Source: Trypanosoma brucei (taxonomy: Eukaryota). From it: 64,000 nt of DNA. Each line of letters starts with the position of its first letter. Position 1 is the stretch's first letter. The notes beneath the pieces are model-generated. The model ran no database searches and was not told the DNA's origin. It was given only the letters and a program-made list of their open reading frames with translations. Where the stretch lies: contig CM000207.1 of assembly GCA_000002445.1 (NCBI GenBank), forward strand, positions 2,592,001 through 2,656,000, in the 5' to 3' direction. The translations under genes were made by a program, and so were the position numbers. Of the stretch, positions 1-64,000 are shown piece by piece.

Positions 1-1388
1 AACGCACATGGTAAACAAACATGGCTTTGTGCGAGCTGATGCCCTCCGGAGGATCAAATACGGCGATGCAACACCTGCAGTGGATATCCCCCCGGAGCCC
101 CCTCCAGTGGTGGCGATCGTTCCTCTACCATCGAGCACACGAGTCCCGATGAGACCGCAGGTACTTCATTGTACCATCTGTGCCTCCAAATTCGCAGTGC
201 CAGGCCGACTATTACACCACCTTAGAACAATACATGGTATAGGCAGCGGTAGTTGCCGCGTGAAAAGGGGGCGAGAGAACGAGGACTCAGTGCAAGGAGA
301 TGGTAGAGCCCCAGCAGCGCCAGTCTCTCAGGATACACGGAAGCTGCCGTTTCAATGTGACCTGTGCGAGGCGAGCTTCGGTACACGCTCTTCCCTGTCA
401 CTACACAAGAAATTCAAACATAAGAGCATAGTGACGGAGGACGGTACCGTAGTGGTGGTGCAATTCCCTCGTAAGCGTGCCCGTGAGGGAAACGTTGACG
501 CCACTGGGAAAGGAGAGGTGCAGTGTGGTGTGTGTCAAAAAGTGCTCAGTTGCAGGGACTCCCTCATCCGACATTGTAAGGCTTTTCACAAAGGTGAGGG
601 AGTCGAGCTTAAATGCAGCAAAAGCACAAAATTTTGTGCCACTGATTCCCCGCATACAAACACATCCATGTTGGTGTGCCCGACATGCGGAAGGCAGTGT
701 GCTAGCAAAACTGGCCTCACCCTACATCAAAATAAGATGCACGGTATGAAGGTAGAGCGCGCTGTTACCAGCCAACGCGGCGACTGCGAAGAAACGTCGC
801 TGCACTTGATGAGCTGCCCCGGTTTGAAGGAGTTACGTGTCAGGTTTGCGGTAGAAGGTGAGTGTGTGCAGGATGTATGTTTCTCTAAAAGGCTGGCGCA
901 GTTTCTCATTGCGGTTGAACGGAACCTGCCGCAGGTGAAGTCCTCACCTAAGGTAACAGTCATACAACCCACTCTCCCTTCTGCAACTTCCCCCCTTATT
1001 GCCGAGTGTGGAGCTAGCAGGAAAAGCACCGGACGCAGGAATAGTCCAGACACCCTCAGAGACAGAGAGGGTATGCAGTCAACAAGCAACAGGAACAGAA
1101 AGAGGGGGAGAGAATAATAAACGAATAACAAAAATCAAAACAAAAGGATTGCTAATTGACATCTTTTGGAGAGTCCGGAGTGGGAGGCTTCTCGCCCCAT
1201 CTGCTGTATTCCGTTCAACTGCGGAGCTACAACAAAAATTATAGAGGGTGTATTAGGCCGAAAAAAAAAGGGAGACTCTGCCACAGTCGCCAGACCGATA
1301 GCATCTCAGGGCTCTACGGTGATGGCTGATGGCCGCGCCAGTGGGGGGAAACTCTCACGAAGGCACGAAGAAAATTCAAGAAAAAAAT
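1..1388 (+). mobile_element. ingi non-LTR retrotransposon, 3' portion (5' end lies outside the window); ends in a short A-run at 1382-1388
   Basis: Bases 2-1117 encode a protein about 96% identical to the C-terminal 369 aa of the full-length ingi ORF at 15918-17032. Its 3' UTR (1118-1388) is collinear with 17033-17308. Confidence 0.9.
2..1117 (+). CDS. ingi ORF, C-terminal part (four C2H2 zinc fingers), partial at the window edge; the first Met at 8 is not a real start
   Basis: C2H2 finger motifs are visible (HCTICASKF...HHLRTIHG; FQCDLCEASF...HKKFKHK; VQCGVCQKV...HCKAFHKG; CPTCGRQC...HQNKMHG). It is the same frame as copy 2. Confidence 0.85.
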   Translation, partial: THMVNKHGFVRADALRRIKYGDATPAVDIPPEPPPVVAIVPLPSSTRVPMRPQVLHCTICASKFAVPGRLLHHLRTIHGIGSGSCRVKRGRENEDSVQGDGRAPAAPVSQDTRKLPFQCDLCEASFGTRSSLSLHKKFKHKSIVTEDGTVVVVQFPRKRAREGNVDATGKGEVQCGVCQKVLSCRDSLIRHCKAFHKGEGVELKCSKSTKFCATDSPHTNTSMLVCPTCGRQCASKTGLTLHQNKMHGMKVERAVTSQRGDCEETSLHLMSCPGLKELRVRFAVEGECVQDVCFSKRLAQFLIAVERNLPQVKSSPKVTVIQPTLPSATSPLIAECGASRKSTGRRNSPDTLRDREGMQSTSNRNRKRGRE

Positions 1389-4300
1389 TTAGCTGTTGTT
1401 GGTAGTGCCATAACTGTCGGCTCTGCGGTCTGATAATGCTGATTTGCTGCTGAGATTAGACCGCTGATCTGCACTCCTAGAGCTGTCGCCTCCGCTGTTT
1501 TCGCTGGTATTTCGTCTAGTATTTTAGCTGCTTCTTCTAGTTTTGAGGCCCATGGTTTATTTACCCCCACATCTCTCTGGTTGCCGCGTAATATTTCGTG
1601 TACTTTATGCATAAGTTGCTGGTCGCCCCGCTATTTAATGTGGCAGCTTCGGCTCCTAGTAAATGTTCTACTGTCTTTCCCTCCTTTGCTGTTTGCACGC
1701 GGGCTTCTAGGCTTGCTATGACTAACATGATCACTGTCCCTGTGTGTTTGCTGCTTTCGCCTCTGTGGCGCCAGCCTTTTACTTTTGTTTCGGCTGCTAG
1801 CGGCGCGCTTCCCCAACCTACAGAAGTTCCTGTATTTTTGTATTTGTCGCTGTTTCGACCAGCAGAAAGCCAGAAGTGCCAAAGAATGTCGTTCCAAACT
1901 GACATGCTTGCATTTTCCGCGGACTCCGAGGTCCAGGCAGTTGCTTGCTAGAGTGTTTTGGTCGTCTCGGCTTTGAAGTCAGTTGCTCCTTCGCCCTACA
2001 GCGCCTCTGAAATCTTTTCCTTTCGGCCTTGCTTAACCCTGTCGATATTTCTTGTTTGAGCCTGGTGTAGGTGTTGCCAAGTGGTTGCAAGCCGTTTAAC
2101 GTGTCATTTAAATTTTTTTCAGCAGTTATTCTTGCCCAGTTTTCGATTAGTCTCGGATTTTTTTGTAGCGAGGCCTTTCCGTTTACGGGTTTGTTTAGTT
2201 TTGTTTCTGCTCAACCCATTTGTTCCACTTTGTTACCCAGTTTTTTTAGGTTTTCCTCTTTGTGTTTTGTTTTCCCATTTACTGTTTGCCCCTCAGCCTT
2301 CGAATAAGCTTTGTCAGTCCTGGCTGCTGGTTGACATATTCATCTGGTTTAGATTCTCGATGTCAGCGGTGAAGTCGACGACTGCGGTGGGCTGCTCCCC
2401 GCCTGCTCCCTGAATGTTGACGAAAGTGCAGTGCAGCCCGAAGTCTGCCGCATCCTTCTCTTGCAGAGTGACTTCTCTGCGGCGTAAAGAAAGCAGCGCC
2501 GCCGTAATGGTCGTTGCTAAAAAGCTTCGTGCATTGTCGTTGCTATTTGGTAGTTGAACCGGGTTCTGCCGCTTATGTTGTGAAGGTTGCTTGTGGTCTC
2601 TGCTGTCACTCACTCGGTATAGGTTTTTAAAATCCGAAAAATTGGAAGAAATATGGCTTCCATAATTCGTATATTGCGTCGGCAAAAAACATTTGGTCTG
2701 GTGGGAGAGATAGCACTTTATTCAACAATTCACCTTTTTCTTCTTTTTATATTTAAAATATCTGTTTTTTTTAACGGTCTCCGCGAGTGACTCTGAAAGT
2801 GTCTGCTAAAGTTATGGTGCATGTGCCGCCTGCGCTGTTCGGTCATCTATGGATTGCATTGGTGCACAAAACTCGCTTTCAAAATCCATGCAGAGTACAT
2901 GTTGATCCCTTATCTGCTCTGCTTCCCTTGGGAACTTATTTGTGAACCTGGCTCTGTTGTGCCTTGCGTATGGTTGAAAACTTCGCCTATTCACTACGTG
3001 TCATGGTATAGTGGATTGTAGGCTAGTTGTTAAAACTGCTTTGTTTTTTCCTTCTTTGGTTCTTGTTGTCCGATATGGTCTGTTTTTTGTGGCTGTTTGT
3101 GGTTTTCTATCTGGTTGCATCTCCTCTTCTTGCAGGTTGAGCTGGTATTTAAATTCCCCTCATGTGCTTGTACCATTATTGGTTAGCATTATCAGCGTCA
3201 TTAATTTCGGCGTTTGCTATTCTACCGCTGAAAAGCCGTTGTATCCTCGGAGTTTTTCAGAGTGATAAGAGCCAACACTGTTTAAGCTGGCGACAGCGTA
3301 CAGAGTTCTCTTTTGCTCTGATCATTGCTTTCTCTTCCTCTTGACATTTTTGTGCTAGTAATTTGCTTCAAGAGAACGAAAGGTGGCGTGCGAGGTTGAT
3401 TTTGGATATCATTTGTTGGTCCTCAACGGTTGAAAAAAAGGAGCACGTACCACTGCTGTATTTTATGCTATGACGATATAAAATGCAAGCAGTTACACTA
3501 CATTGTTTGCAGTTTATAATTCCGATCCATATTGACCTATATTTGTATCGAAAAAAGATTTAAATTTATTGTGTTTTCTCTACTCTATCAGCTTCAAAAA
3601 TGCGTGACAGCTTTTGACTCAAAATAAAAAATAATGCTTTTTGTTTCTCAAGAACTTGAGTGGCCTTTTGGTTTTTTCCTGAGTTGTACGCGACAGTATT
3701 TAAGCTCCCTTTTAAGTTTAAGTAATTTAGTCCACAAAGCTGCATTTGCTTTATTGATTTGCACCATTAGTTTTGCGTCAGAAATAACGCTTAAATTAAT
3801 TAATCGCTCTCTGAAAATTTTTAGTGTCTGTCCAGTATACCCACATGGAACTGTTGTTGTTTTATGACAAATTTTTTTACTTCATAAACCTCTTACAACG
3901 GCACATAAATACTACACATTAACAATTTTCGCTTTTTTATTTTTATTTTGATGTCTTTAAAAATTTTAAAATAACATTTTCCTTAAAATTTTTCTTGATA
4001 ACATCATATTGTTACCCACGAATATCTTCGACTGTTAGTATATCCAATGACAAGAAAAACTTCAAAATAACATCAAACTTACCTAATCCCTTCTGCCATA
4101 TTCTTTTGTTTCTGAACATTTTTATTTACAGCTGGATGTTTGGATCCACTATAAGATCAAAAAATACAGTTTACACCATCTTTGGCTTTTTCTATCCTTT
4201 TTCAGTTAAATATGGAGCAAAATCTCCACCTGCGTAATTTGCTTCTTTTATGTGCTGTTGCGCATGTCTTAGCTTCATGCTGTACTTACTTTCCTCTTTT

Positions 4301-4669
4301 TTGTTTTCTGTTGCTTTTGCGTGTAGTGTACCGCCTTTATTTTGTTTGCGAGGTCTTCCACTTTGTCATTTCTCTGGAAACCGCAATGCAAAAACACAAA
4401 CTGAAACGACATGGATACTCTCAGTTTCATGAAGTGTATGATCAGATCCTAAATGCGTCGTAGCATGGTATCTGTCACTTCTGTAGGATCCGTTTTAAGT
4501 GCCATTAATAAAGATAACATGTCTGTAAATATTGCCACTTTCGTTTTTATGCTCTCGTTGATCTTTATTACTGTTTTGAGTTTCATAAGTCCTGCATCCA
4601 TGGCTACACACTCGGCTCTGTAGCTTCATGCTAACCTGACTGCTCCTTTTTTCACTTTTACCGCATTAC

Positions 4670-7530
4670 CTTGTCAAGGATGTATTATCGCGGCGGCACC
4701 AGAGGGTTCGTCCAGTATCACTGACCCATCTGTCCACACTTGGTAATTGTAGTCTTTGAGTTTACGTAACTTTTGAATTGTGTGTCTTTTCTCGCTGTCG
4801 GAGGCATCAGAATGGAGACCATCTGGTGCTGTAGTGTTGAGGTATGGTCTCCTCGCCAGTTGCAATGCGCTTGCCGTGTGTGGTTCCTCCGGTTCGTCTA
4901 CTTCCTCATACAAGTATGACACATTCTCCAGGAGCGTGCATATCATATGACTAGGTGGGAAGATTCTTTCCACTGTGTCGGATGATGCCTTACTATTCGC
5001 CTTCCTTGTTCAATAGTATTATATTGCTCGTCTATGAGTAATATAATCTATCTGGTGAAGGAGGGCCTCCTTTATGACAACATGCCTGCTCGCTTACGTT
5101 GGAACACCCGCAATAACATGTGCCTCCTGCGCTTGCACTCGTTCAAGCTGCTTTTTGTCTGATTGAAAGGCATTGAACCACCATGCCGCAATACCATAGC
5201 ATAATTTTTCCTGGATTAAGGCTAAAAAAAAATGCTCTAACACTTTCTTTACTCGCTCCCTATTCAGGTGATGCAACAGCCCTTAGTTTCATTAATCTCA
5301 TAGTTGCTGCTGTTTGCAGGGTGTGAGCATTTTTTCTTACTCAGTCCTTTGTTTGGCTGCATTGTCACCCCAAGGAGTCTGTGGTTTCTTGTCTAATTTA
5401 ATCTGCGCTCTCCTAGAAATAAGTGTAGTGAGTCGCGGTCTCTCACCACAAAGAACATGTATTCCGCTTTTTCTGAAGACACATCCATACAGTCCTCTCC
5501 TAACCAGCTCACTATACAATACATCCCTGTTTGTACCGTCTGCCGAATAGCTTCCTGGTCAGTTTTAGAGCGTACTATCGTGAGGCCGTTTGCGAAGAAG
5601 CAGTATTTAAGGACTGTCATGGCATTTAGTTTCGCACTGAGAGAGTCCATTGCGATAATGAATAGCAACAGCCCCAACACGGAACATTGTGGAACACCAC
5701 ACGTGAGTTATATTTTCTTTGAGAGGGATGTTGTTTATTCGTACTACTTTAGTCCGTCCCTCAAGGAAATTTGCAACCCATGCAATAAAGTGCATGCCTA
5801 TCTCATATCTTTTTAGTGCATCCATTATGCACCCGTGATACACAGAGTCAAATGCCCTCGCATAATCTGTGAATACCGCTGCAGCTGTTTCTCCTGCTAT
5901 TCTATGTGTCACGAAGTCTGTGAGTGCCATCAGGGCCTCTAACTTAGACCTCCCTGGACGAAAAGCGGATTTCTGTAGTTGCGCCTTACATTCTACCGTG
6001 TCTCGTATGCGTCTCGCTACAATCCTTTCTATTAGCTTACAGAGAGTGCTATTGAGCGTGATGAGCCGGAATGATGACATACACTTGGCAGGTTTGTTGT
6101 TCTTGAGTAGTGGGACGATAACTCCATGCTTCCATTTCTCCGACACCCGGTTTCTCTGTAGGCTACAGTTGAATTGCTTGAGGACACGTTTCTTGCTACA
6201 GCGTCCTAATTGCTTCAACCATTCACAATGTATATTGTCCTTACCGGAGCAAGTGCCTGAAGAGAGTTCCTTCAGTTCTGTCTCAAGTTTTGCAATCGTT
6301 ATTAGTGCGAATTCTCCACTCACTCGTTAACGTGTACTCATGTGAAGAGCATCTGGTGCTTTTGTCGACCTCTCTCGATACATCTGTGCTAGTTTATTAA
6401 CTTGCTGTCTACATGTTAAAATGTGGTCGTTTACTACCAGAACCGGAGATGTCAGTGGATTCGATGCGTCAATGGACTTAACTAAATTCCAACTTTTTGT
6501 ATCGGTCACTGACATATTTGACACATTTTTCTTCCACCGTTGTAGGGATTTTTCAGCGAGAACCTTCCTTCTCTTGTATATAAGGGAACCTCTCTGTGCT
6601 TTTAACTTGTATATTCTTTTATTGTTGTGTCAATACGGTCAGTTCTCGTGTCCAAAACGGTGGCGATTCTTCCTTACCTTTCTGTGTTTTTTCTTTGTTG
6701 CTGTGCGAATGCCTTTAGCCACAGCCTCATTCATAGGATCCACATTCTTTCTTGATTTCCTTAATTTTTACACCATTGTTACACTATACACTTTTCTAAA
6801 CTTCCGTCAATTTGCTTTGTTGCAAACATAAAACACCTTTAGTGGCTTTGTAATGGCGATAATTTCTACACCAATCCCAGTACACACCTCGAACGGTTAT
6901 CCGGTAGTGGTGACTATCTGGACTGAGTTTTATCTCCCATCTTGTGACTTCGCAGTCTCTGTACATCGTAACGTCGGGAGACGACCTGGTTTCCATGTGA
7001 GCCGTTCTTCTCGTTGGTGTTCCATCATTTGCAATTTTGATATCATTTTGTATACATCAGTCTACAATGCATTCTCCTGCTGTATTATTGGGGCGAAGCG
7101 GGTCCCATAAGTTATGATGTGCGTTGGTATCGAATCCTATTATTAGTGATACAGTTCAACTTTGAAGGCTTTCAAGCGTGGAGTTAGTGACATTTTTGTT
7201 CTGTGGGAAGTAAGCTGATTTGACAGTTAAAGTTGTATCAGATGAGGACATCAGTGTTGCCGAGACTCTTTCCGGCTGTCTTTCCGTCCTACGGACATTG
7301 GATGACTCCCACGCCATCTTTGATTATAATGGAAACATTGCAAAAATGTGGAGAGCGTGCCATTTCCATGTGTTTGTATCCACTAATTTTCAATGCGCAG
7401 TATTCTTTTGCTGCCAAGTGAGTCTCCTGCAATAAACAAAAAAATACCATATCCTCGTGGAGCTTCTTCTCAAGGCCATTCGCTTCACCTTGGAGCAACC
7501 CCCAGAATTCCACTGGAATGCACAAATCAT
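4670..7530 (-). mobile_element. Degenerate ingi-related non-LTR retroelement (DIRE-like); coding region broken into several ORF pieces; boundaries approximate
   Basis: Minus-strand ORF pieces align to the ingi ORF in this window in collinear order at roughly 35-60% amino-acid identity. 7289-7525 matches the APE endonuclease N-terminus (EFWGLLQGE...CLLQETHL vs MQWNCAGLSQGK...CLLSETRM). 6796-6996 matches the endonuclease C-terminus (SPDVTMYRDCEVTRW...SPDSHHY vs TPDVTLSRNCTVYTW...SPDSDHH). 5607-6323 matches RT motifs (FRPGRS, FTDYARAFDSV). 5393-5680 matches the RT C region. 5094-5276 and 4674-4973 match the RNase H start (YQVWTDGSVILDEPSGAAAI vs YELWTDGSVSLGEKSGAAAL). Confidence 0.7.
5607..6323 (-). 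pseudogene. Reverse-transcriptase domain fragment of the DIRE-like element
   Basis: A 238-aa ORF carries RT motifs (LITLNSTLCKLIERIVARRIRD, FRPGRS, VFTDYARAFDSV) and is homologous to ingi RT residues about 520-700. Confidence 0.7.
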
Positions 7531-7858
7531 GGGACAGGGATCCTGTTCCATATCTCCGTTAAGAAGTAGTAGAAGCCGATGTATCTCAACTAAGGCACGC
7601 CTGCACATGCAAAGGAGCAATCTAATATATTTATTCACTCCAGAGTGCCGATGCTGCTACTTTCTCCTTTTTTGGTCGCTGAAAGCCTGTTACCAGCCCC
7701 AATCCTGTTGAACTATGTATAATGCGTGCACTTGGCTTCATCCTGGACGAAGTAATAGACCCTGGAACTACGATGAGGTGGCCGACGTCACCAGCGATAT
7801 TTCATAATTTTTATAAAATTCAGCAAATAAATTTTTGACAATAATCCTTAAAAGAAAT

Positions 7859-9300
7859 TCAAAACAGAAAGCTCATAAAATATGCAGCAATTAAAGAAAA
7901 CTTCTTATTTACAGGAAAATTGGGATCTTTGCAAGTGCTACTTTTCGATTTACAACTGATGTCCTTTTCGCAAGTTCCTTTGTCTGTTCGATGTTTTGAA
8001 CATTTCTCTTCGTTTTTGTCGCCTCCTTGAGCTTTCGCCTGTGCACCTTGTTGTTCTTTTGCCTTTTCGGATATAATAAGCATTTCTTTCTTTATAAGCT
8101 GCACTTTCGTCCCATTTTCATGGTGGTTTGCATGGCGAGTTATTCATGTTGGAAACCTTGCACGCTTGTTCTTTAGACACTCGTTGCTTTGCGGAAGGAC
8201 TTGTCGTTGTTCTGGCCCCTTTAATTTAGTGTAGAACCAAAAAACCGTGTTTTCTAGGGCTGCCGACCGGGAAAGTAACGTCTTCGTCGCTTCTTTTGTA
8301 GGTAGGTGCGCCGCGTTTCTGTTTATGTGGTCAATAGCTCTAGCTCTGGTGTTATTTGGCTAAGCCACGGCGTGTCCGTGTCACTTGTTACTTGTCCTGG
8401 AAGTTTGCCGTTCCATTTGTAGCATCCTTCCGTTTCTCTGTTGGCCGTCACACGAGTTTTTGAATGCCCCAGGTAAGAATTAGTGTCATCTCTTGTGACG
8501 TATTTCACGACGTCTTTTAATATTTCTGTTGGTGAACTTGCCAGTGCATTGGTGTCGCCGTCCGCCATGCCCTTTTTAAACACTTTTTGTATTAGACAGT
8601 CTGTCGGTTCAGCGTTATCCGCCCAGTCCACCGTGGCTCTGACACCTTTTCAGCACGTGTGCTGAGTTTCGCCTGATTTTGAGCCGCACACACGGGCTAG
8701 TGCTGCTGCTAGCCCTTTTGTTTTGGCATCGTTTATTGTCTGTTGCGCTGCCCTCAGTCGACTGTGCGTGAGCTGTGATTTGCTTAGTATTGGTACTAGC
8801 ACCGTTAGAAATTTCCTTTTATGCGCCGCAGTCAACTTGGCAGTTGCAGCCTTCAAGTCGTTGTGATTATTTGCTTTTATCTTATCCAGTGGTTTTGCGC
8901 CTTCTGGCCAATTGGTGTAGAGGCTGTGCTACGGTTTTGTCTCCTTCAAAGTCTCTGGTGATTGATTCTGACAACTTTGCTTGTCGTCTTTGTGTTTAAA
9001 AACCTGCAAAACTGATGCGTTCGCAGTACTGAGGTTTAAAGCGTGCAGTTTGTTGAATGCTTCTGACTCAGTTGTCGTCGCAGTAGACTGTTTATAACTA
9101 GTTGTTGCGGCTGCCGCTAGCTCGCAAAGCCGTCGGGCCGCTTCCCTGTTGCCTACCGCTGGCACGGTTTCTGTTACCTGTCTTGATTCAAAAATAAACG
9201 CTGTTGTCAATAATACTGCTTGCTTTTCTCACATCATCCCTTGCTTTCGACTTGTGCTGGTGAAGGTGTGCAGTTTGGGATATCATCGTGTTATTGCAGC
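7859..9300 (-). pseudogene. VSG: VSG pseudogene (fragmented)
   Basis: ORF 7859-8104 ends in a VSG C-terminal domain plus GPI-signal-like tail (CKDPNFPVNKKFSLIAAYFMSFLF). Upstream pieces 8323-8631, 8650-8856 and 8929-9210 are in different frames and no signal peptide is present. Confidence 0.55.
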
Positions 9301-10029
9301 GGAATGCACCACATGTTCATTTGGTAAAAAACTGCAGTTCCTTTGACTTCCTGTAGCTGCACGTACTGATCTTCGCACTCCTATTTCAGTTAATATCCAC
9401 TTTAAACAAAGTCTAATATACTTTTACGATCTAAATACATATTTCCTTTTAATTCTCTTTATTTTACACTCAACTATGTAAACCACAGTCATTCTATTAT
9501 TTTTGATTCATCCTGTTTTTAACAATCTTAAAAGGAGAATCCGCCATCATATTTAAAATTTCAGTCGCCCCCATCATATATACAATAGTATCTATCCATC
9601 TTTGAGTAAAATAAACTGCGTTAGTATCTTCAGTATTATTTTCTTCTGTGCTGTGCTGCGCTGTCGGGAATCTATCCGTTACATTCTGTATTTCCTTTCC
9701 ACCTTTTAGTTTTCTGTCACTGTTTCTGCGGAAGGTTTGGCGACTCCATTTGGCTTGTATGCTGCACTTCGTCTCTTCATTGTTGCTTCCTTGGTCACAT
9801 CTTTATGTATTATAATGACAATTTCTATCTTTGTGTTTAAACTTGCGCATATTCCATTTCCTTGTTTCTATCTGTTTCTGTCTTTTTACTTGTCTTCAAT
9901 AATAATATTCCACTCGCTCTCTAACGCTCTCCATCCCTCTTCCACCCACCGTCAAGTTAGGTACTTAGTCAAATTTTACTTGTCCCACTTTTTTTGGCTA
10001 CCTCTATTTTGGATTTACAGTAATTTTAT

Positions 10030-10085
10030 TCTACAACTCATATTATAATATCAGTATATACATGCACTTTCAACACACTTATATG
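10030..10085 (-). repeat. Degenerate 70-bp-repeat-like element
   Basis: attataatatcagtatatacatgcac...cacactt partially resembles the 70-bp core seen elsewhere in the window. Confidence 0.3.
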
Positions 10086-10267
10086 TGCTTAGTGTTACTA
10101 TTTTTTTTGCCTAACTGGTGGCCATAAAATAAACCAAATTAAAAAATCTTCGTTATATCTCTCACTTTTCATCCCTTCACACGCTACTGATTTACAGCTT
10201 TACTCCATGTTCATACCAAAATTCCATGTTTTTAAGTATTTCAAAATTTTTATATTTTCATCTAAAA

Positions 10268-10283
10268 GTGTTAAAATATATTA
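10268..10283 (-). promoter_or_regulatory. VSG 3' UTR conserved 16-mer (15/16 match to TGATATATTTTAACAC on the minus strand)
   Basis: The plus strand reads gtgttaaaatatatta, about 100 bp 3' of the VSG pseudogene stop. Confidence 0.6.
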
Positions 10284-10361
10284 AATTTAACAAAAGTTTA
10301 CCAAATTATTTTAAGATGGAAGTTTCATAAATTTCATAAAGTTAGCAAATCAAAAAAATAT

Positions 10362-11852
10362 TTAGAAGCTTTTTATTATAGAAGCAAAAATTCCAGTCAA
10401 AGAGGGTCCTTTACTAGAACAGATTTGCTTCCTGTGGTGTTTGAGTTTGTGCTTGTTTTTGTTGTTGTTGTTTGTGAAGAGTATTTTCGCATTTGCTCTC
10501 TCCGTCATTATATTTGCACCCAAGTTTCTTGTTGCAAGAATCTTTTTCTTCACCTGTGCACTCCTCTTCCTTTACTTGGTTTTGGGGTGTCGCTTTAGTT
10601 GCTTTTTCTGCTCTCTTCGCCGCTTCACCTGAAAAATAGGCCAAGGTTAGGGCGTATTTTTCTGTTTCCACGGCCTCTTTAACGCTTGTTTCCACTGTTG
10701 TGTCGCCTCTTGTAAACTTTATGTTTCTGTCGTCCACTCCTATGAAAAAACATCCTTTAGTTGTTTACCTGTGCCACCAAGTATCTGTTGGACTTTCTTT
10801 TTGCGTTCACCAGCGTCTTGTTTTAGGGTAGTAACATCCGTTGTTGTTGTGAGAAGTATCGTCTGTATGTCGTTGTCGCTGGCGAGCTCATCCACTGTTT
10901 CGTCCTGTAGTGTCTTCACTTTGGGGGACGAGCCCCGTTTTAGTGTACAGATTGCATTGGCTATCGCCTCGGCTGTTGTTAAGAAGTGGTCGCTGTTATT
11001 GTCTGCGGCTACACAGCTTGCGCCGTCTAAGAGTTTGATGTCCACTGGTTGTAGGGTTTGCTTGTGCAGGGCCGCTGATGCAAACGCTACACCGTTGCTA
11101 ACGCTTGCTGCTTGTGCATTGTCGCCGCAGCCGGCCTTGCTGTTGTGCTGTGCCTTGCTGCCTGCTGGCGTTCCTTTGTGCTAGACTTCTATTTTGAGGT
11201 CGGGGAACGCGAAGTCAGTGATGGGCGTCAGTTTCACTTTGGTTATCTTGGCCAGGTCTGTTGCTGCGGCTGTTAGCTTATTTTTTGAGGCAGTTGTTAC
11301 TTCGCATCGTTTGGTTGGAGTCGCTGCCAGTTTCGCCCGCGCCTGGCACTTGCCAGTACCGGTCGTAAAGTATTTGTTGCTGTCGTGCTCTTTGGCTTTC
11401 GACTCCGAGAATTTTGCCGTCTCTGTCGCGCCCATCCGCTGTAGCGCGGCGATGTTTCGTTGCCTTTTTGCCAACAGCGCCACGGCTGCGCCGAGCGTCT
11501 GTTGATGCTTATTGATGTCTTTTAGGACCGCCGCAGCTCGCTGGCTTGCTAGCGAAGCGAGGACTCCAGCTAGTATTGACCTCATGCCTGGCGAGGATTT
11601 TGCCGCCGTTAGTGTTAGCATTCGTTGTTCTTTTGAAAGCTCGCTAGCCCTCGTAATCAGGTCGTTCTCTACTTGTCTGTAGTGTTTTCTCACCGCCTCT
11701 AACCACTCGCCTTCGTCGCACGGAGTTTGGATGGCGTCCACTTTTTCGTCGGAGTCCGCTGCAGTCGCAGTTGCCAGCAGTAGTGCCATCAACAACGCTG
11801 GTGTGAGACCGAGTGTTTGTCGGCGTGAAAATAATACCTTAGTCTTTAACAT
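10362..11852 (-). pseudogene. VSG: VSG pseudogene (frameshifted)
   Basis: ORF 11181-11852 has a signal peptide and an a-type N-terminus (MLKTKVLFSRRQTLGLTPALLMALLLATATAA...). ORFs 10740-11045 and 10414-10737 continue the body in other frames. The C-terminus is Cys-rich but lacks a hydrophobic GPI signal. Confidence 0.75.
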
Positions 11853-12038
11853 TGATTTCTGAGTTGTCTTTCCTTGTCCGGTAGTTTGTCAAGGTGGAGG
11901 AAATTAGCGGTATTTGATTTCTTGGGCTGCATCTAGTTTGTGGTGCTAATTTATTATGGTTGTAGCTGTGTGAAGATAGCTTTCCGTTCAGACACACGCT
12001 AGTTTAAATTCTCTGGTTGGTTTTTTCTGCGGGTTATC

Positions 12039-12050
12039 TTTGTTTGAAGC
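12039..12050 (+). repeat. Target-site duplication (5' copy) of the ingi insertion: TTTGTTTGAAGC
   Basis: An identical 12-mer sits immediately 3' of the ingi A-run at 17309-17320. Confidence 0.85.
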
Positions 12051-12127
12051 CCCTGGCGATGCCGGCCACCTCAACGTGGTGCCATGGTCCAGTACCCCGT
12101 ATCATCGGGGGAAGCCAAGAGCCAGCA
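12051..12127 (+). promoter_or_regulatory. Conserved about 77-nt 5' signature of ingi/RIME (homologous to the L1Tc Pr77 internal promoter)
   Basis: The sequence ccctggcgatgccggccacctcaacgtggtgccatggtccagtaccccgtatcatcgggggaagccaagagccagcaacg is present. Its role as a promoter is established knowledge for this family, not something visible here. Confidence 0.55.
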
Positions 12128-15100
12128 ACGTTCCTCTCATGGGGAACACTGCTGTGCTCCGGCTACGGCATCATACAGCACAGGGATCAGCAGCGTCTTG
12201 CTGGGACACCGTTTTTCATTTGTCGGTCCCTGGGCACGTGCCAGCGTGCCATCAGCAGTATCATCCGCACTAAGATGCTGCTGTCCGGTGATGTGGAAGA
12301 GAATCCCGGCCCGTCGTTGCGCGGGATGCAGTGGAACTGCGCCGGGCTATCTCAAGGAAAGAGATTAGCACTCCACAAAACCCTTGTTGATGAGCGGATC
12401 GCCTTTTGTCTGTTGAGCGAGACAAGGATGACGCCTGGAGAGGCGGCTTGCTTTAGCGTTGCTGGCTACCAACATCACGGAATAGCTCGTAACTGCAAAG
12501 GAGGTGGTGTATCAATACTAGTGAGGGAGGACCTACCAGTCGAGACCGGTATGGCCGTTATTGGTCGCATTGAACAAGTGCATGCAACAATTCACCTTGC
12601 ACGTGGAACGGCGCTGACTGTCACGTCGGCATACATCCCACCAAAACACACCTTCACGGCAACTGACCTAGATACGCTTCTGACGACTGACGGTGCCCAG
12701 CTCATCGGTGCAGACGCTAACGCACACGCGTTGGCATGGGATCGCGCGAGCCCACCAAATACCAAGGGTGAAACCCTCACACAGTGGTGCATTGACAACC
12801 AGTTTCTGGTATGTAACACTGGTGGGTGCACCAGGTACGCGCGCCACCACGGGGAGTCCACCCCTGATGTGACGCTGTCAAGGAATTGCACAGTGTACAC
12901 GTGGACATCGCTGTATTCTCCCGATAGCGATCACCATAACATATTTTTCGACGTTATCGTTGGAGACGACACAGATGCACTGAGTTGCACGCGGCCTCGA
13001 ATGCCCATGTACGCATGGCTAAAAGCTAACTGGAGGAATTTCCGTCTCAAGGTTGACGAGCTCTGCAGGAAAATTGGTAGAGAGAAGAACGTCAACACCC
13101 TGGAACAGAAATTGAGCTCCGCCATCCGCATTGCGACGAAGGTCTCCGTCCCCCGTGGCTGCAGAGCAACGCCACCACATTGGACACCTGAGCTCGCGAA
13201 ACTCGATGAAGAGATCGCTGGATGCGGACCCTCCCACCGAAGGGAAAAGTTGGTAGCCACGCGTAAGCAGATCCTGGACCGTACCACAAAGAAGAGATGG
13301 AGCACGCTATGCTCCAGACTTGCGGTGTCAGACCGCTGCAGTTGGCACATGGTCAAGAAGGTATATGCGCCACGACCACTAACAACACCGGCTGTACTTG
13401 TAGATAACGCGGCCATCACGGACTACCGTCAAGCTGAGAGGTTCAGTAAACTGTACTCGTCCCGTGCAAGAAGGCACCCCGACTCACACCCACCGGCACC
13501 AATAAAGACGATAGCGAGTGAGTTCAGTCCCATCACGATGGCTGAACTACGGAGATCGATCAAACTGCTACCGAGTGGATCCGCAGCCGGACCTGATTGC
13601 TTATACAACGAGGCACTGCAACATCTCGGCAGAACAGCGCTGAATGTTGTTCTGAGGCTATTCAATGAGAGCCTACGAACGGGAGTCGTGCCGCCTGCAT
13701 GGAAGACTGGTGTTATCATCCCCATCCTGAAGGCCGGAAAAAAGGCGGAGGACCTCGATTCTTACAGGACTGTGACGCTCACGAGCTGTCTCTGCAAAGT
13801 CATGGAACGCATAATTGCCGCGAGGCTTAGAGACACTGTTGAGTCCCAGCTGACGCCGCAGCAATCAGGCTTTCGCCCCGGATGCTCAACGCTCGAACAA
13901 CTCCTGCACGTCCGCGCTGCCCTCTGCCGTCCCACGCACCAATCTCGTACGGGTGCTGTATTCGTTGACTACGAGAAGGCATTTGATACAGTAGACCACG
14001 ACAAAATTGCGAGGGAAATGCACAGAATGAAGGTATCACCCTACATTGTGAAGTGGTGCGTATCATTTCTGAGTAACCGAACTGGCAGAGTGAGATTCAA
14101 GGAGAAGCTTTCCAGAAGCAGAACATTTGAGCGAGGAGTGCCACAAGGAACTGTCCTTGGCCCAATCATGTTCATTATTGTCATGAACTCGTTGAGCCAA
14201 CGCCTTGCAGAAGTGCCGTTACTGCAGCACGGATTCTTTGCAGACGACCTAACGCTACTTGCGAGGCACACAGAGAGGGATGTCATCAACCACACACTAC
14301 AATGCGGTCTAAACGTGGTGTTACAGTGGTCAAAAGAGTACTTCATGTCTGTCAACGTAGCGAAAACAAAGTGCACACTCTTCGGGTGTATAGAGCGCCA
14401 CCCCCTTACATTGCAACTGGACGGCGAAAGAATAGGAGCTGACAGGATACCGAAGCTTCTAGGAGTAACATTCCAGTGTCAGCAGGGGATGGCAACACAT
14501 GCGGCCGAAACGAGACGCAAGATGGACTTCCGACTACTGCAGATAGTGTCCATCTCAGCTTCTACATGGGGGCCAAGACGACAAGTACTGAGAGCTTTTT
14601 ATCTAGCACTCGTACAGGCACACACCATGTATGGCATTGAGGTATGGTACTGGGACGCTTCGGAACGGAGTCGCGACCTCCTCTCAGCAGCACAACACAA
14701 AGCCAGTCGCATCATAGCCGGCATACCGCATGGGACGCGCAAAGAGGACTCTCTGCTGGAAGCAAACCTCCTGCCACTCAAGACGACCACTCTTGTGCGC
14801 AGCATGAAATTCATGCTGATGTGTGAGTCACGAGGCGGATGTTTGCGGCGCAGTGCTGAAGAAGTATACCACAGCAAACACCCAGTCAGAGCCCAACATT
14901 CCCGCATCATGCGGTCCTACCCCCACCTCCGCATTGAGCCACGCGAGCACCCACTAGAGACATCGACGCTCCGCCACAGCTGCCGACCGATATTTCACAC
15001 GCAGATAAAGCCTGTGTGCGCTGATGACCCTGACGATGTCAAAAGGGAGGCTTCCGAAAAGTGGATTGAACGACATTTTGCACGGAGGGGGAAGGAGCTA

Positions 15101-17032
15101 CCGCGGCGAGAGCACTACGAATTGTGGACTGATGGATCCGTGTCCCTCGGTGAGAAGTCCGGAGCAGCTGCCCTGCTCTACAGAAACAACACGCTGATTT
15201 GCGCACCTAAGACAGGAGCAGGGGAACTCTCATGCAGTTACAGAGCGGAATGCGTAGCATTAGAGATAGAACTGCAACGGCTGCTGAAATGGCTTCCGGC
15301 ATACAGAAGCACACCTAGCAGGTTGTCCATCTTCTCTGACTCGCTGTCAATGTTAACAGCACTGCAGACAGGCCCCCTAGCCGTAACGGACCCAATTCTA
15401 AGACGACTATGGAGGCTTCTGCTTCAAGTTCAGAGAAGGAAGATACGTATCCGACTGCAATTTGTGTTTGGCCATTGTGGCGTGAAACGGAATGAAGTTT
15501 GTGATGAGATGGCCAAAAAGGCCGCAGATTTACCACAGTTGCGAGACACATGGATCCCCGACATCATTGCTTATGCGAAGCGAGTGCTTAAGTCGGAAGA
15601 AGTCCATGAGAACACTCATAGGTTTGGTATCACGGGCAACCACTTTCCAACAAAACATAAGGAAGAACTGACGAGGGAAGAAGAAACGGCACTGGCACGC
15701 TTTCGGGTTGGGTCTTCAAGACACTATGGATGGATGTTGCGAAAGATCAACCCGAGTGTGCCTCCACAGTGCCGATGGTGCAACCCGCAACATGCAGAGA
15801 TAGGGCCAACAATACAAACAGCCCCAACTGTTGCGACACGCACTCTTCAAAGAACCTCCGAACCGACAAAATGTACGGAATGTGATGCCACATACCAATG
15901 CCGCTCGAGTGCTGTAACGCATATGGTAAACAAACATGGCTTTGTGCGAGCTGATGCCCTCCGGAGGATCAAATACGGCGATGCAACACCTGCAGTGGAT
16001 ATCCCCCCGGAGCCCCCTCCAGTGGTGGCGATCGTTCCTCTACCATCGAGCACACGAGTCCCGATGAGACCGCAGGTGCTTCATTGTACCATCTGTGCCT
16101 CCAAATTCGCAGTGCCAGGCCGACTACTACACCACCTTAGAACAATACATGGCATAGGCAGCGGTAGTTGCCGCGTGAAAAGGGGGCGAGAGAACGAGGA
16201 CTCAGTGCAAGGAGATGGTAGAGCCCCAGCAGCGCCAGCCTCTCAGGATACACGGAAGCTGCCGTTTCAATGTGACCTGTGCGAGGCGAGCTTCGGTACA
16301 CGCTCTTCCCTGTCACTACACAAGAAATTCAAACATAAAAGCATAGTGATGGAGGACGGTACCGTGGTGTTGGTGCAATTCCCTCGTAAGCGTGCCCGTG
16401 AGGGAAACGTTGACGTCCCGGGGAAGGGCGAGGTGCAGTGCGGTGTGTGCCAAAAAGTGCTCAGTTGCAGGGACTCCCTCATCCGACACTGCAAGGCTTT
16501 TCACAAAGGTGAGGGAGTCGAGCTTAAATGCAGCAAAAGCACAAAATTTTGTGCCACTGATTCCCCGCATACAAACACATCCATGTTGGTGTGCCCGACA
16601 TGCGGAAGGCAGTGTGCTAGCAAAACTGGCCTCACCCTACATCAAAAGAAGATGCACGGTATGAAGGTAGAGCGCGCTGTTACCAGCCAACGCGGCGACT
16701 GCGAAGAAACGTCGCTGCACTTGATGAGCTGTCCCGGTTTGAAGGAGTTACGTGTCAGGTTTGCGGTAGAAGGTGAGTGTGTGCAGGATGTATGCTTCTC
16801 CAAAAGGCTGGCGCAGTTTCTCATTGCGGTTGAACGGAGCCGGCCGCATGTGAAGTCCTCACCTAAGGTAACAGTCATACAACCCACTCTCCCTTCTGCA
16901 ACTTCCCCCCTTATTGCCGAGTGTGGAGCTAGCAGGAAAAGCATCGGACGCAGGAATAGTCCAGACACCCTTAGAGACAGAGGAGGTATGCTGTCAACAA
17001 GCAACAGAAACAGAAAGAGGAGAAGAGAATAA
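12059..17032 (+). CDS. ingi multidomain protein: 2A-like peptide, APE-type endonuclease, reverse transcriptase, RNase H, 4x C2H2 zinc fingers; uninterrupted ORF
   Basis: The ORF track gives 12017-17032 (1671 aa). The first in-element Met is at 12059 (MPATSTW...). Domain order: DVEENPGP at aa about 92-99, endonuclease about 12330-13000, RT motifs (FRPGCS, FVDYEKAFD, FADD) about 13560-14300, RNase H (YELWTDGS...GHCGVKRNEVCDEMAKKAA) about 15120-15530, C2H2 fingers about 16080-16650. No frameshifts or stops. Confidence 0.85.
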   Translation: MPATSTWCHGPVPRIIGGSQEPATFLSWGTLLCSGYGIIQHRDQQRLAGTPFFICRSLGTCQRAISSIIRTKMLLSGDVEENPGPSLRGMQWNCAGLSQGKRLALHKTLVDERIAFCLLSETRMTPGEAACFSVAGYQHHGIARNCKGGGVSILVREDLPVETGMAVIGRIEQVHATIHLARGTALTVTSAYIPPKHTFTATDLDTLLTTDGAQLIGADANAHALAWDRASPPNTKGETLTQWCIDNQFLVCNTGGCTRYARHHGESTPDVTLSRNCTVYTWTSLYSPDSDHHNIFFDVIVGDDTDALSCTRPRMPMYAWLKANWRNFRLKVDELCRKIGREKNVNTLEQKLSSAIRIATKVSVPRGCRATPPHWTPELAKLDEEIAGCGPSHRREKLVATRKQILDRTTKKRWSTLCSRLAVSDRCSWHMVKKVYAPRPLTTPAVLVDNAAITDYRQAERFSKLYSSRARRHPDSHPPAPIKTIASEFSPITMAELRRSIKLLPSGSAAGPDCLYNEALQHLGRTALNVVLRLFNESLRTGVVPPAWKTGVIIPILKAGKKAEDLDSYRTVTLTSCLCKVMERIIAARLRDTVESQLTPQQSGFRPGCSTLEQLLHVRAALCRPTHQSRTGAVFVDYEKAFDTVDHDKIAREMHRMKVSPYIVKWCVSFLSNRTGRVRFKEKLSRSRTFERGVPQGTVLGPIMFIIVMNSLSQRLAEVPLLQHGFFADDLTLLARHTERDVINHTLQCGLNVVLQWSKEYFMSVNVAKTKCTLFGCIERHPLTLQLDGERIGADRIPKLLGVTFQCQQGMATHAAETRRKMDFRLLQIVSISASTWGPRRQVLRAFYLALVQAHTMYGIEVWYWDASERSRDLLSAAQHKASRIIAGIPHGTRKEDSLLEANLLPLKTTTLVRSMKFMLMCESRGGCLRRSAEEVYHSKHPVRAQHSRIMRSYPHLRIEPREHPLETSTLRHSCRPIFHTQIKPVCADDPDDVKREASEKWIERHFARRGKELPRREHYELWTDGSVSLGEKSGAAALLYRNNTLICAPKTGAGELSCSYRAECVALEIELQRLLKWLPAYRSTPSRLSIFSDSLSMLTALQTGPLAVTDPILRRLWRLLLQVQRRKIRIRLQFVFGHCGVKRNEVCDEMAKKAADLPQLRDTWIPDIIAYAKRVLKSEEVHENTHRFGITGNHFPTKHKEELTREEETALARFRVGSSRHYGWMLRKINPSVPPQCRWCNPQHAEIGPTIQTAPTVATRTLQRTSEPTKCTECDATYQCRSSAVTHMVNKHGFVRADALRRIKYGDATPAVDIPPEPPPVVAIVPLPSSTRVPMRPQVLHCTICASKFAVPGRLLHHLRTIHGIGSGSCRVKRGRENEDSVQGDGRAPAAPASQDTRKLPFQCDLCEASFGTRSSLSLHKKFKHKSIVMEDGTVVLVQFPRKRAREGNVDVPGKGEVQCGVCQKVLSCRDSLIRHCKAFHKGEGVELKCSKSTKFCATDSPHTNTSMLVCPTCGRQCASKTGLTLHQKKMHGMKVERAVTSQRGDCEETSLHLMSCPGLKELRVRFAVEGECVQDVCFSKRLAQFLIAVERSRPHVKSSPKVTVIQPTLPSATSPLIAECGASRKSIGRRNSPDTLRDRGGMLSTSNRNRKRRRE

Positions 17033-17308
17033 TAAACGAATAACAAAAATAAAAACAAAAGGATTGCTAATTGACATCTTTTGGAGAGTCCGGGGTGAAG
17101 GGATTCTCGCCCCATCTGCTGTATTCCGTTCAACTGCGGAGCTACAACAAAAATTATAGAGAGTGTGTGTGTTAGGATGAATGAAAAAGGGAGACTCTGC
17201 CACAGTCGCCAGACCGATAGCATCTCAGGGCTCTACGGTGATGGCTGATGGCCGCGCCAGTGGGTGGAAACTCTCACGAAGGCACGAAGAAAATTCTAAA
17301 AAAAAAAA

Positions 17309-17320
17309 TTTGTTTGAAGC
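17309..17320 (+). repeat. Target-site duplication (3' copy): TTTGTTTGAAGC
   Basis: Identical to 12039-12050. Confidence 0.85.
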
Positions 17321-18654
17321 AACAACGAAGGCCTCATGGGAGACCTTGGCGGAGTAAATTTGGCCGGCATTTTTAGGAAATAGTAAGGGTTGGTATACAT
17401 CAACTCTCAAAAAAGCTGGTGACTTTGTGTAAAAAAATTAAAAGTCTGGTTTATAGTTTTTTATTTCTAATTTTTCTTCTGTTGTTATTTTTACGATAAT
17501 TCCTTAAATTTAAGGCATCTATTAGGTTAAGTTTTTACTTAATTTAAATAAACATGCAAATATTTAAAATATTTCCCATATTTATGTTACTGGGAATTCA
17601 AATCTAATGGTGTGCAATCCTGTCATTCTCCACTACAGCCTTGTCAGTACGTAGTGGTTGGGCGACAACATAACGTCTTTGCATAGCTCGTATGAGCATC
17701 TGCATCTGGGGTGCTCTGAAATCAGGCTTGTGTTAAGTCTTCTTTGTTTAAAACTAGATAATTTGGGTTCGGAAGGCGCCTTCTTATCTGGTTTTGCTCT
17801 GTTAATACGATGCATTAGTTTTGATTCACCACAAGTCTTATGGTAACTATTCGTCCACTATAAGGCCTTTGTGTCTGTTCATCATATCAATACGTAATTG
17901 AAAGAGTACTATCATTGATTCTCTCAACTTCATATACCTCGTCTATATCTTTATATATGTTCTTTGTTAAGCAGCCTCAGCGTCTTTATTTTTCATGTCC
18001 TGTCCGTAGTAAAACATTAGTAGTTCTTTTTTTTAAAAATTCTTACTCTATATATAATATTATATATATTTTGGAAAGTATTGAATAGGAGTACTGTATT
18101 TTATGGGAAAATTAGACAATACCTCACGCTTATCCAATTCTTCCACGCATATCTCTCACAGCTCATTATTGAAATGCGCCTTCAGATTAAAAACGAGTCG
18201 TGATCATTTTCAGCGTTGAATCTATCCATTTTGCAAATACGGGATAGAAACAGCTTTTTCTGCTCATGTATTTTTTCTTGTGTTTTTTATTCCGCCTCCG
18301 AATGCTTTACTCTGTATTTTTTCCTTCTATTTTATCTTCGCACTGCTCCTGCGTGTGGCATAGTGACACCATTTGCTTTATACAGCACACATGCTTCTTC
18401 TCCCTCAATTTTACTTTCTTTTCCCTCTTCTGCGATGATGTCAGTCGACATGTTTGTGTCCTAAACTCTTCATATTCCATATAATACTTTTTTATATTCC
18501 TCACTTCCTTATTTTTATCTTTCGTTCTCCATTCTTTAAATAGTTTTCCTGTGATTCTCTCTTCAGTTTCTTATTCTTTCTCACCCTCACATCAATTCAC
18601 TTACTCTTATTGCACGTTAACCATTGCCGTAAGTGTTTCTATTTGTAAGCTCAT

Positions 18655-18735
18655 TCATTACTATTACTGCTCTTATTATAATATTAGTATATATACACTC
18701 ACAACACTCTCCTATTATTATTATTTAATAAAGAA
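18655..18735 (-). repeat. VSG-associated 70-bp repeat (single unit)
   Basis: The plus strand reads cattactattactgctcttattataatattagtatatatacactcacaacactctcctattattattattt. On the minus strand this is TRR triplets + GAGAGTGTTGTGAGTGTATATA + ATATTATAATAAGAGCAGTAAT. Confidence 0.8.
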
Positions 18736-18848
18736 AATAAAATAAATTAGAATAGCACACATTTTTCACACACTATTATCCTACTACTTTACACCCATAT
18801 GCCACGTTCATACACATGTTACTAAGAGTCGCACACTTCAATAATAGA

Positions 18849-18864
18849 GGGTTGAAATATATCA
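18849..18864 (-). promoter_or_regulatory. Degenerate VSG 3' UTR 16-mer-like element
   Basis: gttgaaatatatca sits about 90 bp 3' of the stop of VSG 18947-20476. Confidence 0.4.
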
Positions 18865-18946
18865 ACGTTTAGAAAATATTAGCAAATTATTACAAAAATA
18901 TTTTTCTTATAAAACAACATATTTATAAATAAAAATACCTAAAATT

Positions 18947-20476
18947 CTACAAATCCACAAAATCAGAAACAATCGGGGCGAATTGTTTTTTTAGGAGAAA
19001 ACTGGAGTCTTTGCATTCTGTTCCTTCCCATTTGCAGCCATCTTTGCAATCTTTCTCTGGTTTCCCTTTGCATTTTTCTGTTGTTGCCTCTCCTGTTCTT
19101 GCTTTTCCGGTTGTTCCTTCTACAGCCTTCGGTTTGCATTCGCTCTTGACTTTATCATAATTGCACTCTGCGCCTGTGCAACCGCTTTCATTGCCGTTGA
19201 ACGTTTCGCATAGTCTCGGACCCGCCGTTGTTATGCTCGGCTGTGCTGGTGCTATGCCCGGCTGTGTTGCTGCTGTTAGTGTACCTGCTGGTGCGATGGC
19301 AACTTGTTTGAATATTGCTTCAACTTGCCTTCGCATTGACGTTATTTGACGCTGCGTCGTATCTCGGTGAGCCTTCGCTTGTTCTGCTGCGTTAAGCTTG
19401 TCCACCGCTTCCTGCAGCTTTTGTTCCCACCCTATTTCTGTTGCCGATGCTTCGCTTGTTGAAGCAGTGGCCTTTGTCAGGTCTATGCAGGCGGTGCCGG
19501 CGTGATCTTTGCAGGTGTTGTCGTCGGTTTTGGTTCCTAGGATGACGGCCCTCCCACCGGCGTTGCCCACGTCCCTGTAGAGCCTCTTCAGCGCTGCCAG
19601 TCTCTTCGTTATCGCTTCGGCTGTTAGTTTGATCTGCTTGTTTTTCTTGCAGATGGAATCGTATGTTGCGTAGTGAGTTTTCATGTTTCCTGAGCTCCAA
19701 TCCGAGAGGTTTGGCGTTGAAGAGTCGCCGCATATATCTTTGCTTTGTGTTGACCCTTTGGCACATATACAGACTAGCGCTCCGCAGATGGCCTCGCCAG
19801 CTTTTGGTAGTTCGCAGGTTTTTTGCCGGCTGGTGTCTACTTTGACGTTGCACTTGTGGTTGCTTTGCGCCGGAACGGGGTCGACGTTATACGCCGCCTT
19901 GTTAAGTAGGGTGGTTACGGCTGCTTTAAGACCAGTTACATGTGCTTTGTGGTTGGTCTCCCAGTTTTTTTTGAGTTTCTCTGCTTCCTCCAGCAGGCTT
20001 GCAACTTGTAACGCGGCTGATCTACCGTAGCTTGAAGTTAACTTGACTTCTTCGAGTTTCAGCTTGTCTGGTCGTATATTGTTGTCTTTTGCTTTCACTT
20101 TCGCAGTTTCCCACTTTTTCCAGTGGCTTTTGCATGGGTCTGTCGCCGCTTTTCCTTTGCAGGGGACTGGTTCATCAGTTGGTTTGGAAGCGTCATCCGA
20201 GAATTGCTTGCTCCAGTTAGGATCTGCTAGTGTCATGTTTAACGCCTCCATTATGGTAAGGTCATTTGTATCTATTTCCTCGTCGCTTAGAGCACTCATA
20301 TCTGCTTCTGTTAGTTTTATGAACTCGCACAGAGCGGTCAACTCCGCGGCGTTTTTGCTTTGGTCCGGGCCGGCTGCCTCGCAACGCATAGCGCTGCAAA
20401 CGAGGGCTATAAAAATAAGCATTGAGGGTGCTAGTCTTCGAGTCATCGTTTGCTGTATCGGAGTGTTTATTCGCAT
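18947..20476 (-). CDS. VSG: VSG, full-length ORF (509 aa) with an atypical, probably defective, GPI-signal C-terminus
   Basis: It has an N-terminal signal peptide (…RRLAPSMLIFIALVCSAMRCEAAG) and an a-type N-terminus (AAELTALCEFIKLTEADMSALS). A Cys-rich C-terminal domain ends in CKDSSFLLKKQFAPIVSDFVDL, where a hydrophobic SVVSAAFVALLF-type tail is expected. Confidence 0.85.
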   Translation of the reverse strand: MRINTPIQQTMTRRLAPSMLIFIALVCSAMRCEAAGPDQSKNAAELTALCEFIKLTEADMSALSDEEIDTNDLTIMEALNMTLADPNWSKQFSDDASKPTDEPVPCKGKAATDPCKSHWKKWETAKVKAKDNNIRPDKLKLEEVKLTSSYGRSAALQVASLLEEAEKLKKNWETNHKAHVTGLKAAVTTLLNKAAYNVDPVPAQSNHKCNVKVDTSRQKTCELPKAGEAICGALVCICAKGSTQSKDICGDSSTPNLSDWSSGNMKTHYATYDSICKKNKQIKLTAEAITKRLAALKRLYRDVGNAGGRAVILGTKTDDNTCKDHAGTACIDLTKATASTSEASATEIGWEQKLQEAVDKLNAAEQAKAHRDTTQRQITSMRRQVEAIFKQVAIAPAGTLTAATQPGIAPAQPSITTAGPRLCETFNGNESGCTGAECNYDKVKSECKPKAVEGTTGKARTGEATTEKCKGKPEKDCKDGCKWEGTECKDSSFLLKKQFAPIVSDFVDL

Positions 20477-21234
20477 TTACAGCCTACTGTTCGCTGGCCT
20501 GGTTACTGTCTTTTCTTATTTAGAGGCAGATGCTGTCCCTACAAGAAACGCAAGTGCATATTGTAACGGCTTCATTCTTATCGACAATTTAAAAAAATAA
20601 ATATATGGCATGAAGCTTGCCTTGGGTTTACATATTCTAATTGACGTTCATTTACAATATACCAAACAGGTTTGCTTATAATCTATATCATTCACTTTCC
20701 ATTCCATCCATGGTATTTGTCAAGTAAAAAACACCCATATTCACTCTATAAAACTTCGGCCAAGGCCCTTACCGCTTAACATCAACATCCACTGTAGAAT
20801 TAAAAACATCAGTTGGCACCTTCTCCGCTGCCACATCTATTTATGTATGAAATACATGGTATAATTGATTTATGCTGCTCATCATAATGTACCATTTGAC
20901 TCTTTGCTGTACTGCTGTGTTGCGTATTCTATAATTTCATTAATTTTTCTTTCCCGCCTCTCTACTACTTCCTATGCTTCAGTTTATGCAGCGAATTCAT
21001 TTGGAACGCACATTTTCCTATCTACCACGCTCATTGTCCCTTACTAAAATCTTCTGGTATACAATGATGCCCATAATCATATTTGTATTTGAAACTTCGA
21101 ATATTCCATATCCCTTTCTTTCACGCTGCCTTTCTGACTCACCATCTAACTTATTCAGTTACTCCCATAGGGCGTTTTCAATTGCTTTAAGTGCATTTAT
21201 TTTGGCTAAGGTTCCGTTCTGCATCACCACGCTT

Positions 21235-21310
21235 ATAATATTATTATATATCTTTATTACAACTTTTCTATCATTATTATAATCATTATTGCTGTTGCTA
21301 TTATAATTCT
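21235..21310 (-). repeat. Degenerate 70-bp-repeat-like element
   Basis: TTA/TCA triplet-rich sequence (attattatatatctttattacaac...tcattattataatcattattgctgttgctattataattc) at the position expected upstream of VSG 18947-20476. Confidence 0.35.
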
Positions 21311-21559
21311 AACTAATATACATAAAATAAACAAATGAAGAAAAAGTTAGAGTATTAATCATTTTTCATACTCTATTACCCTGCTAAGTTTCATTCATAG
21401 ACCACAATAATATCAAAATGTCATAATTGTTACTAATTTGTACATTTTCATTGAATGTGTCGTAATCTATCATATTTTAGAGAAATTTACCAAGTTTTCT
21501 CAGAACAGCAAATTTTAATAAATTCCATAAAATTGAAAAAAAATCTTTTAAAATTCTTA

Positions 21560-23060
21560 AAAAACTAACAATCTCGTAAAGAAAGCAGCAATCAAAGAAA
21601 CTTTCTTATTTACAAGAAAACTACCACTTTCTCAATTTTCCGTTTCCTTGGCATCTTCAATATCTTTACCCTTTCTCTACACGCAAACAGATTTTTCTTT
21701 TTCTTTATAGACTTCTTCGCATTTGTCTTTCGAGACATATTCGGAGAATCTTACAGTTGGTGTCCCTGAATTTCCCTCTGTTGCTGTTCATGCTGCTGTG
21801 GTTTCTGCCCCTGTTTTAGGTTTTTATTTCTTTTTTGGTGGCATCATAGTTGCAGTTAGTCTCTGGACATTCTTCTTTTGTTGCGGGTGGGGACTTGCAT
21901 TTTGACTGCTCTGCTGCTGCGAGTTGTTTTTTGGCAGTTTTTGGTTGGTGGCGTGTTTTAGCGCGGCTATAGCTTGAGCTTGCTTATACGCTACCACCGT
22001 TTTCTGTGCGGCCTGTCGAGCCACCCTTTTTAGATCTTCTATTGCGCGTTGCCGCTTTTCGTGGCTAGAAATGTCAGAGATCGCGGCCTTGAGGGTGATT
22101 AGCTAGGTTATGCCCGTTCCGGTTCTTCCAATTGGTATTTGTAGTTTATACATCCGTCCTCGTTGGCAGCACTGCAGGTGTCTGCGCCTCCGGCGCCGTA
22201 GTAGTAGACTCAGTCGGCGTTTGTGCTCGCGCGTGCTCTGATTAAACTGTTGAATATGTCTTCCAGGGCTCGCAGCTGCTGTGCACTTGTTTTGGTTTTG
22301 ACTTTGTTGTGGCATTTGGCTATTACGGCCACGAACGCCGTTGGTCCGCTGGCTTCATTTGTAAACTTGTTGCTTATGGTTCCGCCCGTTGAAAGGCACG
22401 CTTCCGCTGGGGTGTTGCCCCGTTGCCGCCACAAAGGCAGACTATATCGTTGGCTAGCGACTTGCCGGCTGAGTTAGAGCCGCCGTCGCTGTTGCCGCAT
22501 GCGTCGGCTCCTGTGCTCCAGAATGTAGTTTCTCCGTTGCCTTGAGCAGCTGTCTGCTTGGCGCCAACCAAAACCGCTTTTAGCTTTGCGTTTGTTTCTG
22601 CTGCCATCTTTTCCTTTGGCAGTTCAGCAACTGCTGTCTCTATTGTGTCGATAGAAGAAAGTGCCTGAAGCTGCAACGCGTTGCGCATTTCTCGTCCAGG
22701 AAGACGTTCGAGTTTGGTCTGTTGCTTGCCAAGCTTTCGGGTTCCTAGGTCTTTTTGCAGTTTGATTCAGAGCGGTTTGTACTTTGTGTATTTGGAATCA
22801 TTTTTGTGGTCTTTGTCTTCTTCGAAGTTCCGCTTGAAAAATCCTTCATCTGCTGCCGTTAGGTTTAGGGCGATTAAAGTTTCGAGTTCATTGGCGACCG
22901 CGGTGTCTGGGTCCTTTTCTGTTGAGTCTATTCCTTCGCTGCACGCTGCGTAGAGCTGACAGAGCACAGCAAATTCTTTGAGATTCGCTCCAGCAGCTGC
23001 TTCTGCACAGTTTGATAAGAGCATCAGGCTTAGAGCAGCTAGTAAGCTGTATGCCAACAT
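21560..23060 (-). pseudogene. VSG: VSG pseudogene (multiple frameshifts)
   Basis: N-terminal ORF 22767-23060 has a signal peptide (MLAYSLLAALSLMLLSNCAEAAAG...FAVLCQL). Body pieces 22374-22688, 22210-22434, 22103-22315 and 21824-22024 follow. A GPI-signal-like tail (NKKVSLIAAFFTRL) is in another frame near 21560-21620. Confidence 0.7.
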
Positions 23061-23243
23061 ATTTTCAATAATGGCTACACTTGAAAAGCGATACTTTTTG
23101 GTATTGAAGGAGGTGGTTTCTGCTGTAGTCAGTATCGGGAAACAGTTAGTTTCTTTTGGAGTGTTTCAACTTAACTTTGAGCACGGCTGTGCTATTTATT
23201 TGGCGTTGTCCTTTCGTATTTTTCTGGTCTAGCACGTTGCTTC

Positions 23244-24300
23244 CTACCAGTTTTTGTCAATTTGATTGATTTGTTGCCTAAGGTCTGCTTTTGCTAGTGT
23301 TGATGCGCTAATAGTCATCATAGAGATACAATCACTTTTTTTCAGGCGGTTGGTCACTATTATTTTAGTTAAATTTGGTGGTTTCTCTGCAACTGTCTTG
23401 TGAATTAAGTAACGACAATCTTGCATATCTACTGTTAGCAATTCTTCAAATTTCAATTTGTTCCTTCTAACTTCCCCAACCATAATGTGTTCGTTGAGTG
23501 CTCTAAAATCAATATATGTTTCGAAATTTCTGAAATTGATTGGTGACTTTACTAATTGTTTCAAAGGTTTGTAATCGACAATTTCCTTAACCACGTCCCT
23601 AAACAGTGTGGACGTATAACCAATAGTGTGCTATGTAATTTCATCACTAAAATATTTATAATATCCAATTGCTCTGCCAATATTCAATTTGTCTCTTGAA
23701 AGCACCTTCATATATTGCAGATACAGTGGTACCCTCACGAAAATATCATCATCTGCCTTCATTATACATGGAGTACTTGGTCTGAACATTTCAAGTGCGA
23801 ATTTGAACCACAAATATGTTTTTCTGCTCACAGTGAGCTCTGCTTTTCAACCCCAATTACACGCATCTCCAATTTTTTATTCGTTGTTGGATTCACATCG
23901 CAAACAGGTAAAATAATAACATCCTGATCCACATAACCCTCTTCTCCAACAACTTCTCTAAGTTCGCAAATGTTATTTGTATGAGGTGAAAGATCATATA
24001 CTATAAGCAACTTCCCACTGAAATTATTTGACTTTCTTGCAACTTCAGGATAATTCCAACAACTTTTTCCTCTATAAATTCCGTCTGCTAAACCTCTCAC
24101 CATCATCTATTGAGGTATTCCAACTACAAACAAATAGTCTCCACTTTGCCAAATCTTCCTAAAATCTTGTGAAACAAATTTGCATACGCTTACCTTTTAC
24201 AATTTCTAGCGAAATGGTTTCGCATTCATTAATCAAGCCAATTATCGACAGCTTCAAACCAATTCCCATAGTAATAAGGACTAAATAACTCACTTTTACA
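23244..24300 (-). pseudogene. Putative UDP-sugar glycosyltransferase (beta-1,3-GalT/GT67-like) pseudogene; end approximate
   Basis: Three adjacent minus-strand ORFs (23828-24106, 23631-23831, 23244-23594) sit in different frames. They contain a DxD motif in the context PCIMKADDDIFVRVPLYLQYM, typical of the T. brucei UDP-Gal/UDP-GlcNAc-dependent glycosyltransferase family. There is no start, signal or anchor. Confidence 0.4.
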
Positions 24301-25019
24301 TAAATAATTCTTATATAATTCATAAGGTTCTGTTATCATTCTAATGATAACATTAAATATCTTAAAATTATAAAAGACTTTAAAGAGATGTCAGTTGCGA
24401 CAATAATTTGCTTAGTGAAGAAGCCATGTCTTTACACGTACAAGTGATACATTGATATTATAATGATATAGATATTGAAGGATGTACGCTCGGTGAAGAC
24501 AGTTTATCTTTCTGCATTCATCTACATTTTTCGTCTTACAAGTTACATTGAAGCACAACCACTCTTACACGCTCCATGAACCCCTACTTACATTGTTATG
24601 AAAATTGAAGTAACCAGATACGCTACTTTTCTTCACACATACTATGAATTGTACAACCTTAGCGTAGTCAATAAGCCAAATATCCGCTTTCCTAGAATTT
24701 CTATCGGCTTATCTTCTTAACTAAATTTACTATTGTTGAGGGTAATGCCGTAACTCCATTTGGTCTGCACACTAGAGTCAACCAGTCTCTAATTTTCCGC
24801 GCCATAACCACTATATGTATAAGGATGCCTATCTTCAAAGTTTCGTTTGAAGCTTCCCATATTCCATCCCTCACATCCTTTTTTCATTTCTATCAATAAT
24901 AATATTCCTTGCCTTCTTCCGCTTTCTTTCACTTTCATCCACTCACTCCTACCTCACCCTTGCCTTTATTATAGCCCCTGCTATTAAGGCCTTCCGTTTA
25001 GTATTCATTAACATTCTTT

Positions 25020-25100
25020 AACAATATTAGTATATACACACCTACAAAACACTCCTATTATTGCCATTATTATTGCTACTATCATTATCCTAATAAATAC
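25020..25100 (-). repeat. VSG-associated 70-bp repeat (single unit)
   Basis: Reads acaatattagtatatacacacctacaaaacactcctattattgccattattattgctactatcattatcc. Confidence 0.75.
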
Positions 25101-25285
25101 AGTTACGACCCCACTTGATATCCATAAAAAAATTGGAAATAAACTAAATTAATATATTACTAATTTTAATATACAATCACCCTACTACATTCCACAGACT
25201 TACCTTTATAATACAAAAATTTTACAAGTTCTTATTTTTTAAAAATTTTAATGAATTGCACGTTTTGAAAGTTTGCAATTAAAAA

Positions 25286-25301
25286 GTGTTAAGATATATC
25301 A
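25286..25301 (-). promoter_or_regulatory. VSG 3' UTR 16-mer-like element (15/16)
   Basis: The plus strand reads gtgttaagatatatca. Confidence 0.45.
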
Positions 25302-26026
25302 AATTTTATATAACTTCAGCAAATTATCTCAGAACAAAAAATTTCATAAATTTCATAAAATTGAGCGAAAAATACATAAATTTATAGAATTCTATAATTC
25401 TAGAATGCTAACAAAGTAACAAAAGCAGGAGAAATAAGAGACGATTTGTCATTGGCAATAAAACTGGGATCCTTGCACTCTTTTCCATCCCATTTACAGT
25501 TGCTGTCCTTTTCACAAGCTTGTCGATTAGTGCCATGTCTGGTGCACTTATATTTCTTCTCATCTTTCCCTCCTTCTTTTGCTGCTTCTTTTTATAATTG
25601 TTTTTTGCCTTCCCCACCCAATGTGCACTTTTTACTTTCGTTTCCTTTTAGATTGAAAACGCAGCCCCGACAGTTGAGCGGCTTTAGACGTCTGCTGGTA
25701 GGGACGGATCTGGAAGTCGTTCCTTAACTGCTGATCGTAATAATCTCCTAGCTTCGAATAACTCTCTTTTTAGATTATTTATGCTTTAAAAGCAATTCGT
25801 TTCGCGCAGCTACACTGCCACGCGCCAGCGTTAAAAACATATATTTTTAAGCCTGGCGCAACTCGAAATGCAGACCGGAAATTCACAAAAGAATAAAAAG
25901 TAGTATCGTAACAATGTAGAAATAAAATAAATAGGTGAAAAATGTGAAGGAAAAGTTGCCTACTCTCTGAAGAACCGCAAGCCATAATATAAAAAATAGC
26001 CGCTGCATCATTATTAAAAAATTTAA

Positions 26027-26125
26027 AAAGGTGAAAAGGAAAAAGTAACCCTAACCGCATGACCCTAATCCTAAGCCTAAGTCTGGAAATCCTCTCTAAC
26101 CTCCCTAACCCCTACAACTAACCTA
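26027..26125 (-). repeat. Interstitial degenerate telomere-like hexamer tract (CCCTAA on the plus strand, so TTAGGG runs 3' of the minus-strand VSG)
   Basis: Reads aaccctaaccgcatgaccctaatcctaagcctaagtc...ctaacctccctaacccctacaactaacctacc. It lies about 190-290 bp downstream of the stop of VSG 26315-27967. Confidence 0.7.
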
Positions 26126-26247
26126 CCTTCCTACACAAAAAAAGTTCGAAAAGAGAAGAAAAAAGGAAGAAATTCTTTAGCCATCAGAAAACAAAATTTT
26201 ACACGCGCAGAAATTCAAAATAAGTTAATTATTTTAAAGTTTATTCA

Positions 26248-26263
26248 GTTGTTAAAATATATC
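26248..26263 (-). promoter_or_regulatory. VSG 3' UTR conserved 16-mer (15/16)
   Basis: The plus strand reads ttgttaaaatatatca, about 55 bp 3' of the VSG stop. Confidence 0.6.
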
Positions 26264-26314
26264 AGAAGTTTTCAAATAGCAAGGAAAATTTTAAAAAGAG
26301 GGGGGTAATTTCTT

Positions 26315-27889
26315 TTAAAAAAGCAAAGCCACAAATGCAGCAGAAACCACGCTGAGGGTGAATTGTTTGCTTAGGAGGAAACTAGAATCGCGGCATTTAA
26401 CTTTGTCCTTTTCATCCTCGTTATCTTTTCCGCTTCTCCAACCACAAACTTTGGTAGTCTTACCTTCATTGGCCTTCTCACAGGTCGACTGGTCTTTATG
26501 ATCGGAGCATTTGACGCCATCGCCGGTTGTCCCTCCAGTTTGAGTTTGTGTTACAGGGATACCCTTTTCTTTAGCTTTTGTCGAATTAAATTTGCACTTT
26601 TTTGTCCCATCAGTTTTTGTTTCGTAACTGCATTTTGGATCAGCATTACATTTTTCTACCTCGGCAATGCTGTTGCAGTGGATTTGGTTTTTCGTGCTTT
26701 CATCGTCTTTTTGTTCATCTGACTTTGAAGTTTTTAGCTTTGTGTTTTCGTTTTTTAGCTGCAGTATCAGTGCGCCTTCTATCTGCTGAAACTTGTGTGT
26801 ATCGACAATGCTCCTGAGTTTAGTTTTTGCATTGACTCCGGCAATCTTCTCCGGCAGCTGCGCTTCGTTTGCCCTGTGTAGGAGATTATTTATGCTCGTG
26901 CCAGTCGGTTTTGGGAATACAGCTAGTACCGCAGTCTCAGGCTGCCCTGCTGCTCCCTCCTGTCCATTATGCAGCGTGTTGGTTATTGCTGCTTGTAGCT
27001 CGCTTGTTGCTTCCGCGCCTTCGGTTGCGTTGGGTTTCGTTTCTTGCTCTGCGCTGTCGAGGGCCTGTAGCTTGTGCCACGCATGCTGGTACATGTTTCC
27101 TGTTTTCGTCGCTGTGCTTGACCCTTTTTTGATTTCTACTGTTTTTATCTGTTTGTCGTCTTTGTTTACTACCCACAGGCCGCCGCCTAGCTCTAAGTCG
27201 GCGTCCAGTTTCGCTGCGCCGAAACCTGCGCCGTCTACTGTTAGCAATTTGCACGTTTTGTCTCCGCCGCTGCCGGCCAGATCGGCTTTGGCCGTTGTTG
27301 CGTGACTGCTCTTCCATCCGTTTGCGTCCATTACTTCATCCAGGTTTTCGTAGGTGTCGAGTACTGGTGGTTCCAGCTTCCGAGAGCAAGGTGTTTCTCC
27401 GATCTTTGCTGGGCCGTGCGCCGCTAGAGTCCCACTGTCGTCCGTCAGAAGGCATCCGTTGCTTGTTGTTTTCGCTTGCGCTAGAATGTTTAGTGCTTCG
27501 TCGGCTCGACCTTTTACGTAGATGCTGCTCGCCACGGCGTCGATTGTGGTGTCAACTAAAGTGGTCTTCAACAGATTGTCATTTAAGTCGGCGAGTCTGC
27601 TGTACCAGGCAGCTAAAACCACTGCGGCCTTGGACTCTTGCGCTTCTTCTGCCAGCAGCGCGTAAACGCCGAGTTTTGCTGCCGCGAGTCGCTGGCCTTG
27701 TGTTGTTGTTATTAATGCCCTTAGTCTTAGCTTTGAATTTGAAGGTACTTTGTTAAGAGCTTCTGCTAGTTGGCATACGGGCTGCCAAGCCGCGGCTTTG
27801 AGGCTATCGCCTGCGGCTGCTGCTGCCTTTTCCGCTGACAGTGGTAGCATAATCGCTAGCGCCGCTAGTAGCAAGCATGATAGCGTCAT
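26315..27889 (-). CDS. VSG: VSG, intact (about 524 aa from the Met that precedes the signal peptide; the ORF extends 26 codons further upstream to 27967)
   Basis: Signal peptide MTLSCLLLAALAIMLPLSAEKAAAAAG is followed by a VSG N-terminal domain. The Cys-rich C-terminal domain ends in a canonical GPI signal: KCRDSSFLLSKQFTLSVVSAAFVALLF. Confidence 0.9.
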   Translation of the reverse strand: MTLSCLLLAALAIMLPLSAEKAAAAAGDSLKAAAWQPVCQLAEALNKVPSNSKLRLRALITTTQGQRLAAAKLGVYALLAEEAQESKAAVVLAAWYSRLADLNDNLLKTTLVDTTIDAVASSIYVKGRADEALNILAQAKTTSNGCLLTDDSGTLAAHGPAKIGETPCSRKLEPPVLDTYENLDEVMDANGWKSSHATTAKADLAGSGGDKTCKLLTVDGAGFGAAKLDADLELGGGLWVVNKDDKQIKTVEIKKGSSTATKTGNMYQHAWHKLQALDSAEQETKPNATEGAEATSELQAAITNTLHNGQEGAAGQPETAVLAVFPKPTGTSINNLLHRANEAQLPEKIAGVNAKTKLRSIVDTHKFQQIEGALILQLKNENTKLKTSKSDEQKDDESTKNQIHCNSIAEVEKCNADPKCSYETKTDGTKKCKFNSTKAKEKGIPVTQTQTGGTTGDGVKCSDHKDQSTCEKANEGKTTKVCGWRSGKDNEDEKDKVKCRDSSFLLSKQFTLSVVSAAFVALLF

Positions 27890-28749
27890 TTTTTGTCTAG
27901 TGTTCCTTCTTGTATTATTTCTGGAGGCTTGAAGTGAACAAGGAGCTGTGTTTGGTGTAGAAAACATGACTTATGCCTAAGTATGCAGTGCTGGTCACAG
28001 TTATAGTCGACGTTGGTGGTGCGTTCCTTCTGCTTATGTTAGTTGCTTAGATTTTCGCCGCTTGCCCTGGCAACAGCTTAGTTTCTGCAGTCCCGCGCTT
28101 TGTTTTTTAGGTGCGTTACATAGGTTTGCGCATGGAACTGATGCCTTCTCTTTTTTACATTAGAGCTATTATTGATTGGTCCCTTTCCGCAGGTTGCTTT
28201 GCAAGTTCGAGTCGTTTACAAAATTCTAGTCAACCTTTTTGGCTTATCCATCACACATCTTCTCTATTACTGGTTATATTCAAGTGAAAATCAACGCCTA
28301 CTTCATCTTTAGACACTTGCCTCGGCGACGTTAAACATAATTTCTCCAGATAATTAACAGTTAAAGTTAATGAAATCATCTATGCAGTAGCGTATATTCA
28401 TTTTAAAGTAAAATGTGAAGAATCATCAGTGAGTCATTCTGAAGTATCACTTTTCTTTGTCTGCGCTGTTTTGATGCGTATGAACTGGTGACCACATTTG
28501 CCAGCAAACCAAACTCTGTCTTCATTTCAATATTCCTTGCTTCATCTCTTTGTATGTACGGACCACTGTCATTAATTTACTTTTTGAAACTGCGTGTATG
28601 CCATCTCACTCCATCCTTCTTTATCTTTCTGCTTTTACTTTAATATCATTGGCACATTTCTTTTCTTTTACTCCTTTACCTACTATCATTTCACCCTTAC
28701 CATCATTTTTAAACGCTTTCCTTTTTTGCCGTATAGTAAGGTATTAACA

Positions 28750-28830
28750 CCACACTTATTATAATATTCGTATATACACACTCACAATACTCTCCTGTTA
28801 TTATCATCATTATAGTCCTCACTATTGTCC
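28750..28830 (-). repeat. VSG-associated 70-bp repeat (single unit)
   Basis: Reads cttattataatattcgtatatacacactcacaatactctcctgttattatcatcattatagtcctcactattg. Confidence 0.8.
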
Positions 28831-29040
28831 ATATAATAAACATAATAAAACAAATTAGAATGACTTGCGTTTTCCGTACTTACCATTATTCTACTTTGCA
28901 CCCGTACGCCGCTTTCGTACCAAAATTTATATTTTCATAAATTTCCACGAAGTTTCACATTTCGAATGAAAAATATTAGATTGTAAAAAATTTAAGAAAT
29001 TTCAGAGAATTTTCTCAAAATAGAATATTTTTTAAATATT

Positions 29041-30591
29041 TCATAAGATTGAGAAAAGATTTTTAAAATTCGAAAATTCTACCAATCCCTTAAAAGCAGT
29101 GTCCATACTCAGAGCCATTTTCTTATCGACGAGAAAACTGGAATATTTGTAATTTTCACCTTTCCACTTACAATCCATTGATTTGCAGTCTTCTTGTTGT
29201 TTCCCTGCACATTTCTCCTCTTTAATTCCATCATCTTTTTCTTCTACTTGTTTTGGCTTGTAATCAAGATCCTTTACGCACTTCTTATTGTCGCCTTCGC
29301 CGTCCCATTTGCAGCCATCTTTGTAGTTATCTTCTGTTCCTTTCTTTTCGCACGTTTCATCTGTTTCTTGCTGCTTTTGCTCTTGGCGAACTGCAGTGCA
29401 TGCCTGTTCCCTATTATTCTGAGACACTTTACTTAGATATAGCAGTATTGTTTCGTACTGAGCATCGGTTTCGAGGTTTTCTAGTTTGTTGTAGCTGAGC
29501 TCTAGCTCCCATTCTTTCGGTAGCTTTATTGTTTCTTTGTTGACCTTGTCGAGGTATGTGTTCTTGAAACTGTCGGCATCAGATCCTATAATACCCTTTA
29601 CTTTGCTTTCAAGCGCGCTGTCGGCGTTAATCTCTTGGTTTGTTCGTCTTTTTTTCTGCAGCTTTATGTCTGTCGCTGCTTTCACTGCTTCTGATGTAAG
29701 AGCCGCTGTGTAGAGCGCTACGTGAGTTGTTGCTGGGTCATCTGCTTTATGCACGTCGAAGTCCTTCAACTTTTTTTGAGTATTTTCGAAAACGCTTTGG
29801 TCTGCCGCTGATGAAAGGTTGGTTAGTTTGGCTATTTGTATGTTGTTGGAGGTTACGTGTATGGCGCCGCCGGCAACTAAAAGCTTGTTGCCGGTATAGC
29901 CTGCTCCGGTTAGGTCCGCATCACTGGCGTGCTGTAACAATTTGCAGCATGTTTGGCTGTAGGTGGCAGCGTTGCCGAGGGTTTTGATGTTGTTAAATCC
30001 GGTAAAATCTTGTCCTCGAAGAATCGGCTTCGCCGGTGGTTCAGTTGTTACTATTTCTGTTGTTTCACAGCCTGGCAATTGTTCTGCGATCGTGGTGAAC
30101 GTTGCTGTTCCACTTAATGCGTCTTTGTTGATGATACAGTTGTTGTTGGTTGTCCCTCCCGGCGTTACGCCGGCCACTAGCGCTATAAAATCGTCGATTA
30201 TGCCGGCTGCTAGTCCTGCCTGTACCGCTAGCACAGTTCCTTTAGATGCCATGGTTAGTAATTTTCGTGTTGCTGCTTCTTGCAGCTTTTGTGCTTCAGT
30301 GGCCAGTGCGAGAGCAATTCGTGCATCATCATCGTCTGTGCGCGTCTTTGAATAGACAACCAACTTTCGGGCTAGCTGTGTTATGCTATCCGTGTAAGTC
30401 GCTTGCTGATTGAGCTTCTGCTTAACGTAAAGCGCTGTAGTTTTGAGCTGCCCTGATAGGCCGCAGAGAGGCTTAATTTCTGTGGCAAGTAGTGGGTGCT
30501 TTGACGTATGAGCTGCGGATCGGTTTGATAAAGCCCCGCAAACGGCGATCAGAATTGCCGTTCGGATACCGCTTGATTGAAGTAAAGCCAT
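29041..30591 (-). CDS. VSG: VSG, full-length ORF (516 aa) with a degenerate GPI-signal C-terminus
   Basis: Signal peptide (MALLQSSGIRTAILIAVCGALSNRSAA), N-terminal domain and Cys-rich C-terminal domain (CKWDGEG...CKWKGENYKYSSFLVDKKMALSMDTAFKGLVEFSNFKNLFSIL) are present. The tail contains charged residues, unlike functional GPI signals. Confidence 0.8.
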   Translation of the reverse strand: MALLQSSGIRTAILIAVCGALSNRSAAHTSKHPLLATEIKPLCGLSGQLKTTALYVKQKLNQQATYTDSITQLARKLVVYSKTRTDDDDARIALALATEAQKLQEAATRKLLTMASKGTVLAVQAGLAAGIIDDFIALVAGVTPGGTTNNNCIINKDALSGTATFTTIAEQLPGCETTEIVTTEPPAKPILRGQDFTGFNNIKTLGNAATYSQTCCKLLQHASDADLTGAGYTGNKLLVAGGAIHVTSNNIQIAKLTNLSSAADQSVFENTQKKLKDFDVHKADDPATTHVALYTAALTSEAVKAATDIKLQKKRRTNQEINADSALESKVKGIIGSDADSFKNTYLDKVNKETIKLPKEWELELSYNKLENLETDAQYETILLYLSKVSQNNREQACTAVRQEQKQQETDETCEKKGTEDNYKDGCKWDGEGDNKKCVKDLDYKPKQVEEKDDGIKEEKCAGKQQEDCKSMDCKWKGENYKYSSFLVDKKMALSMDTAFKGLVEFSNFKNLFSIL

Positions 30592-31264
30592 TTTTGAGTG
30601 GGTTTGTGTCCCTGCCTTGTGCTAAAGATGTTGCGGGCTCGCTTCGGACGTCTTTTCCAAAAGAGGTGGTCGGAAAATAAAAAAATTTTACCATTTGTCT
30701 TTAAACTAGCACCTGATATCGGTACTGGGCCTTGCCTTTGTTGACTGCAACTCCACTTGGCTTCACATGACAAGTATCTTCTGTATTAATCGAAGAATAT
30801 GACCTGCAGCGGCTTAAAGTAGCATCCACTACTAAAGTAAAAACCACATTTGTCATCATATCTACAGTTTCAATCATCCAATTTATAAAAAAGAGGCACC
30901 ATTTGCGCCTCTTCCTGTATCATTTTCTGTTTTGCTGTACTTTTTAGTGACATATTCTGTCACTTCATTCCATATTTTCTTTCATTTTTTTCTTCTTTCA
31001 CTGCTTCTGCTGATAATATAGCAAACTCACTTGCCTTGTGCAATACACTCTGTCTCTCTCATTATCTGCTGCATCATTTCCTATATTATTATGAAGTCTA
31101 TCGTCATATTTGTGTATGTAAATGCTCATATTACATTTTCCTCTCCCTTTTCCTGCACTTTCTTCAATATAATCAACAGTGCTCTCCCATCCATTTACAT
31201 ACATTGCGTTTTGTTATAGGCATAAGTGCCTATACTTTGTCCGTCAACTGCTGCTTAACCACCA

Positions 31265-31355
31265 CTTTTATTATAATATTGGTATACACACACTCACAAC
31301 ACTCTCCTATTATTATTATTATCATTATCATTATTATTATTATTATACTCTTTAC
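31265..31355 (-). repeat. VSG-associated 70-bp repeat with an extended (TAA/TGA)n triplet run
   Basis: Reads ttttattataatattggtatacacacactcacaacactctcctattattattattatcattatcattattattattattat. Confidence 0.85.
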
Positions 31356-31639
31356 TGTTATGACCCTAAATATTATACAAACAGAATTGGATTTTTTAAA
31401 TAACAATCATCTTTCATACCATATTATCATACTATTTTAAACCATGGGACACTGTTATTCATAGTTTACGCAAATTGAAAAAAATTCATTAACTTTCACA
31501 TTTTCATCAAAAAGTGTTAACATATAACAAAATGTAGCAATATTAATAAATTTCTCATAAAAATAGCAAATATTCATAAAATTCATAAATTTGAGTAAAT
31601 ATGTTTTTAAAAAATTGATGCTAGAAGCAAAACTGCAAG

Positions 31640-33227
31640 CAAAAGAGGTGCATTCTTTATTAGAACGGAATTTATTCCTGTAGTTTTGTGGTTTTGCCAT
31701 CTTTTCCTCCTGTTTCTTGGTTTGCTTCTTTTGCTGATTCCCTTTTGGCTTTCTCACTCAATGTGCACTTTTTGCCCTCGGCTCCATTTTCTTTGAAAAC
31801 GCACCCCTTGTGTTCCAGTTTTTTACAGGCTTCTTGGTCGTCTTTTGCTTCATTGCATTTTTGACTTGTGGCAGCCAGCTGCTTGGTGCTGTCGTCTGCA
31901 TCTCTTTGCGGAATGTTCTGCTAATTCAACGGCTCTTCGCCTGTTGCTATGTTTGCCAGTGTTGTGTTTAATGCCACCAGTGCTATTTCTAGCCTGCTTA
32001 CTTGGGTTCTTTGTTCGTTAAGTTGAGCCAATGTTGTCGCCTCGGCTTTTAGCGCTGTCATCCACTTGACGTTTTTTGCTTCTCCTGTACGCGCATCGGT
32101 TTCATACGTGACACAGACCCCGTACTGAGCGTTTGCGTTGCCGTTGCAGCTCGTTTCGCCGCCATTGTTTAGTCCGCCTAACACATTTGGGTGCTTGTTG
32201 TTTTCGCCTTTGCCTGTCATGATCAGCTGGGTTAAGTCCTCCGTTACGCTGGTTAAATGAGCTGTTGTCAGGCCCTCCTTAGATACCGGCGTCCCACAGG
32301 CCTTTTTTAGTATTTCCCAGTCTGGTTGTAGATCTTTGGCGCCGCTATTTTCGACGCTTAAGGGCGGTTTTGCTGTGGTGCAGACTGCTGGTTCTTTGTC
32401 ACCGCTTGCTTCCATAGCGCACAGACACATTATGTCTACCTTTAGAGATTTTCCAGTTAGTGTGCCCGCAGTTTTTCTGCCAGCTGAAGCTTTGCCGCAA
32501 GCTGTCTCGCGATTTGGTGACCCGCTGAGTTTTATGCTTGTTTTTTCGGCTGCTTCTCCTTCGAGCGTGTCGTTTAGAAGTCCGTTTATTTTTTTAACTG
32601 TCTGATCTAGTTCGATTTTTTTCTGTCGGCCATTGTTTTCAGAAATGCAGCGAGTGTTGTATTTAGCTTTCTGAAGATGCTTGGGCTTTTATTTGCAGAA
32701 AGCCACGTTTGAATTTCAAAATATTTGTTGTTTGTTTTGAGGTATTCGGCGCCTCGCTTGCAGAAAGGCCAGCCATACATTGAACACGTTGCGTTCGCGC
32801 TTAAACCGGCTGGAAAAACCGGTTCTTTAGTCTCCTGTGTTTGCGCTTGCGCCATAATTTCCTTGTGGTCCGAGAGGGAAACCGCCACTGCTGCTGCAAC
32901 TGTGCTTATTTCCTCCAGGTTGGCTCCAGCTGCGGGTGTTGGCAGAGTTGACTTAACTACACGAACCACTTTGCATAGGGCTGAAAAATGTGCGGCATTT
33001 AGCCCTGCGTCTGGTTTTTCCGCGGAAGCACACTTGAATCTCGTTAACAGTACGAGGGAAAATAGATTTACTGTCGTGCATATGGCGCCATGCTGTACTG
33101 GTTGCATCTGCTGCCTGCGATTTTTTGGCTTTGGCCAGAACTGTATTTTTTTTCTACTTAGGTGTTTACTTGTGACTGTCCTGTTAGTTATGGACGATAG
33201 ATAAAGGATAGAAAACTTCCTAACCAC
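31640..33227 (-). pseudogene. VSG: VSG pseudogene (frameshifted)
   Basis: N-terminal ORF 32607-33227 has a hydrophobic leader (...CTTVNLFSLVLLTRFKCASAEKP...AAHFSALCKV). Body ORF 31921-32430 follows. The C-terminal region and its 3' end are in other frames. Confidence 0.65.
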
Positions 33228-34699
33228 GAATGGCTACAAAAAGTACAAATTCAAACGCATAATGTATTTTGTTAAGCTCACACATTTTAAGTTTTTTAAA
33301 TTCCAAATTCATGTTGTTTAAACTTGCATGACAATATTTTTTTTAAAAAAGAATTTTGTGTTCCACACAGAATACGTGATTGCCGTATTTTTTATTGATT
33401 ACGTATTGGGGAGATACATAAAAGACACGCTATAGCATGTAACTTGTCACTCAATTTCATTGTGTTTTTACATGATCAACTTGTGGAAAGGTCTTTTGCA
33501 CCATAGAAACTCATGGTCACAATGACCTAATTTTTTTCAAACAAATATCCCACACTAATTTCAATCCATAGCATTCTATATCTTTTGCACTCGCACGCTT
33601 TCTCAGATCTGACTCTGTACTTTTTACAATACCACAATATTTCTATGTTATAAATTAAAATGTTATGGCTTCTAAAGCGGGTTACAGCTCAGTAACTCTT
33701 TTGTGGTACGTATTATCTCTGTAACAATACAAAGGTTTTTTGTAGGAAACCGCTTTTTTGTTGGGCTCATACAGAAAAGTCGTTACTTTTGCGCCGCTTA
33801 CGCATACGATGTTATAACTTGGAGTGATTTACACTCTGAGTTTCTTTTCCGAATGCTTGCCGTGCTCCAGTAAACTTTCATCATCTCTAATTCTTATTTG
33901 AGTTTTACGCTCGTTGAACGCAGTTAAATTGTCATTTGTATACCAGTTTGTAACTGATAAAGTTCCGCTGTTAATTTTTAAACTTCATAAATCTCATTTA
34001 TTCACGCATATATGTTCTATTTTTAGCACCTTATTTTTTTCATTCTTCCTTTACTGCCTACAGAAATTCATTTTGAAAAACAGTTTTAAAATCAAGCAAA
34101 CAAGAATATTATTCTCCACACACTGATTTTTATTATTAATGTATTAAATGAGAAAAATGTTGAATATTACATAATACTTACCCAGTTACTGCTCCTGATC
34201 CTGCTGATTCTTCTTTGAAGAAGGATAATAGTATTAACCACCATATTTAACACGACACTCTTCATAATTATCTCTGAAGTACCTTTCATCAATTTGTGTG
34301 CGAAATGTGGAGCACAGCCTCATACTGACGTACCATTATCTTCCTTTCTGCGCTATGTTGTCGCGGGTTATAAAATTTAATTTCCTCATTACTTCTTTAT
34401 TTTACGTTTTTCTCCTCTTGCAGTTCAGAAAACGTAACTATTTTACTTGTCTTGTACGGTAAACTCTGTCTCGCTTTCATTGGCCCTTTAATCATCCGCT
34501 CCTGTATAATGATGATCATAGCGATATTTGTATTTGAAGCTAGACATGTTCCATCTCCCTTTCTCTTTCTCTGCCTTTTTACTTCTCTAATTCTCTACTC
34601 ACAATATTCCTCGTTCTCTCCAACTAACTCACTTACTTTTATTTCATCCTTACTTTTGTTTTAAGTGCTTTTATATTGGCAGTGCGGCTGCTCATCACC

Positions 34700-34800
34700 A
34701 CTGCTCTTATTATAATGTTTGTATATGCACAGTCACAACACTCTATTATCATTATCAATATTATTATCATTATTATCCTTACTGCTCTTTTAAACGTATC
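34700..34800 (-). repeat. VSG-associated 70-bp repeat
   Basis: Reads ctgctcttattataatgtttgtatatgcacagtcacaacactctattatcattatcaatattattatcattattatcc. Confidence 0.8.
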
Positions 34801-35063
34801 TAATATAAATAAAATGAACAAAATAACCCAAATATCAAATATTCGTAATAACACTTGCTTTTCATTCCCTATCACTATTTTTCTTTGCACTAATATGCTA
34901 TTATCATTCACGATTTACAAAAAATATTGCAATGCTCCTAATCTTCACATTTAATCAACAAGTTTTAAAATATATTACATTCATTTATTTTATCAAAAAT
35001 GTTGCAAAATACTAAATTTTATAAAGTGTCATAAAATTAAACCAAAATATTTTAGAAAATTAT

Positions 35064-36525
35064 TTATAGAAGCACAAATGCGAGCAAAAGAGGGGAAGTT
35101 TTAATGACAAAAGAATTGCTCCCTGTGGTGTTTGCTGTTTTTCCGTCTTTCCCTTCCGCTTTAACTCCCTCTCTTGCTACGCATTTATTGCCCTTTAATT
35201 CACAGTTTTCGCTGTTGCATTTATCTTTTCTTTTGTCTGCGCAATCCTCATCTTTTGTTTGCTGTAGAATTGAGATTTCGGTCACTTCTTGCATCTCCTT
35301 TAGTTGATTGTGGTAGCAAGCGGCCGCAGCGTAGTGTACTGTCTCAGTGTTGGAATCGGTGCCTACTTTGTTCTTTTTCGTGTCCCCATTTAATGTGTAC
35401 TGAATTTCCGCTGTTGCTAGCGGTTTTAGTAGCTTTTCACTGACGCTGCCTTTTAAGTCACCAAATAGAGTTTTTACACTTTCCTTTTGTTTGTCGCCAG
35501 TTTGGCCTTTTGGTACTTCCACTTTCAGTATTAGGTCCGCTATCTGTTGCATGTGCTCGTTTTGTTGCAGCGTTTGTTCTTTTTCGTCGCCTATTGAAGT
35601 AACGACGGAGATCGTGACGTCTCTGAGCTTGCAGATTACTTGTGCTGTTTGTTTCGCGGTTACTGTGTTGGTTTTAGTACCGTATTGCTCGCAGCCGAGT
35701 TCGTCGATGCACGGTGCTTTGGCTTAACCTGCTTTTCCAATGCTGATTTCGCTTATTGTGTAGGTGTTGTATGGCGTGTCGAGCTCTGTGGTGCCTAAAG
35801 AGTTGGTTGCGGCGCTTGCTGTTCCTGTTCCAGAATAAAAAAAGCCGGGTATTGTGCCCGTTGTGCTTGCGCTGCTGGCTGTGCCGCCGACAAAGACCTT
35901 GCCTGTCCTTTCGGCGTTTGTCAAATGCTTGTCGTCAGTTAGCTTGAGTTTGTCAATCTTATCGAGGTTGCTTACAGCCCAGTCTATCCCTGCTTTGCCT
36001 GTGCCAACTTCAGTGCATGCCTCGAATTTTCCTTGTGTAAATGCTGCCTTTATCGTGCAATAGTCGTTTGTGCCGCTTGCGTAGCCGGCACGGTTTGTGC
36101 TCTTGGTGGTCGACACGAGTGTTGGGCTGCCTATTGGATTCGTGTGAATCAGTATCCTTATTTGCGCTAGCCGGCTGCTGAGGATACTTGTCTGCGCTAG
36201 TATTTCCTGCGCTTGCATCGTTTCTTGGCGCGCTGTCTGCAAATTGTGCGTAGCTAAAGCATAGGGTGCCTGGAATTGTCTGCCTTTGTTATTGGTTGCG
36301 AACTTGCAGGCTGCGTGTTGTAGAATTTTTGCTTCGTGTTGTAGCGTTTGAGCCTGTTGAAAGGCTGACAGTGCCTTTTGCTTTGATTTTTCAATAAGTT
36401 TTGTCAAGAAAATGATTTCGTCGCATGGATTTGTGCTCGCTTCTTTCTAGAGCTGCAGCGTCGCCGTAGCTGCTGTTGTTGTTAAAACACAAGGCACTAC
36501 TCTGTGCGCTATTGTATTTAGCATC
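35064..36525 (-). pseudogene. VSG: VSG pseudogene (premature stop near the N-terminus; body otherwise largely open)
   Basis: The start region at about 36520 (MLNTIAHRVVPCVLTTTAATATLQL*) has an in-frame stop. ORFs 35724-36407 and 35064-35552 give the body. The C-terminus has a canonical short GPI signal: GSNSFVIKTSPLLLAFVLL. Confidence 0.75.
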
Positions 36526-38169
36526 TTGCTGACTTCCTTTTTGTTGCGCTGCAGTTCTAGATTGTATATTAGATTCTTTCTTGTTCTTTTAACTTTAAAC
36601 AGTGCCGCTAAGCAGTGTTCTTTGCCGGTTTCTTTTTGTTCTGTGTCGTTTTTGTAAACAGTTGTGGCTATCTGGAGGGTGCACGCAAGCGTTATGAATA
36701 GTTAGAGTCAATGTGTGTGTTTCATTTCGGTATAATCTGTGTTTGATATAGGCTTTTGCTTCCTTCTCTGGTGTTTCTTGCCCGTCGCTTGTTGGGCCGT
36801 TGGCTCAGCTGTTGCTGCTGATTATGTTGAACATGGAGGCAGCTCCTTTGAGGTTCTGCTTGAATGTATTCGGTGATGTTGCTCAAAATCTCCTATACTA
36901 TTTCCTATCTTTTTCGTTCTTTGTGCAGTCTATTGGGGCTGTTTTATCTGTTTTATCCATGATGGTCGAAACATACTTTGAGTTTCATTTTCGTTAAATG
37001 GTGAATATTCTTGCTTTTCTTACTTCTTCACATATTACCGCTAGCATATTGCTCTAAACAACCTTTATTGTTAATTATACAGTAATTCTTCTCTCACCCT
37101 CCACTAAAACGTTTCGCTTGGTTGCTAAGTTCATTGGTGTATTTAACGGGTCGCCGCTTCGGGTTATAACGGTTGGGACAGTACGCGTTTCATACATTGC
37201 AAACATTTGTGTATTTTTCACTAGACTTCACGGCTCTTCAGCTGATGCCTTCGTTCAGATGGTTGTGCCCTAGGTTCAGCCTGAATGACTGTGCCGCTCT
37301 TTTTCTTTGTTAAAGAATAGTTTATTCTTTTCCATGTTAGTAAAGGATATTGTTGCTTTTAAGCTTAAGGGTAGTGAAAGCTGTAGGAACACGAAATATT
37401 GTCTGTCAAAAGATTCTCTTGACTTCGTTTTACCTTCTGAAATAGATTAAATTGTATGTTCTGAAGTCATCTTATTTATAATAATTTAAATTGTCGTTTA
37501 GGTCGTGGTATTACATGTCATGTGACTTCAGTCTATAACGATAAAATGATTGCTTCTATCTAATAGCTTTGCCGATTGAACTGCGTTTCTAAGCACTAGG
37601 AGGCACTGTTTCTACACTATTTTTTGACGGAACAATGGTTTTACTTCTGATTTTCAATTCGTGCTCCGATATATTCTCACGTTTGCTACTCTTTCTAAAA
37701 TTTTCGTCTTCTTTATAGTTTCTGCAAGGCTGGCCGCAACCATTATCTGGTTTATTTGTTGCTACCTCCGCATAAAAGTAAGAAACTCCGGTGAGTATCG
37801 CACTATCAGACAAATTTTTCGGCCTTTACAAGTCGTATTATCTGTCTCAGACGTCTACATTTCCTGCATTTTAATTCCATTTTCCATTTTATCTGGGGTT
37901 TCTACTATTTCAATCACCACGGATAACGTAGAAACTTCATTATGTCTATACAGGAGACTTTTTCTTCACCATGTCGTTGTTTATAATGACCTTCGCCCTT
38001 ATAACTGTATTTGAAAATATATATCTACAGCCTCTTCCTTTTTCTGTGTCTTTTTTTAACAATATTTTTCTTGCTTTCTCTGTCTCAAACTAACTCACTT
38101 AATCCCATTTTAACCTTTCCATTATTTTTAATACATCTCTTCGGGTTGTGAAGTTGGTGTTATCCACCA

Positions 38170-38250
38170 CTATCGTTATAATATTTGTATATACACATAC
38201 TCACAATACTCTCCTATTATTATCATTATTATTATTACTGTTATAACCCA
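38170..38250 (-). repeat. VSG-associated 70-bp repeat
   Basis: Reads tcgttataatatttgtatatacacatactcacaatactctcctattattatcattattattattactgttataaccc. Confidence 0.8.
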
Positions 38251-38479
38251 AGCTACTAACTAAAAACAAAATTAAATTAGAATTTCACTCAAATTTTATA
38301 ACCCATCACACTATTTCTTTGCACTTATATCCCAATTTTATACCAAAATTTCATAAATCTAAATCATTTTGAGAAAACCTGTTAAAGTAAATTAAATGTT
38401 AGCAATTTTCTATTTCTATCAAAATAGAAAATTTTGTAAAACTTCATAAATTAGAGTAAAAATCCTAAAAGGTTTAGAA

Positions 38480-39876
38480 AAGCAAAACTGCAAGCAAAAG
38501 AGGGGTTTTATTAATCATAACAGAATTGCTTCCTGTTGTTTTTGTTGTTTTGTAAGCTTTCACTCCTGCTTGTTGGTTTGCTTTTTCTGCCTCTTTTTGT
38601 GCTTTTTCAGTAATCTTTCAAGTGTTGTTTTTCCATTCGCAGCCGTTCGTTTTGCCGCATTCTCCCTCCTCTTTGCTGTCGCGTTTCGGTGCTTCTGTAT
38701 TAGTAACTTCACAATTCTCTTTGGGGTTAGGCTTTGCTCCAACTTCGCATGCAGTCCAGTTAGTGTTTAGTTGTTGTAGAAAGAAAAGTCGTCTTTTTTT
38801 GTTCGCAGTTTGTCCTGCCTTCTCTGTTCGGTGTTTTTTCATCAACTGTTTAATCGGTTTTAGTGCTGCACCTGGAAGTTCGGCTGCTTTTTCCAGCTCC
38901 CCATCTTCAAAGGCGCCGATCGACACCGTGAGCGCCGGCGGTTCAGCCTCCTCACCGTCGGCTAGGTCTATTAGCTTGCTGTTTGTGGCTTCCTGGCTCG
39001 TCAGTACATTCATAAACGCTTTTTCTTCCCTGTCGACAGCTGCGTATGTTTCTCCGGCCTCTTGCCATCCCTGCTCTGCCCCTCTCCATTGAGGTGCTGT
39101 GTTCGCGTTGTTTCTTGTTTTTAGCAGGCCGCCCATTATCCTGAAGTTTGCGTTGTCGTTGGGTAAACCTCCGCCGCTGCCTACGTTTCGAGGCAGTACC
39201 TTGCATGTTGTCCCGCTAGACCCCGTGCCTGAGTTTCCGTTCGGCGTGACCCTGAACTTGGCTTCGATGTTTACAGTTAGTTCCTCGTCCGTGAGACTTA
39301 TCATTTGCTGCTCTTTGCCCGCTTCCTTGGTGCAGGCGCCGACGTCAATGCTGTTCCGTGCACCCGCTGCTCCGGCCGCTGCTTCTGCCACGCAAGGAAC
39401 TTTGTCGCTAGTAACATCGTCGCTGCCTCGTCAATCCTGCCCGCTAACTGACCCGACCGTGCGGCGGTGGTTACGCCGCTTGCCGCCTGGGCCTGCAGGA
39501 GGTTTAGCTTTTGCTTTTTGGCTTCGTATACCATTTGGCTAAGCGTAACTAGCGTGGCGGCAGTAGGTTCGTCGCTCTGAGCTTTGACCGCCATGAAATC
39601 TTCTTGTAGTACCGAGAGCGCTGATGCTTGTGTAAAAAGCTTTTTTAAGTGATACGCTATGTTGCTTGGGGCTTGCTTTAGTTCATGAGCTAGTGCGCAC
39701 GCCGTTTTTAAGTGTGCCGCCTTTATACCGAGATGGTTTGCATCGCTGAGTTGTGGTACTTGAACCAATGCCACTAGCACTACTGCAGCTTTGGCGCATA
39801 CTCTGCTGCTTATATAGTTTTCGCTTTTGTCTGGACTACTGAACTGACTGTGGAGCGGGCTGCATCTTCCTTCCAT
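38480..39876 (-). pseudogene. VSG: VSG pseudogene (frameshifts; premature stop before the GPI signal)
   Basis: ORF 39301-39876 is the N-terminus with a leader (…AAVVLVALVQVPQLSDA…AHLKTACALAHEL). ORF 38618-39391 is the body, ending …GCEWKNNT*. A GPI-signal-like TTGSNSVMINKTPLLLAVLLF is encoded out of frame at about 38490-38545. Confidence 0.7.
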
Positions 39877-40674
39877 TTTCTCTTTTCACCTTAGCAATTG
39901 CAGACTACTGCTGGAATATGGTGTTTTGCTGATGGTGTTTTTGACTTTTGCGCGAGCGTCCACTCAGTTCTACACGATGTCACTGGCTTCTCCGTTGGTC
40001 CGCTTTACAGACCGCGGCTTGCTGTTCTTGCGCATGGGCTTTCGCCAGTTAGTGGTTTCTTTGTGCAGGCATTAAATAACAACAGCAAAACACCCAGTCA
40101 TCCACGCTTACACGACTATATAGCTGCGTGACTGACTTTTGTGACGTCCCTCAAGTAACCCGCATTTAGTATTTTACGCACCATGTGCTGTAGATTGGTA
40201 CGCTGCAAATTTTAAGGTTTAATTAAACTAAAAACCACATTAGCCAAATCATCTCGACCGCTACCTCAACATGTCTTAATGTGAAAAAAGTAGCTCATCG
40301 ACAACTTCCTTTCCACCTAATGTATTATTTATCCCTGTACTATGACGTCACATATTCTCTGGTTTATTCCATATTTTATTTACTTACATTTATTTTTTTG
40401 CTGCTATTTTTGCGGATAACGTAGCACCTCCAATTGGCCTGTACCCTAGACTTTGTCTCTTCCTCACTGTTATATTATGTCCGTGTGTATGATTGTGGCC
40501 ATCGCTATTTTTGTGAATTAAACTAAGCAAATTCCATCTCCTTCCCTCCCTCATTTCTTTTTTGCGTTTTTGTAAACTATATTCACCGCACAGCGCCTTG
40601 CACTTATCTACTCCTGTTGTATTTCCGCTGTTTTTAAAGAGTCTGTTTTTGTCTTCCGTTCAATATCTACCACA

Positions 40675-40745
40675 ATAATTATAATATTCGTATATACATA
40701 CTCACAACACACTCCTATCATCATTATTACTATCATTATAACCTT
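40675..40745 (-). repeat. VSG-associated 70-bp repeat
   Basis: Reads aattataatattcgtatatacatactcacaacacactcctatcatcattattactatcattataacc. Confidence 0.8.
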
Positions 40746-40892
40746 AACTATTATCTGTAGAATAGGAAAAGTAATAAATCAGAATATATCTCATGTTTGA
40801 TACTATATCAATTATTACGTTACACCCATAAGCCACTACCATGCACATCACTAAAAATAAAATTTTATTAATTTTCACAGTTTCATAAAAAA

Positions 40893-40908
40893 GTGTTAAA
40901 ATATATCA
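40893..40908 (-). promoter_or_regulatory. VSG 3' UTR conserved 16-mer (exact: TGATATATTTTAACAC on the minus strand)
   Basis: The plus strand reads gtgttaaaatatatca, about 50 bp 3' of the stop of the VSG pseudogene at 40957. Confidence 0.7.
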
Positions 40909-40956
40909 AAACAGCCAGGAATTTAAATAAAGTTTCATAAAATTGAGCACATATCC

Positions 40957-42384
40957 TTACAATACTACCAAACTCATAAAAGAAGAAGCCATTCTCAGAC
41001 CCAATTTCTTATTGGCGAGAAAACTAGAATCCTTGTACTGTTTGCCTTCCCATTTGCAATACGGAGATTTACAGTCATCTTTGTTCTTTCCCTTTGCACT
41101 TATCTGAGGCAGTATTTGTCCCTCTTGTTTGAGTCTGTTACAGGGTCTTTGCATTTGCTTTTGTGGAATTAAATTTTCACTTTTTATCGCCCTCAGCTGC
41201 TCTTTCGTTGTAACTGCAGAAAGGCTTGTTGTTGCATCAATTTTATTCTGTGATTTGATTGCATACCTCTTGGGTTTCCTCTGGCTGGCATTTTGTTTGT
41301 TGAGCTACTGCGGTTGTAACCAGTTTTTCGGGCTTATTGCGTCAAAGAATTGATGTATCCTCTGTTTGACTCGCTTGTCGTGCCTGCCGCACGGCCACTA
41401 TTGCCTTGTTGGCTTTTAGTAGGGTGTCTTTTGATATCGTGAGCTCTGTCTGGTCCTTGCTCCGTCCGACTTCAGCCTCAGTAGTCGCTATGTTTTCGTA
41501 GTCCATCTTGTCGGTGGCTTCGCCCAATGTTATTACATTCTTTAGGGCCGCTATCGCTGGTGTCAGTGAAGCTGCTTTGGTGCTCGCCAGTAATTGTATT
41601 TGTGCTAATATGGTGTCGGTGTCGATGGTGCTGGTGGTTTTCCATGCTGTGTCGGTCGAATCTCTGCTAGTTATTTTCAGTAAGTCACAGACAAAAAAGT
41701 TCCACTGTTTCTTCCACCGCTTAAATCTATAAAGCCGTCGGTTGTGTCGAGCCGCGTTAGCTTACAGCCTTTGTCGGCATCGGCGCCTTTCATTGTTTCG
41801 GTTGCTGCCGCTTCTGTAAGTTCAGTAGTGTAGTCCGGTTCCGCGTTTTTCTGGTTGATGGGCCACTGCGTTGCAAGCTTACCGCTAACGGCGCACGCTC
41901 CCATGTGTTCAATTTTGGCCCGATCTGAGCCACTGTTGTCTGCGACCACGCAGTAGTTCGCGCTGCCGTTATGTGCCGAGAAAAAAAGGTTGACGGTTTC
42001 CATTATCGCGCCTGCCGCCTCTGCTGCCACGAGGCCCTTGTGGATCGTGGACTTTAATTTTGCTTTGGCTTCCGCTTGCAGTTTCTGCTGGCGCTCCCGG
42101 ACTAGCATTAGTAGGTCAATGCTTTCCGGAGGTTCCAGCATCTCTTTCTTTTTTATGCACTCCGTCATATCGTCCACCACACTTTTTGCCTTTTCGAGCG
42201 TTGAATCAACGCTCATCGCTATTGTCGCTGCGAATTCTCCATGAGCGCGCAGCTTAGTTGCCAGCGTGCACGCGTCGATGAAGCCTTTGGCAGCTAGAGC
42301 AGGCCTTACGGAGTGTACAGGACGAGCTACAACTGCGATCACAACGGCTACGCAAGCGGCCCGGAAGTTGTTGTTTAAGAACAT
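40957..42384 (-). pseudogene. VSG: VSG pseudogene (frameshifted)
   Basis: N-terminal ORF 41677-42384 has a signal peptide (MFLNNNFRAACVAVVIAVVARPVHS...FIDACTLATKL). ORF 41342-41527 is a middle piece. ORF 40957-41154 is the C-terminus: CKSPYCKWEGKQYKDSSFLANKKLGLRMASSFMSLVVL. Confidence 0.75.
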
Positions 42385-45300
42385 TAAAACTCTTCTCTTT
42401 GTTTCGATTTACTACTTGTTGATGTTGTATATGAAGTTGTTTTTGGTAAAGTTGCAAAAAATCATCTGTAAGCGGTGTCAGCTATCGACTGTCTTCAATG
42501 TTGAAGTTAAGCTTGGGTGCGTTGTTGACGGACAAGTGATTGTCCTACCTGTGCTTTGTTTCCTTATTTTGCTTTGTGTGGTGGATAAGTTTCTGTGCTT
42601 TTTTTTCGGATTATGGCATTGAAGGGATAGAACCTCATAACACCAGAACCTTCGTTCTTGGGTCTGCATCTATTTTAACTTTCACCAGCCTATTTAGTAA
42701 GTGCTTCTCGATCTTACGGGGCTACAGTATGACGTTCAAGGATTTCTCATGCTTTTAAAAAAGACAAGTTCCTCAGTCACAGCGCTTTCATCCCTAACCT
42801 TCCTTCCTTCTTTTCTATTTTCTTTAACGGATTATCAGAAACCATACTCATTTACTGCTGTTGTTAATGTCTCTCCAGTGATTTTATCTTTGCTATTTTT
42901 CCGCACTTGTGAAAATACATTACAACTTGCAGCGGTGTATTAACGATACATCCCAAAAAACTGGCTTTCACTCTTATATCCCATCACCACAGGTTTATTA
43001 ATTACCATTTTCATTGGCATCACAGTTTTCTCCGATGGATGCACTCATTTTCAAGCCAAATGCGGACCATTTTTATTCTTCATGCATTTTAATTTTAAGA
43101 AAATCCCATGTCCTTGGGAAACAATGGTTTATATCGGCGTAGAGAGCTCAGTTTTATATTTTAAGCGTTTTATTTTTCTCTTTTCGTTTTGACATTCTGG
43201 GCGCTAATGAGAAGGTTTTGCTTCTCATTTTTCTAAACTCATTCCGTTTGGAACTTGGATTTTCGTATTTCTTCCATGTTTATTTTTGTGTTTCTACCGC
43301 TTTTTTAGTGCTTGTTACTCTCTTTTAAACGTATAAATAGATGAAAATTTAGGAAAAATAAATACTTATGTAAAATGGATGTAATTTTCTGGTGTTTGGC
43401 CGCTGGGTTGCATCTACTTAAGCTATTCTATGTCATCTCATTTATAATCTATTGATTCTTCGATTTGAGTTATATTTTCACACTTTCAGCTGACTTCAAA
43501 CTCGAAAATGTTGAAATGATTTGTTCTATCGGATAACTTGTTCAATTTACTTAAATGCAAGGCCCTATAAGCGTCAGTGCCTCTACACTATTTTTTGATG
43601 CCATAACAGTTTTATTCATCGCTTCACTTCGATGTTTTTGTGCTTTCTTTTGGTTTCTGTTGTTATCGAGACATCTACTTTGATGAGGTTGCTTTTAAAT
43701 TTATTGGAAGCACTTATTTTGTTTTTGTCTGCGACTTTAGTCGTTTTTATTTATTCTATTTTTTCTTGAGTTACAGCCAGTCGGCAAGCTGCTTAGATTC
43801 CGATAATTACAGTGTCATATGCGCATTTACTCTAGTGTACCACCATTGCACTTTAGAATTATATTCCCGTTGGTATCGTTTCGGCAGTGTACCGCTCTGC
43901 TTCTCCTTTAGCTTTGCGTTCTAGCCACATTTTGGTTGCTATGTCCATTGCAACTACTGCTTTTGAGAATGTGCCTTCCAGCTCTGTTTTGGCTTTTTAC
44001 TCCATTTCTCTGAGGTAATGTGGTGCCTCAAAAGCCTTCGTTGTTTTCGCTTTCCTGTTATGTATTGCGGTTGAGACCGCCTCAAGCAGGCTAACGAGCA
44101 GTGATACAAATACAGGGCTTGACATGATTTTTTTTATTCTTCTCTTTCCCTTTAGATTTCATGGTGGGTTGTGAGGGTTGAGGTGAGGTCTTTGGGCATT
44201 GTGTCTCCTTAGAAGCTCTTTATCTAAAGTTGTAGCGGAAAATAGGGGACGTTTTCTGGCACTTCTTTGCACTTTGTGTAGTGAATTTTTCTGTTCGTTG
44301 CTTCTATGGTTAGAGTGCTGTTTTAGATCTGCGAACCAGCATCGGTTTACTTCCGCTTCTCTTGAAGATATGTTTTGATAATTAGGGGGATTCTGGCCTC
44401 GCTATCTGTCTAACAGCCGACCTCTTCACCGCCTTTTCTTATTGATTTGGTTTCTCTTCGCAGTCTTATACCTTGTTGGCGTCACCTGATTTTTACATTC
44501 CCTCAGTAGTGAATAATGCTTGAGTTACAAGGGTTCCAGCGCTGCTGTTAATATGTGCTTTGCTTACTCTTCGCTTTCTTTTTTCTGTACCAATTTTTAT
44601 TTTCTTGTTACTTCTGGTATTTGAATTGCTTTCGGCATGAAATTTATTGCATGCATTGATACTACAATGTGATACACTCCCACTGTTCTTTATAATACTG
44701 CACATTTTTCTCCTACTTAAAATTCAGTTCTTATGGTTTATATTCTACTTTATATTCCGTTCATCTTTTTCCCTTACATGCTGATTCAGTAACAATGTAA
44801 GATTTCTGTTGCTCCTGGACCCGATTTACTTTTCCTTTTGTCATGAATTATATATGCCTGTATATCTTCTCTGTTACAGACATGGAAATTTGTGGCCAGA
44901 AAGTGTTTTTGTACTGCTTTTGCTTTATTAATCCACACTGTCAATAGCGGCTTCGTGACCTCTTTTATATAAATTACACGTTACTTGAAAGGTATTAATA
45001 TCTCCACAGCATCACAACATGTAATTGAAGAAGTGCAACCATTAATTTTCTCGACTTCATACAGTTCTTTCATAGGCTGATATATGTGTCATTTGAAGAA
45101 GTTTCCTCGTTTACACTTTTTCATTGCTCTCCTCAGTAATCCATTGGTTGTCTTAGTTTAAAAATTGATCGGGCGATAATATTATAGTATTTCGCCTAAA
45201 TGTTAGCAACAATAACCAAGTTTTTTGACGAAAAGAGTTTGACATCATTTCATACTTACTCAATCCTTTCCAGATATTTCTGCTTTTTTTCTTCCTTATT

Positions 45301-46499
45301 CTTTAGAGCTGGGCATTAGGATACGCTATCACATTAAAAACTATAGATTATACTTTCATCTCAGATGTAGCCTCTATCCATATTTGAAGAAAATACTGAA
45401 GATCATTTTGACTCTATATGGTACTGCTAATTGTCGAAACTTACGCTGCTCACATTAGGGGCATTTACCTTCGCGGATAATTCAACTTCGCATGCTGTGC
45501 GTATGATTCATTTCTTTGTGCAGCGATATTGATAGCACTGGGGAGAATTTGATACTGTTGTTTATCAAGATATTACTCATATCCGCAACTTAAATGCTCC
45601 TGTTTCCTCTATTTTTTCTATTTTCTGGTGATGTTTAATGACACTTTTTGCTTTCTTTTGAATGTAACTCTGTGTAAAACTGTAATAGAAAGAAAATACC
45701 TATAAGAAGCGACTACCGTTTTCTAAGAAAGAATTTATATTGGGATATTGTAACTCACATTACTTTTATTCTACTAACTATGCCATTTAAGGCCAATTAA
45801 AAACCTTTAGTAAATTATTATAGAAGACGACAAAAACCTGCTTACAATCTTATACCTTTGCCCATTAACCTCATTTCAACGACCAGAAAGTTTACCTTTT
45901 CTACAAAATATTGTGATGCTATAATGTTTTTATTTCTGCCTTTCCTTCGCTGTTACCTTGCTTTATTTTTCTTTCTGTTTATGTTTAAAAAGTTGGTGTT
46001 CAGTTTACTAGCTTGCACAATTTACCGTCTAATTGTTAACTACTTAATCTTTCATTTCTTTCCTGATTTTGTAATTCAGAAAAAGACAAAATTTAATACG
46101 AATAGTAAAAGCGTTAGTAGATTAATACACGTCATTACGATCAGTTCGTTAATGATAGAGCATCGAGCAAAAAATGAATTATTGGAACAGTTCCTGGGAT
46201 AATATTAGTAGTAGAACTCTAAGATAATTTACACTTTTACCCGTTGCTTATGTAAGCTGTGGAGACCCAATTTAGACTACACTAGTTCCTGTATTTTATT
46301 TATTATTAAACTCGTTATCTCCTTGTGTATGATTATTTCTATATCCATGTTTCTGTTTGACATGCGCATATTCCATCTCTTTCTTCTTATCTTTCACTCT
46401 GTCTCACTTTCTTACTCACTTAACTACTTCTGTTGCACAATCGAATTGGTTTAAGTGCTTTTTTTGTCTTCCCATTTAGTCTTCACCACTTTTTTACAC

Positions 46500-46565
46500 G
46501 ATTAGTATACAAACGCCCGCAAAACTCTCATGCAATTATTATCATTACTATTACCATTATAACCG
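46500..46565 (-). repeat. Degenerate 70-bp repeat
   Basis: Reads attagtatacaaacgcccgcaaaactctcatgcaattattatcattactattaccattataacc. Confidence 0.5.
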
Positions 46566-46718
46566 TAACTAATATACATAAAATAAGCAAAATGAACCGA
46601 ATTAGAGTAGCATTCATTTTTATACCCTATAAATTTACTACTCTGTACCTATGTAGGTCATTATACACACTTTTCAATAATATCATTATTTTCATTAAGT
46701 TGCAATTTTAATCAAAAA

Positions 46719-46734
46719 GTGTTAAAACATATCA
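46719..46734 (-). promoter_or_regulatory. VSG 3' UTR 16-mer (15/16)
   Basis: The plus strand reads gtgttaaaacatatca. Confidence 0.5.
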
Positions 46735-46829
46735 AATTTTAGTAAATTTAAAAATTCATCCAAATAGAAAACTTTTATAATTTTCAAATTATTATAAATT
46801 TCATGATATTGAACGAGTATTTTTTAAAT

Positions 46830-48342
46830 TCTACCAAAATCACAAGGGTGGCAGTGGCAGTCAGAGCTAATTTCTTATTTGAAAGAAAACTAAAATCTTT
46901 GCACTCTTTTCCATTTCATTTGCAACCATCTTTGCAGTCGGACCCAGTTTTTTTCGGAGCACTTTTCACCCTCTTTTGGTGCTTGTCCTGCTCCTACTGC
47001 TGTGTTTGTCTGTCCTTCATCATATTTAGGTTTGCAGTGGTTTCCTGTTGTTTTTGTAGTGCTATCCTATTTGCGGTTATTTGCTGTGCAGGTTGTGTTT
47101 GTTTTGTGGATATTGCAGTGCTGTTGTTGTGCAACTGCTGGGTTGATTTCGGATGCAGGCGGTTTTTCCAGTAGCAAGCGCTTGATTATCATCTCGGCTC
47201 TTTTTGTGTAGCTGCGCAGGACTGCGTTGGTCTTTTTCTGTATAATCGCTGCTTCGTCAGCTTTCTTTAGTTTTGCCCCTGGCGACACCTGCCACCTCCC
47301 ATGCTATTGCTTCTGGCGTCTGACCGCTTTTGAATAGCGAGAATTTGGTGAAGTCCGCGCATGCGGTGTTGGCGAATTTCTTGCATTGATGCGTTGTTCC
47401 GATTATGCCGAGTACCATGGCCATGTTTCCGCCGTTCCCTTTAGTTTTGAACATGCTTTTTAGAGCTGCTATTTTGCTTTCTATTAGCTCTGCTGATAGT
47501 TTTTCAGCAGGGTATTTTTTGCAAACTTCGTGGATAGTGTCGTAGCCTGTTTTGTGTGATGCCACGTTGTTTTCTGTTAGCTGCGGTGTTGCGCCAGTTC
47601 CACAGACATCAGTGGCTTGCGTGTCACTGAATTTGGAGCACACGCATGTCACAGTTGCGCAGAGCGCCTCGCCGACTGCTGGGAGTTCGCAAAGCACTTC
47701 GGTGTTGCCGGTTTTGGTTATTTTACACCTTTGACTAGCGCTGTCCTCGAGGGTTGGTGAGTTGTACGCCGCTTGGTTGAGGTCGCTTCTGATTTTCGCT
47801 TCCAAATTTTCTAAATCAGGTTTGTATTTGCTGTTGAATTCTTCTTGTAGTGCTGTCGCCTCTGCTATTATCGCTGCTTGTGCTAGCCTCGCCGCCGACG
47901 CTGACGGCGTGGTTAGCAAGCCGCTTGGTATTTTACTTTCTGGACTAGTGGTCTCCTTTGCGGTGGCCTGCATGTTTACATGAACCCGCTTTTTGAAGTT
48001 AATTTCGCCATATGGTTGATTGGTGTGCCCTTGACAGGCCGTCTTCTCTCCCAGCTGCGTTGTTTCTTTGGTCGGGTATTTAGCTCACCATGAAGTTTCA
48101 GCTAATGGCATGTTTAGCACTTCTAGTGCCGCGAGTTCCTCCTCGGCGGGTTTCAGTTTAGGAAGTTCCGACATGTCGGCATCTGTGAGTTTGATTAGTT
48201 GACAGAGAGCTGAAAGCTCCGCTAGGCTCTGCGCCTGGTCGTCGGTTGTGCTGCTGCTTTGAGCCAGTACGCATATTGCCACGAAGGTAAATACCTTGCG
48301 TCGCATTAGTATATTTTCTGATCTTCGACTATACCTTAACAT
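46830..48342 (-). pseudogene. VSG: VSG pseudogene (frameshifted)
   Basis: N-terminal ORF 48085-48342 has a signal peptide and an a-type start (MRRKVFTFVAICVLAQSSSTTDDQAQSLAELSALCQLIKLTDADMSEL). ORF 47257-47973 is the body. ORF 47067-47288 is a C-terminal piece. A GPI-signal-like CKWNGKECKDFSFLSNKKLALTATATLVIL is in another frame at about 46850-46940. Confidence 0.75.
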
Positions 48343-50459
48343 TTTGTTAGTTTATACTGCTACTGTCTTGACAGTTATTGCACACGATTTTGAAGTTATT
48401 GATAAGGTTTAAAGAAAATTGCCAACGCTGGTGTGCAGTAGCAGTTTTTAAAGGTGTTTTCGTTTCTGTTTCTAATTATAGTTGTAGCCATTTTGTTCTT
48501 CGTCTGAATAACCTGCTGTAGTTATTTACTACCTTGGTTATAACTGCATTTGCTTGCGGTTTGCTGGCGCTGTTACAGCTAGCTTACCTTTTTACTGCAT
48601 TTCTCCCTCCGAGAAATAATAATCGTCACCGCACAGCGATTGTTGCGCTGCCGATAGCTGGTTAATTTTTTCTTTGCTTGTCACGACCGGTGCTACTAAC
48701 GAGGTAATAACCACGTCTGCAACCGCTGCTGACTCCTTTCTGGTCGAGTCTGAAAGATGTGGTCTTGTTGCACCTCCGGGCGTGTACCAGTCACTTCCGC
48801 CAGAAAAGGTATTTGTTGCGGCAGCTTGTCTGGGTTGTGGAACATGTTGTTAGTAAGTGAGTTTTTATTTCCACTTTCAGCTTTATTATCCTTGATTTTA
48901 CGTGTAATACCTTGGCTTTGATGGCGTCGATTACTTTGTTTAAGAACAGCCTCTATTGTAAAGTTGTTTTTATTATCGCTTCTTTGTCATCTGTGTTGCT
49001 GTTTGTTTAGCTGTTTTTTCTGTACACTGCCGGCATAACGTAAATTGTTATTGACAACCATCGGGTCTTTCCGTTAATCTTGTGTCGAAATTCCTTAATT
49101 TTGGTATAGAGGGAATGTCGCTGCAATTAACCTTGTATGATTTGGTCCTCTGTCCCCGTTGTTTTACGGTATATTCTTGACGGGATTGGGATTTTATTGG
49201 GTTGGTGGTTGCTGTCCAGTGTTTACAAGATCAAAATAAAACGTCATAAAGACTGCTCGTAGCTAAAGGAATACCTTTTAAATTTATGTGGCTGTGAATG
49301 CTTAGTTTTTTATTCTTTGTTCGGAGAAACGTTTAGGTACCCATTGTTAAGTCTGCCGCTCGTCGCTCTCTTCGGTCATGGCTACGTGCAGTACGTAGTT
49401 AGCTGCATTTCTTACCGCTTCTCTGTGCTATTTTAAACATTTACACCACTTCTGGAAACAAAATCCATAATAGATATTTTTGGATCCCTCTTCTTTATCC
49501 TTATTTTCTTTAACTAGGCTTTGATTATTTTATAATATGCACTATTATTGACTATGTAAGTCACTGCTACATTAGATCGACAGATTGTTAGTCCGTCCTT
49601 TTGGGCTGTACGGTCTGGGAAGTTTGTAAAGAGGAGTTTGCTTAGCCGAAAATTATGGGATTCTACCTATTATTTTTTGTCATCGTGTATCTGTTGTGTT
49701 TAGTGTAGAGGCTATAATGAGAACATATTTCATTATAAGATAAAAATACCACAAAATTTCTATGCCTGATTGTTAGAAGCTTCTGCTTAGCTATCAGTTC
49801 TGTCTGACGGAAATTCTTCATTACGCGCAAACAGCATAACCATGTAGCATCGTTGTTTCTCACGGACTTCCTCACTCTTCTGTTTTTTTTCTGCATCACT
49901 GTCGTTTCTGGACCGAATGCACTTTATTTCTTGAAGCATCGGACCCGCATGTATTTTTCTAGGTGCTTTTTGTCTCTACGCTTATTTAGCTGCTCCTCAG
50001 AAACCACTTATTGTATGGACTGCGCGCTTTTTAAAATACCTTAGCATCTGGAAAGTATACCAATAAAGAATTGGAGGGGTATCACCGTTTTTCGTGTCCA
50101 GTTTATTAAGCTTCTCTGTCGTTTAATATACGTCCTTCCTTATTTTTTAGCGCTTGCTTTATCTGTGCCTCAGTAACCATATTCTAATGTTTTTTCTACG
50201 AATGACAAATTAAGTCCAGTTCTATCGGCCGATGGCCTCTGTGTCCTCATAATTTTAATCTTTTACTTTTCCGAGAGATTATGATGTTATCGCTCAGCTC
50301 TGCGTTTCATTCTGCACATAAGCTGTGTCCAATGGTTCATGATGTGTTGTAACTTATCTTTTTCCTCTCTTACATTATTTTTTAATTACTTATTTACTCC
50401 CACTGTGACAGCGCCATTGTTTTAAGTGTTTCACATCACCTGCAAATGCCGTTCACCAC

Positions 50460-50610
50460 CACTCTTATTATAATATTAGTATATACACACTCACAAAACA
50501 CTCTCCTATCATTATCCTTATCATTATTATTATTATTATTATTATTGTTATTATTATTGCTGTTTTTATTATCATCCTCACTATTGCTGTTACAATAACT
50601 GTTATAACCA
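50460..50610 (-). repeat. VSG-associated 70-bp repeat with an expanded (TAA)n triplet tract
   Basis: Reads ctcttattataatattagtatatacacactcacaaaacactctcctatcattatccttatc(att)9gttattattattgctg... Confidence 0.85.
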
Positions 50611-50779
50611 CAGATTATGTTCATAAATTAACAAAATACACAAAATAAAGAAAAAAGTAAAATTATCGTACCCTATTATCAAACTATACAGGTACGGACT
50701 TTCACCATACATTTGTTACTACAATTTCATATTTTTAAAATTTTCAAATTTTCAAAAATTTAAAAAGATTGGACAAACA

Positions 50780-50795
50780 GTGTTAAAATATATCA
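50780..50795 (-). promoter_or_regulatory. VSG 3' UTR conserved 16-mer (exact)
   Basis: The plus strand reads gtgttaaaatatatca, about 100 bp 3' of the stop of the VSG pseudogene at 50895. Confidence 0.7.
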
Positions 50796-50894
50796 TATTT
50801 TACAAAATTTATTAAATTCTTTAAAAATAAAAAATTATATATATATTTTACTATTTCCATCAATTTCAGCGATAATACTTGGAATTTTAGAATT

Positions 50895-52442
50895 TTAACA
50901 TGCTATCAAACTATTAAAAGCAGAACTCAGAGAAAATTTCTGATTGAGGAGAAAACGTCCGTTACTGCACTTTTCTGTATTCTTGTCGTGGTCGCTATCA
51001 CCTCCCTTTCTCCACCCACAATGCTTTTTGCCATCCTTGTTTGCATCCTCACAAGCTTGCTGAGTGGTAAATTTACTGAAATCAGGTTTCCCATTATTTT
51101 CTCTTGCCTTTTCTGTTTCTTTGTTAGTTTTAACGACTGGACTTTTTGGATCTTCTTCGCATGCTTTGCTTTGTTTCATTATATTTGCAGCCCTCTTCGG
51201 GTTTGCATTTTTCTGGGTTTGCTATCTTTTTGCAGTCTGTCTCTTTTGTTTCTTGTTTTTTGCTGTTAATGGATGCGTCTTGTTTAAGCTTTGCAATACC
51301 CTCAGCGGCTTTCCACTCGTAATAGGTAAGAATGTCATTTAATGTCTGCAGGTTGTCGATGCTGCCTGATGGTGTATCTTTTGTCAAGCCGGCCACACCT
51401 TGAGGAATTATTTCACTGTTTAGTTCTGCTTCAGTATCGTCGACTTTCTCTTTTTCTTCTGCTCCAAAAACTGCTGCTAAGGTTTTGGTCGCGATGCTTG
51501 GCTCTGGAGTATTCCCAAGTTTCTTAATTGTCGCTTGCGCCGCGTTGAAAAGTGCGTTCCTCTCAGATGGTTTGCCAGTTTGATTTGTGATCCTGCTATC
51601 CGAGGCCTTCAGTATTTTGGCTGTTGCGTCGTGTGCCATTGCCCATGGTTTTGTAGCTTCGTTTACTAGATTAATCAGCTGCGCAGCCTCCGCTGTTGTT
51701 GGTGGTGTGCCGGTTCTTTTTATTTGCAGGTAGCCGGCGAGAATGGCAAAAGCCGCTGGTTGGCTACCGCTGTCGCTGAAGCCGTTGGTGTCGTGTGCTA
51801 TGAGCAGCTTGCATTTCTGTGTGCCTGCTGTTCCCGTTACTTCGTTACCTGCACTCTGCGTGTGCACTAGATCCTTGTAGCCTGTCGGTGTGATGTGTTT
51901 TCGTTGCTTTTTCTTGGCTTTCGGGTTCGGTGGCTGCAAGCTGCACTCTGTGGTTCCGATCTTCGTGTTCTCCCTGCCTGGCGCCTGGGATGCCGCTGCT
52001 TCCTGGAGCAAGCACCCATTGTTCGCGGAATCCGTTTTTTCTAGCATATGCAAAAGTCATCCATCCTTCCTTTGAAATACGCTGTTGTTGATGCTGCTTT
52101 GATGTACGAAAGCAGGTCTTCTGTTTTTAGTGTCCGTAGTGCCGAGTCAGCCCTTTCTGCGAAATAGTTTTGAAGAAGTATCGACTTTTTGATTTGCTTC
52201 CTGAGAATGTTCTTGGATACGAATATCTGGGTGCGTTTGGCTGCCGGCATGTGATTGAATATGGCGCTTATCGTCTGCGTTCCTTCGTCGAGAGCTTCAC
52301 TGCTCACCGCTGCCGCGTCCTCGCTAACGCCGCACAACGCTTGCCACACCGCCGCATTGAGTCCGCTTCCGGCTGCCGCGTTTGCTTGGTTCCACAGCTC
52401 AGCGCTTAGCGACAGTGCCAGGACTAAAAGTGTTTGCCTCAT
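50895..52442 (-). pseudogene. VSG: VSG pseudogene (frameshifted; degenerate GPI signal)
   Basis: N-terminal ORF 52041-52442 has a signal peptide (MRQTLLVLALSLSAELWNQANAAAG...WQALCGV). ORF 51130-52053 is the body. ORF 50895-51179 is the C-terminus: …CSNGRFLLNQKFSLSSAFNSLIAC. Confidence 0.75.
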
Positions 52443-53494
52443 CCTCTACTTCTGCACTGCCTTTTTAATAATATTATCTGCTTTTTGCTGTTTTTGCTCT
52501 GCTTTCATTTAATAAATATATATATATTTTTGTAGGTATAGACAGATATTCATGCGTGTGTCTATGACGTTACTCTCGTGTCGACACACAAACTGTGCTG
52601 TCATTCAGGTGGTTGTTTCGATTACCTGGCGCGCTTTAAATTTGGGTTCGTGGTGTCTGTGCGGCGTGCATAGTACAGCACATAAACTATGAATTTATTC
52701 ACGTTTACTTTTAGAAAATATTGCATACGGAACCGTCGTCCATTTCCAACAATTTTTGGGATTAGGTTGTTGAGACCTTGATTCAGTCATTCATACCTCG
52801 GAAATTTCTTATTTCATTGAAAATTAAGATTTATGAGTTATTTCTTTTAATATTTTTTCTCTTGCTTCAGAATACCTTTAAGTACCTCTGCTGAAATTTT
52901 GAAATCACTCTCATCCAGCCACATTTCTTCTTTTTTGTTAGCCAGGTGTTTCTAACGACATCAAATAACCGCTAAATACTCTTTTTATCGTCCAAAGACA
53001 TTGTATTTGCAAATAGGAATAAAGATCTGTCATCGGACAAAAAGCGACAGCCTCCGGAATATACAATGTGACAGCTGTCATTTTTAAATGAAATATCGAG
53101 TAAAATTTACTCCTCTATCATTTTATTCTCCTCTTAGGTTTGTTCCGTTTCCAGTCGGTTCACTCTGTGTCTTCCTCCATTGTCTTATACTGCCTTTACT
53201 GCAGCAACTACATTAGTAGTCCCATCTTTCTTTTATAATAGATTCTCTCTCTAGCATATTGTTCCCTATGTTCCCTCCGCATGCATAATGGCACCCCTCC
53301 ATGTTTGTGGATGAGCCAGCGCACCTGCCATTTCCATCCCTTAACCTCTGTCCCCTTGAATTTCATCCCATACTATAACTCTTGTTTGATGTAACATTCA
53401 CTTTCTTCCACACTTCACATTTAGCTTCACTGCGAGATTTCCAGTCTTCAAGTGCTTTTGTTTTGCTGAGTCATTGGGACGTCACCACCACTCT

Positions 53495-53705
53495 TCTCAC
53501 AATATTCGTATATTCACACTCACAACACTCCACTATCATTATCATTATTATTATTATTATTACTGCTCTTATTATAATATTCGTATATTCACACTCACAA
53601 CACTCCACTATCATTATCATTATTATTATTATTATTACTGCTCTTATTATAATATCCGTATACACACACTCACAAGACTTTCCTATCATTATTATTATTA
53701 TTAAC
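53495..53705 (-). repeat. Tandem array of three 70-bp repeats (units of about 70-76 bp)
   Basis: Three consecutive copies of …ctcttattataatattcgtatattcacactcacaacactccactatcattatcattattattattattattactg… are visible. This is the only multi-copy 70-bp array in the window. Confidence 0.85.
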
Positions 53706-54002
53706 CTAACTAATTCTTATGTAATAAACTAAATTAGAAGATATTAATAATAGAATTGATTTGCAGTTCCATATCACCTTTTTATGTCATGTGCATTTTC
53801 CACCGTCACATACAATTTGCTAAAAAAATTATATTTTTATATTTTTCAAAATTTCACATTTCATCAAAAAGTATCAAAATATATCAAATTCTATAAATCG
53901 TAAAAAATTCTTAAAAAAAAATGTTTAAATTCTAAAATTATACTTTAAACAGAAAAGAAGCAGCAATCAGAGAAAATTTTTTCTTTACAAGGAAACTAAA
54001 AT

Positions 54003-55436
54003 TTAGGCACATTTACTTACGTTGATTATGTTCACCACCTCTTCTTTTCCTAAATGAACAATCTTTTTGTCATCTGTTTTGTCAGCGAGACAAGCCTCCA
54101 TGATTTTGTGCCTTGCACACCCGATTGTAGTTGTTGCACCTCCTTCTTTTGCTGCTTGTTTGCCTTCCTCACTCAATGTGCACTTTTTCTTCTCATCTTT
54201 TGCTTCGGCGTTCCACTTGCATGTTTTTTGGCACTCTTTATCTGACTCTTTCTTGTTGCACTCTGTTTCTTTGTAGTCGATGCTTTGTTGTGTTGTTACT
54301 GGTTTGTCGGAGCTGCCTGGAGTGCTTTGTGACAGTGGTTGTTTTGGTAATTCCCGTTTGAACTCGGCTGCGAGCGCATCGTTTGCGATTTTTAGTTGCT
54401 CTGCTGCTGGTGTCGCCGTTTCTTTGTGGGCGTCGATTGTTTTCATTACGCTTAGGGCGTCAAGCAATTTGTCTCCCCACGGTATTGTTCTCACACCTTT
54501 GTGAGCTGTTGTGAATGGTGTCGAGTAATCTACACAAGCTGAGTTAGTTTTGTCGCAGCCGCTGTCACCATCGAGCTTTCCTAGAATGATTTTCATGTCG
54601 CTACTGCCGGTTTTCGCCGCCCCTAGCCTGGCTTGGAATGCCGCGAGGGCCGCTGCAAGTAGCGTGTCAGCTTCGTTTGGCTCAGGGTCAGAGCCGCATT
54701 CCTTAATAAATTTTGTGTTCGCCTCCGCCTTGAAATTGTTGTCGTTCATTGCTAGTGAACCTGAATCAGCTCCTGTGCATTCGTGTGCGCTTTGGCTGTT
54801 GCAGAGGCATGTGATGTCAAGTTGTAGGCTCGTCCCCGCATTTGCTGCGGTACAGACTGCCGTCTTTGATGTAGTGTCGCCCGTGATTTGGTCGCATTCA
54901 CCTGTTTGTTTGTTTGGTTGAAGCGGCGCTGTGCAAAGAGCGGCGTCGAACAGGTCTCTTAGCCGGTTAACGGCTGCTTTTCCATTTGATTGCGGCATTG
55001 CTGTCGTTGTGGCGCCGAGCTATGTCGCTTGAGCGGCCGTTTCGTTGACGTACCCTCTGACATAGTGTTTGAACGCGTTGTCGGTGGGCAGCTGTCGCGT
55101 TTTTGCCCAGTCCGTGTTAGAATTTTTTGTTGCCTCTTTTTGTTGCTCCCACAGTGGCCACTCTTTCTGCCAGTCTATTGTTCCGAGCGATGTGCCCTTT
55201 GCCTTCTTGAGAGCATCCCAGCCCGCGTCTTTTTCTGTTTTGCCAAACAAATTCCGCCACTCGTCTGCAGCTACTGACATATTATAATTCAGAATATCTG
55301 TTAGGTCAGTACGTAACTGAGGTGCCTCGTACGTTACTTTCCTGAGCGCCCTTACTGCTGTATATACACGGCAAAGTGCCAGAAAATCTGCTTGGTTGTC
55401 GCCGGCCGCTGCTGAAGCATGCCTGATAACTTCCAA
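54003..55436 (-). pseudogene. VSG: VSG pseudogene (no signal peptide at the ORF start; atypical C-terminus)
   Basis: ORF 55020-55436 (MEVIRHASAAAGDNQADFLALCRVYTAV...) and ORF 54003-54998 form a Cys-rich body (…CTGADSGS...CKWNAEAKDEKKKC…) and end …NIINVSKCA with no GPI signal. Confidence 0.65.
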
Positions 55437-57139
55437 ACGACTGCTGCTATTTGTATGAGAAGAACCTTCATCGTCTTTATGACTACATTCGAAAATGGAA
55501 GATTATTTCTTGCCTTGTAAGTCAGTTTATTGAAATGACTGATGCTTTTCTTGCCATCTTTCACATGGTTATGTTGCTTCTGTCAGCAATTGTCATCCAT
55601 AATTCGGTCACAGTGGTGATGGTGGTGTGCGTTTGTTGCTTGTCTACAACTTCTTAGCTCTAAAAAGATCCCCTTCTTTAAATGTACCATCACAATCAGC
55701 CCATAATATATATCACACTTCTCTCCGTCTATTGCATAACTTAAAATTTCCCCCCAGATCCTTCAAATTAAAATCCCTTCTTTCTCCCTTCTTGAAGCAA
55801 GTAAGGTTGGATACGATCTTTTTAGAATTTGCCTCCCAGGTTAACTCATGTCCTAGAAAGTGAAGAAACGCAGGTTTTCTGAGCGAAGTTTCGTAAGGAA
55901 CTGAGAAAAACTGCTCTTTATAATCCAGACCTATCAGCCCTCCTTGCAAAACGAATCTACTGCTGACATTCTCTTCACGTTCCACACTTCACAACAACAA
56001 GGGAATATAAATGCTTTTTTGGACCACCATTCGTCAGCCACTGCAAGAACTTTATCGAAGGCGGCTTTAAACCTCTTAAATTCCCAAACTCGTGCTATTA
56101 AATTACCGCTCCAGAGGTATGGCTTCCCTGTGTCGTGAAATTTTAGTAGAGGCGGTAGGACTTTCTCTTCTTCTGTCTTGCTTGTCATCTCAAAAAACCA
56201 CCGACAACGTTCTTTATGTTCTTTGTAATCAGAATAAACTATCAAGTCCAACTGAGGTTCATAATACTCAGCTGTCGTCATGAATAGAATCGGAGAAATT
56301 TGTTTGTCTTTAACGACACCCTCCTCACTAAATTTATCTTCATTATCATCAGTATTTTGTATAAAATATTTACTGCACTCTCATACTTCTCTTTCCATCA
56401 GAAACAATAACATAAGATCCGTCAACAGTCATTACAATATTATCATCACTTACATTCTGTCTTTCCAAAAACTCCATAACCCATATAAGCCTTTTTACAT
56501 GACTATACAAACCTCCCATAGCAATTGTAATAATTTCAACATGAGCTCACTTAATCGTTAAGAGATATTGAGCTTAAGAACACTAAATATAATTACAGCA
56601 GTAGTAGTAACATTTTCAAGACATCTAATTTTAAGACTTAAATCACCTATAAACTTTGATATTGTTATATAGGAAACAGAGAAAATTGGAGAAGACTATA
56701 CAAAAAATTCGAAAAAAAGGAAAGATATCAGTTCCGCAACTGTAGTTTCTTTTCAAAGAAACTGTGTTCACATATACAAATAATGCCTTAGCATTGTTAT
56801 GATGCAGCTGGATGTGGTTACTTTTTAAGTGTATACAGATCATCTTTCGCACGAATCCATCTTTTTTCTTTTAGAAGTTAGCATCACTCATACATACTGT
56901 TTCGCGCTATGTTTATTCCGCTTTTCCTTGCATTCCACATAATCCACTCAGTTTGCTATAGAGATTGCAGTAACTACTTGCACACGAAGGTTAAGATATA
57001 CTAAGAATTTTATTAACTTTCTCCGATAACTAACCTGACCGTCCAGTTTCGTTAGAAGATACCTATAACAGTAGCTTTAAAAATAATTTATTACCATTGA
57101 ACCCTTCCACCGTTTTAAGTGCTTCTATTTCTTTCCACT

Positions 57140-57220
57140 ACAATTACTATCATTACTGCTCTCATTATAATATTAAAATAGTCACACTCAAAACATACTA
57201 TTGCTATCACTATATGAATA
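57140..57220 (-). repeat. Degenerate 70-bp repeat
   Basis: Reads cattactgctctcattataatattaaaatagtcacactcaaaacatactattgctatcactat. Confidence 0.5.
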
Positions 57221-57459
57221 CCCTAATTAATATTCATGATGCAAAAATAACCAAATTAAAATGGCACACATTTTTCATATTCTGTAACATTATTTATTTA
57301 TACCAATAGGTCACTGTCATACCAAAATTTCATATTTTATAGTTTTTCAAAATTTTACTAATTACCATATATTTATGGAAAAGATTTTTAATATATCAAA
57401 TTTTAGAAAATTCTTTCGGGAAGTATAGTTTCATAGGTTTTCATAAAATTGAGGAAAGC

Positions 57460-58871
57460 TGCTTAGAATGCAGCCAAAACTAACGCAGCAAATACCTGAG
57501 GAACAGAACCTCTCAAGTTGCTGGAAACCGACTTTTCATCTTTCTTTTCAGTATCAACTTTGGGAAAGCATCTTTAACCTCAGATTTTTTCTCATCAAAA
57601 TCACAACCTTTTTCTTCTTTGCAGGGTTTCTGTGTTGTATGCTTTTTGCACTCGTCTACAGCTTTTGTTTCTTTCTTTTCTGTTTTTCCTTTCACTTCCT
57701 CGCTGCTGGTGTCGCATTTCGGTACTGCGGGTGGTGAAGTTCCCAAAGCCACAGCCAATGCAACGCCCAGATGGTTATCCTCTTCTAGTTTCTTCAAGTT
57801 TTCAGTTGTTGCTTTTTTCGACTCGTAGTAAGTTGCCGTTTGTTTTTCCGCGTCCTGCCAAACCTGTTTGTTGAAGGTATCTTGGTCGCCGCCGAAAATT
57901 TTGTTGATTTCGTCATCTACTTTTGATGTCAGTGTCCCAGTTATCTCTGTCTCGGCTGGCATTGCGAGTAGCAGTCTCTCTACAAGGTTGAAAAACTGGG
58001 GGTGCCCTGTGCAGCTTTCTCGCACATGGGCTTCTGGGATATTGGTGAGTGCTGAGACGGCGGCGGATATGACTGTATGGTTTTCGTCCAGTTTGTCTTT
58101 GTCCACTCCGGTTAGTTTGATAGTGCCGGCGATTGGAATCTTCGCTGTTGTCCAGCTTTGTGGGCCGCTTGTTGCGGGCGGTGCTGTGTTGTGGTCTATG
58201 TTTAGCGTTACAGTGAAGATGTCGGTGGCGCTTGTGCCGCTGCACGCCACACCGCTTTTCGTGCACACGTGGCTTAATTTGAATCCGAGTTGTGGTTTCC
58301 TTAGCCCTTGTCCTTTTGCTAATGTTTCCACCGATATCGGCGGTGTGTCTTCAGCTGTTTTCGTTGTACACCCGGCTTCGACGTTTGCCGTCAGGCTTGA
58401 CGTTGTGTACACCGCGTCGCCGTAATGGGTGTTGGCGCTGGCGCCCGGTGTCACCGTGTACGTTTTTCCGCTCTGCGGTGCCCTCACTTCAGCGTCGTAC
58501 CCGCTGTACAGCGTGGTTACGAGTTTCAGATAGTGTCGGACAATCGGGCTGTTTTGGCTTAATAGTCCCGTCCAGCCGACTGCGCTATCCTGTGCTATGC
58601 CCGCTAATATCGCAAATTTGGCCTTTTGTATTCCGGAGGTCACTGCCGCGGCAACAGTTAGCTTTTCTGCTGCTTATGCCGACTCCGTCACTCTGCCTGC
58701 TGCCGTGTCTAGCAAGCCGCTTAGGTACTTTATCAGTTCCTGTGCTCGGTGCCTGCAGTTGCAGGGGTTGGTGCAATCCGTGCGTTTTTCTGCCGGCTTT
58801 GTTGCCACCGCAGCTTGGCCTAAGGTTGCAGCGCACGCAACAAGAATAATGCTTGTCAACAAATAGCACAT
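57460..58871 (-). pseudogene. VSG: VSG pseudogene (frameshifts at both ends; probable b-type N-terminus)
   Basis: N-terminal ORF 58674-58871 has a signal peptide (MCYLLTSIILVACAATLGQAAVA). ORF 57513-58643 is a 376-aa body. A GPI-like tail (…VPQVFAALVLAA) is in another frame at about 57470-57520. Confidence 0.7.
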
Positions 58872-61129
58872 GTGGTTCTTTAAATGTATCCCTTGATGAT
58901 TACGTCCACAGTGGTGTCTGATCTTTAACTAGACTGGAAGCCGAGTTAGTATGCAGTAATTCACCTAGATATTTGTGTATTTCTAAGGTTATTTTAGCGT
59001 AAAATTTTGGTTTTTATCGACTGGTTAATTTCTTGTCGCAGATTAGCTTCCATTTTTAGCTACTTCTTTTTGATGCTGCTTGCAGTGAATATTGGATAAT
59101 TCTGTCTGTTTTTTTGTAGTTTTATATCGTCAGCATACTCTGAGGCTTCGGATTTTTTCTCAATGGACCTGCTGGTTTGGGGCTAGTCAGTTTGATGCTC
59201 GCCACCTTGTAGTTCACTGGCGGCTGCGTCACTGTTTATGCTATATCGTTTGTGTTTAAGCTCTGTGCTCTTTATTCACTGTTATTTAAGCAACCTAGGA
59301 AGTTTTTTGGTTCCGACGTATGTTGAATTTCCTGCCATGACTGATTTTGTCGTTTGCAGTCTCACCGTGAGCGTCTGTTTCAAAATGGTCCCCTCTCCTC
59401 TGAGAAGAAACTTTTCCCAAAATTACGTCTTTTTGCCTTCATTTTTAGCTTTTTCTTTGCCTACATTTTTTGTAAGATAATTTTGTAACTAGCGTCAGTT
59501 TTTGTGGCACATAGAGTTGTCTGATTGGACCGCCAGGTTAACAGGTTGCTTTTTGTTTTTTCAGTTGCCGCCGGTTTTTCGTTGTCCGTCGTTGTTTGAG
59601 CACTTCCATTGATAGTTTTGTGCGAAGTGAGTTTTTCCGCATGTCCTGCCGCATCTCTTATCGTTTGTGATCACTTTTTCTGAGGAAGGTGCCGTTTTGA
59701 CGGTATTTTGTGTCTTGTAAGCTGCCAGTGTGTTGTATTCTCCGTCTTGGTTTGTTGCTAGTCGCGTCGTCTTTTCCAGCTTAAAGAGACGTACAGCGTT
59801 GGATTTTGTCGCTGCGGCTTCTCTTTAAGTTGGCAACGGGGAAGCGGAGTCTAGTAGCTTGTTCGCGTGCCGGATTTCCGTACAAAAGTCACTCGCAGCT
59901 GTTTCTTCCGTTGACCTTCCTACATCGCTGATGGTTAATAACGGAATAAAAATTATCGCTAATTGCGGATACCGTTGGTGGAACCTTTTTTGTAGTTTGT
60001 TATTTGCTAGTGTTCTTCTTCGTCTGTCGATCCTGATGATTTCTTTCCTACTTTCTTACTTTTTATGGGGCTTATTTCTGAATACTGGTTGTCGTTTTTA
60101 CACAACAGCTGAATGGTGCGCCCACGGGCCTATCGTCTTGAATGTTTAGTAGTACCAAAGCAGGGCTATATTATGATCTTCTTCGGCTGCTGATGTGTAG
60201 ATATGAGATGAATTGTGTTTCAGGATATTGGGTTTGCCGTTCAGCTTCTGATTGTGGCATGTTAATCTGTCGTATTACCGTATTGATTAATATTAGTTCT
60301 GCTAGCAGCTAACTAGACGCTGGTGACCCCTCTTCGATGTTTATCTCCTGCTTGATACTCTTGAGCCGCCGTCATTTGCGGCGTCTTTTAGGCCTAAGCT
60401 TGCGATAATCTTTTTCCGAGAAAGTCTTTGTGGTCTGGCTCGAGCCTCACACACAAGTCTTTAGGTTGTGCTTTGTGTCTTCGGTATATTGAATAGCAAC
60501 TTCCACAGGACAATATTACTATGTTTGTAAGAGTTTTTTTACAGTGATATCCTTTTTTTCTAAAATTACATTTATGCTCCTTCCTTATATGCTCTTCTAG
60601 CCGCCCCACCCGTAGAAAACACACATTAAATCTATGAAGTGACACCCTCCATCAGATAGCGGTTCATATCACGATTTGCAATCATAATAAAAACTACAGG
60701 GGTACACAATGTGCAATGCTGCATATATCAATTTTTGAGTAAAATAAGGATCATTATTGTCTCCTGCCCATCTTATTAATAATTTATTATTTTCCTTTCT
60801 TTCTATTTTGTCGTTTCATTCATATTTTTTATCTTCTTTTTCTCTCCAGCTCCTTTTTTTCGAAACATATAGCTAACTCGCTTTGTATGTACACTAGATT
60901 TTGTCTTTACATTGTTATTCACTCAATCATCTTGTCGTATATGATAATACCCATTGTCATGTTTTTGACAAATGGTATACTTTATATTCATATCTTCCTC
61001 TCTGTCTTTCTGCATCCCTGTTTATAATATTCCTTGTGCTCTCCCTTTTTCAATCACTGATTTTCTTTTAACCCTCATCATAATTTTAAATGTCTCTACT
61101 TTTGCTGTTCATTCGTATTTTCCACCACT

Positions 61130-61215
61130 ATTATCATGAAATTAGTATATACACAATTATGATACTCTCATATCATCATGACAATTATTATTATTATTAT
61201 TTTAACCTTAACTAC
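61130..61215 (-). repeat. VSG-associated 70-bp repeat (degenerate)
   Basis: Reads attatcatgaaattagtatatacacaattatgatactctcatatcatcatgacaattattattattattattttaacc. Confidence 0.6.
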
Positions 61216-61489
61216 TATCCATAAAATGAACAATACAAACTAACTTAGAATACCAATCATTTTTCACACCGTATTACGCTACTTTTCTACACATTCACCG
61301 CTATAATGCACGGTTTACTAAACTTTTATACCTTAAAATAACTTTGAATTTCCACTAATTTGTACATTTTCATGAAAAACTGTAAAAATGAATCAAATAT
61401 AGCAATTTTATAAAATGTTCTCTAAATCACAAATTACATAATTTTCATAAAATTTGTCAAAACATCCTTTATGATATTTAATCATAGAA

Positions 61490-62871
61490 ATAAGTCGAGA
61501 AAAAGAGGAGCCTTAACGACAAAAGAACTGTTACCTGTGGTGTTAGTGTTTTTTTCTTCCTTCTCCCTTTACTTTTATCGTATCTTTAAGTTCGCACTTT
61601 CCGTCTTTGTGTTCGCAATCTTTGTCCTCTGTGCATTTAGTTGCTTCAGTGTTTTCCTTGCATTTTTCTGTTGATGACTTGATTTGTGTCTCGCTGCTTT
61701 TTCCCTGACCTTGTGGGTAGTTCTGTGTCCTCTGAAATTTTGAAAAGCCGGTTGCTACAGCTGCTGCTGCTTGAGTGTCTCCGTTCAGCTGTGATATGTC
61801 GACAGTCTGGTCGTCTTTTCCACTGTAGTACGTCGCTTTTGTTTTTTCTATTGCTTGCCATATCTTGGTTTGAAACTCTGTCCCATCTTCTTTGCCATAG
61901 TATTTCCGGAGCGCTGCGTCGAGTGCCGCTTTGCTGGTTCCGGTTAGATCTGATACCGGCTTGTCGCTGACAGCTGTTCGGTACACCAGTGTATTGAAGT
62001 CACTTGAGGCCGTGTATGTTTCTAGGGCTGTGAGGTCTCTGTGGCTCAGTAACGCCGCAGCTGCCTGAAATGCTGCGCTGTGCTTGGCTTGTAGTTCTGA
62101 CGTTGTCAAATGTGACAGCTTGATGTTAGTTATGCCTATTTTTTGGTGGATTTTCCCGGTTATTTGTCCGCCCGCATGTGTGCTGGTTGTGTGCTTGAAG
62201 TGAGCGCCGATCGTTACTTTGTCGCTTGCTACGTTGTTGCAGGCGCCACTGCCCCCTTGGTTCGTGCACTTTAGTGTTGTTTCCATTGTCAGTTCAGTTA
62301 CCTCGATTCTCTGATCGAAAGTGAAGACTAAGTCCTCGATCGGTGTTTTGTCATCGTCTTCCGTGTTCCCGCAGCTGCTTCGCGTTTTCTTGTTGTGGTT
62401 GTTAGCTGCAAACGTGGCACTTACTAGCGCCGAAACTGCAGCTTGCGTTATAACAGCAACGTCGTACGCGGCAGCTACATAATTGAGTTGGTCGTATAGT
62501 ACAGCTACTTCCTTTAGGCGTTGCAGGTGATCTTTAACTTTGGGGAGTCGTGTTTCGACCGTCCTTGCGTACTGTGCTGCTTTCGTGACTGCTGTCGCTA
62601 GCAGGGGTGTTAATGCTCTTTTCAGCTCTTTGTTTCCGTTTGCAATTCCCAGTAAGAGTTTTTCGATTGTGGCGGCGTCCTTTTGTAAATTCTTTTGTGC
62701 CGCTTCAGCTGCAGCTCTCAGCCTGTCTGCGAGTTGAGCTATTCGTGCAAGGCACTTGCACGGACAGCCGCACTGCTCTCGGGCAGCTGATTGTTTTACT
62801 GCGCTTGCCGTTGGTGCTCCGAGCAGCCACACCGTGTACAGTATGATTGGTGTCGGTTTCGGTGCGTTCAT
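61490..62871 (-). pseudogene. VSG: VSG, near-intact; a single frameshift in a T7/A7 homopolymer separates a 442-aa ORF (61543-62871) from its GPI signal
   Basis: It has a signal peptide (MNAPKPTPIILYTVWLLGAPTASA) and a complete N- and C-terminal body ending …KVKGEGRKKH*. The -1 frame immediately downstream encodes NTNTTGNSSFVVKAPLFLDLFL, a canonical 17-aa-type GPI signal. The homopolymer is at about 61543-61550. Confidence 0.75.
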
Positions 62872-64000
62872 TGCTGATTTTTTTCGGTTACTTTTTCTTT
62901 TGGTTATTGAGAGCTTCTTTGGGTTAGGTTTCTTTTTTTGTTTCCTTCCGTGGTGTGATTGGGAAAGTGGTGCTTCGGCGGTCTTGGTTAGAACAGCCGC
63001 CGTTACCTGGCCGCTGGGGCCATAAGAGAATCCTGCTTAGTGTATGGTGTCTCTGGCTCGTTTCTGTTGGCAGCTGCTGCTCGTATTGGTTATAAGAGTT
63101 CAGCTAGCTTTCTTATGTTGATGTGCCGGCTCCGGACTTGCAACGAGTCACTTGCGTTTCTTTTTGTTAGATTGGTAAACAATTAGCACAGTTATTTGAA
63201 TATAGCTGTTTTAATCGCTTCCTTAGGAATGTAGCTTGTCTAATGGATAGGCGTGTTATCACAATCAATGGCGACGTTGTAACTTTCTGAATTCTTAGCC
63301 AACTAGGCATTGGTTGATAAATTAAGTAAGACCGTGGATAATAACTTAAATAAGTCAAAGGAATTTCATTTTATCCCGTTCTCGCCGGATACACTTCTAT
63401 TGAGCTGGTTTTGTAGCTGAGAATCACTGGTGTGAAGACCGTTTCCTGCGTGCACCGGTATTACTCCGGCGCAAAAATAGTTGCAGGCTTGTTGTAGAGA
63501 CTATTTCAAAGGTGTTCTAGCGTCGCTGTTTTATGCCTTTGTGGTTTAAGCGACTCCAGATAGAAGATTAGCACAATCAGTTATTTATTTATTGCTAGCC
63601 AAAAGACCAAGCAGCGTTACAAGTAAACACGCCATATATAGGCTACTATAGTTAGTGATGTTGTTGGTTTGTTGGCTTCACTTGTTGACCAGTCTCAGTT
63701 TTTCCACAATTGTAGGTAGCTCTGCCGTTTTAATTGCTTGAATTATCTTTTGTGCACGATCCCTGGCCAAATGTAAGCAAACTATTGTATAAAGTTGTGC
63801 AGCACTGTATTTTTTTCAACGTACATGAAAAATAAAAGAAAGAATGCTGATTTGGCTAATTTTATTGTTTACGGTAAAAATAACGCAGTTAACACCAGAA
63901 ATATCAACTTTTAAATCTGTACTGTACAATGCTATATCCGTATATAAAAGATATATCATTTATGGTCAGTGCCTGCTTCTGTTGCTGTCCACCCCCTGTT

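What the first reader, a model, noticed from the sequence alone, without database searches (positions are those of the whole stretch)
12039..17320. Full-length ingi retrotransposon with an uninterrupted ORF of about 1657 aa and a perfect 12-bp target-site duplication
Most genomic ingi copies are described as carrying frameshifts or stops. This copy has one continuous ORF covering every domain: 2A-like peptide, endonuclease, RT, RNase H and four C2H2 fingers. It also keeps the intact 5' signature, an A11 tail and identical TTTGTTTGAAGC flanks. Together these point to a relatively recent insertion of a potentially retrotransposition-competent element inside a VSG array. Note that the ORF also reads 14 codons upstream of the element boundary, to an ATG at 12017 in the flanking DNA.
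Basis: partly seen in the sequence, partly recalled or inferred. Interest (0 to 1): 0.55.

Follow-up and report, generated by a model that had tools for sequence, protein, structure and literature searches.

The report
Intact ingi retrotransposon in VSG array
This is a complete, textbook copy of the well-known Trypanosoma brucei "ingi" jumping gene with its protein-coding frame undamaged, sitting among silent surface-coat (VSG) genes of the reference strain; it is correctly described but ordinary and already known.

Summary
A 5,258-bp element (12051-17308, + strand) is flanked by an exact 12-bp duplication, TTTGTTTGAAGC, at 12039-12050 and 17309-17320. It ends in A11 and carries one open frame from ATG 12059 to the stop at 17030-17032: 4,971 bp, 1,657 aa. 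That matches the published "potentially functional" ingi exactly. [quoted passage not shown]

Two side details are wrong. Codon 12017 is TTG, not ATG, and no in-frame ATG lies upstream of the element. There are five C2H2 fingers, not four.

The insertion site matches 7 of 10 positions of the published Tbingi target signature. The flanks share nothing beyond the 12 bp. Neighbouring VSGs are exact matches to T. brucei brucei TREU927 proteins, so this is the reference genome, whose ingi/RIME copies have been catalogued. The element lies antisense in a VSG array, 186 bp upstream of a VSG pseudogene and 1,378 bp from that cassette's 70-bp repeat.

"Recent" and "competent" are plausible but unproven. 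The intact ORF implies under about 1-2% neutral decay. The perfect TSD dates it only weakly. One conserved 5'-stem base (position 35) is changed. Verdict: already known, low interest.

The parts
12017..12050 (+). Target site: 22 bp upstream plus the 12 bp that became the TSD. It matches the published Tbingi/TbRIME ('ingi4') endonuclease signature AxxxxxxxTxxxGTxGGxTxxx^xTxTxxTxxxxx.
   Evidence: 7 of 10 specified positions match. Only 0.6% of all positions in the window, both strands, score 7 or more. Signature taken from PMC3820030. The 22 bp upstream contain 12 T.
12039..12050 (+). 5' copy of the 12-bp target-site duplication TTTGTTTGAAGC
   Evidence: The 12-mer occurs only twice in the window.
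12051..17308 (+). Full-length ingi (Tbingi) non-LTR retrotransposon, 5,258 bp, 53.0% G+C against 40.5% for the rest of the window
   Evidence: The literature gives ingi as 5.25 kb and 52.3% G+C, against 41% for the genome (PMC2323293).
12051..12129 (+). [quoted passage not shown] Contains the DPE motif CGTG at +25..+28 and the start ATG at +9. Position 35 (window 12085) is T where relatives have G.
   Evidence: 75% identical to the printed L1Tc Pr77 oligo, and 90% identical over 50 nt to Tcoingi (L001:4867). Exact match at 12061 to the ingi TALE target GCCGGCCACCTCAAC. DPE conservation from PMC4748587. Position-35 deviation.
12051..12298 (+). 5' RIME-homologous half (approximate 3' limit)
   Evidence: RIME-LAMP primer F3 matches element 231-249 in 18 of 19 bases and fails only at its last base, where RIME joins its 3' half.
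12059..17032 (+). Single ORF: 1,657 codons plus a stop codon
   Evidence: Same length as the published potentially functional ingi ORF of 4,971 bp / 1,657 aa (PMC3447711).
12290..12313 (+). 2A-like ribosome-skipping motif DVEENPGP (aa 78-85)
   Evidence: The ingi 2A is reported active in translational recoding and sits in this N-terminal position (PMC3708506).
12326..12934 (+). AP-type endonuclease domain (aa 90-292)
   Evidence: Pfam Exo_endo_phos and Exo_endo_phos_2. The QWN, ET, GADANAH, PD and SDH motifs align with relatives.
13745..14470 (+). Reverse transcriptase domain (aa 563-804) with FADD catalytic motif (D729, D730)
   Evidence: Pfam RVT_1, E = 8.6e-44. Invariant columns in alignment A1.
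15113..15526 (+). RNase H domain (aa 1019-1156): D1025, E1064, D1094, H1139, D1149
   Evidence: Pfam RNase_H, E = 3e-9. Invariant columns.
15872..16657 (+). C-terminal region with five C2H2 zinc fingers (aa 1272-1533), all spaced C-x2-C-x12-H-x4-H
   Evidence: Regex. Each finger alone hits C2H2 profiles. By analogy with the two-finger C2-L1Tc nucleic-acid chaperone (PMC5814959). dN/dS of 0.19 against the second copy over this region.
17060..17308 (+). 3' RIME-homologous half / 3' UTR (approximate 5' limit)
   Evidence: RIME-LAMP primers F2, F1c, B1c, LB, B2 and B3 map to 17066-17286, five of the six without a mismatch.
17298..17308 (+). Poly(A) tail, A11
17309..17320 (+). 3' copy of the 12-bp target-site duplication
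10414..11852 (-). Context, not part of the element: a VSG pseudogene whose ATG lies 186 bp from the insertion site
   Evidence: 71% identity over 100% coverage to 'Variant surface glycoprotein 1125.5528'. The homologue aligns through an in-frame stop. Translation shows a stop after codon 223 and a later frame change.
18699..18713 (-). Context: 70-bp-repeat core motif of the same VSG cassette, 1,378 bp from the 3' TSD copy
   Evidence: Exact match to the 70R-TALE target AGGAGAGTGTTGTGA. There are 10 hits in the window, all on the - strand, against 0.12 expected.

Best explanation
This is a canonical, full-length, coding-competent copy of the Trypanosoma brucei non-LTR (LINE-type) retrotransposon ingi (Tbingi). 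It lies in the T. b. brucei TREU927 reference genome and was inserted in situ by target-primed reverse transcription.

Shown here:
- the element boundaries
- an exact 12-bp TSD
- the A11 tail
- a target site resembling the Tbingi endonuclease signature
- one uninterrupted 1,657-aa ORF carrying 2A, AP-endonuclease, RT, RNase H and five C2H2 fingers, with all catalytic residues present

Inferred from the established model for the ingi/L1Tc clade:
- The element RNA starts at +1, either from the Pr77 internal promoter or by HDV-like ribozyme cleavage of a read-through transcript.
- It is translated from the ATG at +9.
- The 2A motif releases an 85-aa leader from the enzymatic polyprotein.
- The endonuclease nicks the bottom strand at the left edge of TTTGTTTGAAGC, and RT copies the RNA from its poly(A) end.
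- A second nick 12 bp away on the top strand produces the duplication.
- The C-terminal fingers act as a nucleic-acid chaperone, as in L1Tc.

The element landed antisense in a silent VSG array, between a VSG pseudogene and that cassette's 70-bp repeat. The intact ORF points to a comparatively young insertion. Present-day activity is not shown.
For: - Boundaries, TSD and tail.
- Flanks unique, sharing only the 12 bp.
- ORF of 1,657 aa with no stop, against 32-83 stops in the other frames. The length is identical to the published potentially functional ingi (PMC3447711).
- Domains. Five fingers. Catalytic residues present in every invariant column of an alignment with T. vivax, T. congolense and more distant relatives.
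- The 12-bp TSD is the clade hallmark (PMC3820030).
- Target signature 7/10, reached by 0.6% of window positions.
- 5' signature matches L1Tc Pr77, Tcoingi and the published ingi TALE target.
- RIME-LAMP primers map to both ends.
- G+C 53.0%, against 52.3% published.
- Source genome: three adjacent VSGs are exact matches to EAN77417-EAN77419 of TREU927.
- Against the second ingi at window 1-1390, there are 20 synonymous and 13 non-synonymous differences, dN/dS 0.19, binomial P = 6e-6. The two copies therefore diverged mainly while under protein-level selection, that is, in replicating lineages rather than as dead DNA.
- 3.9% of possible substitutions in the ORF create a stop, so P(no stop) is 0.15 at 1% and 0.02 at 2% neutral divergence.
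Against: Nothing contradicts the identity. The caveats concern competence and age.

1. Element position 35 (window 12085) is T. L1Tc, Tcoingi, Tvingi and TbSIDER1 all have G there. The change breaks the C3-G35 pair of the conserved 1-7/31-37 stem, and the predicted fold of this copy no longer forms that hairpin. I could not obtain a T. brucei ingi consensus, so I cannot say whether this is copy-specific.
2. Promoter activity was reported as not detected for the ingi/RIME 5' end in T. brucei (Garcia-Salcedo 2003, as cited in PMC1874656).
3. ingi is the largest source of siRNAs in T. brucei (PMC3447711), so expression is probably repressed.
4. A perfect TSD is weak dating evidence: P = 0.79 at 1% and 0.38 at 4% divergence.
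5. No other T. brucei ingi copy beyond a 1.39-kb fragment was available, so divergence from the family consensus was not measured.
6. Rfam found no ribozyme family at the 5' end.
Confidence: 0.9

Rival explanations
1. The ORF is intact but the copy is dead or silenced. It is a genuine ingi insertion that cannot currently mobilise itself, either because its 5' Pr77/ribozyme stem carries a G35T change or because RNAi and its position antisense in a silent VSG array keep it unexpressed.
For: - T at position 35, where four related families have G.
- The 1-7/31-37 hairpin is lost in the predicted fold.
- In L1Tc, most point mutations of conserved Pr77 bases abolish promoter activity (PMC4748587).
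- ingi is the main siRNA source.
- No promoter activity was found for the ingi 5' end.
- The element is antisense to all VSGs and all 70-bp repeats in the window.
Against: - The Tbingi consensus at position 35 is unknown to me, and T may be normal for the family.
- MFE prediction cannot model the pseudoknotted ribozyme.
- Fold energies are not distinguishable from shuffles (z = -0.7 to +0.1).
- The proteins could still act in trans on RIME or other ingi RNAs.
Confidence: 0.3
2. The insertion is old and its ORF stayed open by luck or was repaired by gene conversion from other ingi copies, so the intact frame says little about insertion age.
For: - ingi and RIME are reported to recombine in trypanosome genomes (PMC2854126).
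- The perfect TSD is compatible with several per cent divergence.
- A second ingi in the same orientation lies 10.6 kb away.
Against: - The pure A11 tail and exact TSD show no decay at all.
- The nearest copy differs by 4%, including a 4-bp indel, so there has been no recent homogenisation with it.
- P(no stop) falls to 0.02 at 2% divergence.
Confidence: 0.12
3. Assembly artefact: a repeat collapsed or polished towards the family consensus, giving an apparently intact ORF that no single genomic copy has.
For: ingi is present in hundreds of copies, with about 470 5'-signature targets in strain 427 (PMC12975129). Repeats of this kind are hard to assemble.
Against: - The two ingi copies in the window are kept distinct at 96% identity, with a private indel.
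- The junctions with unique flanks and the TSD are clean.
- From my own knowledge, not tested here, the TREU927 reference was assembled from clone-based Sanger data rather than consensus-polished long reads.
Confidence: 0.03
4. The element arrived by segmental duplication or ectopic recombination of a block that already contained an ingi, not by insertion at this site.
For: VSG arrays evolve by duplication and recombination, and several retroelement remnants lie nearby.
Against: - An exact 12-bp TSD immediately abuts both element ends.
- The target-signature match is 7/10.
- No paralogue of the flanks exists in the window.
Confidence: 0.03

Closest known systems
Tbingi, the ingi LINE of Trypanosoma brucei (the 'potentially functional' form described in PMC3447711, PMC2323293 and PMC3820030)
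   Same: - length of about 5.25 kb
- 79-bp 5' signature
- single 4,971-bp / 1,657-aa ORF
- 2A, APE, RT, RNase H and C2H2 in that order
- RIME-derived ends
- poly(A) tail
- 12-bp TSD
- target-site signature
- G+C of about 52-53%
- location in subtelomeric VSG-rich DNA
   Different: Nothing of substance. The only deviation seen is T instead of the cross-family G at element position 35, and I could not check that against a T. brucei consensus.
RIME (TbRIME), the 0.5-kb non-autonomous partner of ingi
   Same: Its two halves correspond to the first ~248 bp and last ~250 bp of this element. It shares the 5' signature, poly(A) tail, 12-bp TSD and target preference. The diagnostic RIME-LAMP primers match this copy.
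   Different: RIME lacks the central 4.7 kb and all coding capacity. Its internal junction falls inside the 2A motif, after D-V-E.
L1Tc of Trypanosoma cruzi
   Same: Same clade and same architecture: Pr77 (75% identical here), an N-terminal 2A, APE, RT, RNase H, C-terminal C2H2 fingers, a single ORF, a 12-bp TSD and relative site specificity. It is the source of most of the biochemical evidence used for the mechanism.
   Different: L1Tc is 4.9 kb and has two fingers rather than five. Its target signature is different (GAxxAxGaxxxxxtxTATG^A...). It shows little nucleotide similarity outside Pr77. Its host lacks RNAi.
Tcoingi (T. congolense) and Tvingi (T. vivax)
   Same: These are the best protein matches, at 42% and 39% identity, with the same domain order and 2A (GDVERNPGP). 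The Tcoingi 5' signature is 90% identical over 50 nt. The fetched Tcoingi copy also lies beside VSG genes.
   Different: They belong to different subclades with a different upstream target motif (PMC3820030). The fetched Tcoingi copy has its coding region split into 1,106-aa and 306-aa gene calls, whereas this copy has one continuous ORF.
Human LINE-1
   Same: An APE-type non-LTR retrotransposon that moves by target-primed reverse transcription. It has a poly(A) tail and TSDs, mobilises a short non-autonomous partner (Alu, compared with RIME here), and only a small minority of its copies are intact.
   Different: LINE-1 has two ORFs, no 2A and no RNase H. Its TSD length varies. Its target is TTTT/AA, which primes on poly(A). 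Here the primer end of the nicked strand (…CAAACAAA-3') is not T-rich.

Membership tests
ingi (Tbingi) non-LTR retrotransposon, ingi/L1Tc clade | Conserved 76-79-bp 5' signature (Pr77 hallmark) starting CCCTGG at +1 | tested here: met
   75% identical to the printed L1Tc Pr77 (published figure 76.6%). 90% identical over 50 nt to Tcoingi. Exact match to the published ingi TALE target. DPE CGTG at +25..+28. One deviation at position 35.
ingi (Tbingi) non-LTR retrotransposon, ingi/L1Tc clade | Length of about 5.25 kb with a single long ORF of 4,971 bp / 1,657 aa | tested here: met
   5,258 bp. ORF 12059-17029 plus stop is 1,657 codons. Literature value from PMC3447711.
ingi (Tbingi) non-LTR retrotransposon, ingi/L1Tc clade | Domain order: N-terminal 2A, AP endonuclease, reverse transcriptase, RNase H, C-terminal C2H2 fingers | tested here: met
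   Pfam, regex and single-finger scans, alignment with relatives.
ingi (Tbingi) non-LTR retrotransposon, ingi/L1Tc clade | Ends made of the two halves of RIME | tested here: met
   Tested indirectly. Seven published RIME-LAMP primer segments map to element 231-249 and 5016-5236, five of them without a mismatch. No full RIME sequence was available for alignment.
ingi (Tbingi) non-LTR retrotransposon, ingi/L1Tc clade | 3' poly(A) stretch | tested here: met
   A11 at 17298-17308.
ingi (Tbingi) non-LTR retrotransposon, ingi/L1Tc clade | 12-bp target-site duplication | tested here: met
   Exact 12/12, not extendable in either direction, and the only two copies of the 12-mer in the window. Hallmark stated in PMC3820030.
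ingi (Tbingi) non-LTR retrotransposon, ingi/L1Tc clade | Conserved upstream target motif of the ingi4 subclade (AxxxxxxxTxxxGTxGGxTxxx^xTxTxxTxxxxx) | tested here: met
   7 of 10 positions match. Background frequency of a score of 7 or more is 0.6%. The match is relative, not absolute, as the family's 'relative site specificity' would predict.
ingi (Tbingi) non-LTR retrotransposon, ingi/L1Tc clade | High nucleotide identity to reference T. brucei ingi sequences | tested here: inconclusive
   Only a 1.39-kb fragment of a second copy was available, at 96% identity. No T. brucei ingi DNA or protein is in the searchable collections.
Retrotransposition-competent ('master') element | Uninterrupted ORF with all catalytic residues | tested here: met
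Retrotransposition-competent ('master') element | Functional 5' promoter/ribozyme | tested here: inconclusive
   G35T relative to four related families breaks one pair of the conserved stem. The family consensus is unknown, and there was no Rfam hit.
Retrotransposition-competent ('master') element | Demonstrated mobility or expression | not testable with these tools
   No retrotransposition assay exists for trypanosomes (PMC3820030), and no expression data were accessible.
Retrotransposition-competent ('master') element | Insertional polymorphism (an empty allele in related strains) | not tested
   No other T. brucei assemblies are in the collections. ingi presence/absence differences between subspecies are documented elsewhere (PMC2854126).

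The most novel reading that the evidence does not exclude
This copy is one of the very few live master ingi elements of the reference strain and is insertionally polymorphic among T. brucei strains. Because it sits between a 70-bp repeat and the VSG sequence of one cassette, 70-bp-repeat-bounded gene conversion could carry an autonomous retrotransposon into an active VSG expression site. That would link antigenic-variation recombination to retrotransposon expression and spread.
Probability: 0.05. Interest if true: 0.45.

Novelty: already known. Interest (0 to 1): 0.15.

Why it matters
It matters little beyond annotation. ingi is a long-characterised family, and the source is the T. brucei TREU927 reference genome, whose ingi, RIME and DIRE copies are stated to have been identified and annotated (PMC2323293).

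The practical value is modest:
- The copy is a clean, coding-intact reference example. It could serve as a template for building the retrotransposition assay the field still lacks.
- It could be used to design copy-specific probes.
- Its 1,657-aa product appears not to be deposited as a protein in public protein collections.

The position-35 change would be worth a glance in a family-wide alignment. It may separate copies that are coding-intact and also transcription/ribozyme-intact from copies that are coding-intact only.

Tried and rejected
- Rfam E-value scan of 11500-17800 for an HDV-like ribozyme: no match. This is uninformative, because the family may not be modelled.
- Exact look-ups of the ingi protein from four alternative start codons: absent.
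- Fetching the TREU927 locus through its VSG protein: not on record. The reference annotation of this copy could therefore not be read.
- The homology search returned only T. vivax, T. congolense and more distant relatives, with no T. brucei ingi. Divergence from the family consensus, and the count of intact copies, could not be computed.
- Bringaud et al. 2009 (PMC2756862) is not held. The number of potentially functional copies appears only in a figure of PMC2323293 and not in its text, so I give no number.
- Two literature string searches for the T. brucei 5' signature around position 35 found nothing usable. The Pr77 mutagenesis text does not state which mutants cover that position.
- An apparent one-base discrepancy with the ingi TALE target (GCCGGCACCTCAAC) is a typo in that paper's main text. 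Its appendix gives GCCGGCCACCTCAAC, identical to this copy.
- A search for a paralogous empty site in the window found none.
- Pfam and tblastn with the window's own VSGs failed to classify the ORF next to the insertion. A database homology search then showed it is a VSG.
- Secondary-structure energies of the 79-nt signature are not distinguishable from shuffled controls in any species, so MFE folding cannot settle the ribozyme question.
Full report
**1. The observation**

- TTTGTTTGAAGC occurs exactly twice in the 64-kb window, at 12039-12050 and 17309-17320.
- Between the two copies lies a 5,258-bp element (12051-17308). It begins CCCTGGCG… and ends in eleven A's (17298-17308).
- The base before each repeat copy differs (C against A), and so does the base after (C against A). 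The duplication is therefore exactly 12 bp.
- A BLAST of 1.5 kb of each flank against the window finds only the flanks themselves and three weak matches (65-76% identity) far downstream of the junction. The 12-mer is thus not part of a longer local repeat.
- The frame beginning at ATG 12059 runs 1,657 codons to a stop at 17030-17032. The other five frames of the element carry 32-83 stops each.

Two side statements are wrong.
- Codon 12017 is TTG, not ATG. The frame is open back to TAA at 12005-12007, but there is no in-frame ATG before 12059. The tool listed 12017 only because it uses bacterial start codons.
- There are five C-x2-C-x12-H-x4-H motifs, not four, at aa 1272, 1343, 1405, 1461 and 1512. 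Each one submitted alone has a C2H2 zinc-finger profile as its best Pfam match.

**2. What it is**

Pfam places four domains on the protein:
- AP-type endonuclease at aa 90-292
- RVT_1 at aa 563-804, E = 8.6e-44
- RNase H at aa 1019-1156
- C2H2 fingers

DVEENPGP lies at aa 78-85.

The closest database proteins are the ingi elements of T. vivax (39%) and T. congolense (42%). In an alignment with these and more distant relatives, this protein carries every invariant residue: the endonuclease N/E/D-N-H/SDH motifs, RT FADD (D729, D730), and RNase H D1025, E1064, D1094, H1139 and D1149.

The literature describes a potentially functional ingi as a 5.25-kb element. It has a single 4,971-bp ORF encoding 1,657 aa, flanked by two RIME halves (PMC3447711). 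The match in ORF length is exact.

The first 79 nt behave as the clade signature.
- They are 75% identical to the printed L1Tc Pr77 sequence, against a published figure of 76.6% (PMC1874656).
- They are 90% identical over 50 nt to the 5' end of a T. congolense element that I fetched (L001).
- They contain the published ingi TALE target GCCGGCCACCTCAAC.
- They contain the conserved DPE motif CGTG at +25..+28 (PMC4748587).

Published RIME-LAMP primers (PMC4358998) map to element 231-249 and to 5016-5236. F3 fails only at its last base, which is where RIME joins its two halves. The RIME-derived ends are therefore roughly 1-248 and 5010-5258.

G+C is 53.0% against 40.5% for the rest of the window. 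Published values are 52.3% and 41%.

**3. Source and surroundings**

Three intact VSG genes just downstream are exact matches to EAN77417, EAN77418 and EAN77419 of T. brucei brucei TREU927, on a 3,057,547-bp record. They lie at 18947-20476, 26315-27967 and 29041-30591, all on the - strand.
- The window is therefore from the reference genome.
- The record size fits chromosome 9 by my recollection, which I did not test.

The ingi protein is not in the protein collection under any of four possible starts. That suggests it is not deposited as a CDS.

VSG sequence lies on both sides of the element.
- Pfam VSG_B and A-type VSG domains are found at 18947-20476, 26315-27967, 29041-30591, 51130-52053 and 54003-54998.
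- VSG_B fragments are found at 1561-2685 and 8929-9210.
- The ORF nearest the insertion (11181-11852, - strand) had no Pfam hit. It is nevertheless 71% identical over its whole length to 'Variant surface glycoprotein 1125.5528'.
- A longer homologue aligns in one frame from 11888 to 10722, straight through the stop at 11181-11183.
- The translation shows further stops and a frame change near 10740. It is a VSG pseudogene.

The 70-bp-repeat core motif occurs ten times in the window, always on the - strand, against 0.12 expected. The nearest copy is at 18699-18713.

The ingi therefore sits antisense to the array, inside one VSG cassette. It is 1,378 bp from the cassette's 70-bp repeat and 186 bp from the pseudogene's ATG.

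**4. How it got there and how it works**

A 12-bp TSD is stated to be the size-conserved hallmark of ingi-clade elements (PMC3820030).

The same paper gives the Tbingi/TbRIME target signature as AxxxxxxxTxxxGTxGGxTxxx^xTxTxxTxxxxx. The 34 bp ending at 12050 match 7 of the 10 specified positions. Only 0.6% of all window positions reach that score.

Together with the pure poly(A) tail and the unique flanks, this is the footprint of target-primed reverse transcription at this site.

The remaining steps are inferred from work on the clade, mostly on L1Tc:
- RNA begins at +1, by internal promoter and/or HDV-like ribozyme cleavage (PMC1874656, PMC4035085).
- There is no spliced leader.
- The 2A motif causes ribosome skipping (PMC3708506).
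- The C-terminal C2H2 region acts as a nucleic-acid chaperone (PMC5814959).

Because the mature RNA would start at +1, and because no ATG lies upstream, the 14 open codons in the flank are irrelevant.

**5. Age and competence**

In this ORF, 3.9% of possible single-base substitutions create a stop. The probability of remaining open is 0.38 at 0.5% neutral divergence, 0.15 at 1% and 0.02 at 2%. Indels are ignored here and would lower these values further. The intact frame is thus real evidence for a comparatively young insertion.

The perfect TSD is weak evidence, with P = 0.79 at 1% and 0.38 at 4%.

A second ingi, cut by the window edge (window 1-1390, same orientation), is 96% identical.
- In the shared 1,113 coding bases there are 20 synonymous and 13 non-synonymous differences. 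That gives dS 0.080, dN 0.016 and dN/dS 0.19, with binomial P = 6e-6 against neutrality.
- The 3' UTR differs at 22 of 276 positions.
- The two copies therefore diverged mainly under selection on the protein, as expected if both descend from replicating lineages.

Several caveats apply.
- Element position 35 is T (CCATGG). L1Tc, Tcoingi, Tvingi and TbSIDER1 all read CCAGGG.
- That change removes the C3-G35 pair of the conserved 1-7/31-37 stem, and the predicted fold no longer forms the hairpin.
- I could not obtain a T. brucei consensus to tell whether this is private to the copy.
- ingi is the major siRNA source in T. brucei.
- Promoter activity was reported as not detected for the ingi 5' end.
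- No retrotransposition assay exists.

**6. Comparison with what is known, and verdict**

Every defining feature of Tbingi that I could test is met. Only nucleotide identity to reference ingi sequences could not be properly tested, because the collections hold no T. brucei ingi.

The literature already states the following:
- A few ingi copies are retrotransposition-competent or potentially functional (PMC2323293).
- The ingi, RIME and DIRE copies of the T. brucei genome have been identified and annotated.
- ingi is typical of subtelomeric VSG-rich DNA and is polymorphic between subspecies (PMC2854126).

The finding is therefore a correct reading of raw sequence, with two small slips, of an element that is already known in kind. 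It lies in the reference genome, so this copy has almost certainly been catalogued. Interest is low.

Noticed in passing
window 1-1390 (+): The 3' 1.39 kb of a second ingi in the same orientation, cut by the window edge. It is 96% identical to the studied copy and open over all 369 visible codons, with the same stop position. It has a private 4-bp (GTGT) deletion in the 3' UTR and a tail AAGAAAAAAA. The two same-orientation copies bracket a 10.6-kb segment and could support ectopic recombination.
   Followed up: partly
window 12085 (element position 35): T where L1Tc Pr77, Tcoingi, Tvingi and TbSIDER1 all have G (CCATGG against CCAGGG). This breaks one base pair of the conserved 5' stem of the Pr77/ribozyme region. 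I could not determine whether it is copy-specific or normal for T. brucei ingi.
   Followed up: partly
window 5393-6323 (-): A degenerate reverse-transcriptase remnant: RVT_1 at E = 2.8e-11 and E = 0.014 in two adjacent ORF pieces. It has no nucleotide similarity to the ingi. It is probably a DIRE (degenerate ingi-related element) or another old retroelement.
   Followed up: no
window 10414-11852 (-): A VSG pseudogene that Pfam does not recognise. It is 71% identical to 'VSG 1125.5528' of another T. brucei strain. It has an in-frame stop after codon 223 and a later frame change. The ingi lies 186 bp upstream of its ATG.
   Followed up: yes
window 18699-53684 (-): Ten matches to the 70-bp-repeat core motif AGGAGAGTGTTGTGA, all on the - strand (0.12 expected by chance). 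They include a cluster of three spaced 75 bp apart at 53520-53684, and they mark VSG cassette boundaries. The ingi separates the motif at 18699-18713 from its downstream VSG pseudogene.
   Followed up: partly
window 1561-2685 (-) and 8929-9210 (-): Fragments of VSG_B-type pseudogenes (Pfam E = 5e-4 to 8e-8) on the left flank. They show the array continues on both sides of the ingi.
   Followed up: no
window 12290-12298: The junction between the 5' RIME-homologous part and the ingi-specific core falls inside the 2A motif, after D-V-E. RIME therefore carries only a truncated 2A.
   Followed up: partly
L001 (T. congolense IL3000, CAEQ01002527.1) 1456-9256: The fetched Tcoingi copy also lies directly downstream of two VSG_B genes. 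Its coding region is split into separate 1,106-aa and 306-aa gene calls. This is a parallel association of ingi-clade elements with VSG loci in another species.
   Followed up: no
literature (PMC12975129): The main text gives the ingiR-TALE target as GCCGGCACCTCAAC, but the appendix gives GCCGGCCACCTCAAC. The window sequence agrees with the appendix, so the main-text string is a one-base typo.
   Followed up: yes
window 57513-58643 (-), 61543-62871 (-), 38618-39391 (-): Long --strand ORFs (376, 442 and 257 aa) with no Pfam hit at E <= 0.001. Given that Pfam also missed the VSG at 11181-11852, these may be further divergent VSGs or pseudogenes.
   Followed up: no
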